Assembly: GCA_034439895.1 (NCBI GenBank) | Contig: JAWXBF010000248.1 | Location: forward strand, 1-56,086 | Direction: 5' to 3' | Source of the DNA: Deltaproteobacteria bacterium | Lineage (GTDB): Bacteria > Myxococcota_A > Polyangia > Fen-1088 | Length of the DNA stretch: 56,086 nt | Shown here: in pieces, positions 1 through 56,086 of the stretch | Layout of the letters: every line of letters starts with the position of its first letter | How positions within the stretch are numbered: position 1 is the stretch's first letter | The notes under the pieces: model-generated | The model's database searches: none | Told to the model about the DNA's origin: nothing | The model's input: the letters and a program-made list of their open reading frames with translations, nothing else | Made by a program: the position numbers and the translations under genes

Positions 1-1
1 A

Positions 2-412
2 CCCGCACCCGCACAAATTGAACCTCCGAAGATCCATTCTCGCCGGATCCTTGTGGTCGACGACGAAGAGGATATGGCCGAGTTGTTCGCCAGCATTCTC
101 GAACAGGACGGCCATCAGACCCTCGCCGTCACGGATGGGTTTGCCGCACAAGCAGCCATCCGCACCTTTGATCCTGAGGTCGTGCTGCTCGACATCGGCC
201 TCCCCCAGATGGACGGGTATGAGGTCGCAAAAAAGATCCGAGAGGAGCATGGCGAAAAGAAGATTTTGCTGATTGCCGTGACCGGGTATCAGAAAGACGC
301 CGCTCGGCTGACACAGGCCGGCTTCGACCAGCACCTCATCAAGCCGCCCAATCTGGAGAAGCTATCGGCGATGCTCTCTGCGTGGGACACCGGGGGACAG
401 TCGCCCCCATGA
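2..412 (+). CDS. Response-regulator receiver (REC) domain. The frame is open to the left window edge, so this is either the C-terminal receiver of a larger protein or a 5-prime-truncated CheY-like gene.
   Basis: The frame is open from nt 2 (..KIHSRRILVVDDEEDMAELF..). REC hallmarks are present: acidic pair VVDDEE, phospho-acceptor context VVLLDIGLPQMDG, AVTGY and HLIKP. The stop TGA at 410-412 overlaps the next start (ATGA). Confidence 0.8.
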   Translation, partial: PAPAQIEPPKIHSRRILVVDDEEDMAELFASILEQDGHQTLAVTDGFAAQAAIRTFDPEVVLLDIGLPQMDGYEVAKKIREEHGEKKILLIAVTGYQKDAARLTQAGFDQHLIKPPNLEKLSAMLSAWDTGGQSPP

Positions 413-1008
413 CGAAGACCAAGCATCCCAGGACAGAGTTTCCTATCGTTTGTGTGGGCGGATCGGCCGGGGGCCTCGACGCCTATATCCGTTTGCTACG
501 TCATCTGCCGGCCGACATGGGCGTGGCTGTCGTCATCGTGAATCACCTCAGAACCGTGGCCACCCGGCTTCACGAAATTCTCCCGAACTACACGAAGATG
601 CCAGTTGAACTCATCACGGATCGGTTGATCATCGAACCGAATCACGTGTTCATCATCCCGGAACAGCGTGACTTGCACGTGGTGGACGGAGCGTTTCGAC
701 TGAAGCCGATATCAAAGCCCCGCGGATGGCCCGACGTGATTACGGTCTTCCTTCATTCCTTGACGGAGCACTGGGACGGCAAGCTCATCGCTGTCATTGT
801 CTCTGGCTATGATGGCGATGGGGCCGCGGCGCTGTGCGGCATCAAGGAAGTGGGCGGCATTACGATCGCGCAATCGCCCGACACCGCCGCCATGCCGGAC
901 ATGCCCGAGAGCGCCATCGCAAGCGGTTGTATCGACTTCGTTCTATCGCCCGAGGAGATCGCTCGCGAAATCGCAAGAATCGCAGCGTTGGAAACAACCG
1001 AGCCGTAG
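409..1008 (+). CDS. Stand-alone CheB-type protein-glutamate methylesterase catalytic domain with no REC domain of its own
   Basis: The CheB Ser-His-Asp contexts are all present: VCVGGSAGGLDAY, VVIVNHLR, VSGYDGDGAAAL. ATG 409 overlaps the upstream stop by 4 nt. The ORF track start at 382 is an alternative. Confidence 0.8.
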   Translation: MTKTKHPRTEFPIVCVGGSAGGLDAYIRLLRHLPADMGVAVVIVNHLRTVATRLHEILPNYTKMPVELITDRLIIEPNHVFIIPEQRDLHVVDGAFRLKPISKPRGWPDVITVFLHSLTEHWDGKLIAVIVSGYDGDGAAALCGIKEVGGITIAQSPDTAAMPDMPESAIASGCIDFVLSPEEIAREIARIAALETTEP

Positions 1009-1147
1009 CCCGTTACCGAACGGTTACCAAGATACGTCGACCCTGCGTGGGCCCATGCCATACGTGGCGCTTGCGGCGTTCCACTGCTTTACGTTGGGGC
1101 TTTTGCGTCGAAACCCGTTGGAACACGGTTTGCATGATCGCACCAAC

Positions 1148-1435
1148 ATGGATACACAAAACAAGGACCCCAATATGAAACAACAACACACCGAGCAACG
1201 TGAAGGCCCGATGGCACGATCAATTGAAAAGCAAACGTCGAAAATACCATCCGACTGGTTTCTGTGGTCGGCACTCGGATCGATCGGCATTTCGCTGGGA
1301 TTCGTGCTGGCTGGAAGAAAGGAGGTCGGCAATTTCGTCGGCCAGTGGGCGCCCACCTTCCTGCTCCTTGGTCTCTACAACAAGGTAGTGAAGGTGGCCG
1401 GCCACGACAAGTTCGACTCCAGTCTGACGCATTGA
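1148..1435 (+). CDS. Small hypothetical membrane protein (about 95 aa, two hydrophobic helices)
   Basis: ATG at 1148 (MDTQNKDPNM..). Hydrophobic segments WFLWSALGSIGISLGFVLAG and WAPTFLLLGLY. The 797-start extension of the same ORF overlaps the CheB gene and reads as Arg/Pro-rich noise. Confidence 0.45.
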   Translation: MDTQNKDPNMKQQHTEQREGPMARSIEKQTSKIPSDWFLWSALGSIGISLGFVLAGRKEVGNFVGQWAPTFLLLGLYNKVVKVAGHDKFDSSLTH

Positions 1436-1454
1436 CATCACCCACAACGACATT

Positions 1455-1488
1455 GCCGACCTCGTGATCGAGCGCGACCGAGGTCGGC
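1455..1488. terminator. GC-rich hairpin between convergent genes (candidate bidirectional terminator)
   Basis: Perfect 10-bp inverted repeat GCCGACCTCG (1455-1464) / CGAGGTCGGC (1479-1488) with a 14-nt loop. There is no clear U-tract on either strand. Confidence 0.35.
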
Positions 1489-1495
1489 TGTCCCG

Positions 1496-2602
1496 TTAGG
1501 GTGCGAGGATGCCGAACAGGTGGGTGTTGTCGGAAACGCGTAATACGGATTCATGCGCGGCACCGGTCGCAAAGACGTCGACGGGGATCGCGGTGTGCGA
1601 GGTGGTGGTGTAGTGATGGCTCGGCAAGTTCACATCCGTCGACGCATCGGTCGACGCATCCAGTACAAGCCCACCGGTTTCGTGATCCGAAGTGACGATG
1701 ATGAGCGTGTCGGTCCTATTGCCCATCCACACCATGGCTTCGGCAACCGCCTCGTCCAATTCCAAAATGGCGGCCACCACCCCGTCCAAATTGTTGGCGT
1801 GACCGTGTGTGTCGGTTGCCTCGGTCTCCACCAGCAAGAAAAAGCCCGCTTTTCCACGTGACATAAATCCCAACGCGGCCCGCGTCAGCTCAGGCAGCCG
1901 GGGTCGGGTCACGTCAAAGAGCCATGCGACGTGATCTGCGCCGGGGGATCGCACGGCCATCTCGGCTTCGGAGTCAATTGAGATGTAACCCGCGGTCTCG
2001 GCTTGGACCCGGCCCAATTCGAAAGAAGCCCCGCCCGCCATCAAATCGGGGCGGGTCCCGCGCAGGTAATCGGCGGCCACGCCAGCCTGGTCGAATCGGG
2101 AGGCTTGATGGGCGACAAAGGCAGAGGGGGTCGCGTCGACAAGCGGCGTATCGACCGTTGCCACACCCACCGGCGCACCCGTCCGTTGCCGCAGCTCAAG
2201 CGCGGTCACGAGGGGACGTCCATTTCCCGGGAGCGCCACCCCGAGCGTGTAGGGCGTCACCTTGTGACCCGTCGCGATGGCCGTGGCCGCAGCGCCCGAA
2301 TCGGACACCACGCCACCCGCGGCCTCTGTCGACATCAACACGTGGGTCGGGAAGCGATCGAAGTGCAGCGGCGCCTGTTTTACCAACCTTGCGGCCTGTA
2401 ATTGCGCGGGGCCAGCCCCATCCAGAATGAAGAGAAGCACGTTGTAGCGCGGTGGGCCAGCATCGCCCGAACGCAACAAACCGCCTTCCAAACCAGCGTG
2501 ATTGTAAACGGTCGGTGGCCGATCGCCGGCGCAGCCGAGCGCACCCGATCCCAGCAATCCGAACAACAATTTGATGATTCGAATGGTGCCGGGCGCACCC
2601 AT
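1496..2602 (-). CDS. Alkaline phosphatase family protein, probable lipoprotein
   Basis: Motifs FILDGAGP, the nucleophile context VSDSGAAATAIATGHK, ETEATDTHGHANN and VTSDHETGG. Starting at M15 gives the signal MGAPGTIRIIKLLFGLLGSGALGC with a lipobox. The ORF could start at 2644. Confidence 0.85.
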   Translation of the reverse strand: MGAPGTIRIIKLLFGLLGSGALGCAGDRPPTVYNHAGLEGGLLRSGDAGPPRYNVLLFILDGAGPAQLQAARLVKQAPLHFDRFPTHVLMSTEAAGGVVSDSGAAATAIATGHKVTPYTLGVALPGNGRPLVTALELRQRTGAPVGVATVDTPLVDATPSAFVAHQASRFDQAGVAADYLRGTRPDLMAGGASFELGRVQAETAGYISIDSEAEMAVRSPGADHVAWLFDVTRPRLPELTRAALGFMSRGKAGFFLLVETEATDTHGHANNLDGVVAAILELDEAVAEAMVWMGNRTDTLIIVTSDHETGGLVLDASTDASTDVNLPSHHYTTTSHTAIPVDVFATGAAHESVLRVSDNTHLFGILAP

Positions 2603-2712
2603 CCCATCGTGCGAAGGATATCGGGCTGGCGACTTGTGGAACAACTTTGCAAGAATACCGTAACTATTTACGATCGTCGCGGTTCCGATTGGCGTCTAGT
2701 GGCTGGAGCGCA

Positions 2713-3477
2713 ATGTCAACGTCCGCAACCGTTCTGACCGACACCCTGCATGGGTTCGAGCAGGCCGACGCCAACCGGATTGGCGAGCGGGCACTTTTGC
2801 GTCGATACGACTCCAAATTTCTTCTGCCGCAGGATGCATTTTGTCCATGGCTCAAGTCGCTGCAGCCCCACTATACGATTCTGTTGGCAGCGCAGAGCCC
2901 CATCGCGAATTACCGAACCGTGTATTTCGATACGCCCGAGCGGACGAGTTACCACGATCACGCGCGCGGTCGGAGACCTCGAACCAAGATTCGCATCCGA
3001 CACTACGCCGAGCGCCACCTGAGTTTCCTCGAAATCAAGACCAAGACCAACCACGGACAAACCGTGAAAGCCCGGCAGAAACGCGCGTTCAATGACGAGA
3101 CGCTGGCGGTTGCCGACCATGCCTTTGTCGCTGGCCTCATCCGCATCGATCCACTGAGTCTTTCGCCCAGTCTCGTCACCGACTTTCGCCGAATCACCCT
3201 GCTTGCCCGCGAACGCGACGAACGTGTGACGGTTGATCTCGACATGTCCTTCGAGCAACGGGGAGACAGACAATTTTTCCCGCCCGTGGCGCTGGTCGAG
3301 ATCAAACAGGGGCGCTTCACCCGCACCACACCTGCAATGGCAGGCTTGCATGCGTTCCACGGGCGCAGCGTTGCCTTCAGCAAATACTGCATGAGCCTTG
3401 CGCTCTCCGGCGAAGTACCCCGAACCCACACGTTCCGACCCGCGCTTCGACTGCTTGAAAGGATGTCACATGCTTGA
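2713..3477 (+). CDS. VTC domain-containing protein (polyphosphate-polymerase-like triphosphate-tunnel fold)
   Basis: Motifs RYDSKFLL, YRTVYFDT, RRPRTKIRIRHY, FLEIKTKTNHGQTVKARQ and VALVEIKQG. ATG 2713 is preceded by GGAG. The TTG at 2647 would leave only 2 nt to the divergent gene and runs through AT-rich promoter-like sequence. Confidence 0.8.
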   Translation: MSTSATVLTDTLHGFEQADANRIGERALLRRYDSKFLLPQDAFCPWLKSLQPHYTILLAAQSPIANYRTVYFDTPERTSYHDHARGRRPRTKIRIRHYAERHLSFLEIKTKTNHGQTVKARQKRAFNDETLAVADHAFVAGLIRIDPLSLSPSLVTDFRRITLLARERDERVTVDLDMSFEQRGDRQFFPPVALVEIKQGRFTRTTPAMAGLHAFHGRSVAFSKYCMSLALSGEVPRTHTFRPALRLLERMSHA

Positions 3478-4120
3478 ACTCTGGGGTTCCGATCTATTCT
3501 TTGATGGCGCCGACTTCGGAAAACTGTTCATGCGCATGGCGTTTGACCTGCTGGTCACGGCCGTCCTGGTGCGGGGCATCTACTACCCGCTCTACAAGCG
3601 GCGCGAGTTCGTCTTTATCTACTTCATCTTCAACCTCATCACGTTCAGCCTGTGCCATCTTTTGCGCAAGGTCCCGATCGAGCTTGGATTTGCGCTGGGG
3701 CTATTTGCCGTTTTCGGGATCCTGCGCTACCGGACCGAGCCCATCCGCATCCGGGATCTCTCCTACCTCTTCGTCGTGATAGGCGTCGGTATTCTCAACG
3801 CCGTCTCCAACAAGAAAATCAGCGTCGCGGAACTGCTGCTTGTCAACGGCGGCATCGTGTTCACAACGGCGTTGCTTGAATCGGCAAGCTTCGGTGGCCG
3901 CGAGGAGGAGCGCATCCTATTGTACGACAACATCGAGCTACTCAAACCGGAGCGGCACGCGGACTTCCTCGCCGATCTTGCGCGTCGCACCGGGCTCGAC
4001 ATCCAGAGGGTGGCCATCGGACAGGTGGATCTCTTGAAAGACACCGCTCTCATCACGGTGTATTACAACAAGCCGAAGAACGGCCACCCGAACGTCGTAT
4101 CGGGAGGGCCGGCATCGTGA
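3470..4120 (+). CDS. DUF4956 domain-containing integral membrane protein
   Basis: About five hydrophobic helices. Family-typical core GLFAVFGILRYRTEPIRIRDLSYLFVVIGVGILNAV. ATG 3470 overlaps the VTC stop (3475-3477) by 8 nt. Confidence 0.8.
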   Translation: MLELWGSDLFFDGADFGKLFMRMAFDLLVTAVLVRGIYYPLYKRREFVFIYFIFNLITFSLCHLLRKVPIELGFALGLFAVFGILRYRTEPIRIRDLSYLFVVIGVGILNAVSNKKISVAELLLVNGGIVFTTALLESASFGGREEERILLYDNIELLKPERHADFLADLARRTGLDIQRVAIGQVDLLKDTALITVYYNKPKNGHPNVVSGGPAS

Positions 4121-4773
4121 GATCTGTTGCAGCAACGACGTTGTGCGCCCTGGTGGCTATTGGAGCTGTTGACACTGCGCGGGCTGACGAAGGCCAACTC
4201 TGGAGCGAAGTGGGACTGCGCTACAAGGTGAACAAGAAAGTTCGTCTTGAGGCGAATCAGTACCTCCGTTTCACGACCTCACCACTCGAAACGGAACAGG
4301 TCATGCCCGAAGTTAGCGGAACCCATGAACCCATCGACGGGCTTCGGCTCCGTCTTGGCTACCGTTACATTTCGAGCCGCAACAAATTCGATCGTTTCGA
4401 GAAGTGGCACCGATTCTTTGGCGACGTCCGGGTGCAGTGGAAATGGAAAAAGGTCCGCATGACGAATCGCCTGCGCTATCAAAACCAGGTAACCGACGAG
4501 TTCGGCGAACAGAACAACCAAACCTTGCGCGATCAACTTCAGCTTGGATACGACACCGATCGGATGGTCGAACCGTTTGTGTCGGGAGAGCTGTTTTACC
4601 GGATGACCGGCAAACGGGCGCCGGGGATTGACAAGTACCGCTTCGAGATGGGCGCATCGGCCGAGATTGACCGACACGATGTCTCGCTGTCCTACCGGAT
4701 GGAGTTGCCCGTGGCCGATGCCAACGATCCGATGATGCACATTCTTTCGTTCTCATATCATTTCACGCTGTAG
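4117..4773 (+). CDS. DUF2490 domain-containing protein with a signal peptide (probable outer-membrane beta-strand protein)
   Basis: Signal MRSVAATTLCALVAIGAVDTARA. Alternating beta-strand-like pattern (LWSEVGLRYKVNKKVRLEANQYLRF.., LRLRLGYRYIS..). The GTG start overlaps the DUF4956 stop (GTGA). Confidence 0.65.
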   Translation: MRSVAATTLCALVAIGAVDTARADEGQLWSEVGLRYKVNKKVRLEANQYLRFTTSPLETEQVMPEVSGTHEPIDGLRLRLGYRYISSRNKFDRFEKWHRFFGDVRVQWKWKKVRMTNRLRYQNQVTDEFGEQNNQTLRDQLQLGYDTDRMVEPFVSGELFYRMTGKRAPGIDKYRFEMGASAEIDRHDVSLSYRMELPVADANDPMMHILSFSYHFTL

Positions 4774-4781
4774 GGATTCTC

Positions 4782-6830
4782 ATGTTGTACCGTCGTACGC
4801 TTTCTGGAATAGCCGTGGCCTCCGCTCTCTTTGCGGGCTGTTCTGCAGAGGGCGGCTCGAAAACCATTGGTCTATCCGCGATACCGCCACTTGTGGGCGT
4901 GGAGGGGCCCTGCGTTGCGCCCGCGCCCGTTGCCGGCGAGGCGGGACCGACCCACCTGCTTTCAGTCGGATGTGCCGCCGATTTCCGCGTGATTGCGGCG
5001 CAGCCAAGCAATACGAGTATCCCGGGCGCGCTGTCGGCGAAGATCATTCTCGACCGCGTGTCGGGCAAGGTCTATTTTCAAAATACCAATCGCTACAAGC
5101 TCCACTGGGAGTTTGCCTCCACGAATTTGTCCGGCAATGGGTTGCCCATCGTGCCCGCGCTGTCGGACTTCAACCGAACCGAGTACTACTCGCCCGATCG
5201 CCGTTTTGTGCTGGCGGCGATTACCTTCTATTCAGAAGCAAAACTCTGGGCACTGGAGATATCGCCCTACGACACGGCCTCGATCGAAATGGTTTCGTCG
5301 CTACACACTGCCATCAAAGCGGCGGCATATTTTGGTCCCGATTTGATCTTTCACCCAACGTCGGACACCGTGGAGCGGACCGCTGCCAATCTTCCGAAGA
5401 CGGTGCCCGTCGTCACGACCTCGGTCTTGTACGCCGGAATTTCTTACCAGCCGCTCAACCTTGCCACCTCACTCGGTCGTTTGCGTTTCGTCAAGGCGGC
5501 CGATCTGGAAAAGGCCTACGTCAGCTTCCGCGACATCGTGGTTCTTGATCGCGTTCCCAATGACATTTCGGTTGTCACGGGGCTCATCACGCAAGAATTT
5601 CAGACACCGCTTTCGCACGTGAACGTACTTTCACAGAACCGTGGCACACCCAACATGGCGCTGCGCAATGCGTTTTCGGATCCCAAATTGCGATCGTACG
5701 ACGGCAAGTGGGTTCGCCTGCGGGTCGGCGCGTTTGACTACGGGATCGAAGAGATCACGCTCGCGGAGGCCGATGTCTGGTGGGCGATGAACCGTCCTGC
5801 CGCCGTGGGAATTCCCGCCGTCGATCTGACCACAACCGAACTGCGAGACGTGACGAAGATGGTGGATGTGTCCGACCCGATGTTGTTGCGCGATCGGATC
5901 AAGGCCGCCATCCCGGCCTACGGCGGAAAGACGAGTCACTACGCGGTACTCGCGCAAGTTCCCGGCGTGCCGGTCCCAAAGGCTTTCGGTATTCCGGTTT
6001 TTTACTATGCGCAATTCATGTCCCAGAACGGCTTCGACGAGCGGGTTACCTTGATGTTGGCGGACGCCACCTTTCGCGGTGATCCCGCCGTTCGCGATGC
6101 CACCCTCGCGAAACTTCGCGCCGACATGGAGAAAGCACCGGTCGACGCGACCTTTCAACTAGCCTTGTTCGACAAACTGAATCGCGACTACCCCAAAACA
6201 CGGATGCGCTTTCGTTCGAGCACCAACGCCGAAGATCTCGAAGGCTTCACGGGAGCGGGTCTCTATACCTCGCACAGTGGTCAGCCCGGCGATCCCGATC
6301 GACCCGTCTTCGCTGCCATCCGAAAAGTATGGGCCAGCATCTGGTTTTTCCGCGCCTTTGAAGAGCGCGAATATCGCAGCATCGATCATCGTGCGGTTGG
6401 AATGGCATTGCTCGTTCACAACAGCTTCCCGAACGAAGCGGCCAACGGTGTGGCGCTGACCGCCAACCCCTTCGACACCTCGGGCGCCGATCCTGCGCTC
6501 TACATCAACGTACAGCAGGGTGAGGAATCCGTGGTACAGCCCGATCCAAGCATCACGACGGACCAGTTCCTCTACTACTACTATTCGCCCAATCGCCCGA
6601 TCGTCTTTCTTGACCACTCGTCGCTCATCTCGGCGAACAAGACGGTCTTGACCGCAACCCAAACTTACGAACTTGGGACGGCCCTCGATAGGATCCACCA
6701 GTTCTTCCTGCCCGCCTACGGCACCACGCCGGGTGTATTTTTCGCCATGGATGTCGAGTTCAAATTCGACGGCAATCCGCCCGTCCTGGCCGTCAAACAG
6801 GCAAGGCCCCATCCCGGTCGCGGTCTGTAA
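4782..6830 (+). CDS. Lipoprotein with a PEP/pyruvate-binding (PPDK_N, ATP-grasp) domain
   Basis: Signal plus lipobox MLYRRTLSGIAVASALFAGC. PpsA/PPDK-type nucleotide-binding signature RFRSSTNAEDLEGFTGAGLYTSH. It starts 8 nt after the DUF2490 stop. Confidence 0.8.
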   Translation: MLYRRTLSGIAVASALFAGCSAEGGSKTIGLSAIPPLVGVEGPCVAPAPVAGEAGPTHLLSVGCAADFRVIAAQPSNTSIPGALSAKIILDRVSGKVYFQNTNRYKLHWEFASTNLSGNGLPIVPALSDFNRTEYYSPDRRFVLAAITFYSEAKLWALEISPYDTASIEMVSSLHTAIKAAAYFGPDLIFHPTSDTVERTAANLPKTVPVVTTSVLYAGISYQPLNLATSLGRLRFVKAADLEKAYVSFRDIVVLDRVPNDISVVTGLITQEFQTPLSHVNVLSQNRGTPNMALRNAFSDPKLRSYDGKWVRLRVGAFDYGIEEITLAEADVWWAMNRPAAVGIPAVDLTTTELRDVTKMVDVSDPMLLRDRIKAAIPAYGGKTSHYAVLAQVPGVPVPKAFGIPVFYYAQFMSQNGFDERVTLMLADATFRGDPAVRDATLAKLRADMEKAPVDATFQLALFDKLNRDYPKTRMRFRSSTNAEDLEGFTGAGLYTSHSGQPGDPDRPVFAAIRKVWASIWFFRAFEEREYRSIDHRAVGMALLVHNSFPNEAANGVALTANPFDTSGADPALYINVQQGEESVVQPDPSITTDQFLYYYYSPNRPIVFLDHSSLISANKTVLTATQTYELGTALDRIHQFFLPAYGTTPGVFFAMDVEFKFDGNPPVLAVKQARPHPGRGL

Positions 6831-6836
6831 TACGTA

Positions 6837-9800
6837 TCAGTGAGCCGAAGGCACGCCCGCGTCTGACACACGACGCATATCACCGCAGTCGGGTCGATCC
6901 GGACAGCGATCCTCGGCCACCCTCTTCTGCGGATTCAGTCGGAACTTGTTGAGAAACAAAGATCCGTCGGGCTCCCACGCCAGGACGTCCTGCACCGCCA
7001 GACAGCGTTTCGCCCCGGAAGCGCAGGGCAAAACTGGAAAACCGCGAACCCACGCCTTGCGAACGGAATCGAAACCCCACAGGGCCCCGGTATCCCGATC
7101 CAACAGATTCAAAACCCCGTCACACGCTTCTGCACAGGCGGGCATGGGACCGGCGAGAATTTGCCAGCGACCGTCGGGCGAATTGCCGGGCGTTTGATTC
7201 ACACCCACCGTGGCAGGTGCCGTTGCACACTGTCGCTGCGAACCCTGCTGCACACAAAGCGAATCGTCGCTGCCTTGCATTGGACCACGCAATATTCCCG
7301 ACGTTTCGTCATACGACCAACGGGTTTTCGGCAGCAGCGTCGCGCCTTGCACGGCGGGCCAATTGGATTTCGGCGCGCGGTGAACATCGCCATCGGGGTT
7401 GATCCAGTAATACGATTCGGCGTCGGCCACAAGAAGCTGAGCGGCGGGCATCAACCTTTCAGGCGTTCCCCCTCGAACAGGCACCCGCCATCCGTGGCCG
7501 TTGGTAAAAAGAACGTAGTCCCCATCGACCGACAAACTGCGCGCGTGCGCCGTCGTCAAGCGACGCGCGATCCCATCCACCTTGCCGCGCGCAAGGCTTC
7601 CCCAGAAAGGAACGGCAGAAATGCCCCGGGCGTCCGCAACAAACACCTCGCGCTCGCCAATCGCAACGATCGCATCGATGCCGACGATCGGCACCCCCTC
7701 AACGATGGGCGACCCGGTATGGTCGGCCCATCCCAATAGCGATTTCTCCGGGGTTACGCCCTTGACTGCGAACACGACCAGGGTGTTATCGATGGCCTTC
7801 ACCACGGGCGTCACACCGGACGCAAGCGAAACACGGATCCCCTCGGGGATATCCTTGCCAGTCAGAGTCTTGCCTGTTCGCGTGTCCCATTTCATCAGGC
7901 GCCCGGCTTCTCTCCACGAGACGCCCCCGTCGCCGACGCTCAGCGCACTGCGAGGCGCTTTGCCGCCGACCGACAGAATCGCAACACCGGGAATCGGCGA
8001 CGTCGCTTGCGACGGAATTTCGTGTAGCAAACGGGGAACCGGAATGTCGAGGTACTCGGCCACCACAGAGCCGCCGGCATTCGCGTTCAAGTCGAAACGC
8101 ATTCCGTCTTGCTCCCAGCCGCGCGCGCGCGCTTGAATCTGGCGAAAATTGCCCACCTCGGTCGTGTTCTGCGGGTTGAAGCAAACTTGCCGGGTGGCAA
8201 CCTTCTCGGTCTCTGAAAGCCGACATCCGCTGCGACGAACGGCGCCTGCAGCGAGCGACAGACTATCCCAGAATACGTAGTCACCCGCCACTTCGAGATT
8301 TTCAACAAACGCATCTGGGCCTTTGGCTTCGGTCAATGGTATCACGCCGAGGCCGTCCAGGTTGCCGCGATACAACTGCGTCGGAGACGCCTCATCGCTT
8401 TGCGGCACCTTGGTTCGTTCGGTCCAGTAGACGTGGCGATCGGTCACGACCCATAAATCGATGTCCCTCGGCCGCTCGACCACAACCGAAGGGCTTTGTC
8501 CGCGCTTGCCGACCGTCCAGATGCGACGGTGCGTCGTTTGCAAGAATAGGTTCAGGCGATTGTTTTTCATCGATTGAACGACGTTGTCCAGGATGACCGC
8601 TTCCATCACCGGCTCAGGCGACAAGGCATCCACCGTCCGGGTCTTCATCACGGCTCGACTGAACCCTCGGATGCGAATCTGGTTGGGTTCTGATTGCGCG
8701 ACAAAGACCTCTTCGTCGTCGATCGTGTTGCCCGAACAACCGTATCTCAGGCCGTGGTTTTTGCGTTCTCGTCCCAGGCGATCCACCGTGAAATAGCCCT
8801 CGTCGTCACAACCTGCGATCTCGTTGCCCTTGACGTGCAACATTGCGTGTCCGGAGACTGCTGCCACGCGCGACATGCGAGCCGACCGTTTTTCAATCGA
8901 GATGAGCTCGCGGCCGCGAACGGCTAACACATCGTTGCCCCCGATGTGGATCACGCGATCAATGTGATCGGCGAGCACCCGGTTGCGAGCCTGGTTGGCA
9001 ACCACCCAAAGCTTGTTTTCGGTGCGAACCAGGAGCTTGTTTTCGGGCAACGGCAACACCGCGTCGCAAGGACCATCGAAAACGCGATCGCTTGTCCCGT
9101 CTGCAACATTGACCCGAAGGCTGCCTTCGTCGGTACATGCCAGGAGCGTGCGCCCAAACGGTGTGAGTCCTCGAACCGAGGCTGGCTCGAACCATTCCCC
9201 ACTGTCGATCAACGCCAGCGATCCACGATTTTTCTTTGCGTATCGCGTGATCAAACGTTGCACACCGCTCGACACAAATACGAACTCGGGCCCGACCGCG
9301 AGCGCCGACACCACCGGGTGAGAACCGGGCAACCGGTGGGTCGAGCCGTCACCGCGCGCCACCGAAATAACGGCGTCGTTGAGCGTGACAAAGACCGTAT
9401 CCCAGTCGAGTGCCATTGCACGCGGATTTCCCGACAGCGCGGCCTTTGCTTTCGGCACGCCCCCCTCGGTCGACAGGGAATACAGTTGACCCGGAGCCGC
9501 CACGAACAGGCCGCGTTCATCCATCGCAACCACGGTCGGTTCGACCATTTGACTCGCCAGTATCTGCGGTGGTTTGTCACCCGCTTTCTCCGCACGGATT
9601 ATCGTGCCCGCGCGGCGATCCGCCACGTACACTGCATCCAGATCCTGAGCCAAGCCCGTGGGTTCTTGCAGTCCGTCGAGGAATACCGAAACCTTCAAGG
9701 TCTGGCGATCCAATCGCAACACCTGCCCTGAGGCGGGAACCGCAAAATACACCTGCGCGTCATCCCCCACCATCGCGATCGGTGGACCTTCGCGTACCAA

Positions 9801-9971
9801 CCGAAGTGGAGCAGGAGGACGCTCATCGCGAACAACCACCGCGGCCGCGTCCACAACCGATGCAACCGGTACCACCACGACTGCGACCGGATCCCGCGTC
9901 TCCTCCCTTTTTGTCGAGCAACCGGCAGCCGCCAGCAAAATCAACAGAGTCCGGACTTTATATCGAGCCAA
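6837..9971 (-). CDS. Large hypothetical lipoprotein (1044 aa) with repeated beta-propeller-like blades and a Cys-rich C-terminus
   Basis: TTG start, signal MARYKVRTLLILLAAAGCS. Recurrent blade-like motifs DAVYVADR, RGLFVAAPG, DTVFVTLND, EFVFVSSG, DRHVYWTE, GDYVFWDS, AESYYWIN. No enzymatic motif recognised. Confidence 0.75.
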   Translation of the reverse strand: MARYKVRTLLILLAAAGCSTKREETRDPVAVVVVPVASVVDAAAVVVRDERPPAPLRLVREGPPIAMVGDDAQVYFAVPASGQVLRLDRQTLKVSVFLDGLQEPTGLAQDLDAVYVADRRAGTIIRAEKAGDKPPQILASQMVEPTVVAMDERGLFVAAPGQLYSLSTEGGVPKAKAALSGNPRAMALDWDTVFVTLNDAVISVARGDGSTHRLPGSHPVVSALAVGPEFVFVSSGVQRLITRYAKKNRGSLALIDSGEWFEPASVRGLTPFGRTLLACTDEGSLRVNVADGTSDRVFDGPCDAVLPLPENKLLVRTENKLWVVANQARNRVLADHIDRVIHIGGNDVLAVRGRELISIEKRSARMSRVAAVSGHAMLHVKGNEIAGCDDEGYFTVDRLGRERKNHGLRYGCSGNTIDDEEVFVAQSEPNQIRIRGFSRAVMKTRTVDALSPEPVMEAVILDNVVQSMKNNRLNLFLQTTHRRIWTVGKRGQSPSVVVERPRDIDLWVVTDRHVYWTERTKVPQSDEASPTQLYRGNLDGLGVIPLTEAKGPDAFVENLEVAGDYVFWDSLSLAAGAVRRSGCRLSETEKVATRQVCFNPQNTTEVGNFRQIQARARGWEQDGMRFDLNANAGGSVVAEYLDIPVPRLLHEIPSQATSPIPGVAILSVGGKAPRSALSVGDGGVSWREAGRLMKWDTRTGKTLTGKDIPEGIRVSLASGVTPVVKAIDNTLVVFAVKGVTPEKSLLGWADHTGSPIVEGVPIVGIDAIVAIGEREVFVADARGISAVPFWGSLARGKVDGIARRLTTAHARSLSVDGDYVLFTNGHGWRVPVRGGTPERLMPAAQLLVADAESYYWINPDGDVHRAPKSNWPAVQGATLLPKTRWSYDETSGILRGPMQGSDDSLCVQQGSQRQCATAPATVGVNQTPGNSPDGRWQILAGPMPACAEACDGVLNLLDRDTGALWGFDSVRKAWVRGFPVLPCASGAKRCLAVQDVLAWEPDGSLFLNKFRLNPQKRVAEDRCPDRPDCGDMRRVSDAGVPSAH

Positions 9972-9992
9972 TTCTCTTGATGATGCCGGAAC

Positions 9993-10029
9993 AAAAAAAT
10001 GGGCGCAACTTTGCGGGTTGGGCCCATTT
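9993..10029 (-). terminator. Rho-independent terminator of the fibro-slime gene
   Basis: The minus-strand RNA reads AAAUGGGC-C-CAAC-[CCGCAAA]-GUUG-C-GCCCAUUU followed by UUUUGUU. That is 8+4 bp with one internal mismatch, 22 nt after the TAA stop at 10052-10054. Confidence 0.65.
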
Positions 10030-10051
10030 CAGAGTCAATGGCTGACTCGGC

Positions 10052-11083
10052 TTATTTCGGACACTTCGTAAAGGTGGCGTTCGTGCTCACGCGATATTTC
10101 GCGCCAGAAAGTTGGCGGTCCGCGAAAAACATCGCAATTGGGTACGACTTGCCACTTTCGAGACCCAGCTCGTTCGCGATGGGATCGAGGCTCGCCGAGG
10201 CCGGTGCAAAGCCATGCAATCCACCGCTGTCGATCGCGAGTTTCCCGTTGATGAAGACCCACGAATCATCGTCGCTTTCCGAGATGAAGATCTGGCTCTT
10301 GCCCCTTTCGTACAAGAACTCGGCGTTGATCTCGACGGTGAACAGCTGATTGTGGGCGTCGTCATCGGTCTTTTCGAGATCCGTGGCGGGCTTGTCCGTT
10401 CCGACGTAATCGGTGTTTCCAAGTCCATCCCCGTCGATTGGGAAGAACATTTCGCTGCCGAACGCATTCAGCTGGAGGGTGCGTTTCTCCACCATGAACT
10501 TGCGCACAAGTCCCTTCTTGCTCGCAGAATCGTTCCACCACTCGTCGAAGGAAGCGCTGCTCACCGATTGAACAAATCCGTTGGCATCCTTGAACTCGCC
10601 GGTCGTTGACAGTTTGGGTTTGCCGTTTTCAAGTGCGGTCTTGACCATCCCAGGAGCGGAGAGCGCGGGCGCCGCCGTCGCTGGGAACTGGAAATCGGCG
10701 TGTGAGCTCACGAAGTCTCGAACGGTTCCCGTGAGTTCGGTGCAGCCCGTAACGGCCGTTCCGCCGGTGCCACCCGTTGCGGCAGTGCCGCCCGTGCCGC
10801 CCGCCTTCGAGCCACCGGTTCCGCCCGCAGCCGTTCCGCCCGTCGCGGTCCCGCTGGTTCCGCCCGTCGCGGTCCCACTCGTTCCACCCGTCGCGGTCCC
10901 ACTGGTTCCACCGGTGGTCGCCTTGCCACCGGTTCCGCCCGCGGCCTTGCCTCCTGCGCCTCCCGAGGCCTTGCCCGCTGAGCCTCCCTTGTCGGAGCCG
11001 CCGCCCTCACCCCCTTCCGAGCCGGAGCCACCGGAGCATCCAAACAACAAGCCTGCCGCGATCCAAATGCCAAGACGCTTCAT
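10052..11083 (-). CDS. Fibro-slime domain-containing lipoprotein (PA14-like) with a Gly/Thr-rich repeat linker
   Basis: Signal MKRLGIWIAAGLLFGCSGG. C-terminal motifs CTELTGTVRDF..HADFQ, FFPIDGDGLGN, DDDSWVFINGKLAIDSGGLH and MFFADRQ..AKYRVSTN are typical of the fibro-slime family. ATG at 11083 (ORF track 11161 is an upstream alternative). Confidence 0.85.
   Translation of the reverse strand: MKRLGIWIAAGLLFGCSGGSGSEGGEGGGSDKGGSAGKASGGAGGKAAGGTGGKATTGGTSGTATGGTSGTATGGTSGTATGGTAAGGTGGSKAGGTGGTAATGGTGGTAVTGCTELTGTVRDFVSSHADFQFPATAAPALSAPGMVKTALENGKPKLSTTGEFKDANGFVQSVSSASFDEWWNDSASKKGLVRKFMVEKRTLQLNAFGSEMFFPIDGDGLGNTDYVGTDKPATDLEKTDDDAHNQLFTVEINAEFLYERGKSQIFISESDDDSWVFINGKLAIDSGGLHGFAPASASLDPIANELGLESGKSYPIAMFFADRQLSGAKYRVSTNATFTKCPK
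10833..10915 (-). repeat. In-frame 24-bp tandem repeat (about 3.5 copies) encoding (GTSGTATG)n inside the fibro-slime gene
   Basis: Units at 10833-10856, 10857-10880 and 10881-10904 (gttccgcccgtcgcggtcccgctg and near-identical copies), plus a partial fourth. Confidence 0.75.
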
Positions 11084-11250
11084 TTCCCTGTGTCCTTGTC
11101 TCAAGCTGACGTTTCCGTGCCGGTCCACGGCTGAAATACCGAGGCCCTCACGTTCAGCCAAAATCCCACTTCGGAGACCCGGTGGACATTGACGTAAGGG
11201 ATTGTCGCGTTGACGAACCCAGCCCTGGGCCGGTAGTTTGCTTCCGGCCC

Positions 11251-11646
11251 ATGCCCCTGCGTCACCTGAACCACGTCAACATCCGCACCGGTCAGCTGGC
11301 CGCAATGCAGGCGTTTTACAGCGGCGTCCTCGGCCTGGTTTCAGGGCCTCGACCGGGATTTTCCTTTGGCGGAGCCTGGATGTACTGCGAAACCCTCCCC
11401 GTGGTACATTTGGTTCAGGTCGAAGCAACCCCTTCCGCGGCACAAGACGGCTTGCGGCTAGAACATTTCGCGTTCGCCGCCGACGATCTGAACGAATTCC
11501 TCGAACGCCTGGCGAAACTCGGCGTGCCATACACGACGAGCAATCCGCCTGGATTCCCGATCCGGCAAATCCACCTTCACGATCCGGACGGCAACCACAT
11601 CCACATCGACTTCGAGAATCAGACAACGGCAGCGCGCCGCATCTAA
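11251..11646 (+). CDS. VOC (glyoxalase/bleomycin-resistance/dioxygenase) family protein
   Basis: MPLRHLNHVNIRT.. start and ..LEHFAF.. / IHLHDPDGNHIHIDF metal-ligand contexts typical of the VOC fold. ATG at 11251. Confidence 0.8.
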   Translation: MPLRHLNHVNIRTGQLAAMQAFYSGVLGLVSGPRPGFSFGGAWMYCETLPVVHLVQVEATPSAAQDGLRLEHFAFAADDLNEFLERLAKLGVPYTTSNPPGFPIRQIHLHDPDGNHIHIDFENQTTAARRI

Positions 11647-11724
11647 CGCAACAGGCCGGGTACTTAACCCCAACCTAGAGTCTGCCGATGGTGCTCGGAC
11701 CCCTTCTCAGAGATCGGGTCGAAG

Positions 11725-13422
11725 ATGAAGCCGCCCGAAACCACCCAGCTCGATCTTTCCCTCGAAAGCCTTCGCGCGCAGCAGCCCGAGCAGTATCGGC
11801 GTTGGGTCGTCGTGGGTGTTGTGTGTGCGTTCATTGGCTATTTCGCGAGTGCGCTTGCCACCCTGTTCCAGTTCGGATTCGCGGAAATGGCGCGGACCAC
11901 CGATCCGTACGCCACGGTTGTCCACGTCATCGCTCTCGGAATTCTCTATAAACTGGACAAGCCCGTTCTCGCAGCGGTGGTGACTTTGGCAGGCACCTGG
12001 ATGGACCTGCATGTTTCGTTGTACTTTTCAGGGTTATTTTCGACCTCGATCCTGGTTTTGCCGATTTTGATCATGGCCATTGGCCTTTTCCTGGGCGGGC
12101 GCGTTGCGACCCGGGTGGCACTGCTGACCGCCCTGACCTTCCCTGCCTTCATGGCTGCAGGCCAATTCCAAGGCATGCACCAGACGTTATCCGACAAAAA
12201 TGCCATCAACACCCTGGTTGCAGGCGAGGCGGTCCTGATCGCGACCGCGGCGCTTCTGTCGGTTTTTCTGAAGGCCTTTGCCCGCAGCCTCAAAGACCTC
12301 AAAAACGCGTTGAGCCGAACCGCTGACTTGCAGTCGCAACTGCAACACGCTCAAAAAATGGAAGCGCTTGGTTTGCTCGCCGGGGGCATCGCACACGACT
12401 TCAACAACCTGCTTACGGCCGTCGCGGGTTACGGCTCACTCATCTCCATGTCTCGCGATCCGGATACCCGTGATCTGGGCTCCGAGATCATCGCCGTTCA
12501 GGAACGGGGGTCCGCACTCGTACGGCAGTTGCTGGCATTCGCTCGCCAGGAGATAACCCGACCTAGACCCATCGACATCGCCTCGACCACGATGGAAATG
12601 GCGACGCTCGTCAATCGCTTGCTGGGTGAACGCATCACCCTCAGTCTCAATGTTGGCAAGGTTTGCCCGATCCTGGCGGATCCAGGTCAAATTGAACAAG
12701 TCATCCTGAACCTTGCGGCCAACGCGCGCGACGCCATGCCCGAAGGCGGCACATTCACCGTGAGTTGTGAAACCGACGACCATCAGGTGACGCTTTCGAT
12801 CGCCGATAACGGAGTCGGTATGGACGAGGCAACCCAGAAGCGAATCTTTGAACCATTCTTCACCACCAAGGAACGCGGACGGGGTACGGGACTTGGTCTC
12901 TCAACGGTCCACGGCATTGTCGGCGCATCGAACGGCACCATCACCGTTACCTCGACGGTCGGGGAAGGGTCCCGTTTCGAGATTGTTTGGCCCCGCACCG
13001 AGGAACCCATCGGTCAGCTAACGCCTGCGCCAACCGCATCACCTGTCATGGGCCACGGTCGCAACATCATCGTGGTCGAAGACAATGACAGTGCCCGTGC
13101 TGTCGTGCGGCGCATTCTCGCCCAGGCCGGGTTCACCGTCACCGTGGCACGCGATGGCGAAGAAGCGCTGTCCCTTATCCGCAAAGTGTCCGGACAGCCC
13201 GATCTATTTCTGACCGACGTCGTGATGCCTGGCATGACCGGACCGCAACTGCTTCGCAAGGTGCGGGAGCGTTGGCCGAACCTGCGCTTCCTCTTCATGT
13301 CTGGCTATCTTGGCGATATCGCGCAGGAGCATGAGTTTGATCCCACAACGGATCTCATCACCAAGCCCTTCACGCCGGAATTGCTGCTCGAACGCATCGA
13401 GTCCCGGATGCGCGCCGCCTGA
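11725..13422 (+). CDS. Hybrid sensor histidine kinase / response regulator with a multi-pass membrane N-terminus
   Basis: H-box GGIAHDFNNLLTAV, N-box NLAANARDAM, G1 DNGVGMD, G2 GTGLGLS. C-terminal REC domain IIVVEDND .. FLTDVVMPGMTG .. ITKPF. Confidence 0.9.
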   Translation: MKPPETTQLDLSLESLRAQQPEQYRRWVVVGVVCAFIGYFASALATLFQFGFAEMARTTDPYATVVHVIALGILYKLDKPVLAAVVTLAGTWMDLHVSLYFSGLFSTSILVLPILIMAIGLFLGGRVATRVALLTALTFPAFMAAGQFQGMHQTLSDKNAINTLVAGEAVLIATAALLSVFLKAFARSLKDLKNALSRTADLQSQLQHAQKMEALGLLAGGIAHDFNNLLTAVAGYGSLISMSRDPDTRDLGSEIIAVQERGSALVRQLLAFARQEITRPRPIDIASTTMEMATLVNRLLGERITLSLNVGKVCPILADPGQIEQVILNLAANARDAMPEGGTFTVSCETDDHQVTLSIADNGVGMDEATQKRIFEPFFTTKERGRGTGLGLSTVHGIVGASNGTITVTSTVGEGSRFEIVWPRTEEPIGQLTPAPTASPVMGHGRNIIVVEDNDSARAVVRRILAQAGFTVTVARDGEEALSLIRKVSGQPDLFLTDVVMPGMTGPQLLRKVRERWPNLRFLFMSGYLGDIAQEHEFDPTTDLITKPFTPELLLERIESRMRAA

Positions 13423-13458
13423 CCCTTACGCGACGACTCCGGAATCGACGGAAAATCG

Positions 13459-14571
13459 TTAGCGAAGCTTGAGCGTGAGCACAAGTCCCAGCACGGCACA
13501 CATGAACGACACGATCCAGAAGCGCACCACGATTCGGGATTCTGGCCAACCCAGCTTCTCGAAGTGGTGGTGGATCGGCGCCATCAGGAACACCCGCTTC
13601 TTGGTGCGTTTGTAATACGCAACCTGAATGATGTCGCTGACCGCCTCGGCGACGAACACGCCCCCGATGATCGGCAACGACGCCTCGGTCTTGGTCGCAA
13701 GCGCCACAAATCCAAGCGCACCTCCGAGCGAAAGCGCACCCACGTCGCCCATAAAAACCTGCGCGGGATGCGTGTTGTACCAGAGAAATCCGATGCCCGC
13801 GCCACCGATGGCGCCGCAAAAGATCGCAAGCTCGCCCGCGCCTTCCACGTGGGCAATCCCGAGATACGACGCCACGTTGAAACCGTTGAGCGTGGCTCCC
13901 GCGGCATAGGAAAGCAACATCAGCGAGAACGCACAGATGATGACGGGCCCTATCGCGAGTCCATCGAGGCCATCGGTCAAATTGACCGCATTGGAGGTTC
14001 CCACCACAACGATGAGCCCAAAGAAAATATAGAGGGGAAGCGATAATTCCGGCGAAAACCGGGCGATCGACACCATCGGCAACACAAGGCGGGTTCGCAT
14101 TTCCGGTGCCAATACGTCTCCCATCAACAGCCACGTGACCGCCACACCGCCCACCACGAACTGGGCTAGCAGCTTGTATCGAGCCGGAACTCCCTTTTTG
14201 TTGCGATGAACGATCTTGATGTAGTCGTCAACAAAGCCGAGTACGCCGTAGCCAACGGTTACAAATAGCGCGAGCCAGACGAGCTGACTGGTCAAATCGC
14301 ACCACAGTAAGGTTCCGAATGCGAGCGCAAGCAAGATGAGAGCGCCGCCCATCGTCGGTGTGCCTTGCTTGCTGGCATGCGACTTCGGACCATCCTCACG
14401 AATCACTTCACCGAGCTGTCTGGATCGGGCGCGGGCGATGAACCAGGGTGCCACAAAAAATGTGATGCCGAGGGCCGTCAAAGTCGCAAGACCCATTCGG
14501 GTCGACGTGTAACGAAACACATTGAACACCGAGTACTCGGAACGAAGCAGCGCAAAAAGATGAAAAAGCAC
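13459..14571 (-). CDS. mraY: Phospho-N-acetylmuramoyl-pentapeptide transferase
   Basis: MLFHLFALL..FNVFRYTSTR.., KQGTPTMGG, NAVNLTDGLDGLA, PIHHHFE. Located directly downstream of murF. Confidence 0.95.
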   Translation of the reverse strand: MLFHLFALLRSEYSVFNVFRYTSTRMGLATLTALGITFFVAPWFIARARSRQLGEVIREDGPKSHASKQGTPTMGGALILLALAFGTLLWCDLTSQLVWLALFVTVGYGVLGFVDDYIKIVHRNKKGVPARYKLLAQFVVGGVAVTWLLMGDVLAPEMRTRLVLPMVSIARFSPELSLPLYIFFGLIVVVGTSNAVNLTDGLDGLAIGPVIICAFSLMLLSYAAGATLNGFNVASYLGIAHVEGAGELAIFCGAIGGAGIGFLWYNTHPAQVFMGDVGALSLGGALGFVALATKTEASLPIIGGVFVAEAVSDIIQVAYYKRTKKRVFLMAPIHHHFEKLGWPESRIVVRFWIVSFMCAVLGLVLTLKLR

Positions 14572-14575
14572 GTTC

Positions 14576-16219
14576 CTACTTTCGTTTCCGGGCTGGCGTT
14601 GTCACACGTTTCGCGGCCTTGCGCTTCGACGCGGCCTTGCGCCTTGGCGCGGCCTTGCGCCTTGGCGTGGCCTTGCGCCTTGGCGTGGCCTTGCGCCTTG
14701 GCGCGGCCTTGGCCTTCTTCGCCGCTTTTGCTTTCTTCTTCTCTGGCTTCTTCGTTTTCTTCTTCGCTGGCTTCTTGGACGCTCCCAGAATCGCGTAGAC
14801 CGCGTCGACGGCGGCCTCTAGCCGCATGCCACGCGAGGCTTTGATGAGAATGGCGTCACCGGGAGCCGATAAACCCGCGACGACTCGAGCGGCTTCCGCA
14901 GCATCGTCGGTCGCGATCGCACGACCGACGCTCAGGCCCGCTTTCCGGGCCCCCGCCGCTATTAAACGGCCCAATTTTCCAACACCCGCCAGGGCAAAAA
15001 TGCCCTTTTTGACGGCCTCGGCGCCAAGCGTTTCATGCAGAGCCCGCTCATCGGGGCCCAGTTCCAACATGTCCCCGAGAATCGCAAAGGCGCGACCCGT
15101 TGCGGGCAACGAAGCTGCGAGTGTCGTGAGTGCGGCCGACATGGAGGCCGGATTTGCATTGTAGCAATCGTCGATGACGAGCCGTCCTCCGACCGAACGA
15201 ACGTGGCTTCGATGGGGCGGCAAGGCGACCTTGGAAAGCGCCGCTGCCGAGGGCGCGATCGGCAACCCGAGCGCCCAAACAACCGACAGCGCTGCGCAGG
15301 CATTGACCGCGTTGTGTGGCCCCGCAAGTGGCAATCGCAGCACAGCCGGATACTCACCCACGGAGACGCGGATCAGTGAATGACCACCGGCTTCCGGAAC
15401 GTAGTCCAAAAGCCGCACACCCGGCGAAAAGCCCGCACCGCGACCGAAATCCAGAAACGTGCCCGCGCCGAAGCGTACGATGCGTTCGGTCGGCACCAGG
15501 GCAAGGTCTGGGCCCAACATTGCCTCGTTGCCAGGCACAACCGCAGTGCCGCCGGGCGCAAGGGTCGTGTAAATTTCACCCTTCGCACGCGCGATTGCCT
15601 GAAGCGATCCCAGCCGCCCAAGATGGGCCGCGCCGACATTGGTCACGACCGCCACATGGGGACAGGCAATGCGGCCCAGGATTTCGATTTCCCCCGGCCC
15701 GCGCATCGCCATTTCCAAAACCCAGAAGGCCTCGTCGCCACGCGCCGACAGGATGGCTTGCGGCAGGCCGATTTCGGTATTCAGGTTGCCGGGCGATCGC
15801 AAGACCTTGCCGTGCGGGCCGAGCGCTGCTGCGATCAACTCCTTGGTGGTGGTCTTGCCATTCGAGCCCGTCACGCCAATGACAACACCCTGATACGTAT
15901 TGCGGATGGCATGTGCAAGCTTTCCCAGCGCCAAAACCGGATCATCCACAGCCAGCACCGGCACAGCGCCGACACCGTCCGGGCGGCCACGACCGCGCGC
16001 AACCACAACTGCCGCGGCACCGGCGCGCGCCGCTTGAGCGCAATACTCGAACCCATCCACCCGCTCGCCCTTGATGGCGAAGAACAATTGCCCACGCTCA
16101 ACCTTCCGGCCATCAACCGCAGCACCAAAACAAGTCTTTTGGGCAACGCCTTTGCCCTTCAAACCCGGCGGCGCCAGCAATTCGGCCCCCATAAACTCAA
16201 TGGCAAACTCCAGCTTCAT
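14576..16219 (-). CDS. murF: UDP-N-acetylmuramoyl-tripeptide--D-alanyl-D-alanine ligase with a 67-aa Lys/Ala/Pro/Arg-rich C-terminal tail
   Basis: Mur ligase P-loop GVTGSNGKTTTKE and dcw position between murE and mraY. The tail SKKPAKKKTKKPEKKKAKAAKKAKAAPRRKATPRRKATPRRKAAPRRKAASKRKAAKRVTTPARKRK ends 4 nt before the mraY start. Confidence 0.9.
   Translation of the reverse strand: MKLEFAIEFMGAELLAPPGLKGKGVAQKTCFGAAVDGRKVERGQLFFAIKGERVDGFEYCAQAARAGAAAVVVARGRGRPDGVGAVPVLAVDDPVLALGKLAHAIRNTYQGVVIGVTGSNGKTTTKELIAAALGPHGKVLRSPGNLNTEIGLPQAILSARGDEAFWVLEMAMRGPGEIEILGRIACPHVAVVTNVGAAHLGRLGSLQAIARAKGEIYTTLAPGGTAVVPGNEAMLGPDLALVPTERIVRFGAGTFLDFGRGAGFSPGVRLLDYVPEAGGHSLIRVSVGEYPAVLRLPLAGPHNAVNACAALSVVWALGLPIAPSAAALSKVALPPHRSHVRSVGGRLVIDDCYNANPASMSAALTTLAASLPATGRAFAILGDMLELGPDERALHETLGAEAVKKGIFALAGVGKLGRLIAAGARKAGLSVGRAIATDDAAEAARVVAGLSAPGDAILIKASRGMRLEAAVDAVYAILGASKKPAKKKTKKPEKKKAKAAKKAKAAPRRKATPRRKATPRRKAAPRRKAASKRKAAKRVTTPARKRK
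14613..14715 (-). repeat. In-frame 18-bp tandem repeat (about 5 units) encoding (PRRKA[T/A])n in the murF tail
   Basis: Plus-strand units of the type gcggccttgcgccttggc / gtggccttgcgccttggc repeat head-to-tail across 14613-14715. Confidence 0.75.
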
Positions 16220-17748
16220 GAATTGATGCTCCCCTCGCGCGCAGCGAACGCCCGTCGCGCTGATTCGCGATCGTCAAAATGAAATTTTTGTTGTCCCAGA
16301 ATTTGATAGTCCTCATGACCCTTGCCCGCGATGAGGACCACATCCCCCGGACGAGCGATTCCGATCGCGCATTCGATCGCAGCACGACGGTCAGGCTCGA
16401 TACATGCGCCGTTTTCGCCCGCAAGCGCCGCCGCCGCTTTCAGGATCACCCCGGCCTGCTTTACACCGAGCACGACGTGTTCAAGGATCGCGGCAGGATC
16501 CTCGGTTCGCGGATTATCCGAAGTGACAATCGCAACATCGGAAAGACGGGCTGCGATCTCACCCATGATTGGGCGCTTGCCCGCATCGCGATCCCCTCCG
16601 CAACCAAATACGGTGATGAGCCGTCCGCGACACAACGGTCGCAACGCCGCTAGTACCCGTTGCAACGCATCGGGCGTGTGTGCGTAGTCGACCGTACACA
16701 ACACGCCAAACCTGTTTTCAATTGCTTCGAGCCGTCCCGGAACCCCTGCCAGCGTCGCAATGCCGGCGACAATCGCGTCGGCGGAAAGACCCTGCGCGAT
16801 GCCGAGGCCGACCGACACGAGTAGATTCGACGCGTTAAAGTCGCCAACCAGGTGCGACTCGACCTCCAGGCGCCCAATCGGTGTCCGCAAGGTCAGCGCC
16901 AGCCCTTCGGCGTCGAGGTGGCGACCGAGAACCGCCACGTCGGCATCGGTCTGGTCCGAATGTGCCAAACGCAACACACGACCCCGCACGCGCGGCAGCA
17001 TTCGTCGGCCATCTTCCCGGTCGACCTGAAGAACCGCCGTCCCATCGGGTTCGAGTAACGCTTCAAAGAGAATCGCCTTGGCGTCAAAATACGCCGCCAT
17101 GGTCTTGTGGTAATCGAGGTGATCTTGCGTGACATTGGTGAGTGCTGCCGCGCGAAAGCGACAGCCCGAAAGCCGATGTTGTACGAGGGCGTGGGACGAA
17201 GCCTCAAGCACCACATCACAACACCCGGCACCCACCATCCGATCAAAAAGTTCGTGCAGGGCAAGTGATCCCGGCGTCGTCAGCGGCGCCTCCTCGTTGA
17301 TGCCAGCATAACGGTACACCACCGTGCCCACCATCCCGGGCCGCCGACCCGCCGCCGCCAACATCGATTCCACGATGTGGGCCGTGGTGGTTTTGCCGTT
17401 TGTTCCCGTCACGGCTGTCAGGGAAAGTCGCGTCAAAGCGGGAAAATTGGCGCGGGCAAGCCGTGCCAGTGCCAAACGTGGATCATCCACCCCGATAAAC
17501 TTTGCGCCCGTCGCACGCACCTGCGACGCCAGGTCTTTGTCATTCACCGCAACCACGGCGGCCGCACCCCGCAAAAGTGCGTCGGCCACAAATTCCCGCC
17601 CATGGTCCGCAACACCCGAAACCGCGACAAAGACACAGCCCGGTTCGACTTTTCGAGAATCGTCACACAGGCTGCTGAAGGAGGCTGGATCCGAGGGATC
17701 GTCCTGCAGCGCGAGCGCCTCTCGAACGGCCTCGATGGCAATTGCCAC
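16216..17748 (-). CDS. murE: UDP-N-acetylmuramoyl-L-alanyl-D-glutamate--2,6-diaminopimelate ligase
   Basis: P-loop AVTGTNGKTTT and the meso-DAP specificity motif DNPRTEDP. The GTG start shares one base with the ftsI stop. The stop overlaps the murF ATG (ATGA). Confidence 0.95.
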   Translation of the reverse strand: MAIAIEAVREALALQDDPSDPASFSSLCDDSRKVEPGCVFVAVSGVADHGREFVADALLRGAAAVVAVNDKDLASQVRATGAKFIGVDDPRLALARLARANFPALTRLSLTAVTGTNGKTTTAHIVESMLAAAGRRPGMVGTVVYRYAGINEEAPLTTPGSLALHELFDRMVGAGCCDVVLEASSHALVQHRLSGCRFRAAALTNVTQDHLDYHKTMAAYFDAKAILFEALLEPDGTAVLQVDREDGRRMLPRVRGRVLRLAHSDQTDADVAVLGRHLDAEGLALTLRTPIGRLEVESHLVGDFNASNLLVSVGLGIAQGLSADAIVAGIATLAGVPGRLEAIENRFGVLCTVDYAHTPDALQRVLAALRPLCRGRLITVFGCGGDRDAGKRPIMGEIAARLSDVAIVTSDNPRTEDPAAILEHVVLGVKQAGVILKAAAALAGENGACIEPDRRAAIECAIGIARPGDVVLIAGKGHEDYQILGQQKFHFDDRESARRAFAAREGSINS

Positions 17749-19901
17749 TAACGCCCCCCGAGGGCAAACGTTACGTCCACCTTGGTCCCGGCCAGGACCT
17801 CGCGATCCGGCGCAACCGACTGCGCGACCGCGATGCCGCTGCCGACTATGTTCAACTCGACGTGCAGGGCGCTTGCGCGCGCAATGGCCAGACCCACACT
17901 CAGTCCTGAAAAGTCCGGAATCGGCACGAGATCCACCTGCACCGCCTCGGGCGATTCGGAATCGATGGGAAAGAATTCCTCGGCCGATACCATCACGATG
18001 GTGGAACCCAACGCTTCCGGCACATCGACGGCTGCAATCGCAACACCGGACGGTCCGATGGTTTCTTCAACCTCCTGTGCTACCACAGCCTGCGTTGGCG
18101 GAATGTTCAGATATTGCAAAGCCGCCTGCGCGATCTCTTTAAACACCGGGGCTGCCACCTTGCCGCCCAGATGGATTGGATTGGGCTCGTCGATGAACAC
18201 ACCAATCACGAAGCGTGGATCATCGGCCGGCGCAAACCCAACGAACGAGGCCAACCAGCGATCGGGATCGTAAGCGCCGCCCGACACCTTTTGCGCCGTC
18301 CCAGTTTTTCCAGCCACACGGTAACCCGGAACCGCGGCGAGACGAGCCGTGCCCTGCGGCGTCGGTACACCGGCCATCACCTCGACCAGGATCGCAGCCG
18401 CCCTCGGTGACATCACCGGACGGCCCTGGGGCGCTTTTTCACCGAGCAATTCGACGCTTCCATCGGGATGTCGAACCGAAAGCCCAAGTCGAGGCGTACG
18501 ATAAACGCCACCGGCCGCCACCACCGCAAAACCCGCCGTAATCTGCAATGGCGTTGCGGTCAAGCCCTGCCCGAACGCCACCGTGGCATGTCCAATCTCA
18601 CCCCAGCGTTCGACCGGACGCAGGATCCCTGAGCGTTCACCGGGCAAGGCGACGCCCGTTCGCTGGCCAAAACCGAAACGCCTGAGATAGTCAAAAAGAA
18701 CCTCACGCGAACTCTGCCGCGCGATCTTGACGGTACAAATGTTGCTCGATTGCTGGTACGCCTCGGTGGCGGTCACCACACCCAGCGGATGCGTGTCACG
18801 AATCATGTACTTCCCGAACTTCCAGCGACCGTTTTCGCAATCAAACATTCGCGTGGGCGAAAGCCCGCCTTCATCGAACGCCGCCGCAAACGTGAAGGTC
18901 TTCATGGTCGAGCCGGGCTCGAAGGTGTCGGTAATCGCTCGATTGCGGGCGCCCTTGCCGACCGCCGTTGCGGGCTGATTGGGATTGAAGTCCGGCAGAT
19001 CCGCCATGGCAAGGATATCGCCTGTGCGGGGATCAAGCACCACGGCGGTTGCCGATTGCGCGTTGTGTTCCTTCATCGCCTTTTCGAGGGCCGCGCGCGT
19101 GACGTGACTCAGATACGCATCCAACGACAACGTCACATCCAGGCCGGAAACACCCGACGTATCGTCGATCCCGTCGAGCAACAACTCGCGGCCAAGCGCG
19201 TCTTTGACCCCGCGAAGGGTCGCCGTCTTGCCACGCAAGTATTTGTCGTACGAAAGCTCGACGCCTTCGAGTCCGCGACCGTCGGAACCCGCGTAGCCGA
19301 TCACGGTCGACGCCACCGCACGCAACGGATAGAAACGGCGGGGTTCAGGGCGAAACCCGATTCCGGGCAAGGCCAGCGCTCGAACCGCCTCGGCCTCAAC
19401 AGGCGTCACGCGGCGTTTTAGCCACGAGAAGTAGCGAGGCCTTCCATTCGGGGTCTGATGTTCGAGACTTTCCCGCATCTGACGCTCTGGAACCGAAAGC
19501 ACTTTTGCGAGTCGGGCGGCCGCGTCCGGGCTAAAGCGCAACACGCGAGGATTGCCGAACACCGACTCGACCTCCACCGTGGCAGCAAATTCCTTGCCGT
19601 TTCGATCGAGAATGCGACCCCGCCCCGGGGGCAGCTCGATTTCCTTCATGTAGTTGTCTTCTGCGAGCGACTTGTATCGGTCAGAATCATCCACCTGAAG
19701 TTCGTAGGCCGTTTTTGCGACCTTTAGACCGAGTGCGCCGAGCATGCATCCGACAATGATGATGCGCATGCGGGTCCATCGCCCCGCTCGCACCGAGGCG
19801 TTGTGAGACGGATCGGGAGGAGCCACCATGATGGGACCATGCGGCCCAGTCGTGGAGTTCCCATCAATGCGCAGAGGTTTGCGTCTGCGTTTGCCAATCA
19901 T
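17748..19901 (-). CDS. ftsI: Class B penicillin-binding protein (division transpeptidase) with a C-terminal PASTA-like domain
   Basis: SxxK GSTMKTF, SxN QSSN, KTG AGKTGTA, and an N-terminal membrane anchor. C-terminus: VPIPDFSGLSVGLAIARASALHVELNIVGSGIAVAQSVAPDREVLAGTKVDVTF. Confidence 0.9.
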   Translation of the reverse strand: MIGKRRRKPLRIDGNSTTGPHGPIMVAPPDPSHNASVRAGRWTRMRIIIVGCMLGALGLKVAKTAYELQVDDSDRYKSLAEDNYMKEIELPPGRGRILDRNGKEFAATVEVESVFGNPRVLRFSPDAAARLAKVLSVPERQMRESLEHQTPNGRPRYFSWLKRRVTPVEAEAVRALALPGIGFRPEPRRFYPLRAVASTVIGYAGSDGRGLEGVELSYDKYLRGKTATLRGVKDALGRELLLDGIDDTSGVSGLDVTLSLDAYLSHVTRAALEKAMKEHNAQSATAVVLDPRTGDILAMADLPDFNPNQPATAVGKGARNRAITDTFEPGSTMKTFTFAAAFDEGGLSPTRMFDCENGRWKFGKYMIRDTHPLGVVTATEAYQQSSNICTVKIARQSSREVLFDYLRRFGFGQRTGVALPGERSGILRPVERWGEIGHATVAFGQGLTATPLQITAGFAVVAAGGVYRTPRLGLSVRHPDGSVELLGEKAPQGRPVMSPRAAAILVEVMAGVPTPQGTARLAAVPGYRVAGKTGTAQKVSGGAYDPDRWLASFVGFAPADDPRFVIGVFIDEPNPIHLGGKVAAPVFKEIAQAALQYLNIPPTQAVVAQEVEETIGPSGVAIAAVDVPEALGSTIVMVSAEEFFPIDSESPEAVQVDLVPIPDFSGLSVGLAIARASALHVELNIVGSGIAVAQSVAPDREVLAGTKVDVTFALGGR

Positions 19902-20293
19902 GGGTGTTCCTTCGGTGCCGTCACTGGCTCGGCAGATCTATCCGTGTGCGCCGGTTTCCGTCCACCGCGATCAGGATCACCGAGTGCATCAAGCGCGATG
20001 ATGTCATCGGTTCGGGGTGGACGCAGTCCCAGCTTGTCGTTGGCAATCGCGACGATGCGCCCCGGATCTTTCAACACACCAATCTCAAGCGCAAGCTGCC
20101 GCTTTTTTTCAAGCAGCCGCGTGCGATCCGCGCGTGCTTGCCCGAGGGCCAACCCAACTTCGAGTTTCTTGATGTTGATCGCCACGTGCCCCAGGGCCGC
20201 CAGCGTGAAGACCAGCAGCAACAGCATCAACACCCCATGCGCGGGATGGCGTTTGCGGGCACCCGCTTCATTGATTGCCCTGGTCGCGATCAC
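19898..20293 (-). CDS. ftsL: Cell division protein FtsL-like (bitopic, coiled coil)
   Basis: Single TM VLMLLLLVFTLAALGHVAI followed by a coiled-coil-like segment and ..RIVAIANDKLGL... Position between rsmH and ftsI, with ATGA overlaps on both sides. Confidence 0.7.
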   Translation of the reverse strand: MIATRAINEAGARKRHPAHGVLMLLLLVFTLAALGHVAINIKKLEVGLALGQARADRTRLLEKKRQLALEIGVLKDPGRIVAIANDKLGLRPPRTDDIIALDALGDPDRGGRKPAHTDRSAEPVTAPKEHP

Positions 20294-21288
20294 GCTGCCT
20301 CCCGCGTCGGCAATTTTTCAGCGACGCGCAACCGCGCCGAACGCGCCCGCGGGTTGTGTTTCGTTTCCTCGTCGGAAGGAAAAATCGCCTTGCGCGACAA
20401 TAAACGAAAAACCGGTGGCGTCTTGTCCGCATCTTCGGGAAACCCTTCGCCCGGTGCGACGGCCTCGGGAATTTTTGACAGCGCCCGCAAACGGTTCTTC
20501 ACCATTCGATCTTCAAGCGAATGAAACGAGATGACCGCCAGTCGACCGCCGGGATTCAATACGGAAGGCGCGTGATCCAGGAACAAGCCAAGCTGTGGAA
20601 GCTCGTCGTTAACGGACATACGCAACGCCTGAAAGGTCTTCGTCGCCGGATTTTTTTTGATGCCGCCATGGGACGGCAAGACACGCCCGATGAGATCGGC
20701 CAGTGCCCCCGTGGTCACGATCGGCGCCTCGTCTCTTGCGCGACAGATTGCGCGCGCGATGCGCCGGGAAGCAGGTTCTTCGCCGAGCTCGAAGAGCAAA
20801 TCGGCAAGCTCGGCTTCGGACAGATCACGCACGATATCAGCGGCGGTCTTGCCACCGCTCGCGTCCATGCGCATGTCGAGTGGCCCGTCAGCACGGAACG
20901 AAAATCCACGCTCCGCCCGATCGAGCTGGGGTGAGGAGACACCAAGATCCGCGAGGCAACCGTCGACCCCGTCGATCCCTGCGCTGCGCAGCACCTCGGG
21001 AACAGCCGAGAACGGCGCATGAAAGAACTGCACCCTCGGTCCGAATGGCGCCAGTCGCTCCCGAGCCGTCGCCAGCGCATCCGCGTCTCGATCGATCGCT
21101 ATCAACCGCCCGTCGGGTTGGCTCATTTCGAGGATCTGCCGCGCATGACCGCCCAGACCCACCGTCGCATCGCAATAGATCCCACCCGAACGCGGTACCA
21201 GGGCCGCAAGAACCTCACGGGAAAGCACGGAAAAGTGCTGTGCCACTTCCCCGTGTCCAACCCTTGGCTCTTCTTCTCTTTGCGTCAA
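20290..21288 (-). CDS. rsmH: 16S rRNA (cytosine1402-N4)-methyltransferase
   Basis: HFSVLSREVL, YCDATVGLGGHA, ISFHSLEDRMVK. The start is uncertain. I favour TTG 21288 (GGAAG 7 nt upstream). The ATG at 21399 would add about 37 aa read from AT-rich, non-coding-looking DNA. Confidence 0.9.
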   Translation of the reverse strand: MTQREEEPRVGHGEVAQHFSVLSREVLAALVPRSGGIYCDATVGLGGHARQILEMSQPDGRLIAIDRDADALATARERLAPFGPRVQFFHAPFSAVPEVLRSAGIDGVDGCLADLGVSSPQLDRAERGFSFRADGPLDMRMDASGGKTAADIVRDLSEAELADLLFELGEEPASRRIARAICRARDEAPIVTTGALADLIGRVLPSHGGIKKNPATKTFQALRMSVNDELPQLGLFLDHAPSVLNPGGRLAVISFHSLEDRMVKNRLRALSKIPEAVAPGEGFPEDADKTPPVFRLLSRKAIFPSDEETKHNPRARSARLRVAEKLPTREAA

Positions 21289-21450
21289 AACTGGACTTCC
21301 GCCACCCGATGGTGTGCAAAATATTGGAATAATTGAAACTTCCCTGATGTTTCCAGAACAACAGCGTTCCGGGAAAATCATCGCTCGGGATAGAACCAAG
21401 TCAAATTTCCGACAGTTCGGCTTTTCCCAATGATTCCAGCCCTGTAAATG

Positions 21451-21497
21451 TTATCCACAGCACACCGTTGGCGCCGCCTGACAACAACTGTGGACAA
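21451..21497. promoter_or_regulatory. Pair of inverted DnaA-box-like 9-mers in the rsmH / fic-like divergent intergenic region
   Basis: TTATCCACA at 21451-21459 is a perfect match to TTATNCACA. TGTGGACAA at 21489-21497 is TTGTCCACA on the minus strand, the high-GC-type DnaA box. They lie 29 bp apart. Confidence 0.35.
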
Positions 21498-21563
21498 AAC
21501 AAACGCGCTGAAGAGTGTAAGCTAAACAGCTAATTTTATTGAGGTACATCGTCGTAAGTTGGC

Positions 21564-21591
21564 TTGACGAAACGGGTATTTCTGTTAGATA
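21564..21591 (+). promoter_or_regulatory. Candidate sigma-70-type promoter for the Fic-like gene
   Basis: TTGACG (21564-21569), 16-nt spacer, TAGATA (21586-21591), about 20 nt upstream of GTG 21610. AAGG lies at 21598-21601. The -10 element is weak. Confidence 0.3.
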
Positions 21592-21609
21592 ACGCGCAAG
21601 GTAAAGGAC

Positions 21610-22386
21610 GTGGTTTTGGACGCAAGACTGTACGAACTCGACAATCGAATGGATCAACTGCGTTCCGCGATGGCGCGGTTCCCTGGAACGATCGTGCGCG
21701 ACTACCGCGAGCGGCTGGATGTGTCGTGGGTATTTCACGACCACGCGCTCGAAGGCGTGGTGCTTTCCTATTCGGAACTTAAAGCCGCGATCGATCACCG
21801 CATCATCAGCGATGTTTCACTCATCCCGATGTACGAGGACGTGAAAAACCACAAGATTACGGTCGATTACCTGCGCGATGCGCTCCGCGAAAAACGTGCG
21901 CCGGAAATATCGGTCGAGTTCATCAAGAAGCTCTACCTGATGCTCACGCCTGATCCGGGACTCAAAGGCCCACCGGTCTATCGCAAAGAGAACCCGCTAC
22001 ACCGGCTGTACTATCACGAGATCACGGCACCGGAGAAAATCCAGCCACGCATGAAGAAGCTCGACGACTGGATTTCATCGAGTGAATTCAAGGATTTGCA
22101 TCCTTTGCAGCAGGCCGCTCGCATTCAACTCGAGCTGCTTGCGATCTATCCGTGGACCAAGAACAGCGGCAAGGTCGGTCGCATGCTGAGCAACTACATT
22201 CTGTTGCAAGCCGGCTATCTCCCCGCCGTCATTCACTCGATTGAGCGCCAGCGCTACTACGATTCGTTGCGCCACGAAAACGATACTTTGTTGATGTTGC
22301 TCATTGAATCACTCGAGAACTCGATCGAGACGTCGCAGCGATTCTTTGACGAGTTGCGCGGTCTCGCCGTGCGTCGCGCCAGCTAG
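21610..22386 (+). CDS. Fic/DOC family protein with a degenerate active-site motif
   Basis: Fic-fold landmarks [17 protein letters not shown] and [20 protein letters not shown] occupies the position of the catalytic HPFx[DE]GNGRxxR, so His, Asp/Glu and Asn are all replaced. Confidence 0.8.
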
Positions 22387-22417
22387 CGCTTTCATTTCGG
22401 GCTTTTGCGCGACAGCG

Positions 22418-22924
22418 ATGTCTTCAAACAAGCAAGCGGGCGAATCCAAACCTCTGGTTTCGGTCATCATGGGCAGCCGAAGTGACTGGGCAACCCTCTG
22501 CGCCGCGAGCGAGGTGCTGACCGAGCTTGGCATCCCGCACGAGTCGCGCATCATTTCCGCGCATCGCACACCAGACTTGCTCTTCGAGTTTGCCTCAAAC
22601 GCTGAAGCACGTGGTATTCGCGTCATCATCGCGGGAGCTGGCGGGGCGGCCCATCTCCCGGGCATGGCGGCAGCAAAGACCGTGGTGCCGGTGCTTGGCG
22701 TGCCCGTGCAATCGGCCATGTTGGCGGGCGTCGACTCGTTGCTCTCGATCGTTCAGATGCCCAAAGGGATCCCGGTCGGCACACTCGCCATCGGCAAAGC
22801 GGGCGCTGCCAACGCGGCCTTGCTCGCGGCCGCCATCCTTGGTGGTACGGATCCTGCGATGCGAGAACGCTTGCACGCCTTCCGCAAGGCGCAAACAGAC
22901 AAGGTTCTCGAGGATACGCTTTGA
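22418..22924 (+). CDS. purE: 5-(carboxyamino)imidazole ribonucleotide mutase
   Basis: [31 protein letters not shown], followed by purK. ATG at 22418. Confidence 0.95.
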
Positions 22925-24048
22925 GCCCGCTTGGACCCGGTGCTACGATTGGATTTATCGGGGGTGGTCAGCTGGCGCGAATGATGGCGATCGAGGCGCG
23001 ACGTCTCGCGTTCAATGTCGCCGTCCTCGATCCCACTGCCAACTGCGCCGCATCGCAGGTCACCAACACCACGATCGTTGGCAGTCTTTCGGACGTGGAA
23101 GCCCTGCGTGCCCTTTCGGCGCAGTGCGATCGCATCACGCTCGATACCGAACACGTCGATGCCAGCGCACTCAAGGCGGGGACACGACCGGATCAGGTCT
23201 TCCCCTCGCCCGAGATCATGGCGACGGTTCAGGATCGCCTCGTCCAGAAACAGTTTTTAACGCGCATCGGTGTTCCACAAACCCGCTACGCCGACGTGCA
23301 AAGCGCCGAAGGACTTGCCGAGGACGCCGCGGCGTTTGGCTTCCCTGCAATCGTGAAGTCCCGCAAAGGCGGCTACGATGGCCGCGGACAGTATCGAATC
23401 GAATCACAGGCTGACGTGGTTTCCACCCACGAACGCATCGCCACAATTCCGAGCGTGCTCGAGCAACGGGTTGTCTTCGACAAGGAATTTTCAGTGTTAT
23501 TGGCGCGGAATCCACGCGGCCAGGTGCGCCACTTTCCCATCGCGGAAAACATCCACCGCCATCACATCCTGCACATGACGCGCGTTCCCGCCGACGTCGG
23601 CACGGGTCCCGTTGCACAAGCCATCGAAATCGCGTCCGCCATCGCGGAAGCATGGCAATACGTCGGCGTGTTGGTGATCGAGTTTTTCCTCACCACCGCG
23701 GGCGACGTGCTCGTCAACGAAATCGCGCCCCGCGTACACAACAGCGGACACTACAGCTGGGGTGGCTGTCGAACCTCTCAGTTCGAGCAACACGTGCGCG
23801 CCATTGCGGGCCTTCCGCTCGGTGACCCGTCCCTCTTACGACCGAGTGTCATGGTGAATCTACTCGGGGATCTGTGGACCCGGGGAGAGCCTGACTGGGA
23901 ACGTGTGTTACAGAACGACGACGTGGACCTGCATCTGTACGGCAAGGGCCAGGGCTGGCCCGGCCGCAAGATGGGGCATCTGGTTGTTTACGGCGCAACG
24001 GTCGATCTGGCAGCAGCGCGCGCGGAAGCGGTTTTCAGCGCGCTGTAG
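22921..24048 (+). CDS. purK: 5-(carboxyamino)imidazole ribonucleotide synthase (ATP-grasp)
   Basis: [16 protein letters not shown]-grasp core ..[15 protein letters not shown].., [12 protein letters not shown]. The TTG start overlaps the purE stop (TTGA). Confidence 0.9.
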
Positions 24049-24214
24049 TCGAGGTCGACCTAGGCGCCCATCTGAACGAACGTGGTTGGACACTCAGGGA
24101 GACGTGGGCAAAACCCCGCAGGCCGACCACATGTGGGACATTTTCACCAAGACGCCTGTTCAGTACGGCCGCTAATACCTAGTGTTTTTCCAAACCCGAC
24201 GATAACCTTGGTCA

Positions 24215-24628
24215 ATGCGGCAGATGTTGTTTGGAAACCCGCACTCGGACTTTCTGAACTTCCGTTTCGAAAGCGTGACACCGATGCCCGCGCTAATCGT
24301 TTGTCACGCGGAGCTGGAGGTGGGTTGGTTTCACGGGGATCTTCCAATGCCGATCGACGCCGATCATCTGTCGCAGTTTCTCGCTGAACTGGAAGCCCTG
24401 CGCCACAACCATCGCGATCAAGCGGAGCTTCGAACGTCGAGCGAAAGCGGTTCCGTGCAACTGCGCCTGAATCGCGGAGAAAATGGCCACGTCAAGTGCA
24501 AGGTCGATGCAAGCGTGCAAGGCAGCGCGCTCAATTGCGAATTTGAATCCGAGCTATCCTCGCTTACACCGTTGCATGACTGGTGGAAAGCGGTTCTCGA
24601 CCGATGCGAAACGACCCGCGTCGCCTAA
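24215..24628 (+). CDS. Hypothetical protein (137 aa, no recognised motif, no signal peptide)
   Basis: An ORF with plausible amino-acid composition in a pocket of modestly lower G+C. There are no competing ORFs of better quality. Confidence 0.5.
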   Translation: MRQMLFGNPHSDFLNFRFESVTPMPALIVCHAELEVGWFHGDLPMPIDADHLSQFLAELEALRHNHRDQAELRTSSESGSVQLRLNRGENGHVKCKVDASVQGSALNCEFESELSSLTPLHDWWKAVLDRCETTRVA

Positions 24629-24638
24629 ACTGCTCCTT

Positions 24639-24965
24639 GTGATTCGTCCGATCGACAAACAATTCTGTCGCGATCTCAGCGGCACCATCGCCGAGGCACT
24701 TTCCTGGGTCGAGCACGAGCCCTGCCGCCAGGATCTGTGGGATCGCGTGCAATCGGCGACCGCACGAATCATGGCGAAGCAATGGCGCCTCGGCATCACG
24801 AGCGGCAACTCGCCGGAAAAATCGTATTACATCCGCTGTGGCCGCGAAACCATGACCTCCGATGATATCGGACGAGGTCGACTGGTGATGGACATCGGGG
24901 CAGCCTTTGGCACGCCACCCCAGTTTCATACCTTTCAGGTCTACCTGCAGTCCCGCCCCGGTTGA
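24639..24965 (+). CDS. Hypothetical protein (about 108 aa from GTG 24639)
   Basis: The ORF track gives 24483-24965, but the first about 50 aa overlap the previous ORF and read as Arg/Ala-rich noise. GTG 24639 lies 8 nt after the upstream stop. Confidence 0.4.
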   Translation: MIRPIDKQFCRDLSGTIAEALSWVEHEPCRQDLWDRVQSATARIMAKQWRLGITSGNSPEKSYYIRCGRETMTSDDIGRGRLVMDIGAAFGTPPQFHTFQVYLQSRPG

Positions 24966-24968
24966 GAC

Positions 24969-25853
24969 TCATTTGCCAAAGCTGAGACACACGTCGCACC
25001 AGCCGTCGATTCCCGGCCCGCGCACCTTGTCGCGGTGAAACACAAAGAAGAACTTTCGCGCAAAATTCCGGGAGGGAACGCGGCATTCCGAAACGGTGCC
25101 GTGGGCAAGCGATTCGGCAACGGCCAGCCGTGATACGCATCCGACGCCCAGTCCGGCTTTCACTGCCGCGACAATCGCCTCGGTGTGTTCGAGTACCATC
25201 GCGATCCTGAGATCGGGCAACAAACCCGCCATGGCCCGATCGAACGCCTGTCGGGTACCGGAGCCCTGCTCACGCACAATCCACGGCGCCGCCAACAGAT
25301 CCTCATCCTGCAGCACGCGACGTTGTGCGAGCGGATCCTCGGGCGCGCAAAATACCGTCAACGTGTCATCGAGCCAGGGGCGGACCTCAAGGTCGGGATG
25401 CGATATTTCGCCCTCGACCAGGCCCACATCCACCTCGAAATTGGCGACCTGCCGCTCGATTTCGCGGGTGTTGGCAATCGATAGCCTCACCTCCGACCCC
25501 GGATGTTCGCGCAGGAACTGGGCCAGAATGGGCACGGCCAGGTAGTTGCCAATCGTAAGGGTCGCACCCACCCGGAGCGGTCCAATTCCGCCGCGGTTCT
25601 CAAACGCCCGCTGAAGATTACTCGCCTGATCCAGGGTTGCCTCGGCCTCTGCCCGCACGGCATGACCCAGACTCGACAGCCGCAGGCGCTTGCCGATTCG
25701 ATCGAAGAGCTGGATATCAAACTGTTTTTCGAGCTCGGCCAGCGCGGAACTCACGGCGGACTGCGAGAGGGACATCTGTTGGGCGGCACGACTCACGTTG
25801 CTGGTCGCAGCCACCGCCAGAAAGACTTCAAGCTGCCGGATGGAGTATCGCAT
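24969..25853 (-). CDS. LysR family transcriptional regulator
   Basis: N-terminal wHTH MRYSIRQLEVFLAVAATSNVSRAAQQMSLSQSAVSSALAELE plus a LysR substrate-binding region. ATG at 25853. Divergent from fpr. Confidence 0.9.
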   Translation of the reverse strand: MRYSIRQLEVFLAVAATSNVSRAAQQMSLSQSAVSSALAELEKQFDIQLFDRIGKRLRLSSLGHAVRAEAEATLDQASNLQRAFENRGGIGPLRVGATLTIGNYLAVPILAQFLREHPGSEVRLSIANTREIERQVANFEVDVGLVEGEISHPDLEVRPWLDDTLTVFCAPEDPLAQRRVLQDEDLLAAPWIVREQGSGTRQAFDRAMAGLLPDLRIAMVLEHTEAIVAAVKAGLGVGCVSRLAVAESLAHGTVSECRVPSRNFARKFFFVFHRDKVRGPGIDGWCDVCLSFGK

Positions 25854-25867
25854 ATCGATTCTACCGA

Positions 25868-25877
25868 ATAATATTAT
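25868..25877. promoter_or_regulatory. AT-rich perfect palindrome in the lysR / fpr divergent intergenic region (candidate operator or -10 elements)
   Basis: ATAATATTAT is a perfect 10-bp palindrome. A second dyad, ATTC-N4-GAAT, lies at about 25857-25868. This is the only strongly AT-rich stretch between the two start codons. Confidence 0.25.
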
Positions 25878-25925
25878 CAGATTAATCGTCTCGACAGATA
25901 TATCGCCGCCGACCATTATGAAGTG

Positions 25926-26705
25926 ATGAGCAACCTTTCAGCCGAGCGCGTCGTGCGCGTCAACCACTGGAATGACTCCCTGTTTAGCTTCACCACGACC
26001 CGCAATGCCGGATTCCGTTTTCGCAACGGACATTTCGTAATGGTTGGGCTGCCGATGCCCGAGGGCCGCCCCCTGATGCGCGCCTTCAGCCTCGCAAGCG
26101 CGAATTACGAAGAAGAGCTTGAGTTCTACAGCATCAAGATTCAGGACGGCGCCCTCACGTCGCGTCTGCAACACATCGTCCCGGGCGACGAGGTTCTCGT
26201 TGGCACCAAACCGACCGGCACCCTCGTGCTCGACAATTTGACCGATGGCAAGCGCCTGTACCTGCTTGCCACGGGAACGGGGCTTGCACCCTTCATGAGC
26301 ATCGTACGCGATCCGGAAACCTACGAGCGCTTCTCGAAGGTGATCCTGGTCCACGGCGTTCGCCGCGTGAGCGACCTCGGATACCGCAGCTACCTCGAAA
26401 ACGAGCTCAAGGAACACCCTCTGGTCGGCGACGAGGCCAGAGTGCAGTTTCTGTATTACCCAACCGTAACACGAGAGCCATTCCCGAATCAGGGGCGCAT
26501 CACGGATCTTATCGATACCGGCAAGTTGGCGGCCGATCTGGGCCTGCCTGAGCTGGATCCGGTCGATGATCGGGTCATGATCTGCGGGGGCCCTTCGGTC
26601 CTCAAGGAACTCGTCATACGAATGGAGCAACGTGGATTCCAGGAAGGCAGCACAGCGGGTGCCGCCGGGCAGTACGTGATCGAGCGCGCCTTTGTCGAAA
26701 AGTAA
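25926..26705 (+). CDS. fpr: Ferredoxin--NADP(+) reductase, bacterial subclass
   Basis: HWNDSLFSFTTTR, FAD-binding RAFSLAS, NADP-binding LLATGTGLAPFMS, and a C-terminal ..YVIERAFVEK. Confidence 0.9.
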   Translation: MSNLSAERVVRVNHWNDSLFSFTTTRNAGFRFRNGHFVMVGLPMPEGRPLMRAFSLASANYEEELEFYSIKIQDGALTSRLQHIVPGDEVLVGTKPTGTLVLDNLTDGKRLYLLATGTGLAPFMSIVRDPETYERFSKVILVHGVRRVSDLGYRSYLENELKEHPLVGDEARVQFLYYPTVTREPFPNQGRITDLIDTGKLAADLGLPELDPVDDRVMICGGPSVLKELVIRMEQRGFQEGSTAGAAGQYVIERAFVEK

Positions 26706-26727
26706 GGAAAAGTAAGGACAGATCGCC

Positions 26728-27165
26728 ATGAACTACACCCAAATGCTGCTTGCCGCACTCACCCTTTCGCTGACCACCGTCGCGGCCCACGCTGCCCAAA
26801 AACCGGCGGCCGAGAAACCGGCTACCGAGAAACCTGCGGGCAATGATGCGAAACCCGCGGGCAAGAAGGAACTCGTCCACGTCGTCGCCGTCAAATTCAA
26901 GGACGGAACCACCCCGGGTCAGATGAAGGCAGTTTCCGATGCCTTCCGCGCACTCAAGGAAAAGATCCCGCTCGTCAAAAAGTATGACGGCGGCGAAAGC
27001 GTCAGCGTTGAAAAACTGAACAAGGGATTCCACCACTGCTCGGTGTTGAGTTTCGAGAACATGGCCGACCTCAAGGTCTACATGGATCACCCGGATCACA
27101 AGGCCTTCGTCGAATTGCTCAAGAAATCGATGGCCGATGTTTTTGTCTTCGATTTCTGGGAGTAA
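26728..27165 (+). CDS. Dabb (stress-responsive alpha/beta-barrel) family protein with a signal peptide and a Lys/Pro/Ala linker
   Basis: Signal MNYTQMLLAALTLSLTTVAAHA, linker AQKPAAEKPATEKPAGNDAKPAGKK, then the Dabb core VHVVAVKFK .. GFHHCSVLSFEN..LKVYMDHPDHKAF. Confidence 0.8.
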   Translation: MNYTQMLLAALTLSLTTVAAHAAQKPAAEKPATEKPAGNDAKPAGKKELVHVVAVKFKDGTTPGQMKAVSDAFRALKEKIPLVKKYDGGESVSVEKLNKGFHHCSVLSFENMADLKVYMDHPDHKAFVELLKKSMADVFVFDFWE

Positions 27166-27169
27166 ATGC

Positions 27170-27952
27170 GTGCATGACTGGTCGCGATTTGCGGCCGTAC
27201 TCCTCGCGATCACATCCTCTTCGTCTTGCCAGCGTATGACGCCCACCCACACAAAACCGGACAGCACGTTCGAGCGCGATGGGAATTTCTCAGGCCTGCG
27301 AACCCATGCGGTTGGTGAGCGACACAATCCAAAACAGATCGTCATCTTGTTGCACGGTTGGGGTGCACCCGGCGACGATCTGGTGCCCCTCGGAGAGGCC
27401 CTCTTGGCCCCCGGCCGGATGTTCGTCTTTCCGGAAGCACCGCTGGTCAGCCCGGGTGGGGGTCGGGCCTGGTGGCACCTCGATGTGACACGGATTGCGG
27501 CGGCGCGCGAACAGGGCCAAAAGCGCGATCTGCGCGGGGAACAACCGGACGGCATGGCCGAAGCCAGCGCGCAGGTGCGTAAAATGCTCGACGCGCTCAA
27601 ACGTCGAGCCCCCGAGGCCACTTTCACAATCGGAGGCTTTTCACAGGGCGCCATGTTGGCCTCGGACGTGACGTTGACCGCGTCAGATTCACTCGCGGGT
27701 CTGGTCGTCATGTCAGGCACGCTCGTCAACGAGACCGTATGGGCACCCGCGCTCAAGAAGATGAAGCCGGGCTTTCCCATCTTCATCAGCCACGGCCGCA
27801 GCGATCCCATCTTGCCCTTCGCGCTGGCAGAAGCCTTCCGTGATCACGCTCAGGCGGGCCAACATACCCTGACCTGGATGCCATTCGAGGGTGGCCACGA
27901 GATTCCGATGTCCGTGCTCGCGGGCCTGCGAAGTTTCCTCGGAAGTCGGTAG
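27170..27952 (+). CDS. Alpha/beta hydrolase (phospholipase/carboxylesterase family), probable lipoprotein
   Basis: VILLHGWGAPGDD, nucleophile elbow GGFSQGA, HGRSDPILP, GGHEIP. The GTG 27170 start gives VHDWSRFAAVLLAITSSSSC. ATG 27137 is an alternative. Confidence 0.8.
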   Translation: MHDWSRFAAVLLAITSSSSCQRMTPTHTKPDSTFERDGNFSGLRTHAVGERHNPKQIVILLHGWGAPGDDLVPLGEALLAPGRMFVFPEAPLVSPGGGRAWWHLDVTRIAAAREQGQKRDLRGEQPDGMAEASAQVRKMLDALKRRAPEATFTIGGFSQGAMLASDVTLTASDSLAGLVVMSGTLVNETVWAPALKKMKPGFPIFISHGRSDPILPFALAEAFRDHAQAGQHTLTWMPFEGGHEIPMSVLAGLRSFLGSR

Positions 27953-27955
27953 CGC

Positions 27956-27991
27956 AAAAAAAAACACGCCGGCGAGGGAACCTCACCGGCG
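27956..27991 (-). terminator. Rho-independent terminator of the small cytochrome gene
   Basis: Minus-strand RNA: CGCCGGUGAGG-UUC-CCUCGCCGGCG, an 11-bp stem with one G-U pair, followed by UG and U9 (plus-strand A-run 27956-27964). On the plus strand the same position is a C/A mismatch. Confidence 0.65.
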
Positions 27992-28022
27992 CGGTGTAAT
28001 GAACGGGATCGGGGAGAGACCC

Positions 28023-28337
28023 CTATTTTTCCTTGCCGACGATGGTGAGCATTTTCTTGTACTGATCCTTGGCATCCGAGGTCAGATCCCACTTCTCCTC
28101 GTTCTTGTGGCACGAATCGCAGTCGACCTTCATGTCGCCCTTCTTGGCTTGCTTGACCATGGCCTTCATGATGGCCTTGGCGCGCTTGATGCCGCCCTCG
28201 ACGCACGCCTTGCCAGCCTCGGTCGTGGCATCTTTGGCGATGGTGCAGTCGTTCTCCGCCGCTCCGGCCGAGATCGGGGCGAGGGCCAAAACGGCAAAAA
28301 CGCCGCCCAAAAGAATGCCGAGTGAATTGCGCAACAT
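28023..28337 (-). CDS. Small secreted protein with a single CXXCH haem-binding motif (putative mono-haem c-type cytochrome)
   Basis: ATG 28337 is preceded by GGAGGAATCACC. Signal MLRNSLGILLGGVFAVLALAPISAGA. One CDSCH motif. The protein is helical and Lys-rich. Confidence 0.6.
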   Translation of the reverse strand: MLRNSLGILLGGVFAVLALAPISAGAAENDCTIAKDATTEAGKACVEGGIKRAKAIMKAMVKQAKKGDMKVDCDSCHKNEEKWDLTSDAKDQYKKMLTIVGKEK

Positions 28338-28627
28338 GGTGATTCCTCCAAAATCAGGGGTCGATGGATGCCGTGACGTACCAAACGGGGTCCGGCCTGA
28401 GACTATTATTGGCACAGCCTGAGGCGCGAGCAACCGTCTGAATGATGGACGCGGGCCAAAGGGTGTCTATTCACCACAACGCGACGCATTTTGACAATTG
28501 ATATTCGTTGCTTTGTGTGCGGTCGCGCATCCACGACGTGAACATTCGACCATTCCATTTGCGTCTACTGGGTTGCACGGTTTAACGTTTCGACCCCCCA
28601 CGTCGGATGCCACCTGCTTACCAAGCC

Positions 28628-29941
28628 ATGGATACCAAAAAGCTAAAGCCAAACCCCTCCACGCCACCCGAAACCGTGAAGTCCCGTCGTGACTTCCTGC
28701 AAGGAGGTGGCCTCGCGATGAGCCTGTTCGCCGGAATGGCCGCAACCGAGATCCGCCCGGCCCGTGCAGCCGACGACAAGGCGCAGAAAAAAGAGGCGCC
28801 TCCCTCTGTTGGCATTGGCGTCATTGGCTGTGGCGATCACGGTCGCGACATTCTCAACACGTTGTCCCGTCTTCCGGGCGCCGATGTGAAAGTAGTTTGC
28901 GATAGCTTTGATGGCCTCCACAAGCGAGCCCTCGGATTTGCGCCCAAGGCCCAGGCCACAACCGACTACAAGGCCCTGCTCTCGAACAAGGACGTGAAGG
29001 CTGTCTTTCTCGCAACGCCCTCGCACCTGCATCGCGAGATGGCCCTGGCGGCTTTGCAGGCCGGCAAGCATTTGTACTGCGAAGCACCGCTTGCCCACAC
29101 CATCGATGAAGCGAAGGTCATCGCCAAGGCAGCACTCGCCAATCCCAAACTGATTTTCCAACCCGGATTGCAACGCCGGGCGAATACCCTCGACAAGTCG
29201 GTCTTCGGATTCGTCAAGGCCGGCGTGCTCTCGAAGATCGCGCAAGCCGATGGCCGTTTTTCCAACAAGAACAGCTGGCGTCGCGCGGCAAGCACGCCCG
29301 AGCGGGAAAAAGAACGCAACTGGCGTCTCTTCAAGGCGACCTCGGGTGGTTTGTTTGCCGAGGTCGGCATTCACCAGCTCGACTGGATGAGCTGGTTCAT
29401 GCGCGCGTTGCCAAAATCCGTCACGGCATCGGGAAACATTTTGGGATGGAACGACGGCCGCGAAAACCATGACACGGTTCGCTGCGAACTCGAATACCCA
29501 GGGGGCCTCACCTACACATACCGTGCGACGCTTGTCAGCTCGATGGGGGGAACGACGGACAGCGTGCAAGGCATGAATGCCTCGGTGTTGATGCGCGGCA
29601 ACCGCGCCTGGATGATCAAGGAAACCGACGCACCGGCACTCGGATGGGAGGTCTACGCGACCAAGGAACCGGTTGGCGACGACTCGGGCATTGCGCTTGT
29701 CGCCAACGCAACGAAGTTGCTCGACGAGGGCAAGGATCCGGCAGAAAGTCGCGGCGAATACGCACAGGGACCGTTGCACTACGGCATCGAGACCTTCCTT
29801 GAGGTCGTTCGCGGACGCGAAAAGCCAACCTTTGGCGCACAAGAAGGGTTCGACGCCACCGTGGTGGCACTCAAGGCAAACGAAGCCGCATTTGGCAACA
29901 AGAAGATCGAGTTCAAAAAAGAGTGGTTCTCGCTCGCGTAA
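28628..29941 (+). CDS. Tat-exported Gfo/Idh/MocA family oxidoreductase
   Basis: Twin-arginine signal KSRRDFLQGGGLAMSLFAGMAATEIRPARA. Rossmann start IGVIGCGDHGR. Gfo/Idh/MocA core ..VFLATPSHLHREMALAALQAGKHLYCEAPL. Confidence 0.9.
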   Translation: MDTKKLKPNPSTPPETVKSRRDFLQGGGLAMSLFAGMAATEIRPARAADDKAQKKEAPPSVGIGVIGCGDHGRDILNTLSRLPGADVKVVCDSFDGLHKRALGFAPKAQATTDYKALLSNKDVKAVFLATPSHLHREMALAALQAGKHLYCEAPLAHTIDEAKVIAKAALANPKLIFQPGLQRRANTLDKSVFGFVKAGVLSKIAQADGRFSNKNSWRRAASTPEREKERNWRLFKATSGGLFAEVGIHQLDWMSWFMRALPKSVTASGNILGWNDGRENHDTVRCELEYPGGLTYTYRATLVSSMGGTTDSVQGMNASVLMRGNRAWMIKETDAPALGWEVYATKEPVGDDSGIALVANATKLLDEGKDPAESRGEYAQGPLHYGIETFLEVVRGREKPTFGAQEGFDATVVALKANEAAFGNKKIEFKKEWFSLA

Positions 29942-29983
29942 CGGCAGCAACACCACACCCCCCTCCTCAAAAAAGACAGAATC

Positions 29984-31384
29984 ATGGCCAACAAGAACGA
30001 CACACATCCTCCAGTCCCCACCACGGCGTTGCCCACAAACGCAACACGTCGACGTTTTTTCAAGATGGCAGGCGCAGGCGGTCTCATCGCCGCGGGCCTT
30101 GCGAGGAGCAACGATGCCTTTGCCTTGAAACTACCGGCGCCGAATGCCAACACCAAGGCTTTCACAGGCGGCAAGTTTCCCAAGGCACGCACGCTGACCA
30201 AGGGCCGCGTGCTCGGTGCCAACGATCGCATCCTCATGGCCTATATCGGCCTTGGCGGCATGGGAACATCTCACGTACAGGACTTCGTGAAGAACGAAAA
30301 GGCCTGGAACACCCAGACGGTCGGTCTTTGCGACCCCTATTCTCGCCGGGTCGATCGCGCGCGCAACATGATAGTCGAGGGCAGCAAGGGCTGTTCAACG
30401 GTACAGGCCGACAAGGACTACCGAAAGCTGCTGGAAAACAAGGACATCGACGCGGTCTTGATCGCAACGCCCGAACACTGGCACAGCCAGATCGCAGTTC
30501 ACGCGATGGAAGCGGGAAAACACGTCTACGTTGAGAAGCCGATGTCGCGTTATATCGACGAGGCCTTCCAGATCTACGACACCAAGAAGAAGACCGGCAA
30601 GATCGTTCAGGTCGGCGCGCAGGGCACTTCCGAGAAAAAGTACCACAAGGCGGCCGAGCTCATCAAAGATGGCAAGGTGGGTCAGCTGGTTTCGGTGCAA
30701 ACGTCCTACTGCCGCAATTCGTCCAAGGGCGAATGGAACTACGACATCGATGCGGAGGCCGGTCCCGACAACCTCGACTGGGAGTTGTGGCTGGGTTCGG
30801 CGCCCAAGCGCCCCTGGAACGACGACTCGAAAGAGCGTTTCTTCCGCTACCGAAAATACTTCGACTATTCGGGCGGCATTCTCGGCGATTTGATGCCACA
30901 CATGATCTACCCGTCGTTGCTTGCCGCTGGTACCAACGAATATCCGTCGCGCGTGAGTGCCATCGGGACTCGCAAGATCTCAACCGATCGCGAAGTGGCT
31001 GACTCGGTGTCGGTCATGGCCGAGTTCCCGAGTGGATGGACCTTCCTGTTCGTTGGTTCAACCGTCAACGAGCAAGGTCTGCGCGAGATGATCCGTGGCA
31101 ACAAGGGCAGCATCTACCTGGCAGGCAAGGATCCGGAACTTGCGCCCGAGCGTCCGTATGCCGAGGAAATCGATCCGGGCAAGTTCACCCTCGACGAGCC
31201 CGAACCGCGCCACTCGGTGCACCGTCGCGACTTCTTGACCGCCATCCGCACCAACACGGAACCGAACTGCAACATGGAGATCGGCATCCGTGGCCAGGTG
31301 CTGGTCAGTATGGCGGAGATCGCACAACGTACCGGCAAGACGATCGTGTTCGACGAGAAGAAGCGCACGTTCAAACCGGCGTAA
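29984..31384 (+). CDS. Tat-exported Gfo/Idh/MocA family oxidoreductase (paralogous architecture)
   Basis: Twin-arginine signal ATRRRFFKMAGAGGLIAAGLARSNDAFA. MAYIGLGGMG. ..VLIATPEHWHSQIAVHAMEAGKHVYVEKPM. Confidence 0.9.
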   Translation: MANKNDTHPPVPTTALPTNATRRRFFKMAGAGGLIAAGLARSNDAFALKLPAPNANTKAFTGGKFPKARTLTKGRVLGANDRILMAYIGLGGMGTSHVQDFVKNEKAWNTQTVGLCDPYSRRVDRARNMIVEGSKGCSTVQADKDYRKLLENKDIDAVLIATPEHWHSQIAVHAMEAGKHVYVEKPMSRYIDEAFQIYDTKKKTGKIVQVGAQGTSEKKYHKAAELIKDGKVGQLVSVQTSYCRNSSKGEWNYDIDAEAGPDNLDWELWLGSAPKRPWNDDSKERFFRYRKYFDYSGGILGDLMPHMIYPSLLAAGTNEYPSRVSAIGTRKISTDREVADSVSVMAEFPSGWTFLFVGSTVNEQGLREMIRGNKGSIYLAGKDPELAPERPYAEEIDPGKFTLDEPEPRHSVHRRDFLTAIRTNTEPNCNMEIGIRGQVLVSMAEIAQRTGKTIVFDEKKRTFKPA

Positions 31385-31391
31385 GCCAACA

Positions 31392-31420
31392 GAGGGCCTC
31401 GTTCACCCGCGACGGCCCTC
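31392..31420. terminator. Hairpin between convergent genes (weak terminator candidate)
   Basis: GAGGGCC (31392-31398) / GGCCCTC (31414-31420), a 7-bp stem with a 15-nt loop and no U-tract. It overlaps the sigma-factor stop codon. Confidence 0.25.
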
Positions 31421-31982
31421 AGCCCAGCATTTCCGGAACCTGCCCCGGGCCGACCGGCTGCAAAATGCGGCGAACTTTGCGGCGCGCGCGCAAAAGCCGC
31501 GTTCCCACGGTCGCCTCGGGGATCGCGAGCATTTCGCTGATCTCGCGATACGAGCGGCCTTCTTGATGGCGTAAACGCAACACATCGGAGAAGGGTTGTT
31601 CAAGCCGCGACATCGCGTTGTTCACGTCGTCGTTGGAAATCTGTTCCCAGTCACACGGTGTGTATTCGGGCGGAGCGGCGATTTCAACCACATCGATCGA
31701 GGAGAGCGCCATCTGGCGAGAGCGGCGTCGGCAGTGGTCGATGAACAGGTTGAACATGACGCGCATCAACCAGTTGCGCAGCGCTGGCCCGGCGGGTACA
31801 GGTTCGGGGTTTCGGATCGCCCGCAACAACGTGTCCTGGACCAAATCGCTCGCGTCGGCGGCATTGCGAGCGAGCGCGAAGGCGCGACCCCGCAAGCAAT
31901 CGAGGTGTTCGTAGATCGCGCTGTAGTCGGTTGCTGGTTGATCCAGCACTGTGAATTTTCTGCTCATCGGCTTGTGCCCCAT
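31419..31982 (-). CDS. ECF-type RNA polymerase sigma-70 family factor
   Basis: Region 2 ADASDLVQDTLLRAIRN..WLMRVMFNLFIDHCRRR. Region 4 SYREISEMLAIPEATVGTRLLRARRKV. The start could be ATG 31967. No anti-sigma gene is adjacent. Confidence 0.85.
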   Translation of the reverse strand: MGHKPMSRKFTVLDQPATDYSAIYEHLDCLRGRAFALARNAADASDLVQDTLLRAIRNPEPVPAGPALRNWLMRVMFNLFIDHCRRRSRQMALSSIDVVEIAAPPEYTPCDWEQISNDDVNNAMSRLEQPFSDVLRLRHQEGRSYREISEMLAIPEATVGTRLLRARRKVRRILQPVGPGQVPEMLG

Positions 31983-32185
31983 TCGTTAAGCACAAGTCAT
32001 GCCAATGATTGTACCCGCGCCCTGTAAACAAGAAGCATAGGCCGCGTTACAATTGTGAAAACGAATTGGGAATTCGCTTCGCCATCGGCGCACAATCGAG
32101 CACAAAACACACCAAGCCAACGCCACGTTGCCTCATCGCTTTTATGCGGCGCACGGGTGTGTTTGGTGTGTTTTACTGCACCGCC

Positions 32186-33151
32186 ATGGCCACCCGCGTA
32201 TCAAACCCTTGCCGTTTCGCCCACGAGGCGATGCGAACACAGTTTGAGTTGACCCTCGACATGCCCGAACGCAGCGAAACGTCATTGCGAGCGGTGGCAG
32301 AAGAGGTGTGGTCGGAGATCGATCGCATCGAACGCGCGCTGTCTCCCCATCAAGACGAATCGGATCTGGTGGCGCTCAACACGGCACGCGGAATCCCGTG
32401 TTCCGTGGGTGGAACAACCTTCGAGTTCTTGCGGGTGGCGCGGGAACTGGCAGGGGCCACGTCGGGCGCGTGCGATCCCACCGTCGGTGCCATCACGCGC
32501 TTGCTGCGCGCCCCCGAGCCCCCGACGGAAAACGCACTCCGCGCTGCCAAACAATGTGTGGGTTTCGAATCGGTTGTCACGATCAACCCGGACCGTCGGA
32601 CCGTCGCGTTGCAGCTTGGCGCGATGCTAGATCCGGGCGCGCTAGGAAAAGGTTTTGCACTTGACGCCGCACGGCAACTCTTGATTGAACTCGGCGTGAC
32701 GCGTGCCCTGTTGCATGGCGGAACCTCCAGCGTACTCACCCTGGGCAACTGGCGCATTGCCATCGAGGCCCCGCCGGGGCTGCCGATCGAGGGATTTCTG
32801 GCAACCGTCGTGCTCAACGACGCCATGCTCAGCGTTTCGGCGGCGCACGGCAGACAGTTTGCCTGGCCGGATGGCAGCACCGGTCATATTGTCGATCCCC
32901 GGTCGGGCGAACCGGCCGGACCCACGCGCCTCTGCGCCGTCGTACTGCCGCATGCGGGGCAACGCGATTCCCATCCCGGCACGGCAGCCGAGGCCTGGTC
33001 AACCGCATTGATGGTGCTGGGGACGGCCGGCCTGGCCGAGCTGGATCAGCGTCACCGGGACGCCTCGGCCCTGGTGCTCGAAGTTGACGCGACCATGAAA
33101 ACCCTGGGCACAAGGTTTGCCATCGAAGGTGCTAATCTCGCGCGCCCGTGA
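32186..33151 (+). CDS. apbE: FAD:protein FMN transferase (ApbE family)
   Basis: HEAMRTQFELTL (compare AMGT..), DPGALGKGFALDAA, SVSAAHGRQF..GHIVDPRSGEP. ATG 32186 is favoured (alternatives 32144 and 32009). There is no convincing signal peptide. Confidence 0.75.
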   Translation: MATRVSNPCRFAHEAMRTQFELTLDMPERSETSLRAVAEEVWSEIDRIERALSPHQDESDLVALNTARGIPCSVGGTTFEFLRVARELAGATSGACDPTVGAITRLLRAPEPPTENALRAAKQCVGFESVVTINPDRRTVALQLGAMLDPGALGKGFALDAARQLLIELGVTRALLHGGTSSVLTLGNWRIAIEAPPGLPIEGFLATVVLNDAMLSVSAAHGRQFAWPDGSTGHIVDPRSGEPAGPTRLCAVVLPHAGQRDSHPGTAAEAWSTALMVLGTAGLAELDQRHRDASALVLEVDATMKTLGTRFAIEGANLARP

Positions 33152-34587
33152 GTGGCAAAAACGAATCCGAAAAACCTTCGAGCGGCCAAACAGCCGGCGG
33201 TCGAGGCGCCCGATTTTCGGGTGCCATGGATCCCGCGGCAGCGGTTCTCAATGCCAGCATCGATTTTGACAGGCGACTGTTGCGAGACGACGTACGCGGC
33301 AGCCAGGCGCACGCGCGCATGCTCGCCAGGGTGGGACTCATCTCGCAAGCCGATGCCGACATCATCGCTGCCGGTCTGGAACAGGCCGCGGCCGAGATCG
33401 AAGCCGGCACGCTGAAGCTCGATCCGGCACTCGAGGACATTCACATGAACCTCGAAAAGCGCCTCACCGAAATCGTCGGCGAGCCGGGCAAACGTCTGCA
33501 CACCGCACGAAGCCGCAATGATCAGGTCGCAACCGATCTGAAGTTGTATGCGCTCACGCAGGCCGCAGCCATCGTCACCAGCATCGATGAAACACGGTTG
33601 GCCCTCGTGCGCCGCGCACGCCAGCATGCACATGATCTGTGCCCGGGTTACACGCATTTGCAACGCGCCCAGTCCGTCACCCTTGGCCACCACTTGATGG
33701 CCTACGTCGAAATGATTGGCCGCGATCGGGGCCGTTTCGTGGACGCGATCAACCGTGCTGCGGAATCGCCTCTCGGCTCGGGCGCGCTTGCTGGAACCAG
33801 CTTGCCCAACGATCGAAACGCCACGGCGTCGGCGCTCGGGTTTTCGCGCGGACCAACCCACAACAGCCTCGATGCCGTGTCGGATCGCGACTTCGCCGCG
33901 GAGCTCACGTTTGCCTGCGCAATGATGCTCGTTCACTTCTCGCGCCTTGGCGAGGAACTCGTGCTCTGGTCCACCACCGAGTTCGGTTTTGTCGAGCTGG
34001 GTGAAGGCTACTGCTCGGGCAGTTCGCTCATGCCGCAGAAAAAAAATCCCGACATCGCGGAACTGTTGCGCGGTCGACCGGGACGCGTGATTGGCGATCT
34101 GGTGGCGTTGCTGACGATCTCGAAGGGCCTCACGCTTGCTTACAACAAGGACCTGCAAGAAACGCAGGAGCCCTTCTACGATGCCATCGAATCGGCGCGC
34201 ACGGTGCTGAACGTCGCACCGGGGCTCGTTGCAACCCTGCAATTCAAGACCGAACGCATGCGGCAAGCCGCGCTTGATCCGGCACTCGGTGCGACGGATC
34301 TGGCCGAGTACCTCGTGCGCGAAAAACACATCCCCTTTCGCCGCGCCCATGAAATTGTGGGCGCCTTTGTGCGCCATGCCGAGACGACCGGCGTAAGCTT
34401 GCGCAAGGTTCCGCCGGAGGCACTCGCCGCGATTGCACCGGAGTTGGATGAAGGCGCGCTGTCGTCACTCGATCCAGAGCGAGCTGTGGCCGCAAGGACG
34501 TTGCCGGGCGGCCCTGCTCCGGCACGTGTGCTGCAAGAAGTTGCGCGCATCGAAGCGGAACTCGTCGCGCTGGGCTTCGAGATCTAA
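33148..34587 (+). CDS. argH: Argininosuccinate lyase
   Basis: GGRGARFSG..LNASIDFDRRL, HLQRAQ, and the signature GSSLMPQKKNPD. The GTG start overlaps the apbE stop (GTGA). Confidence 0.95.
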   Translation: MSGKNESEKPSSGQTAGGRGARFSGAMDPAAAVLNASIDFDRRLLRDDVRGSQAHARMLARVGLISQADADIIAAGLEQAAAEIEAGTLKLDPALEDIHMNLEKRLTEIVGEPGKRLHTARSRNDQVATDLKLYALTQAAAIVTSIDETRLALVRRARQHAHDLCPGYTHLQRAQSVTLGHHLMAYVEMIGRDRGRFVDAINRAAESPLGSGALAGTSLPNDRNATASALGFSRGPTHNSLDAVSDRDFAAELTFACAMMLVHFSRLGEELVLWSTTEFGFVELGEGYCSGSSLMPQKKNPDIAELLRGRPGRVIGDLVALLTISKGLTLAYNKDLQETQEPFYDAIESARTVLNVAPGLVATLQFKTERMRQAALDPALGATDLAEYLVREKHIPFRRAHEIVGAFVRHAETTGVSLRKVPPEALAAIAPELDEGALSSLDPERAVAARTLPGGPAPARVLQEVARIEAELVALGFEI

Positions 34588-34605
34588 TTCTGCGACAATT
34601 GCGGC

Positions 34606-35235
34606 ATGTCGGGCCACGCACGACTTCCGTTTGTGCTCCTGCTGCTTGCAGCTGCCGTTTGTATTGCGACCGTTGCGGCTCCACCCGGAGGACGCGCCGC
34701 CTGGGCACTCGAAGTGGGACCCGGCATCGTCGGCATCTCGATCCTGGTCGCAACCTACCGGCGTTTCCCGATGTCACACTGGGTGTATGTCGGATGCTTC
34801 ATTCACCTCATGATTCTCATCTACGGGGGCTACTACACCTATGCGCTGACGCCGGTCGGAAACTGGGCGCGTGATGCCTTTGGCCTTTCCCGCAACCACT
34901 ACGATCGCGTGGGCCACGTGGCCCTCGGGGTTTTCCCGGTATTCGTAACACGCGAATTGTTGTTGCGGCTGTCGCCGCTACGGCCCGGCAAGTGGCTGAC
35001 GTTTTTGTTGCTGTCCGTGGTGCTGGCGGTGGCGGCTTTCTGGGAGCTGCTCGAGTGGTGGACGGCACTGATTGTGGCGTCGGATGTCGGGATAGCCTTC
35101 CTCGGCTCACAGGGCGATGTCTGGGATGCGCAGTGGGATATGTTTCTCGCGCTCGTCGGCGCAGCGGTCGTCTTGCCACTCTTTTCGCGCCGACACGATT
35201 GCTCGATCGCGCGGATTGCTTCGGCGGCACGTTGA
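34606..35235 (+). CDS. DUF2238 (YjdF-like) inner membrane protein
   Basis: Multi-TM protein. Family-typical RNHYDRVGHVALGVFP, FWELLEWW and GSQGDVWDAQWDM. Confidence 0.75.
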   Translation: MSGHARLPFVLLLLAAAVCIATVAAPPGGRAAWALEVGPGIVGISILVATYRRFPMSHWVYVGCFIHLMILIYGGYYTYALTPVGNWARDAFGLSRNHYDRVGHVALGVFPVFVTRELLLRLSPLRPGKWLTFLLLSVVLAVAAFWELLEWWTALIVASDVGIAFLGSQGDVWDAQWDMFLALVGAAVVLPLFSRRHDCSIARIASAAR

Positions 35236-35269
35236 TACCTGTAGGTCTTGCGACTACACTCGGGCCGCA

Positions 35270-37111
35270 ATGCGACCGATTACGGCCCGAGTCAATCTCC
35301 CTGTCACCGACCGAAGATTACGACCTGCCCTGCACACGGCAGCCCTTTGCCTCGGCCTGCTCGGCGTTTCCGCGTGCGAACGCACTGAACTCGGAGGGCT
35401 CGATCTGTCCACCGATGACGGTTTGATCGATCCGGGCACGGACGCTGGCGCTCCCGATGCGGTCGCCACCAAACCGCGCGAGAAGCCGACGGGGACCTTG
35501 TGTGTTGCGGATGATTCTGCCGAAAATGGCGACCGCCCGCTGACTCGCATGCAATACATCAACTCCCTGCAAGACGTCTTCGTCGCAACGATCGGTGTTG
35601 GTGCCGCGGAAAAACTGATGGCATCCCTCGGGGACGCCCTACTAAAATTGCCGGCGGATCGATACCCGGAAGGACATCGCACCGGTTTCCGACGTGAAGT
35701 GCGCGAGCTCGACATGCTCGAGATCGAGGCGCGCATCCGAATCGCACAACAGGCGTCCGTCGCCTTTTCCGTCGACCGCGACGCCCTCACGCTCCTCGGC
35801 CCGTGTGGCGAAACCGCCAGTACGATTGGCACCGTCGCGAAATGCTTCCGCCAGTTCGTCAGTCGTTTTGCCGAGCGCGCTTACCGAAGGCCGCTTGATA
35901 ATGCCGAGCTCGATGTGCTCTCCGCCAACCATGCTCCCGCTGATCGTTTCGTCGGCGATGCCATCCGCAAGGTGGTCTCGACGGTGCTTGCGAATCGGGA
36001 GTTCTATTACCGAATCGCACGGGGTGCCGAGCCAGTCGTAGGTCAGGCCGGCGTATTCGAGTTGTCGACGTTTGAGCTGGCGGCGCGGCTTTCGTATCAC
36101 TTGATGGATGCGCCACCCGACGAGGCGCTCCGACAGGCTGCAAGCGATCGATCGCTGCGGAATCCCGCAGTATACGCAGAACAAATCGAACGGTTGCTCA
36201 ACAGCGAAGCGGGACGTCTGATGCTCGCTGGATTCTTTTTCGATTATCTCGGGCTCGCGCAGGTGCCTGATCCGGCAACGATCACGGATCCCCGCTTTGT
36301 TGCACTCGCGGGAACCGAACGCCCGACTGCCGAATTTCACAGCCATGTGATTGCGGAAGCCGTGGATATGGGTGTGATGACGGTGCGCAAAGGTGCGTCG
36401 CTTGCCGAGCTCTTCACAGAAGGACGCTCTTACGCGCGGACGCCCGATCTGGCGGCCATTTACGGCGCGCCGGTTTGGGATGGGGTTTCGGATCCGCCGA
36501 GGATCACAAACCGACCCGGGATCCTCTCGCATGCCTGGTTCAATCTAGCCGACGGCGTACAGTCGCGACCCCTGCGCAAGGGAGCCCAATTGCGCTCACA
36601 TTTCCTTTGCGAAAACATTCCGTTCCCCCCGGGGCTGCTCACCCCGCCGCCCATCGCGCCCGGATTGACTGGGCGAGAAAACATCGACGCCATTTATCGC
36701 AATGGCGGATCAGTATGCCTGACCTGCCACGGCTCAATGGCTCCGTTGGGATACGCATTTGAAACGTACGACGTTCTTGGGCGCGTTCGAACGGAAGAAA
36801 CTGTCTACGATGGCAATGGACAGCCTAACGGGAAGAAGCCAGTGAACTCCACCGCGGTTCCGCAGGTCGTCGAAGGTGATCTCAGACCCGTCACCGGCCC
36901 GGCGGATTTTGTATCTCGGTTGGTTGAAAGTGGAAAGCTTTCATCGTGCTTTGCAGCCCAGGTGTACCAGTTCACCTTGGGTCGACCGGTCGTCGATTCA
37001 AAACAAAGCTGTGCCATCGCTCAGCTTACGGAGCATGCGGAGCACTTCTCGCTGCGAGACACGTTTGCTGCCTCGGCCCGACTGGCCGAGTTCACACGCG
37101 TCCGCCGCTGA
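35270..37111 (+). CDS. DUF1592/DUF1588-type protein with a CXXCH motif, probable lipoprotein
   Basis: The ATG 35270 start gives ..LHTAALCLGLLGVSAC. C-terminal block GGSVCLTCHGSMAPLGYAFETYDVLGRVR is characteristic of the DUF1588 region. Also ELAARLSYHLMDAPPDEAL. Confidence 0.75.
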   Translation: MRPITARVNLPVTDRRLRPALHTAALCLGLLGVSACERTELGGLDLSTDDGLIDPGTDAGAPDAVATKPREKPTGTLCVADDSAENGDRPLTRMQYINSLQDVFVATIGVGAAEKLMASLGDALLKLPADRYPEGHRTGFRREVRELDMLEIEARIRIAQQASVAFSVDRDALTLLGPCGETASTIGTVAKCFRQFVSRFAERAYRRPLDNAELDVLSANHAPADRFVGDAIRKVVSTVLANREFYYRIARGAEPVVGQAGVFELSTFELAARLSYHLMDAPPDEALRQAASDRSLRNPAVYAEQIERLLNSEAGRLMLAGFFFDYLGLAQVPDPATITDPRFVALAGTERPTAEFHSHVIAEAVDMGVMTVRKGASLAELFTEGRSYARTPDLAAIYGAPVWDGVSDPPRITNRPGILSHAWFNLADGVQSRPLRKGAQLRSHFLCENIPFPPGLLTPPPIAPGLTGRENIDAIYRNGGSVCLTCHGSMAPLGYAFETYDVLGRVRTEETVYDGNGQPNGKKPVNSTAVPQVVEGDLRPVTGPADFVSRLVESGKLSSCFAAQVYQFTLGRPVVDSKQSCAIAQLTEHAEHFSLRDTFAASARLAEFTRVRR

Positions 37112-37116
37112 GTGCG

Positions 37117-38220
37117 CTATTCGAAGAACCCCTTGACGGCCTCGACAACCATCGCGATCTCGCCGTCGGTCATCTCGGGGAACATCGGAAGCGAGAGGAC
37201 CTCCCTCGACGCGCGCTCGGCTTCCGGAAACGTTTCACCGGACGCGACGAATCCCGTGAACGCCTCCTGCAGGTGCAGCGGCCTCGGGTAGTGAATCGCG
37301 GAGGGAATATCCTTGTCCTTCAAAAATGCAGCAAGCTGATCGCGGCTATCGGTGCGAATCGTGTATTGCTGATAGACGTGTTCGCAATCCGGAGATACGT
37401 ACGGTGTTTGGATGGGCAGACCCTTGAAGGCCACATCGTAGGCCAAGGCGACCCGACGCCGGCCTTCGTTGAAGGACTGCAGATGGGGCAACTTGGCAAG
37501 CAGCACCGCGGCCTGCAGGGTATCGAGACGGCTGTTGATCCCAACCAGTTCGTGTTGATAACGAATCCGCGAACCGTGGTTCGCAATCATTCGGCACCGC
37601 GCTGCCAGCTCTGGGCTGCGCACGGTGAGGGCACCACCATCGCCGAAACAACCCAGGTTTTTGGCGGGGAAAAAGCTGAGGCAACCGATCTCGCCCATGA
37701 CGCCTGCTTGCCGACCCTTGTGGCGCGCACCGATCGCCTGCGCCGTGTCCTCGATGATTGGCAGATTGTGCTTTCGGCCAAGCGCAAGCAACGGATCCAT
37801 CTCGACGCACTGTCCATAAAGGTGCACGGGAACGATGGCCCGGGTGCGATCGGTGATGCGTTTCTCAACGGCACCAATGTCAAGATTGTAGGTCTTCGGA
37901 TCGATGTCGACGAACACAGGTTTGGCGCCCAACAAGACAAGCGCTTCGACTGTAGCGACAAACGTAAACGGCGTCGTGATGACTTCATCTCCCGTTCCAA
38001 TGCCAAGTGCCATGAAGGCAACTTGCAGCGCCTCGGTTCCGGAAGCACAAGACACCACGTTGGTGCCGCCCATCCATTCACCAAGTGCCTTTTCAAAAGC
38101 CACGACCGAAGGGCCGTTGATGTAGGCAGCCTTTTCGAGAACGGCGGACATCGCTGCGTCGATTTCAGTTTTGTGAGCTCGGTAATTCCTGCCGAGATCC
38201 ACCATTTGAAGTTTGCTCAT
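37117..38220 (-). CDS. DegT/DnrJ/EryC1/StrS family PLP-dependent sugar aminotransferase
   Basis: YINGPSVVAFEKAL, PFTFVATVEA, PLP-lysine context SFFPAKNLGCFGDGG, and a C-terminal LSLPMFPEMT. Confidence 0.9.
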   Translation of the reverse strand: MSKLQMVDLGRNYRAHKTEIDAAMSAVLEKAAYINGPSVVAFEKALGEWMGGTNVVSCASGTEALQVAFMALGIGTGDEVITTPFTFVATVEALVLLGAKPVFVDIDPKTYNLDIGAVEKRITDRTRAIVPVHLYGQCVEMDPLLALGRKHNLPIIEDTAQAIGARHKGRQAGVMGEIGCLSFFPAKNLGCFGDGGALTVRSPELAARCRMIANHGSRIRYQHELVGINSRLDTLQAAVLLAKLPHLQSFNEGRRRVALAYDVAFKGLPIQTPYVSPDCEHVYQQYTIRTDSRDQLAAFLKDKDIPSAIHYPRPLHLQEAFTGFVASGETFPEAERASREVLSLPMFPEMTDGEIAMVVEAVKGFFE

Positions 38221-38975
38221 GTCGCTCCGGGGAGGGTTAGTACGAATAACAACGACTGTCCGAACGGGATATGGAGGCGATCGTGGAGAAAATCGTCGAT
38301 CGGCGTCAACAGCGGCGCAACCGCCTCGAAGGCCGAAACGCTCGCGCTTCCGATCCGATCACGACCCAAAACGTTGCCCTGAAACCACCAGCCCGGTAAC
38401 GAGAGGGCATTGAAAAAGCGGGTTTGTAGCTGCGCGCGCGGCGCCACCCTCGATGCGAGAAAGCGAATCCTGTGCAAATCGTAACGTCGATGGTGACCGA
38501 AACGGCGATCCATCGCGTTGAAGGCAAACGGATGGGCCGGGACAAAGGTGACCAGGCGTTTGGGACCTGGGGCCGTACTTTGCTTCAAGATGGATAGCAA
38601 ACAACCAAGGGCCGCCTCGTCATTCTCAATGTGTTCGAGCACGTTGAATGAAACGATCGTATCGGGAGCCTCGGCAACAATGGCTTCAAGGCCCGCTCCG
38701 GTTCCGATGTCGAAGGCGTGGACCACAGCGCCTCTTTGAGCGGCTTCGCAATGGCGCAAACGTTCAAGCAACGCAGGTTCCATCTCGGAGAGAATCAGTC
38801 GCTTTCGGGCGGGCAGGTGATTCGACATGCTGCCGATCCCCGCACCGACCTCTAGAATCCTTTCGCCCAAAAATGACAGCACCAACTTCGCAACCCACGC
38901 CTGGTAGCGATGGGCACCGGCGAGTGCATCGAGTTCAAACGGCAACGGAGCATCGGTCTGTGAATGGCGTGACAC
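38217..38975 (-). CDS. Class I SAM-dependent methyltransferase
   Basis: SAM motif I ILEVGAGIGSMSNHL and post-I ILSEME. The stop overlaps the degT-like ATG (ATGA). Confidence 0.8.
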   Translation of the reverse strand: MSRHSQTDAPLPFELDALAGAHRYQAWVAKLVLSFLGERILEVGAGIGSMSNHLPARKRLILSEMEPALLERLRHCEAAQRGAVVHAFDIGTGAGLEAIVAEAPDTIVSFNVLEHIENDEAALGCLLSILKQSTAPGPKRLVTFVPAHPFAFNAMDRRFGHHRRYDLHRIRFLASRVAPRAQLQTRFFNALSLPGWWFQGNVLGRDRIGSASVSAFEAVAPLLTPIDDFLHDRLHIPFGQSLLFVLTLPGAT

Positions 38976-38982
38976 GATTATC

Positions 38983-40719
38983 TTAAAATGTTCCGCCCGC
39001 CATCAGGCCCGGCACGAGGCGCGACATCCCGGCAGCGTCGGTGACAGGAACGACCGAGGGAACCGGTGGCGAGATCGAGGGCGAGAACACCGACGGTCGA
39101 GCGGGAGCCACCGCACCCTCGTTCAAACGCCGTTCGTAACCGCGGGTCAGAAACCATCCGGCACCGACACCGAGTACACCACCCACAAGTGCAAGCCGAG
39201 CCGTCACGGGGCCTTTTGCCCATCCGCCACCGCAATGCTCGGGATCGGCTTCACAGTTGATGAGCGCCGCCGTCACGGCGCCCGTGAAGGCACCTGCGAG
39301 GCCGCCCACGTTCATCAGCAACACGCTTTGCCAGTGCAACCCGTACTGCGATTGGTCCGGCAGATAGGCCATCGCGAGTCCCGCCCCGAGACCCAGGTTT
39401 AATCCGCCAAAAACTGTGAGCGCCTGCCCGCGAGCGATCCCATCGGAAAATGTGCAATGACCGCCCTCTGAATTCCCACCGATACAAAAAGCGGGAACCG
39501 CAAGCATGCCGGCAAGGATTCCCGCACCCGTCGCACTTTGTAGCAGGGCTGCTCGCCCGTATTTTGGCGCGTACCCATCAAAATACGCACCGGCAATCGC
39601 ACCCGTCGTAAGACCCGCGACACCTCCAATCCACGCACCCTTGGCGCGTGCATCCACCGCAAGACCAAGCGCAGCACCTTCGACTGCGCCGGTCCAAACG
39701 GCACCGATGCGAAAGAGTGCCTGATTGTCCGGAATGTAGTCCGGCAAGAGAGCATTCGCGACCAGGGCACCGGTCGCGCCGCTTGCGACGGCCGCTCCCA
39801 GCAACAGGGAATTGGTGGCAGAGGTGACATCGGCCAGATTGTCGGGCTGTAGTTTGGCGGCGATCGCGCCTGCGCCCGCCACACCCGCCATCGCGGTCCA
39901 AAAGGCCATCAACTCGGGCCGACCCGAACGCTGGACGTATTCCAGGCGGAACTCGACGTCGGTCACCTCGCCGGCCTCAACCCGAATGCGTTCGCGCCGG
40001 GCCACGTGGTCGGTGGCCTCGGCGTAGATTTCATATTCACCGGGCTCCACGTCCTGAACGTAAGGATTCTCCGCGCGAACACCGCGGACAAACAATACCG
40101 CCTTGTCGGGAATCGTTCGGATGGTCAGACGCGCAGGCACCGGTTGCAGCTTGAAGAACAACTGACGGGTCTCGGCAGTATCAACCGACACGTCGCGTGT
40201 GATGCTTTGATAGTTCTCCTTTGTAATCGTAATGCGATACCGCCCACGTGGCACCTGAAATTCATTGGGAGCATCGCCCTCTACCCGCGTGCCGTTGCCC
40301 TCGATGACCACCTTGACCGCATCGGGATCGGTCGCAACGAAAAGCACGCCAGGTCGACGTTCGATAGCGGTGATGCGAACCCGCGCGGTATCCGCCACTG
40401 CGCCATTCGGATCGTTTTTGAGGTAGTGCTCGTAGTGACCACGCGCCTCACGCAACTTGCCAAGGTGGTATTCGCACTGGGCCATCATGAACACAATGTC
40501 ATTGGAGGGGAACAGCTCATGTGCGAGCTGAAACTCGATGAGCGCCTGTTCGCGATCGCCCGACTCGAAGAGGCTCAATCCCGAGCGATAGTGCTTTTCC
40601 GATCGCCCCCGTATTTCGTCAACCGCAACACCGGGCGCCGACGGTTGCGCGTCGGCGGGGTTCAGCGCCCCGGTGAGAGCGAGACACACCAGCAAAACCG
40701 TCTGGAAAAGCCGCATCAT
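38983..40719 (-). CDS. Secreted TPR + tandem PEGA domain protein with a Gly-rich multi-pass C-terminal membrane region
   Basis: Signal MMRLFQTVLLVCLALTGALNPADA. TPR-like helices. PEGA-type beta modules (VLFVATDPDAVKVVIEGN..VPRGRYRITITKENY, RLTIRTIPDKAVLFVRG..EPGEYEIYAEA). About 300 aa of Gly/Ala-rich hydrophobic helices follow. Confidence 0.75.
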   Translation of the reverse strand: MMRLFQTVLLVCLALTGALNPADAQPSAPGVAVDEIRGRSEKHYRSGLSLFESGDREQALIEFQLAHELFPSNDIVFMMAQCEYHLGKLREARGHYEHYLKNDPNGAVADTARVRITAIERRPGVLFVATDPDAVKVVIEGNGTRVEGDAPNEFQVPRGRYRITITKENYQSITRDVSVDTAETRQLFFKLQPVPARLTIRTIPDKAVLFVRGVRAENPYVQDVEPGEYEIYAEATDHVARRERIRVEAGEVTDVEFRLEYVQRSGRPELMAFWTAMAGVAGAGAIAAKLQPDNLADVTSATNSLLLGAAVASGATGALVANALLPDYIPDNQALFRIGAVWTGAVEGAALGLAVDARAKGAWIGGVAGLTTGAIAGAYFDGYAPKYGRAALLQSATGAGILAGMLAVPAFCIGGNSEGGHCTFSDGIARGQALTVFGGLNLGLGAGLAMAYLPDQSQYGLHWQSVLLMNVGGLAGAFTGAVTAALINCEADPEHCGGGWAKGPVTARLALVGGVLGVGAGWFLTRGYERRLNEGAVAPARPSVFSPSISPPVPSVVPVTDAAGMSRLVPGLMAGGTF

Positions 40720-42053
40720 GGTGTGGTTTTCCCCGGAACATTCCTCACTTTTTCGTAAACGCCTTCGGCCGGCAGCACCTGATCATCGCCTCGGTGTTCG
40801 ACCCGTTCGGGTGTGACCGGGGATTTTTCAACGGGAGTGGCAAGTGTATCCCGACTGATCGGAGGACGCTGCGCTGGCGTCTGCGGGCGAGCCGTTCCCG
40901 GCAGAGGCACGGGAGCAACAGGCGCGGACTCCACAAGCACCGCCTTCGGAAGAGGCAACCGAGCCGGTGCCACCGGTTGTCCTTTGGACAGAGCCGCAGG
41001 AAGCGTGCGAACGTTGACGATCTCCGTGGCGGGTCGTCGGCCGGCGAGCGAAACCGCAAGCCCCACACCAAGCAACATCACCGCGGCAATTCCCAGATAC
41101 CACCGCGGCCGCCCCTCAGTAACCTGCGAATGCCCTTGCCCAAGGTGGGGTGCCACATTGTTGGGCGTTCCGGTCTGCAAGGCCACGATTTCGCGTTCAA
41201 GTGATGCCATGTCTGCAAATCGTTGATCCCGATCCCGTGCAAGCGCGCGCATGACAACGGCGTCGACCGATGGCGGTATGTCGAGCTCGGGGCGCAAGGC
41301 AGATGGCGATACAATTTCGGTACCAAGTACCTGCGCAATCACGCGAAGGTAATTGTTGGCGCGAAAGGGAACGTCGCCGGTCAAGCATTCGTATAACAAA
41401 ATCCCCACGGCCCAAACGTCGGCGCGCGCATCGACGTCATCATCCCCGCGAGCCTGTTCAGGCGACATATAGAGTGGCGTACCCAGCAACACGCCGGTGC
41501 GGGTGATACGCAATGAATCCATACCTTCTTCGGTACTGCGAACCGCTTTGGACACGCCAAAATCGACGACTTTGACGAAATCGTTTTCACCACGTTGAAT
41601 GATGAAGACGTTCTCGGGCTTGATGTCGCGGTGAACGATACCCTTGGCGTGCGCCGCGCCGAGAGCGCTTGTCACCTGTCGGGAAATCGCCAGCGCCCGC
41701 GCAACCGGAAGTGGCGCCTCGCGGTTCAAGAGGGCCGCGAGCGATTCGCCTTCGAGGTATTCCATCGCGACGAATGCGCGCCCGTCGTCGGTCGAGCCAA
41801 AGTCGAGCACGTCGACAATGTTTTCGTGACCTATGCTGCTCGCCATTCGGGCTTCTTGCAGCAGCCGCCGTACCAGCTCGCGCTTCTCGAGCAGGCGCTC
41901 GAGCAACACCTTGACCGCGACCTTGCGTCCAATGACCGTGTGTCGGGCCTCGTAAACCGCGCCCATCCCACCTTCGCCGATTCGGCGCAGGATCTCATAA
42001 CGCCCGCCCAGGGTGGACCCGAGGAGCGCGTCGAACTTGGGCGCCTCAATCAC
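40716..42053 (-). CDS. Ser/Thr protein kinase, bitopic, with a Pro-rich extracytoplasmic tail
   Basis: GEGGMGAVYEA, VAVKVL, HRDIKPENV, DFGVSK, PLYMSPEQ. TM segment WYLGIAAVMLLGVGLAVSLAG. The stop overlaps the next ATG by 4 nt. Confidence 0.9.
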   Translation of the reverse strand: MIEAPKFDALLGSTLGGRYEILRRIGEGGMGAVYEARHTVIGRKVAVKVLLERLLEKRELVRRLLQEARMASSIGHENIVDVLDFGSTDDGRAFVAMEYLEGESLAALLNREAPLPVARALAISRQVTSALGAAHAKGIVHRDIKPENVFIIQRGENDFVKVVDFGVSKAVRSTEEGMDSLRITRTGVLLGTPLYMSPEQARGDDDVDARADVWAVGILLYECLTGDVPFRANNYLRVIAQVLGTEIVSPSALRPELDIPPSVDAVVMRALARDRDQRFADMASLEREIVALQTGTPNNVAPHLGQGHSQVTEGRPRWYLGIAAVMLLGVGLAVSLAGRRPATEIVNVRTLPAALSKGQPVAPARLPLPKAVLVESAPVAPVPLPGTARPQTPAQRPPISRDTLATPVEKSPVTPERVEHRGDDQVLPAEGVYEKVRNVPGKTTP

Positions 42054-42188
42054 AACCGCCCTACTCTAGCCTATCTCCCAACGCGGTGCATTTTTGGGCC
42101 GTCCCGGCGGTCGTCAAAAACGCCAGAAGTCCGGAAAGTGGTCCCGGTTACTTGAACGCAGGTCCCCTCCTGCCGATGATAACGCTCT

Positions 42189-43874
42189 GTGACGGTTGCG
42201 TTTTCGGGCCACAGCAAAGGCCCTCGACGGTGTGGATACCACCCTGCCCTGGCGGCGGGCTGGCAATGCACCGCCTGCGCGCAGCCGCTATGCCCGGACT
42301 GCGCCTCGCTTGTCGAACCCAAGACGGGCGCGCCCTACGTCACCTGCGCACACTGCGGCGGAATGGCCGGAACCCTCACCCGGCCGCGCTCGGAAGTCAT
42401 GCCCTTTTACAAGCGGCTCGTGCAGGCGCCGCTTTTCCCGTTCTCGCGCTCGGGCCTCCTGACCATTGGGGGACTCGCCCTCATGCTACTCGTCCTCGGG
42501 TACATGGGGGTCGGCCTCGCGTCCATCTTCGTACTTGTGATACGAAACGGCATTTACTGGTCATACGTTTTCTACCTGATTCGCCAGACTGCCAACGGCA
42601 ACAAACGACTGGGTACGCCCGAGTTCCGCAACGTCGGTGAAGACATTGTGATGCCCCTGATTCGCGGCATAGTCGGAACATCGATCGTTTGGTTTCCCGC
42701 ATTTCTATACATTGCCACGAGCGACTGGTCGCTCGACGAGATCGTGAATCTCACCGTACTCGAAGATCCGATATTGTGGTTGTTTGTCGCCGGCGGAATC
42801 ATCTACGCTCCCATGGCGATCATCGCTGCCGCCACCGACATCGGGATCCTGGGGATGCTCAACCCGATCCAGATCGTTGGCTACATCCGTCGCACCGGCA
42901 TCGACTACTTCGTGGCGATACTCGGATTGATCTTCATGATCCCACTGCACTGGGTGATAGGCATTCTCGGCACCCTGCTCTCGACAGCCTTGCCGATCCC
43001 GGTTCTGTCCGGCTGGTTGATGCAGGTGTTTTCACTTTACCCGATGTTCGTGTGGGCCCACATGATGGGACTCGTCTTGTTTGTTCACGGACAGGCGCTC
43101 GACTGGGGCGACGACCAGCTTTACCAGGAACCGATCTTGCCCGGCGTCGAGCCGAGGGGTGAGCGCGTCCTGCCCGCGCCAAAGCCCGATGCGCGCACCT
43201 TCGAGCCCATCGATCTGACGCCCATGTCCGACGATCCCTTTGATTCGCGCGAAGCACAGACGGCTTCCGCCCTGCCCTCCCACGGTCGCGGCGTGGACCT
43301 GCGCACCCCCACGCCTCAACCACGCGATCCCTTCGCTCCGCCCGACGAGGCTTACAGCGCCCCCGACCACCGCATCGCGCTTGGCGTGCCCGACGAACTG
43401 TTGGCCCTACCCCTGCCGATTTCATCTGACGCCGGCGACGAAGACCGCGATGCCCGGCCCCGATGGTCTGCGGATCTTGCCGATTCGGGGGTACACATTC
43501 CGGAATACCTCGGCCCGGCGGCGGGCGTGAAACAGGCGCTCGCAGCGAAGAATTTCGAGGAGGTGGTATCTCGATTCACCGCCGAACCGGCGTTCCTCGT
43601 TATTCATCTCAACGAGTCAGAACTGTTCATGGTGGGCGCCGCGCTGGCGCAATACCGCCAGGTTCCCCTTGCCATTGACGTGCTAAAACGCATTGCGTTT
43701 TCGGCAGATCCGATCGCGCCCAAGGCCATGTTCCTCTTGGCACGCCTCTATGCGGACGCGCGCAAGGACTACGACAACGCCGAACGGCTTTTCCGCACGA
43801 TCATGAAAAAATTCCCCGACTCACGCGAGGCGGCCGGCGCACGATCGCATTTGCAAAAGCTCGGCTACGAGTGA
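42189..43874 (+). CDS. Membrane protein with an N-terminal B-box-like Cys/His cluster and a C-terminal TPR-like region
   Basis: The GTG start gives ..CGYHPALAAGWQCTACAQPLCPDCASLVEPKTGAPYVTCAHCGG. Then about 6 TM helices, a Pro/Asp-rich linker, and a helical repeat ending ..MKKFPDSREAAGARSHLQKLG. Confidence 0.7.
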   Translation: MTVAFSGHSKGPRRCGYHPALAAGWQCTACAQPLCPDCASLVEPKTGAPYVTCAHCGGMAGTLTRPRSEVMPFYKRLVQAPLFPFSRSGLLTIGGLALMLLVLGYMGVGLASIFVLVIRNGIYWSYVFYLIRQTANGNKRLGTPEFRNVGEDIVMPLIRGIVGTSIVWFPAFLYIATSDWSLDEIVNLTVLEDPILWLFVAGGIIYAPMAIIAAATDIGILGMLNPIQIVGYIRRTGIDYFVAILGLIFMIPLHWVIGILGTLLSTALPIPVLSGWLMQVFSLYPMFVWAHMMGLVLFVHGQALDWGDDQLYQEPILPGVEPRGERVLPAPKPDARTFEPIDLTPMSDDPFDSREAQTASALPSHGRGVDLRTPTPQPRDPFAPPDEAYSAPDHRIALGVPDELLALPLPISSDAGDEDRDARPRWSADLADSGVHIPEYLGPAAGVKQALAAKNFEEVVSRFTAEPAFLVIHLNESELFMVGAALAQYRQVPLAIDVLKRIAFSADPIAPKAMFLLARLYADARKDYDNAERLFRTIMKKFPDSREAAGARSHLQKLGYE

Positions 43875-44803
43875 CGCCGCAACATCTCGACCACCGAATC
43901 CGGACCGAGCCGCAATCCGTCGCCGCTTTCAGTGGTTCGGTCGATCTGAATCACGTCGCCGCGCGCAAGATCCTCAAACGCCCGATTGGAATCGTTCCGA
44001 TCGCGCTTTTGCAATACGAATGCATTTCGACCCGAGGCACCGCAGGCGAAGATCTTCATCCGGCCTTTCTCCTTGATGAGATCACTTGTGACACGCATCT
44101 TCGCCCCGTCGGTCGGCGCCGGGCCAGGTTGCCGGAGAACGAGATAGCTGAAATCGGCGCGCGGCGCTCGGCCCCCCGGCCAGGGGGCGCTGTCGTGACA
44201 CCAGTCACGTTCACGTTGTAAAGCGGGACACGGACCCTGAAGAAAGCAAGGCGCTTCCACAAACCATAGTTCGGAAACCAAACGATCCCGAACCATCAAA
44301 AGCTCACGCGAGGTTTCCTTGAGTGCAGGCTCTAGTATCACCATCCGTCCACCGGGCAGGAGCAGGCTGGCGCACCACGCAAGCACCAGACGCGCGCGTG
44401 CCACGGCGTCGAGTGCCTTCAGCTCACACAAAAGGTGGGCGGCCACAATCAGATCGAACTGACCGGTGACGCCATTCGGAGGACAGGCCTTTATCACGTC
44501 CGCAACGATGATCCCCGGACCCGCAACCCGATCGACTGCGACCAGTTCGATGGCCTTGCCGTAGCGATTTCGTAGCACACGCCCCGCGGCCCCGGTGCCA
44601 GCGCCGAGATCGAGGGCACGTTGGGGTGAAAAATCAGCGGGAATGGCCGCCAAAACGCGATCAAGCTGCACCTCCGTCCGAGGTGCAATCTCGGCATCGT
44701 ACGCGCGGCGCAACTCCGGATCTTTCAGATAGGGCGTACCAAGCAAGGCCTGCTCGCCAATCAGACCGCGATGGATCCGCGAGCCGCGTGAACCCGATTT
44801 CAT
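43865..44803 (-). CDS. Rsm22-like SAM-dependent methyltransferase
   Basis: SAM motif ALDLGAGTGAAG, Cys cluster APCFLQGPCPALQRERDWCH typical of the Rsm22 family, and a C-terminal beta-rich extension. Confidence 0.65.
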   Translation of the reverse strand: MKSGSRGSRIHRGLIGEQALLGTPYLKDPELRRAYDAEIAPRTEVQLDRVLAAIPADFSPQRALDLGAGTGAAGRVLRNRYGKAIELVAVDRVAGPGIIVADVIKACPPNGVTGQFDLIVAAHLLCELKALDAVARARLVLAWCASLLLPGGRMVILEPALKETSRELLMVRDRLVSELWFVEAPCFLQGPCPALQRERDWCHDSAPWPGGRAPRADFSYLVLRQPGPAPTDGAKMRVTSDLIKEKGRMKIFACGASGRNAFVLQKRDRNDSNRAFEDLARGDVIQIDRTTESGDGLRLGPDSVVEMLRRHS

Positions 44804-44805
44804 CG

Positions 44806-45918
44806 TCAGGGGGTCGCGGGAGCGGGTGCAGCGGCGGGTGCGGATTTCGGCTCGGCAGGCTTTTCAACGGCCGCCGCAGGCTTCGGTGTATCGGGTTTTC
44901 CGACAAAGAGACGGCGGATGTCCTTGAAGGATACAAAGACCATCAAGCCCAACATCAACACCATGCCGACCATGTGAACCATTGCTTCGGCCTTGGCGGT
45001 AATCTGCTTTATCCCAAGGCCTTGAGCGAGGATAAAGATGATTCGACCTCCATCAAGCGCTGGCAACGGCAGCAAGTTGAAGAGGCCGAGATAAACCGAC
45101 AGGATCATAACGAGCTGAATGAATTCGAGAGGCCCTCGTTGTGCAGCCTGGCTCATCTGCTGTGCGATGCCGATGGGGCCCGAAAGCTCTGCTTTGACAG
45201 CGCCTCGAACCATGTCCCAGAGGCCCGTTAGGATACGGCCCGACACTTCGATCGGCATGACGAAGGCATGGCCAATCGCCGCGCCGACAGAAACGGGCAC
45301 CCGTATCACTTCTAGGACGATGCCAAGACGGTAGGAACCATCGATTTTCGCGGGCGCGATCACCAGCGTCTGTTCCTTTCCCGCACGCCGGATGATCACG
45401 GGGATCGGATTGCCACCCGATGCCTCGACGATCTTGTTGATGGGCGCGGTCACCGAAATTGCCTTGCCATCGGCCTGCAACAGTTCGTCGTCGGACTGCA
45501 AACCAGCCGCAGCGGCCGGCGTGCCGGGTTGAACGGTACCCACCTTCAACATGTCGCCAGGAATACCCGAAAGCGTGAAAATTGCGAGCGCGATAAGAAT
45601 GGCGGTGAGGTAGTTGGCGGCGGGACCGGCCACCAGAACCGCAAGACGCATCCACCGTGGTCGATTCGGATAGACGTAGGGATCATTCGCGTCGAATTCT
45701 TCATGTGGGTTGAGTCCCGTGATTTGCACGAAGCCACCCAAAGGAATCGGCGCAAGCTGATAAATCGTATCGCCACGCTTGAACTTCAGAATCGGGTTGC
45801 CGAACCCAATCGAGAAGCGCTCGACCCGCATGCCGCACAGGCGGGCAACAATAAAATGGCCCCACTCGTGAAAGACAATGAGTAGACCAAGACCAAGAAT
45901 CGAAAACGCGATCGACAC
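44806..45918 (-). CDS. rseP: RIP (site-2) zinc metalloprotease, M50 family, with a PDZ domain and a Pro/Ala-rich tail
   Basis: HEWGHFIVAR (HExxH), an internal PDZ (GTPAAAAGLQSDDELLQADG), NLLPLPALDGG. Tail KPDTPKPAAAVEKPAEPKSAPAAAPAPATP. Confidence 0.9.
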   Translation of the reverse strand: MSIAFSILGLGLLIVFHEWGHFIVARLCGMRVERFSIGFGNPILKFKRGDTIYQLAPIPLGGFVQITGLNPHEEFDANDPYVYPNRPRWMRLAVLVAGPAANYLTAILIALAIFTLSGIPGDMLKVGTVQPGTPAAAAGLQSDDELLQADGKAISVTAPINKIVEASGGNPIPVIIRRAGKEQTLVIAPAKIDGSYRLGIVLEVIRVPVSVGAAIGHAFVMPIEVSGRILTGLWDMVRGAVKAELSGPIGIAQQMSQAAQRGPLEFIQLVMILSVYLGLFNLLPLPALDGGRIIFILAQGLGIKQITAKAEAMVHMVGMVLMLGLMVFVSFKDIRRLFVGKPDTPKPAAAVEKPAEPKSAPAAAPAPATP

Positions 45919-45950
45919 GCTGAAAAGGTAGCAGATAGATCGGCGGGTCC

Positions 45951-46550
45951 CTAGCGAACCGGGTTCGTGCTCAGTTTGCGCAGGGAGGCGAGCGTAAACT
46001 CACGCAATCGCACAAGCGGATTGGCAAGTGTCGCCGCGCGGGGCAAGCCCAGCGTCAGAACGGAAAGAAGCTGCGCTTCTCGTAAAAACCGGCGCTCGAA
46101 TTCGAGCGAGTCCGCGCGCGCGCGCGCGATGGCTCCCGACGCCGTGTCCCGGCGACACACCACGAATCGACCAGGAACAATGACAGCGTCGTGGCCCTGT
46201 GCCAACCGATGGAGCGCAAGACCCAGGGGCGCCAGAGGACCGACGTTTGAATGCGCTCGCAAGAGCAAGAGGTCTTTGCCGGTAGCCTGCATGGCACCTG
46301 CACAAAAAACTCGGCCACTTGAATCGCGGTTAACCACCGACAGCATTCCACCCGGCGTTCGGTCGGCGAGGAGTCGCAACACAGCAAGGCTGTTGTCACG
46401 GGAGCCCTCGTTGACGGCGATGAGTTCAAACGTCTTGCCAAGCGCCGTGAGATGCCGAATCGCATCACGGACAGTGTGACCTATGGAATCCTCGCTGTCG
46501 CCAAACGCGAGAATCACAGACAGTTCCGGAAACTTCTTGGACTCATCCAT
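45951..46550 (-). CDS. Short GT2-like (GT-A fold) protein with degenerate acidic motifs
   Basis: The layout mirrors GT2: LSVILAFGDSEDSI, then FELIAVNEGSRDNS in place of ..VDDGSTD.., then GKDLLLLRAHSN where the DXD motif normally sits. Confidence 0.6.
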   Translation of the reverse strand: MDESKKFPELSVILAFGDSEDSIGHTVRDAIRHLTALGKTFELIAVNEGSRDNSLAVLRLLADRTPGGMLSVVNRDSSGRVFCAGAMQATGKDLLLLRAHSNVGPLAPLGLALHRLAQGHDAVIVPGRFVVCRRDTASGAIARARADSLEFERRFLREAQLLSVLTLGLPRAATLANPLVRLREFTLASLRKLSTNPVR

Positions 46551-46654
46551 CCAACACTCCTTGGGTACACCTCAAGCATGTTCCGGGCCAGGCTGTTTGT
46601 GCAACTATTCCATCACGGATGGCCCGGAGGTGGCCTCCCGAGAGGCCGAGCGCG

Positions 46655-47752
46655 TCATGCGCTGGCGAATGCGTGCGCAGGGAACGTTGCAGGTGCCACC
46701 GGCGTTGCGCATGCGTTGAGCAACGCGCCAAGGGCGCAAGCCAGATCGTGCCGATCACCTTCCTTGAAAATTTGTACCGACGGACCCGGCAACACCCCCT
46801 CGGCAGCGGAGGCCGACACGACCAGGGGCACCCCGAGGGCAAGGGCTTCTCGCACCACAAGCGGTGCACCTTCACATCGCCCATCGGAAAGCGTACGACT
46901 CGGAACGACGAGTGCGCTTGTCTGCGCCAGGTATTGCGCAACCTCGGATGGTGGCACTCGACCGCACATCGTCAGATCCACCGACAGTCGATGCGCAAGC
47001 GACACCAACCGTTCACGCAGCGGTCCATCACCAAGCAACACCACGTCCGGCCTGTTCGAGCGTGGCATGCGCGCCACCGAGAACAATAAATCCTCAAACC
47101 CCTTGATCGGTACGAGACGTCCAATACCGAGTACAAAGTGGGAGCGCGGCAACACCCTCTTTCTGCTGTCGAAGATTGCCGCAGGTTTCATCGCCGCAAC
47201 CTGCACCGACGGCAACTGAAACCCTTGCCCGCACAGAACCAACAAGCGTTTGCGAAGAGATTCGCTGACCACCTGAAGGCTGTCCACCTCGCGCAAGATC
47301 ATGCGTGTCAAGGACGATCCCAGCGGGATATTTTCCAGCATCGCAACATCACCCGAATGTACAACCACATGATGCCGAGGCCGGCGTTTTCTCGGGGTAT
47401 CCGCAAAAGCCAGCGCAACGGCAAGCGCCGAGGGCACCAGCCAGTGGCTCTCGATGGCATCGCATTCCGCAAGCTGTTTTCGTACGGCGGCGGATTGTTG
47501 CAAGGTGAACCTGAGCGAACAAAAACCGGCACGGATGCGCCCCATCGACGCGAGGCGTTCGGGTGCGCCCTCGCCGCCGAAGAGCGGACTGTCGATCCGC
47601 AGCACATCTCGCGACGCCGTATCGGGGCCGGCCGCAACGACCGAGACCGTCCAACCGAGTCCGACCTTCCCATGAACGCGGGTCGCGACAAAACTACCCG
47701 CGAAGTCATTCGCATCACGTGGGTAAGACGTCGTGACGATGCCCAGTTTCAT
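46655..47752 (-). CDS. Glycosyltransferase family 4 (GT-B)
   Basis: MKLGIVTTSYP.. start (ATG 47752). C-terminal EX7E-type block VVPSRTLSDGRCEGAPLVVREALALGVPLVVS. Confidence 0.85.
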   Translation of the reverse strand: MKLGIVTTSYPRDANDFAGSFVATRVHGKVGLGWTVSVVAAGPDTASRDVLRIDSPLFGGEGAPERLASMGRIRAGFCSLRFTLQQSAAVRKQLAECDAIESHWLVPSALAVALAFADTPRKRRPRHHVVVHSGDVAMLENIPLGSSLTRMILREVDSLQVVSESLRKRLLVLCGQGFQLPSVQVAAMKPAAIFDSRKRVLPRSHFVLGIGRLVPIKGFEDLLFSVARMPRSNRPDVVLLGDGPLRERLVSLAHRLSVDLTMCGRVPPSEVAQYLAQTSALVVPSRTLSDGRCEGAPLVVREALALGVPLVVSASAAEGVLPGPSVQIFKEGDRHDLACALGALLNACATPVAPATFPAHAFASA

Positions 47753-47762
47753 TACCCAACCA

Positions 47763-48548
47763 TCACGGCGTTTCGCGGCCGTGCAACGCACGTGCATCGC
47801 CATTCGAAAGTCCCATCAGCGCACGCAGCGAAAAGCGCGATCTCCAACCCCGCCACAACAAACCAAGGATGGGCAGCGCCACCACATGAGGCTGAATACC
47901 CGACCGCCAGCCGGGGCCGTAGACCGGACGAACGGCGACATCTTTTACGGACAGTCGAGCGGCGCACAACTGAATCAGCAACGCATTGGGATACCCATAT
48001 CGCCGAAACACGGGAGCGGAAACAATAACCGCAAGCGCTTTGCGCGAAGCTGCGGTGTAACCGCATTGCGAATCGAAGAACGAATAATTCCCCGTCGCCA
48101 ACCGCGTGAGATGCGACAAAACCACATTGCCGATCCAGCGCGAAACAGGCATCAACCTAAACGCACTTTCGGCGCTGGCCCACGCGAATCGATTGCCCTT
48201 GGCGTAGTCGGCGGTGCCACTGGCCACGGGGTCGAGCAATCCGGGAAGATCACCCGGGCACATTTGACTGTCGCCGGCCATGACCGCCGCCACGTCGCAA
48301 CCGAGGGCCAGCGCCCGTCGGTATCCGGTTACGATTGCGGCTCCGACGCCGAGATTTTCCGTGTGCACAACAACTTCCAGTCCGTGTCGTACGAATGCAG
48401 CAGCCAGTGCAGCGGTATTGTCCCGGCTTCCATCGTCCACGACGATCACGGCGTCGACAAAGGCCGGGATCGACGCAAGGGTTTGCGCAATCTTGTCTGC
48501 CTCGTTGTATGCTGGCACCACAACCGCAATCCGGTGGTTTTGATACAC
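47763..48548 (-). CDS. Glycosyltransferase family 2
   Basis: IAVVVPAYNEADKI, VIVVDDGSRDNT, ENLGVGAAIVTGY, AAVMAGDSQM. Confidence 0.85.
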   Translation of the reverse strand: MYQNHRIAVVVPAYNEADKIAQTLASIPAFVDAVIVVDDGSRDNTAALAAAFVRHGLEVVVHTENLGVGAAIVTGYRRALALGCDVAAVMAGDSQMCPGDLPGLLDPVASGTADYAKGNRFAWASAESAFRLMPVSRWIGNVVLSHLTRLATGNYSFFDSQCGYTAASRKALAVIVSAPVFRRYGYPNALLIQLCAARLSVKDVAVRPVYGPGWRSGIQPHVVALPILGLLWRGWRSRFSLRALMGLSNGDARALHGRETP

Positions 48549-48563
48549 CGCTACCGACTCTCT

Positions 48564-50288
<1,725 letters not shown>

Positions 50289-50365
50289 TCTATCCCAGAA
50301 TCATGGAAATATCGCGATTTCCACGGTTATTTGGGTCGCGGGTGAAAGTTCAGCTGATTACGGGA

Positions 50366-51175
50366 TCAGCGCAGATCCACGGTACCAATGGAACCGGAGG
50401 TCGTCTGCCTTCCCGACATGAGCAACACGGCGGCAACGGCGCCGAGCACCACGACGCCTACACCACCCCACAGCCAACCACTTTTCAGGATCGACTCGTC
50501 CTGCTTCTCGGGCTGTGCTTGTGCGGCAATTCGGCTGCTCTCAAGCAAAGGAACGACACGGCGTCTGGGTTCATCGTCGCCGCGTTGGTTGCGTGCGCTG
50601 CGTTGGGTGGAAAATAGGTCTACCTCGGCGTCGTCTTCCTCCGCATCCGCCGACGGACCGGCCGAAGGCTCTGCTGCGGCAAGGGGCGGGGTGGATTGCT
50701 CGGCAGATGCTGCCTCCGGTTCCGCGGCGTTGGGCGTGGGCGCCACGACCTCATGCATACCCAACTCGGCCTTGAGTTGCTCGACCATGCGTTCGACCTC
50801 GCTGCGCTTCGGCAGGTTGGGTTCAGACTTCAATAGCCCGTCAAAGGTCGCAAGTGCCTCTTGTTTCTGGCCCAGCTTTCGCTGGCACACGCCGATATTC
50901 AGCAAAAATCCGTTGATCCGGGTAAGCGCGAAGCCAGCCTGAAACTCATCCATGGCGGCCTTGAAATCCCCCTTGTCAAAGTGGGCTCGACCGGCGGCAA
51001 AACGCGCTTTTCCCTCCTCCAGATCGGTGGCGCTTGCCGAAGGCGCCGAGTGCGTTTCGTCCGCCCGGGCCACGCCGACAGTGGATGAACCGAGCCACGC
51101 AAGGGTGAAAACCACAACAAAGCGTCTCTTTTTGCGCACGTTAAGGTAAACACTTGATGGAACGGAAATGAGCAT
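50366..51175 (-). CDS. Secreted TPR-repeat protein with an acidic linker and a C-terminal membrane anchor
   Basis: Signal ..RRFVVVFTLAWLGSSTVGVARA. TPR-like GKARFAAGRAHFDKGDFKAAMDEFQAGF.. C-terminal TM WLWGGVGVVVLGAVAAVLLM. The start is ambiguous: ATG 51175 overlaps the divergent thiD-like start, and GTG 51139 avoids the overlap. Confidence 0.65.
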   Translation of the reverse strand: MLISVPSSVYLNVRKKRRFVVVFTLAWLGSSTVGVARADETHSAPSASATDLEEGKARFAAGRAHFDKGDFKAAMDEFQAGFALTRINGFLLNIGVCQRKLGQKQEALATFDGLLKSEPNLPKRSEVERMVEQLKAELGMHEVVAPTPNAAEPEAASAEQSTPPLAAAEPSAGPSADAEEDDAEVDLFSTQRSARNQRGDDEPRRRVVPLLESSRIAAQAQPEKQDESILKSGWLWGGVGVVVLGAVAAVLLMSGRQTTSGSIGTVDLR

Positions 51176-51953
51176 TCCGACGGTGATCGCAGTGGGTGGC
51201 CTTGACGATGGGGCTGCCGCGGGTCTGACGCGCGACGCCCAAACGGCCATCACGCTGGGAGTCGACTGTCGCCTCGTCGGGACCGCCTGGACCCGGCAGA
51301 TCGGCAACCCGGATCAGGGTGGCTTTGAGGCCCGAGACCCCAGGGCAGTGGGAAGTCACCTGCGGTTTCTGCTGCAATCGAAAGCCTCCGGCCCCATCGC
51401 AGTCAAGATCGGGATGGTCGCAACGCGCGCCGTCGCAGGCGAGATCGCCGACTGCCTGGCGCAACCTGAGTGGTCTCATTTGCCGGTGGTTTTCGATCCG
51501 GTATTGGCCACCTCGTCGGGACTGTCGCTTTTTCGAGATGGCGGCGATGTGCTGACGGCACTCCGCCCTCTCATCCACCGTGCGACCGTTCTGACACCCA
51601 ATCGCGCGGAGCTCGGCGCGTTGACCGGCCGATCCGTCGAAAACGCCGAGCAAGCGGAGGCCGCCGCGCGCGCGCTGCTTTTGACCGGAGTTCCGGCGGT
51701 CCTCGTCAAGGGGGGCCACTTTGAGGGACCCGCGACCGACCGACTTTGCCGTATCGAAAGCACCCTTTGCTTCGTTCGCGATCGCATCGTGGGTCGCGAT
51801 CCACGCGGAACGGGCTGTGCACTTGCCACCGCCATCGCGGTCAATCTTGCCCGGGGCGAGAACCTCGAATGCGCCTGTCGTTCCGCTGGCGATTGGCACC
51901 GGACCCAGATCGCGATGTCGGTTCAACGCGACGGCACGTGGCACCTGCCCTGA
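51168..51953 (+). CDS. thiD: Hydroxymethylpyrimidine/phosphomethylpyrimidine kinase-like (ribokinase superfamily)
   Basis: VIAVGGLDDGAAAGL..D, LTPNRAELGAL, VLVKGGH, RGTGCALATAIA. The N-terminal glycine motif diverges from canonical ThiD. Confidence 0.6.
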   Translation: MSIPTVIAVGGLDDGAAAGLTRDAQTAITLGVDCRLVGTAWTRQIGNPDQGGFEARDPRAVGSHLRFLLQSKASGPIAVKIGMVATRAVAGEIADCLAQPEWSHLPVVFDPVLATSSGLSLFRDGGDVLTALRPLIHRATVLTPNRAELGALTGRSVENAEQAEAAARALLLTGVPAVLVKGGHFEGPATDRLCRIESTLCFVRDRIVGRDPRGTGCALATAIAVNLARGENLECACRSAGDWHRTQIAMSVQRDGTWHLP

Positions 51954-51995
51954 GCTCAAATTTACAAGTTCTCGGTACCCGCCGATACTTGTGCG

Positions 51996-53036
51996 ATGTC
52001 GCAAACAACAAAACCGGTGGTGATGGGCGTCGCCGGCGCGTCGGGCTGGGGGAAAAACGTCGTTCGGGCATTTTCAATCGCACGCGGTGGTTCATTGCGA
52101 TGGGTCTGCGACCTGAATCCCGAATTGCTTGCGGCCACCGAACAACGCCACCCCGGAATTCGTACCACAAATTCATGGGACACGGTCCTTGCTGACGACG
52201 ACGTGAAAGCGGTGGCGATCGCGGTCGACGTGCCAAATCACTACACGCTGGCGAAACAATCGTTGCTGGCGGGAAGACACGTCTTTGTGGAAAAACCACT
52301 GACCCTCAAGGGAAAAGACGCCTCGCATCTTTGTGAACTCGCCCAGGAACGCAACCTCATTCTCATGGTCGGACATCTTCTGCTCTATCACCCTGCGATC
52401 GAAATGGCGAAAGCCCGCATCGACAGTGGCGAGTTTGGGGATGTGTATTACATTTACAGTCAGCGTGTGAACCTGGGCGTGGTGCGCGAAAAAGAAAACG
52501 CGTGGTGGTCGCTCGCGCCACATGACATCGCGGTCGCAATGTACCTGTTCGGGGGGGCGCCCGAATCGGTATCCGCCACCGGCGCCGTCTACTTGCAACG
52601 CGAAAAAGGGGTCGAGGATATCGCCTTCGCTGCCTTGCGTTTTCCGGGCGGCCGAATGGCGCACGTCCAGGTGTCCTGGCTCGATCCCCACAAACAACGA
52701 AGTCTGACCATTGTCGGTAGCAAGAAGATGCTGACGTTTGACGACACGGCCTCCGACGACAAGGTTCGCATCTACGACAAAAGCGCGATCCCCCGCGCAG
52801 GGTTCTCGACCTTTGCCGAAGGCGTTGCCGTCCGCACAGGTGACATGTTGGCACCGGCGCTGGCCAACACCGAACCCCTGCTGGCGGAATGTGAACATTT
52901 CCTCGATAGCGTTCGCACTGGAAAGCAACCCCGCAGCGACGGTCGGCAGGGATTGGCAGTTGTGCAGGCGCTGGAGGCGGGTCAACAATCCATGGCGTTG
53001 GGCGGAACGCCCGTGGCAATTCGTACGGAGACATGA
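51996..53036 (+). CDS. Cytoplasmic Gfo/Idh/MocA family oxidoreductase (WbpB-like sugar-nucleotide dehydrogenase)
   Basis: VVMGVAGASGWGKN, VAIAVDVPNHYTLAKQSLLAGRHVFVEKPL, no signal peptide. Translationally coupled (ATGA) to a hexapeptide acetyltransferase. Confidence 0.85.
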   Translation: MSQTTKPVVMGVAGASGWGKNVVRAFSIARGGSLRWVCDLNPELLAATEQRHPGIRTTNSWDTVLADDDVKAVAIAVDVPNHYTLAKQSLLAGRHVFVEKPLTLKGKDASHLCELAQERNLILMVGHLLLYHPAIEMAKARIDSGEFGDVYYIYSQRVNLGVVREKENAWWSLAPHDIAVAMYLFGGAPESVSATGAVYLQREKGVEDIAFAALRFPGGRMAHVQVSWLDPHKQRSLTIVGSKKMLTFDDTASDDKVRIYDKSAIPRAGFSTFAEGVAVRTGDMLAPALANTEPLLAECEHFLDSVRTGKQPRSDGRQGLAVVQALEAGQQSMALGGTPVAIRTET

Positions 53037-53641
53037 ACGTGAGCAAGCGAAAAAAAGCCTACATTCACGCAAGTGCGGTGGTCGACAAGGGTGCGCACAT
53101 TGGACAAGACAGCAGCGTGTGGCACTTTTGCCACCTGATGCCGGGCGCCCGCATCGGCATCGGCTGTAGCCTCGGCCAGAATGTTTTCATGGCCAAGACG
53201 GCGATCATGGGCGACCGCTGCAAGATCCAGAACAACGTATCCCTCTACGACGGCGTGATCTTGCACGATGACGTATTCGTGGGGCCATCTGCGGTTTTCA
53301 CAAACGTGATCAATCCTCGCGCCAACATCGTTCGCAAAGAGGAATATCGCAAGACCGAGGTCGAGCACGGTGCAACGATTGGTGCCAACTGCACGATCGT
53401 ATGCGGCAATCGAATCGGAGCGCATGCGTTGATTGCCGCAGGCGCGGTCGTCACACACGATGTGCCTCCCTTTGCCCTGATGGCCGGGGTACCGGCCCGT
53501 CGCATCGCCTGGGTCTGCGTGTGCGGCGTCACCTTGCCCAAGACCGAAACATCCAAAATTTCGTGCACTGGGTGCACGGCAGCCTACCGTCTGGTCGGCC
53601 GTGGTGACCAGCAAACCCTGCTCGCAGTCGAAAAGACCTGA
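53033..53641 (+). CDS. Hexapeptide-repeat (left-handed beta-helix) N-acetyltransferase, WbpD/WlbB-like
   Basis: Repeating [LIV]-G-x4 turns: IHASAVVDKGAHIGQDSSVWHFCHLMPGARIGIGCSLGQNVFM.., GATIGANCTIVCGNRIGAHALIAAGAVV. Confidence 0.85.
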   Translation: MNVSKRKKAYIHASAVVDKGAHIGQDSSVWHFCHLMPGARIGIGCSLGQNVFMAKTAIMGDRCKIQNNVSLYDGVILHDDVFVGPSAVFTNVINPRANIVRKEEYRKTEVEHGATIGANCTIVCGNRIGAHALIAAGAVVTHDVPPFALMAGVPARRIAWVCVCGVTLPKTETSKISCTGCTAAYRLVGRGDQQTLLAVEKT

Positions 53642-53651
53642 GGCCCGAGGG

Positions 53652-54959
53652 CTATTCCAGACTGTTCGATTTCCAGAGCGTCGGAAAAAGACGAATCCAG
53701 ACAATCGTCACACCTAGCGCACCGACACCGCCCATAATTACAGCCCGAACCGGGCCAATAAACCGTGCGACGAATCCGCTCTCGAACTCGCCTAGTTCGT
53801 TCGATGCGCCGATAAACAAGGTCGAGACGGCGCCAACACGACCCCGCATCGCATCGGGCGTCACCAGCTGAACCAGCGTTTGTCGAACAAAGACCGAGAT
53901 CATATCTGCACCGCCGAGAACGCCGAGCATCACCGCCGAAAGTGCCAGATTGCGCGAAAAACCAAAACCGATGGTTGCGAGTGCAAAGATCCCGACGCCT
54001 GAAAACATGATCACGCCGGCGCGGCGTCGAATTGGGTTCGCGGCCAGATAGAGGGCCACCACCGTTGCGCCCGCGGCCGGCGCTGCTCGCAGCACACCAA
54101 AACCCGATGCACCGACATGCAATACATCGCGCGCAAAGGCAGGCAAAAGGGCTGTCGCCCCGCCGAGTAGCACCGCGCAAAGATCGAGCGAAATCGCGCC
54201 GAACACGATCTGGTTGGTCCAAACGTAGTGCAGACCCTCTTTCATGAGGGACCAGCGCGATCCAGGTTTAGCAACAGGTTGCGAGTCCGTGCGAATGCGC
54301 ACCAACACCAGCACCGAAACCGAATACAACAGCACCGAAACACCAAACGCCAGCGTGGGCGAAACCGCGACGAGGATGCCCCCGATAGCGGGGCCCACAA
54401 CGGCAGAGGTCTGCCACGCAAGCGAGTTCCAGGCGATTGCGCGAGGAAGCAGCGTTCGGGGAACCAACATGGGACCGAGCGCTGAAGAGGCCGGTGCAAA
54501 AAAGACCCGGGCGCAGCCATAGAGGGCAGCTACCGACAAAAGCAGCGCCATGTTGCGCACCCGAAAGAAACTGAGTGCGGTCAACGTCGTGACGACGGCA
54601 ATCTGTCCAAGAAGACACCACGTGAGTACCCGACGGCGATTGTATCGATCAACGGCTTCGCCTGCAGGCAGTGTCAAAAGCAACACGGGTAGAAACGAGA
54701 CGAGGCCGACCATCCCGAGCATGAAGCTGGAACGGGCAACGTCCATGGTTTCCCGTGCGACGGCATAAACCTGCCAGCCGAGTGCCACACTTTGAATCAG
54801 GCCGCCGAGCGCGCCAGCCGCGCGTGACACCCAAAACAATCGGTAGTCTCGCAGCGCAAAAAGCGCCGAGGTCGAGTCATCGGAGTGGGGCGCGCTTTCA
54901 GACACCGGGGCCCTGACCCTAGCACGGGCAGAACACGGGCTAGCCGCTGCCCTTGTCAC
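53652..54959 (-). CDS. MFS transporter (12-TM, EntS/MFS_3-like)
   Basis: Twelve hydrophobic segments. N-terminal FRLFWVSRAAGALG and loop motif AGEAVDRYNRRR. The ATG 54959 start overlaps the upstream stop by 20 nt. GTG 54905 is an alternative. Confidence 0.85.
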   Translation of the reverse strand: MTRAAASPCSARARVRAPVSESAPHSDDSTSALFALRDYRLFWVSRAAGALGGLIQSVALGWQVYAVARETMDVARSSFMLGMVGLVSFLPVLLLTLPAGEAVDRYNRRRVLTWCLLGQIAVVTTLTALSFFRVRNMALLLSVAALYGCARVFFAPASSALGPMLVPRTLLPRAIAWNSLAWQTSAVVGPAIGGILVAVSPTLAFGVSVLLYSVSVLVLVRIRTDSQPVAKPGSRWSLMKEGLHYVWTNQIVFGAISLDLCAVLLGGATALLPAFARDVLHVGASGFGVLRAAPAAGATVVALYLAANPIRRRAGVIMFSGVGIFALATIGFGFSRNLALSAVMLGVLGGADMISVFVRQTLVQLVTPDAMRGRVGAVSTLFIGASNELGEFESGFVARFIGPVRAVIMGGVGALGVTIVWIRLFPTLWKSNSLE

Positions 54960-55302
54960 CGGTGGTAGTGCTCAACAACCGACCGTTCTCGAAATACAAA
55001 TAGCGGCGAAAGCGATTGGACCCCAGATCGTATTCCATTTCGTCGATGACAACCTCGACGATCCGCTCTTCGATGAAGTTGCCCACTCGGATCCGTATCG
55101 TCCGAAACTCGGTTCGATGCATTTCGGCTGCTGGCTCTCCGCATTTGTCGATGACGCGGTTTATCCACTCACCGGTTGAGATGATCCGGCCGTTGCAGCG
55201 AAAACCATCGTCGGCCCGGGCGGGACGCACCACCGCCGCGCCACCAAACAGACCAAGCGACGCAGTGAAAATCAGAATCGAATGCAGGCGGACGCGAGCC
55301 AT
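54940..55302 (-). CDS. DUF2845 domain-containing secreted protein
   Basis: Signal MARVRLHSILIFTASLGLFGGAAVVRPARA. Family-typical FRCNGRIISTGEWINRVIDKCGEP .. YLYFENGRLLS. Confidence 0.7.
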   Translation of the reverse strand: MARVRLHSILIFTASLGLFGGAAVVRPARADDGFRCNGRIISTGEWINRVIDKCGEPAAEMHRTEFRTIRIRVGNFIEERIVEVVIDEMEYDLGSNRFRRYLYFENGRLLSTTTGDKGSG

Positions 55303-55328
55303 CCCGAAACGCTAGCGTGATTCGTGTG

Positions 55329-55376
55329 ACCCGTCCCCCGTCGGGCGTTTTTGCACCTTTTAGGGGCGGGACGGGT
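55329..55376 (-). terminator. Long-range GC hairpin downstream of the LamG gene (weak terminator or attenuator candidate)
   Basis: ACCCGTCCC (55329-55337) pairs with GGGACGGGT (55368-55376), with a loop of about 30 nt. There is no U-tract after the stem on the minus strand. Confidence 0.25.
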
Positions 55377-55387
55377 AGCAACGCGGC

Positions 55388-56086
55388 CTATTGTGTAAGC
55401 GCAGCGATTTCCGGTGTGCTGAGCGCGCGACTCCACAGGGTCACGTCGTCAAAGACAGCGTCAGCATAACCCACAAGGTCGGTACCCTGCTGGCGCGTGC
55501 CTAGAACGAAGCCGCCGAGGGTGTTGGCAGACGCCGTGCTGGTCATCGCGGCCGAGCCGACCAGACTACCATCCTTGTACAAGCGGAGGGTTGAACCGTC
55601 CCACGTTTCCGTTAGGTGAAACCACACGTTGGCGTCGGGTGCATTGGCTGAATCCGCAACACGACTGCTGCCACCGATGGCTTCGATGATGCCCGCATTC
55701 ACCGTCACAGCAGCAAGCTGCTCGGTCCCATCCGCCGTCGCTTGACGACCCCAGAGGCTCCGATCTCCTGCCGTATGCGCCAGGACACGCTTCACCCACG
55801 CCGAGATCGTGTACGCTCCGGCCATGCTGGCAAGCGATGTCGACGGAGCAACCCGTCCGATCTGGTAGTAGTAGAACGAAACGCCCTTCCCCGTGTGGCC
55901 GGTTTCCCAGCCCGGATATCCGTTGGCCCCGACACCGTCGACACACGGCGCAACACACGCAAGTGTCAACGTATTGCCATTGCCCGTCCCGTCGGCAGCT
56001 ATCAAACCGGAGCCCTCCTCGAAGGTCCACCGCGCAACCGGACCAGCCGCTGCGCCGCCCGTGTTGGGTGTGCCGCCCGTGTTGGG
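55388..56086 (-). CDS. LamG (concanavalin A-like lectin/glucanase) domain protein, 5-prime end outside the window
   Basis: The frame is open to the right edge (PNTGGTPNTGGAAAGPVARWTFEEGSGLIAADGTGNGNTLTL..). C-terminal FDDVTLWSRALSTPEIAAL is typical of Laminin_G_3. The listed TTG at 56005 is internal. Confidence 0.75.
   Translation of the reverse strand, partial: PNTGGTPNTGGAAAGPVARWTFEEGSGLIAADGTGNGNTLTLACVAPCVDGVGANGYPGWETGHTGKGVSFYYYQIGRVAPSTSLASMAGAYTISAWVKRVLAHTAGDRSLWGRQATADGTEQLAAVTVNAGIIEAIGGSSRVADSANAPDANVWFHLTETWDGSTLRLYKDGSLVGSAAMTSTASANTLGGFVLGTRQQGTDLVGYADAVFDDVTLWSRALSTPEIAALTQ

What the first reader, a model, noticed from the sequence alone, without database searches (positions are those of the whole stretch)
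1496..6830. VTC / DUF4956 / DUF2490 / exported ATP-grasp operon beside a lipoprotein alkaline phosphatase: candidate envelope polyphosphate synthesis-export system
Seen: four co-directional genes form one tightly packed operon. They are a soluble VTC-domain ORF (2713-3477), a DUF4956 membrane ORF with about 5 TM helices (3470-4120), a signal-peptide DUF2490 ORF (4117-4773), and a lipoprotein with a PEP/pyruvate-binding ATP-grasp domain (4782-6830). The junctions are an 8-nt overlap, a 4-nt GTGA overlap and an 8-nt gap. A lipoprotein alkaline phosphatase is divergently transcribed immediately upstream. The VTC ORF keeps charged tunnel-type motifs (RYDSKFLL, YRTVYFDT, RTKIRIRHY, LEIKTK, VEIKQG). 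Established: the VTC domain of yeast Vtc4 is a triphosphate-tunnel polyphosphate polymerase that passes the growing chain through partner membrane subunits. Bacterial VTC and DUF4956 families are, as far as I know, described only as co-occurring uncharacterised domains, often next to CotH kinases. Inference: this may be a PPK-independent machine that makes polyP, or a related phospho-polymer, at the inner membrane and delivers it to the periplasm or outer membrane. DUF2490 would be the outer-membrane component, the ATP-grasp lipoprotein would occupy the slot usually held by CotH, and the phosphatase would act as a recycling or trimming enzyme.
Basis: partly seen in the sequence, partly recalled or inferred. 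Interest (0 to 1): 0.75.

Follow-up and report, generated by a model that had tools for sequence, protein, structure and literature searches.

The report
Candidate bacterial VTC-type polyphosphate export operon
A tightly packed four-gene operon in a myxobacterial chromosome pairs a yeast-Vtc4-like polyphosphate polymerase with a membrane partner, an outer-membrane barrel and an exported phosphohistidine dikinase; it is a testable candidate for a second, PPK-independent route by which bacteria make phosphate polymer and place it outside the cytoplasm.

Summary
In detail: all five ORFs, their families, their export signals and the 8-nt, 4-nt and 8-nt junctions are as described. The VTC protein models as a triphosphate tunnel whose 13 best PDB matches are all yeast Vtc4/Vtc2/Vtc3. 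It keeps the equivalents of Vtc4 R264, R266, K281, K294, R361, R373, E426 and K428.

VTC-DUF4956 is a near-obligate pair (64 of 71 loci). DUF2490 follows it in 40 of 76 loci. In sister clusters that slot is held by OprO/OprP-type phosphate porins. Other recurring neighbours are also exported and phosphate-related: CotH kinases, a lipoprotein pyrophosphatase and, here, a lipoprotein alkaline phosphatase.

It is a glucan-water-dikinase-like enzyme: an N-terminal domain, a phosphohistidine swivel domain with invariant H279, then a PPDK_N ATP-grasp. It belongs to a large uncharacterised exported family. VTC or DUF4956 lies near it in 28 of 80 loci. The family usually has its own lipoprotein partners, which this window lacks.

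Best reading, with confidence about 0.5: polyphosphate is made at the inner membrane, exported, and used or processed in the envelope. No biochemistry exists for any bacterial member.

The parts
1496..2644 (-). Lipoprotein alkaline phosphatase, divergent from the operon. The likely true start is the ATG at 2605, giving MGAPGTIRIIKLLFGLLGSGALG|C.
   Evidence: PF00245 E 4e-39 and PF01676 E 4.4e-11. The lipobox was read from the translation. It lies next to VTC in L090, L084 and L005 as well.
2606..2712 (.). Divergent intergenic region between the phosphatase and VTC; presumed shared regulatory region.
   Evidence: 93% mean column identity among the window, L090 and L084. It is 90.7% identical to L090, against 77.5-88.8% for the flanking coding sequences. 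No sigma-70 consensus match.
2713..3477 (+). Soluble VTC-domain protein (254 aa), a Vtc4-like triphosphate tunnel enzyme and the candidate polyphosphate polymerase. Key residues: R94, R96, E107, K109, K119, R160, R171, E196, K198, S223, K224.
   Evidence: PF09359 E 4.1e-24. AF2 model pLDDT 93.5. The Foldseek top 13 hits are all yeast Vtc4/2/3; 3g3r_B has E 2.4e-12 and TMq 0.65. Residues were mapped through Vtc2 to Vtc4. Invariant columns come from 26 homologues. No hydrophobic segment.
3470..4120 (+). DUF4956 inner-membrane protein (216 aa): 5 hydrophobic segments, an invariant GLFAVFGILRYRT motif (R86, R88) and a ~70-aa C-terminal soluble domain. Start overlaps the VTC stop by 8 nt.
   Evidence: PF16316 E 2.6e-45. 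Hydropathy. Invariant columns. VTC lies immediately upstream in 64 of 71 DUF4956-centred loci.
4117..4773 (+). DUF2490 protein (218 aa) with a signal peptide; predicted outer-membrane beta-barrel. GTGA start/stop overlap with DUF4956.
   Evidence: PF10677 E 1.8e-17. The C-terminal ..ILSFSYHFTL beta-signal is shared by most of 54 family members. Listed as putative porin family TC 1.B.81 (PMC4827864). Follows DUF4956 in 40 of 76 loci.
4782..6830 (+). Exported lipoprotein dikinase (682 aa). Layout: signal and lipobox aa 1-20 (C20, codon 4839-4841); flexible tether to about aa 56; N-terminal alpha/beta domain aa ~57-235; phosphohistidine swivel domain aa ~236-345 with invariant TPLSH (H279, codon 5616-5618); PPDK_N ATP-grasp aa ~357-676 (K383, R478, E484, D485, E659, Q673).
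   Evidence: PF01326 E 5e-22. A 23-sequence alignment has a lipobox Cys in nearly all members and gives the invariant motifs. PF22973 GWD1_pHisD is hit by 17 of 23 members, best E 2.2e-5. AF2 pLDDT 85.7. Foldseek top hits are rifampin phosphotransferase, PEP synthase and PPDK.
6837..9971 (-). 1044-aa lipoprotein with no Pfam family, convergent on the dikinase gene. Context only; membership of the system is not shown.
   Evidence: No Pfam hit. A 980-aa counterpart holds the same position in L090. Outside close relatives it was found in only one other dikinase locus (L035).

Best explanation
The operon encodes an envelope-spanning system for a phosphate polymer. Shown: a cytoplasmic protein with the fold and catalytic tunnel residues of the yeast polyphosphate polymerase Vtc4 is translationally coupled to a 5-helix inner-membrane protein (DUF4956), then to a signal-peptide barrel protein (DUF2490) and an exported lipoprotein dikinase. 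A lipoprotein alkaline phosphatase sits next door. Inferred: VTC uses cytoplasmic ATP to extend a polyphosphate chain. The chain is handed to an oligomer of DUF4956, whose invariant RYRT arginines would line the entrance, and is threaded to the periplasm, as Vtc4 threads its product through the Vtc1/3/4 channel. DUF2490 is the outer-membrane conduit or anchor for that anion. In sister clusters an OprO/OprP-type phosphate or pyrophosphate porin does this job. The lipoprotein dikinase (ATP-grasp plus phospho-His H279 plus an N-terminal acceptor-binding domain, the domain order of plant glucan-water dikinase) works outside the cytoplasm on or with this polymer. Most likely it takes a phosphoryl group onto H279 and passes it to an envelope or matrix acceptor, and exported polyphosphate is a plausible donor in an ATP-poor compartment. 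The lipoprotein phosphatase trims or recycles the phosphate.
For: VTC: Pfam hit over the whole domain; the AF2 model's 13 best PDB matches are all Vtc4/2/3, ahead of YgiF and CYTH enzymes. The residues mutated to kill Vtc4 (R264, R266, E426; PMC9911596) map to invariant R94, R96 and E196. K281, K294, R361, R373 and K428 are also kept. E196-x-K198 is the Vtc4 state, E426-x-K428. The hydrolytic enzyme AtTTM3 has E169-x-E171 there (PMC4641920). Invariant S223-K224 sits where the catalytic K458 is expected. Coupling: 8-nt and 4-nt gene overlaps; VTC directly precedes DUF4956 in 64 of 71 loci from at least 7 phyla. Extracytoplasmic, phosphate-related partners recur: DUF2490 in 40 of 76 loci; Pfam-verified Porin_O_P in Acidobacteria, Marinobacter and Kofleriaceae-type clusters; a lipoprotein inorganic pyrophosphatase directly after DUF4956 in Flavobacteriales; secreted CotH kinases; a lipoprotein alkaline phosphatase here and in L005. 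Dikinase link: VTC or DUF4956 lies within the fetched flanks of 28 of 80 dikinase loci, and of 16 of 36 loci with at least 8 kb on both sides. By my own estimate, two independent single-copy genes in a genome of about 10 Mb would fall that close well under 1% of the time. Both the dikinase and CotH occur fused to Lamin-tail domains. Literature: mutants of the DUF4956 and secreted CotH genes that flank a VTC gene reduce Pel-dependent aggregation in S. intermedius (PMC12345266).
Against: No bacterial VTC or DUF4956 protein has been assayed, and the TTM superfamily is functionally diverse. Of the enzymes tested in PMC4641920 (AtTTM3, YgiF, mouse ThTPase, Vtc4p), only Vtc4p made polyphosphate. DUF4956 is unrelated to the eukaryotic VTC membrane domain and has no solved relative, so a channel role is pure analogy. 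The beta-1 motif is R31-x-D33-x-K35, so an acidic residue survives where hydrolytic TTMs have their metal-binding Glu; this alignment is my inference. The K458 equivalence rests on motif and position only. The dikinase keeps every nucleotide-binding motif of ATP-using PPDK and PEP synthase, which argues for ATP rather than polyphosphate as its donor. 52 of 80 dikinase loci show no VTC or DUF4956 nearby, and only 2 of 41 fully flanked VTC-DUF4956 loci carry the dikinase. The S. intermedius paper singles out the DUF4956 and CotH mutants, not the VTC mutant. Phosphate porins, phosphatase and pyrophosphatase are equally at home in an uptake system.
Confidence: 0.5

Rival explanations
1. Phosphate scavenging and storage, running inward. 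The barrel or porin admits phosphate, pyrophosphate or polyphosphate. The lipoprotein phosphatase (or pyrophosphatase elsewhere) frees orthophosphate in the periplasm. DUF4956 is an uptake or sensing component. Cytoplasmic VTC locks incoming phosphate into polyphosphate as a sink.
For: OprO/OprP-family porins, alkaline phosphatase and pyrophosphatase are classical phosphate-starvation uptake components by established knowledge, and all are neighbours of VTC-DUF4956. The phosphatase shares a strongly conserved divergent promoter region with the operon.
Against: No Pst or Pit-type transporter, PhoU or PhoBR was found in the locus or among the window ORFs scanned. Secreted kinases (CotH, the dikinase) have no obvious role in uptake, yet they are recurrent partners. 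Vtc4 chemistry consumes ATP and extrudes product away from the cytoplasmic face (PMC9911596).
Confidence: 0.2
2. Two independent modules that happen to be fused into one operon here. VTC-DUF4956-DUF2490 is one widespread cassette. The lipoprotein dikinase is a separate ATP-dependent envelope enzyme that normally works with its own U315 and DUF1554-like lipoprotein partners.
For: U315 accompanies the dikinase in 67 of 80 loci and the DUF1554-like protein in 43 of 80; VTC or DUF4956 in only 28 of 80. The dikinase is present in only 2 of 41 fully flanked VTC-DUF4956 loci. The ATP-grasp motifs are intact.
Against: A 35-44% rate of proximity is, by my estimate, far above chance for two rare families. 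Several distinct gene orders all keep them together: the window type, the Kofleriaceae type VTC-DUF4956-A232-dikinase-porin, and the Polyangiales type. The gap is only 8 nt in this window. An exported ATP-grasp enzyme needs a phosphoryl donor that the periplasm is not known to supply.
Confidence: 0.2
3. VTC is not a polymerase here but a tunnel-fold hydrolase or signalling enzyme (tripolyphosphatase, nucleotide cyclase or similar). DUF4956 is a regulatory membrane protein, as has been suggested from a resemblance to MgtC.
For: E. coli YgiF tripolyphosphatase is the next-best structural match (E 7.8e-10, TMq 0.53). D33 is an invariant acidic residue in beta-1. One divergent DUF4956 gives a weak MgtC hit (E 0.021). 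PMC12345266 describes the S. intermedius homologue as an MgtC-like membrane domain plus an ACT domain.
Against: All 13 top structural matches are VTC proteins. The Vtc4-type E-x-K is kept, not the hydrolase-type E-x-E. The extra invariant basic residues R90 and K92 extend the basic strand. A profile comparison of window-type DUF4956 with E. coli YhiD, an MgtC-family protein, found nothing (probability 0.2%).
Confidence: 0.1

Closest known systems
Eukaryotic VTC complex (yeast Vtc4/Vtc3/Vtc1), the polyphosphate polymerase-translocase
   Same: Same Pfam domain (PF09359). Best structural match. Equivalents of R264, R266, K281, K294, R361, R373, E426 and K428 are kept. The catalytic domain is on the cytoplasmic side and genetically coupled to a membrane protein.
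   Different: The tunnel domain is a free 254-aa protein with no SPX sensor domain and no fused membrane helices. The membrane partner (DUF4956: 5 helices plus a C-terminal soluble domain) is unrelated to the 3-helix Vtc1-type domain. Outer-membrane and exported enzyme partners have no eukaryotic counterpart.
cotH - 'polyphosphate polymerase' - DUF4956 accessory genes of Gram-positive pel loci (bioRxiv 10.1101/768473; PMC12345266) and C. perfringens NELoc-2 (PMC2879425)
   Same: The same VTC-DUF4956 pair next to a secreted kinase. The link to extracellular matrix biology is genetic only.
   Different: Those are monoderm systems with CotH and no outer-membrane component. Here the system is diderm, with a DUF2490 barrel, a phosphohistidine dikinase instead of (or, in relatives, alongside) CotH, and a lipoprotein phosphatase.
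Alpha-glucan, water dikinase (GWD) and the PEP synthase / PPDK / rifampin phosphotransferase family
   Same: PPDK_N ATP-grasp with conserved GGK, RSSxxxED and E..Q-x-RP motifs. A swivel domain with an invariant T-x-x-S-H, hit by the GWD phosphohistidine-domain model. Domain order phospho-His then ATP-grasp, as in GWD. Best PDB matches are RPH, PEP synthase and PPDK.
   Different: It is exported as a lipoprotein, whereas the characterised relatives named here work where ATP is available (cytoplasm or plastid stroma; my knowledge). No PEP/pyruvate TIM-barrel domain and no CBM45 were found. The N-terminal ~180-aa domain matches no known family. The acceptor is unknown.
OprO/OprP phosphate- and pyrophosphate-selective porins (PF07396)
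   Same: They occupy the DUF2490 position in sister VTC-DUF4956 clusters. This points to a phosphate-containing anion crossing the outer membrane.
   Different: DUF2490 is about half the size (roughly 195 mature residues) and is a different family. No channel activity has been shown for it.
PPK1/PPK2 polyphosphate kinases
   Same: They would make the same product from ATP.
   Different: Unrelated folds. PPK enzymes make cytoplasmic granules. None is encoded among the window ORFs scanned.

Membership tests
VTC domain (PF09359) / Vtc4-type triphosphate tunnel polymerase | Sequence match to the family model above the curated cut-off | tested here: met
   85.9 bits against a cut-off of 23, model positions 2-233 of 235.
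VTC domain (PF09359) / Vtc4-type triphosphate tunnel polymerase | Closed beta-tunnel fold closest to Vtc4 | tested here: met
   AF2 pLDDT 93.5. The Foldseek top 13 are all Vtc4/2/3; 3g3r_B has E 2.4e-12 and TMq 0.65. YgiF scores 0.53 and CYTH enzymes about 0.45.
VTC domain (PF09359) / Vtc4-type triphosphate tunnel polymerase | Tunnel residues R264, R266 and E426, whose mutation inactivates Vtc4, plus K281, K294, R361 and R373 | tested here: met
   They map to invariant R94, R96, E196, K109, K119, R160 and R171, through the profile-to-Vtc2 and Vtc2-to-Vtc4 alignments. Invariance.
VTC domain (PF09359) / Vtc4-type triphosphate tunnel polymerase | Catalytic lysine K458 (PMC4641920) | tested here: inconclusive
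   Invariant S223-K224 lies at the start of the C-terminal helix, 28 residues after E196; in Vtc4 the spacing is 32. No tool produced a residue-level alignment of this segment.
VTC domain (PF09359) / Vtc4-type triphosphate tunnel polymerase | Polyphosphate synthesis from ATP | not testable with these tools
   Needs an enzyme assay.
Eukaryotic VTC complex architecture | SPX domain and a fused Vtc1-type 3-helix membrane domain | tested here: not met
   Only PF09359 is found and there is no hydrophobic segment. The partner is DUF4956, a different family.
DUF4956 (PF16316) | Family model match and multi-pass membrane topology | tested here: met
   154.6 bits against a cut-off of 30.6. 5 hydrophobic segments.
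MgtC family (PF02308), as suggested for DUF4956 in PMC12345266 | Detectable homology to MgtC or YhiD | tested here: not met
   No MgtC hit for the window protein at E up to 1. hhalign against E. coli YhiD gave probability 0.2%. Only a divergent subfamily member gave E 0.021.
DUF2490 (PF10677; TC 1.B.81 putative porin) | Family model match, signal peptide and a C-terminal beta-signal typical of outer-membrane proteins | tested here: met
   64.1 bits against a cut-off of 29.8. Signal peptide read from the sequence. ..SFSYHFTL terminus, with similar termini in most of 54 members.
DUF2490 (PF10677; TC 1.B.81 putative porin) | Beta-barrel structure and anion channel activity | not tested
PEP-utilising dikinases (PEP synthase, PPDK) | PPDK_N ATP-grasp nucleotide-binding domain | tested here: met
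   79 bits against a cut-off of 27. Aligned to PEP synthases 9dae and 2ols. Foldseek E 1.9e-15 to 5hv3.
PEP-utilising dikinases (PEP synthase, PPDK) | Phosphohistidine swivel domain | tested here: inconclusive
   Invariant TPLSH279 in a DIVVLD..PNDIS..GIIT context. PF22973 is hit by 17 of 23 members, but all fall below its 27-bit cut-off (best 24.7 bits). Secondary Foldseek hits go to proteins I recall as having swivelling beta/beta/alpha domains.
PEP-utilising dikinases (PEP synthase, PPDK) | C-terminal PEP/pyruvate-binding TIM barrel | tested here: not met
   The protein ends with the ATP-grasp, and no such Pfam hit was found. It is therefore not a PEP synthase or PPDK.
Alpha-glucan, water dikinase | Domain order phospho-His then C-terminal PPDK_N | tested here: met
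   Phospho-His region aa ~236-345, ATP-grasp aa 357-676.
Alpha-glucan, water dikinase | N-terminal starch-binding CBM45 modules | tested here: not met
   No Pfam family on aa 1-364 at E up to 10.
Bacterial lipoproteins | Signal peptide ending in a lipobox Cys | tested here: met
   The dikinase has LFAG|C20. A lipobox is conserved in nearly all of 23 homologues and in distant members. The phosphatase has ALG|C.
Alkaline phosphatase (PF00245) | Family model match | tested here: met
   135.2 bits against a cut-off of 24.4.

The most novel reading that the evidence does not exclude
VTC-DUF4956 is a general bacterial device for exporting phosphoanhydride energy. It makes polyphosphate from cytoplasmic ATP and threads it into the ATP-free periplasm or cell surface. 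There, exported kinases that have long lacked an obvious phosphoryl donor (secreted CotH kinases, and this lipoprotein phosphohistidine dikinase) use it to phosphorylate envelope or matrix targets. DUF2490 or OprO/P-type porins carry it across the outer membrane, and lipoprotein phosphatases or pyrophosphatases recycle it.
Probability: 0.2. Interest if true: 0.9.

Novelty: new variant of a known kind. Interest (0 to 1): 0.72.

Why it matters
Bacterial polyphosphate synthesis is attributed to PPK1 and PPK2. A 2026 preprint reports PPK-independent, extracellular polyphosphate in Bacillus cereus with no known source (PMC13484657), so a second synthetic route is an open question. A Vtc4-like enzyme coupled to membrane, outer-membrane and exported partners would be such a route, and it would place the polymer outside the cytoplasm by design.

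It would also offer an answer to how exported kinases are supplied with phosphoryl donors. The components are widespread. Relatives of DUF4956 were found in more than 547 species-representative genomes across at least 7 phyla, and the dikinase's N-terminal region defines about 1,800 protein clusters at 50% identity. The hypothesis can be tested with standard assays.

Tried and rejected
- **Direct VTC-to-PDB searches.** phmmer of the VTC protein and hmmsearch of its 26-sequence profile did not reach Vtc4; only Vtc2 (E 0.017) and Vtc3 were hit. I worked around this by re-querying with the Vtc2 fragments to obtain Vtc4 numbering. The K458 segment still could not be aligned.
- **VTC-centred locus scans.** The scan with the diverse alignment failed for lack of a conserved stretch. 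The narrower alignment found only 6 loci. I used DUF4956 as the anchor instead.
- **Reciprocal DUF2490 census.** The pattern search recovered only two loci already known, and this used the last genome scan. Whether DUF2490 is dedicated to VTC-DUF4956 therefore remains untested.
- **DUF2490 homologue search.** It gave only 3 proteins, so no useful alignment for structure prediction was available.
- **DUF4956 relationships.** The profile against the PDB gave no hit. The comparison with E. coli YhiD (MgtC family) gave no similarity. I reject the MgtC relationship for the window-type protein.
- **Local CotH labels.** My first labels were contaminated by Lamin-tail-domain proteins. I reseeded them with the CotH domain alone. 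All census counts rest on local jackhmmer labels that were spot-checked with Pfam, not on exhaustive annotation.
- **Phospho-His region against the PDB.** The profile gave nothing meaningful.
- **Promoter and terminator scan.** Uninformative.
- **Sigma-54-like element.** TGGAAC..TTGCA in the intergenic region has GG-N9-GC spacing rather than N10, read by eye. I do not claim it.

Full report
**1.

| Gene | Coordinates | Family | E-value |
|---|---|---|---|
| Alkaline phosphatase | 1496-2644 (-) | PF00245 | 4e-39 |
| VTC | 2713-3477 (+) | PF09359 | 4.1e-24 |
| DUF4956 | 3470-4120 (+) | PF16316 | 2.6e-45 |
| DUF2490 | 4117-4773 (+) | PF10677 | 1.8e-17 |
| PPDK_N protein | 4782-6830 (+) | PF01326 (aa 380-676) | 5e-22 |

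NCBIfam has no model for the three middle genes. I read the junctions from the DNA. ATG 3470 overlaps the VTC stop TGA 3475-3477. GTGA at 4117-4120 joins DUF4956 to DUF2490. TAG 4771-4773 is followed by ATG 4782.

VTC has no hydrophobic segment and DUF4956 has five. DUF2490 starts with a cleavable signal. Both the PPDK_N protein (LFAG|C20) and the phosphatase (ALG|C) carry lipoboxes.

The rest of the window is ordinary chromosome: a cell-wall cluster (mraW, ftsI, murE, murF, mraY) at 13.4-21.4 kb, Ser/Thr kinases and oxidoreductases. No ppk or pst genes were found among the ORFs scanned. The closest relatives are uncultured Myxococcota.

**2. The VTC protein is Vtc4-like in fold and in the catalytic tunnel.**

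A 26-sequence alignment gives a high-confidence model (pLDDT 93.5). Its 13 best PDB matches are all yeast Vtc4, Vtc2 or Vtc3 tunnel domains; 3g3r_B has E 2.4e-12 and TMq 0.65. The tripolyphosphatase YgiF scores TMq 0.53 and CYTH-type enzymes about 0.45.

Sequence searches did not reach Vtc4 directly. I therefore chained two alignments: the bacterial profile to Vtc2, and Vtc2 to Vtc4. Construct numbering plus 185 reproduces the published R264 and R266. The mapping is:

| Bacterial residue | Vtc4 residue |
|---|---|
| R94 | R264 |
| R96 | R266 |
| E107 | E279 |
| K109 | K281 |
| K119 | K294 |
| F158 | Y359 |
| R160 | R361 |
| R171 | R373 |
| E196 | E426 |
| K198 | K428 |

All of these except F158 are invariant in the 26 homologues. 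R264, R266 and E426 are the residues mutated to inactivate Vtc4 (PMC9911596). The E-x-K at 196-198 is the Vtc4 state. The hydrolytic enzyme AtTTM3 has E169-x-E171 at this place, part of an acidic patch that Vtc4 replaces with basic residues (PMC4641920).

Two points remain open. The equivalence of invariant S223-K224 to the catalytic K458 rests on position only. An invariant Asp (D33) in the first strand may be a remnant of that acidic patch.

**3. Comparative genomics defines a recurrent system.**

I anchored a census on DUF4956. More than 547 species-representative genomes carry a relative. The 80 best loci span Myxococcota, Bacteroidota, Acidobacteriota, Bdellovibrionota, Fibrobacterota, Ignavibacteria and Binatia. 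From:
- VTC lies immediately upstream in 64 of 71 loci.
- DUF2490 lies within 1.8 kb downstream in 40 of 76 loci.
- Of the 41 loci with at least 6 kb on both sides, 24 carry an outer-membrane barrel (DUF2490 or Porin_O_P) and 16 carry a secreted kinase (CotH in 14, the dikinase in 2).

Precomputed Pfam annotation of individual contigs shows the pattern clearly:

| Locus | Source | Gene order |
|---|---|---|
| L091 | Acidobacteria | CotH, Porin_O_P, VTC, DUF4956 |
| L092 | Marinobacter | CotH, VTC, DUF4956, Porin_O_P |
| L093 | Bacteroidales | CotH (with a type-IX secretion tail), two small genes, VTC, DUF4956, DUF2490 |
| L090 | Close relative of the window | Same order as the window |

The place held by DUF2490 in the window is therefore held elsewhere by members of the OprO/OprP phosphate- and pyrophosphate-selective porin family. 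I verified these with Pfam. Most DUF2490 proteins, including this one, end in the alternating aromatic beta-signal of outer-membrane barrels, and the family is listed as a putative porin family (PMC4827864).

In four Flavobacteriales loci the gene directly after DUF4956 is a family-I inorganic pyrophosphatase with a lipoprotein signal. The lipoprotein alkaline phosphatase of the window recurs next to VTC in L005, a distant relative.

Nearly every recurrent partner of the cytoplasmic VTC enzyme is thus exported and acts on phosphate esters or anhydrides. This is the strongest indirect argument that the product of VTC-DUF4956 ends up outside the inner membrane.

**4. The "ATP-grasp lipoprotein" is an exported phosphohistidine dikinase.**

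Its family is large and well conserved:
- 4,195 hits at E ≤ 1e-5, with the 120 best listed hits 55-64% identical to it apart from two closer relatives.
- 443 genomic loci.
- 1,795 clusters at 50% identity for the N-terminal half alone.

Nearly all of 23 aligned members carry a lipobox Cys, as do 30-35% identical members from other phyla.

Upstream of the ATP-grasp lies an invariant stretch, RDIVVLD-VPNDIS-GIIT-EFQTPLSH279-NVLSQNRGTPNM. This matches the logic of the PEP-utiliser swivel domain. It is hit, in one register, by the Pfam model for the phosphohistidine domain of alpha-glucan water dikinase in 17 of 23 members. The best E is 2.2e-5 and all hits are below the curated cut-off.

The ATP-grasp keeps GGK383, R478-SS-x-x-x-E484-D485, E659 and Q673-x-R-P, aligned to PEP synthases. 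The model (pLDDT 85.7) is closest to rifampin phosphotransferase, PEP synthase and PPDK. There is no PEP/pyruvate barrel domain and no starch-binding module, and the ~180-residue N-terminal domain matches nothing known.

The protein therefore works like a His-dikinase with the domain order of glucan-water dikinase. It is a member of none of the characterised subfamilies, and its acceptor is unknown.

**5. How tightly is the dikinase tied to VTC?**

Among 80 dikinase-centred loci:
- VTC or DUF4956 lies within the fetched flanks in 28, and in 16 of the 36 loci with at least 8 kb on both sides.
- Porin_O_P is present in 16.
- CotH is present in 11.

Several different gene orders keep them together. 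One example is the Kofleriaceae type: VTC, DUF4956, a lipoprotein, the dikinase, then the porin. By my estimate this is far above chance for rare families.

The association is still facultative. The dikinase's commonest neighbours are a Cys-rich ~315-aa lipoprotein with no Pfam family ("U315", 67 of 80) and a DUF1554-like lipoprotein (43 of 80). Neither is present anywhere in this 56-kb window.

The dikinase also co-occurs with CotH in some clusters. Like CotH, it exists in versions fused to an N-terminal Lamin-tail domain. It is therefore a functional analogue or companion of CotH rather than a simple replacement.

**6. Most likely mechanism.**

*Shown:* the anatomy, the Vtc4-like tunnel, the export signals and the conserved neighbourhoods.

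*Inferred:*
- VTC polymerises phosphate from cytoplasmic ATP.
- DUF4956 takes the chain across the inner membrane, as the unrelated Vtc1/3/4 channel does in yeast (PMC9911596). Translational coupling and the invariant RYRT arginines fit this role.
- DUF2490 passes or anchors the polymer at the outer membrane.
- The dikinase uses or modifies it in the envelope.
- The phosphatase recycles phosphate.

I put this at about 0.5.

The rivals are:
- An inward phosphate-scavenging system (0.2).
- Two independent modules sharing an operon (0.2).
- A non-polymerase tunnel enzyme with a regulatory membrane partner (0.1).

The suggested MgtC relationship of DUF4956 (PMC12345266) was not reproduced for the window-type protein.

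**7. What is known, and novelty.**

The library holds only five papers that mention DUF4956 and three that mention DUF2490. All mentions are incidental.

The cotH, VTC, DUF4956 neighbourhood has been noted beside Gram-positive pel operons and in C. perfringens. Mutants of the DUF4956 and CotH genes reduce Pel-dependent aggregation in S. intermedius. I found no biochemical study of any bacterial member. A 2026 preprint reports PPK-independent extracellular polyphosphate in B. cereus with no known source.

I did not find the following described in the library searched: the diderm version, the interchange of DUF2490 with phosphate porins, the exported pyrophosphatase and phosphatase partners, or the exported glucan-water-dikinase-like enzyme. 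I classify the system as a new variant of a known kind, the VTC polymerase-translocase. I give it high interest because it makes a second bacterial polyphosphate pathway, and a possible energy supply for extracytoplasmic phosphorylation, directly testable.

Noticed in passing
L001 6166-7125 and 7141-7980; L003 5167-7282; L002 7033-7989 (absent from the window): The dikinase family's commonest neighbours are a Cys-rich ~315-aa lipoprotein with no Pfam family (67 of 80 loci) and a DUF1554-like lipoprotein (43 of 80). A DUF3108-like lipoprotein ('A232') is present in 18 of 80. None of them occurs anywhere in this 56-kb window. They may be partners or substrates of the dikinase.
   Followed up: partly
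L108 8346-8915; also L112 5603-6169, L114 8610-9176, L127 8605-9174: In Flavobacteriales the gene directly after DUF4956 is a family-I inorganic pyrophosphatase (PF00719, E 4.5e-30) with a lipoprotein signal (..VSS|C..VIS|C). It is therefore an exported pyrophosphatase.
   Followed up: partly
P0377, P0352, P0319 (proteins): Roughly 1,000-aa versions of the dikinase carry an N-terminal Lamin-tail domain (PF00932), the same accessory domain that is fused to CotH in neighbouring genes.
   Followed up: partly
window 2606-2712: The phosphatase-VTC intergenic region is at least as conserved as the coding DNA: 90.7% identity to L090 against 77.5-88.8% for the genes. It includes an invariant TTTGCAAGAATACCGTAACTATTTACGATCGTCGCGGTTC block. 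No sigma-70 consensus match was found.
   Followed up: partly
L002 16817-17500, L076 14363-15046, L059 8643-9326, L012 16739-17434: A second, divergent DUF4956 subfamily (motif GALAIIRFRT..DPRD instead of GLFAVFGILRYRT) lies near dikinase, CotH and VTC genes in Fibrobacterota and Polyangia. One member gives a weak MgtC hit, E 0.021.
   Followed up: partly
window 6837-9971 (-): A 1044-aa lipoprotein with no Pfam family; NCBIfam gives only faint ScyE-like and CIS12-like hits. It is convergent on the dikinase gene with a 6-nt gap. It is syntenic in L090 (980 aa) and was seen once more, in L035.
   Followed up: no
window 10052-11161 (-): A fibro-slime/PA14 protein (TIGR02148 E 1e-19, PF07691 E 3.5e-9) with a long Gly/Thr-rich repeat region (GGTSGTATGGTSGTAT...). 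It is probably a secreted or surface protein.
   Followed up: no
P0003 (982 aa; alignment A1): One homologue has its N-terminal domain plus phosphohistidine region duplicated in tandem before the ATP-grasp.
   Followed up: no
window 53-1008 (+): A response-regulator-like ORF (53-412; assignment read from the translation only, not tested) overlaps the start of a stand-alone CheB methylesterase-domain protein (382-1008, PF01339 E 7.9e-45). Both lie just upstream of the phosphatase.
   Followed up: no
window 13459-21399 (-): Cell-wall and division gene cluster, with Pfam hits for MraY-type glycosyltransferase family 4, two Mur ligases, a PBP transpeptidase with a PASTA domain, and the MraW methylase. 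This shows the window is core chromosome, not a mobile element.
   Followed up: no
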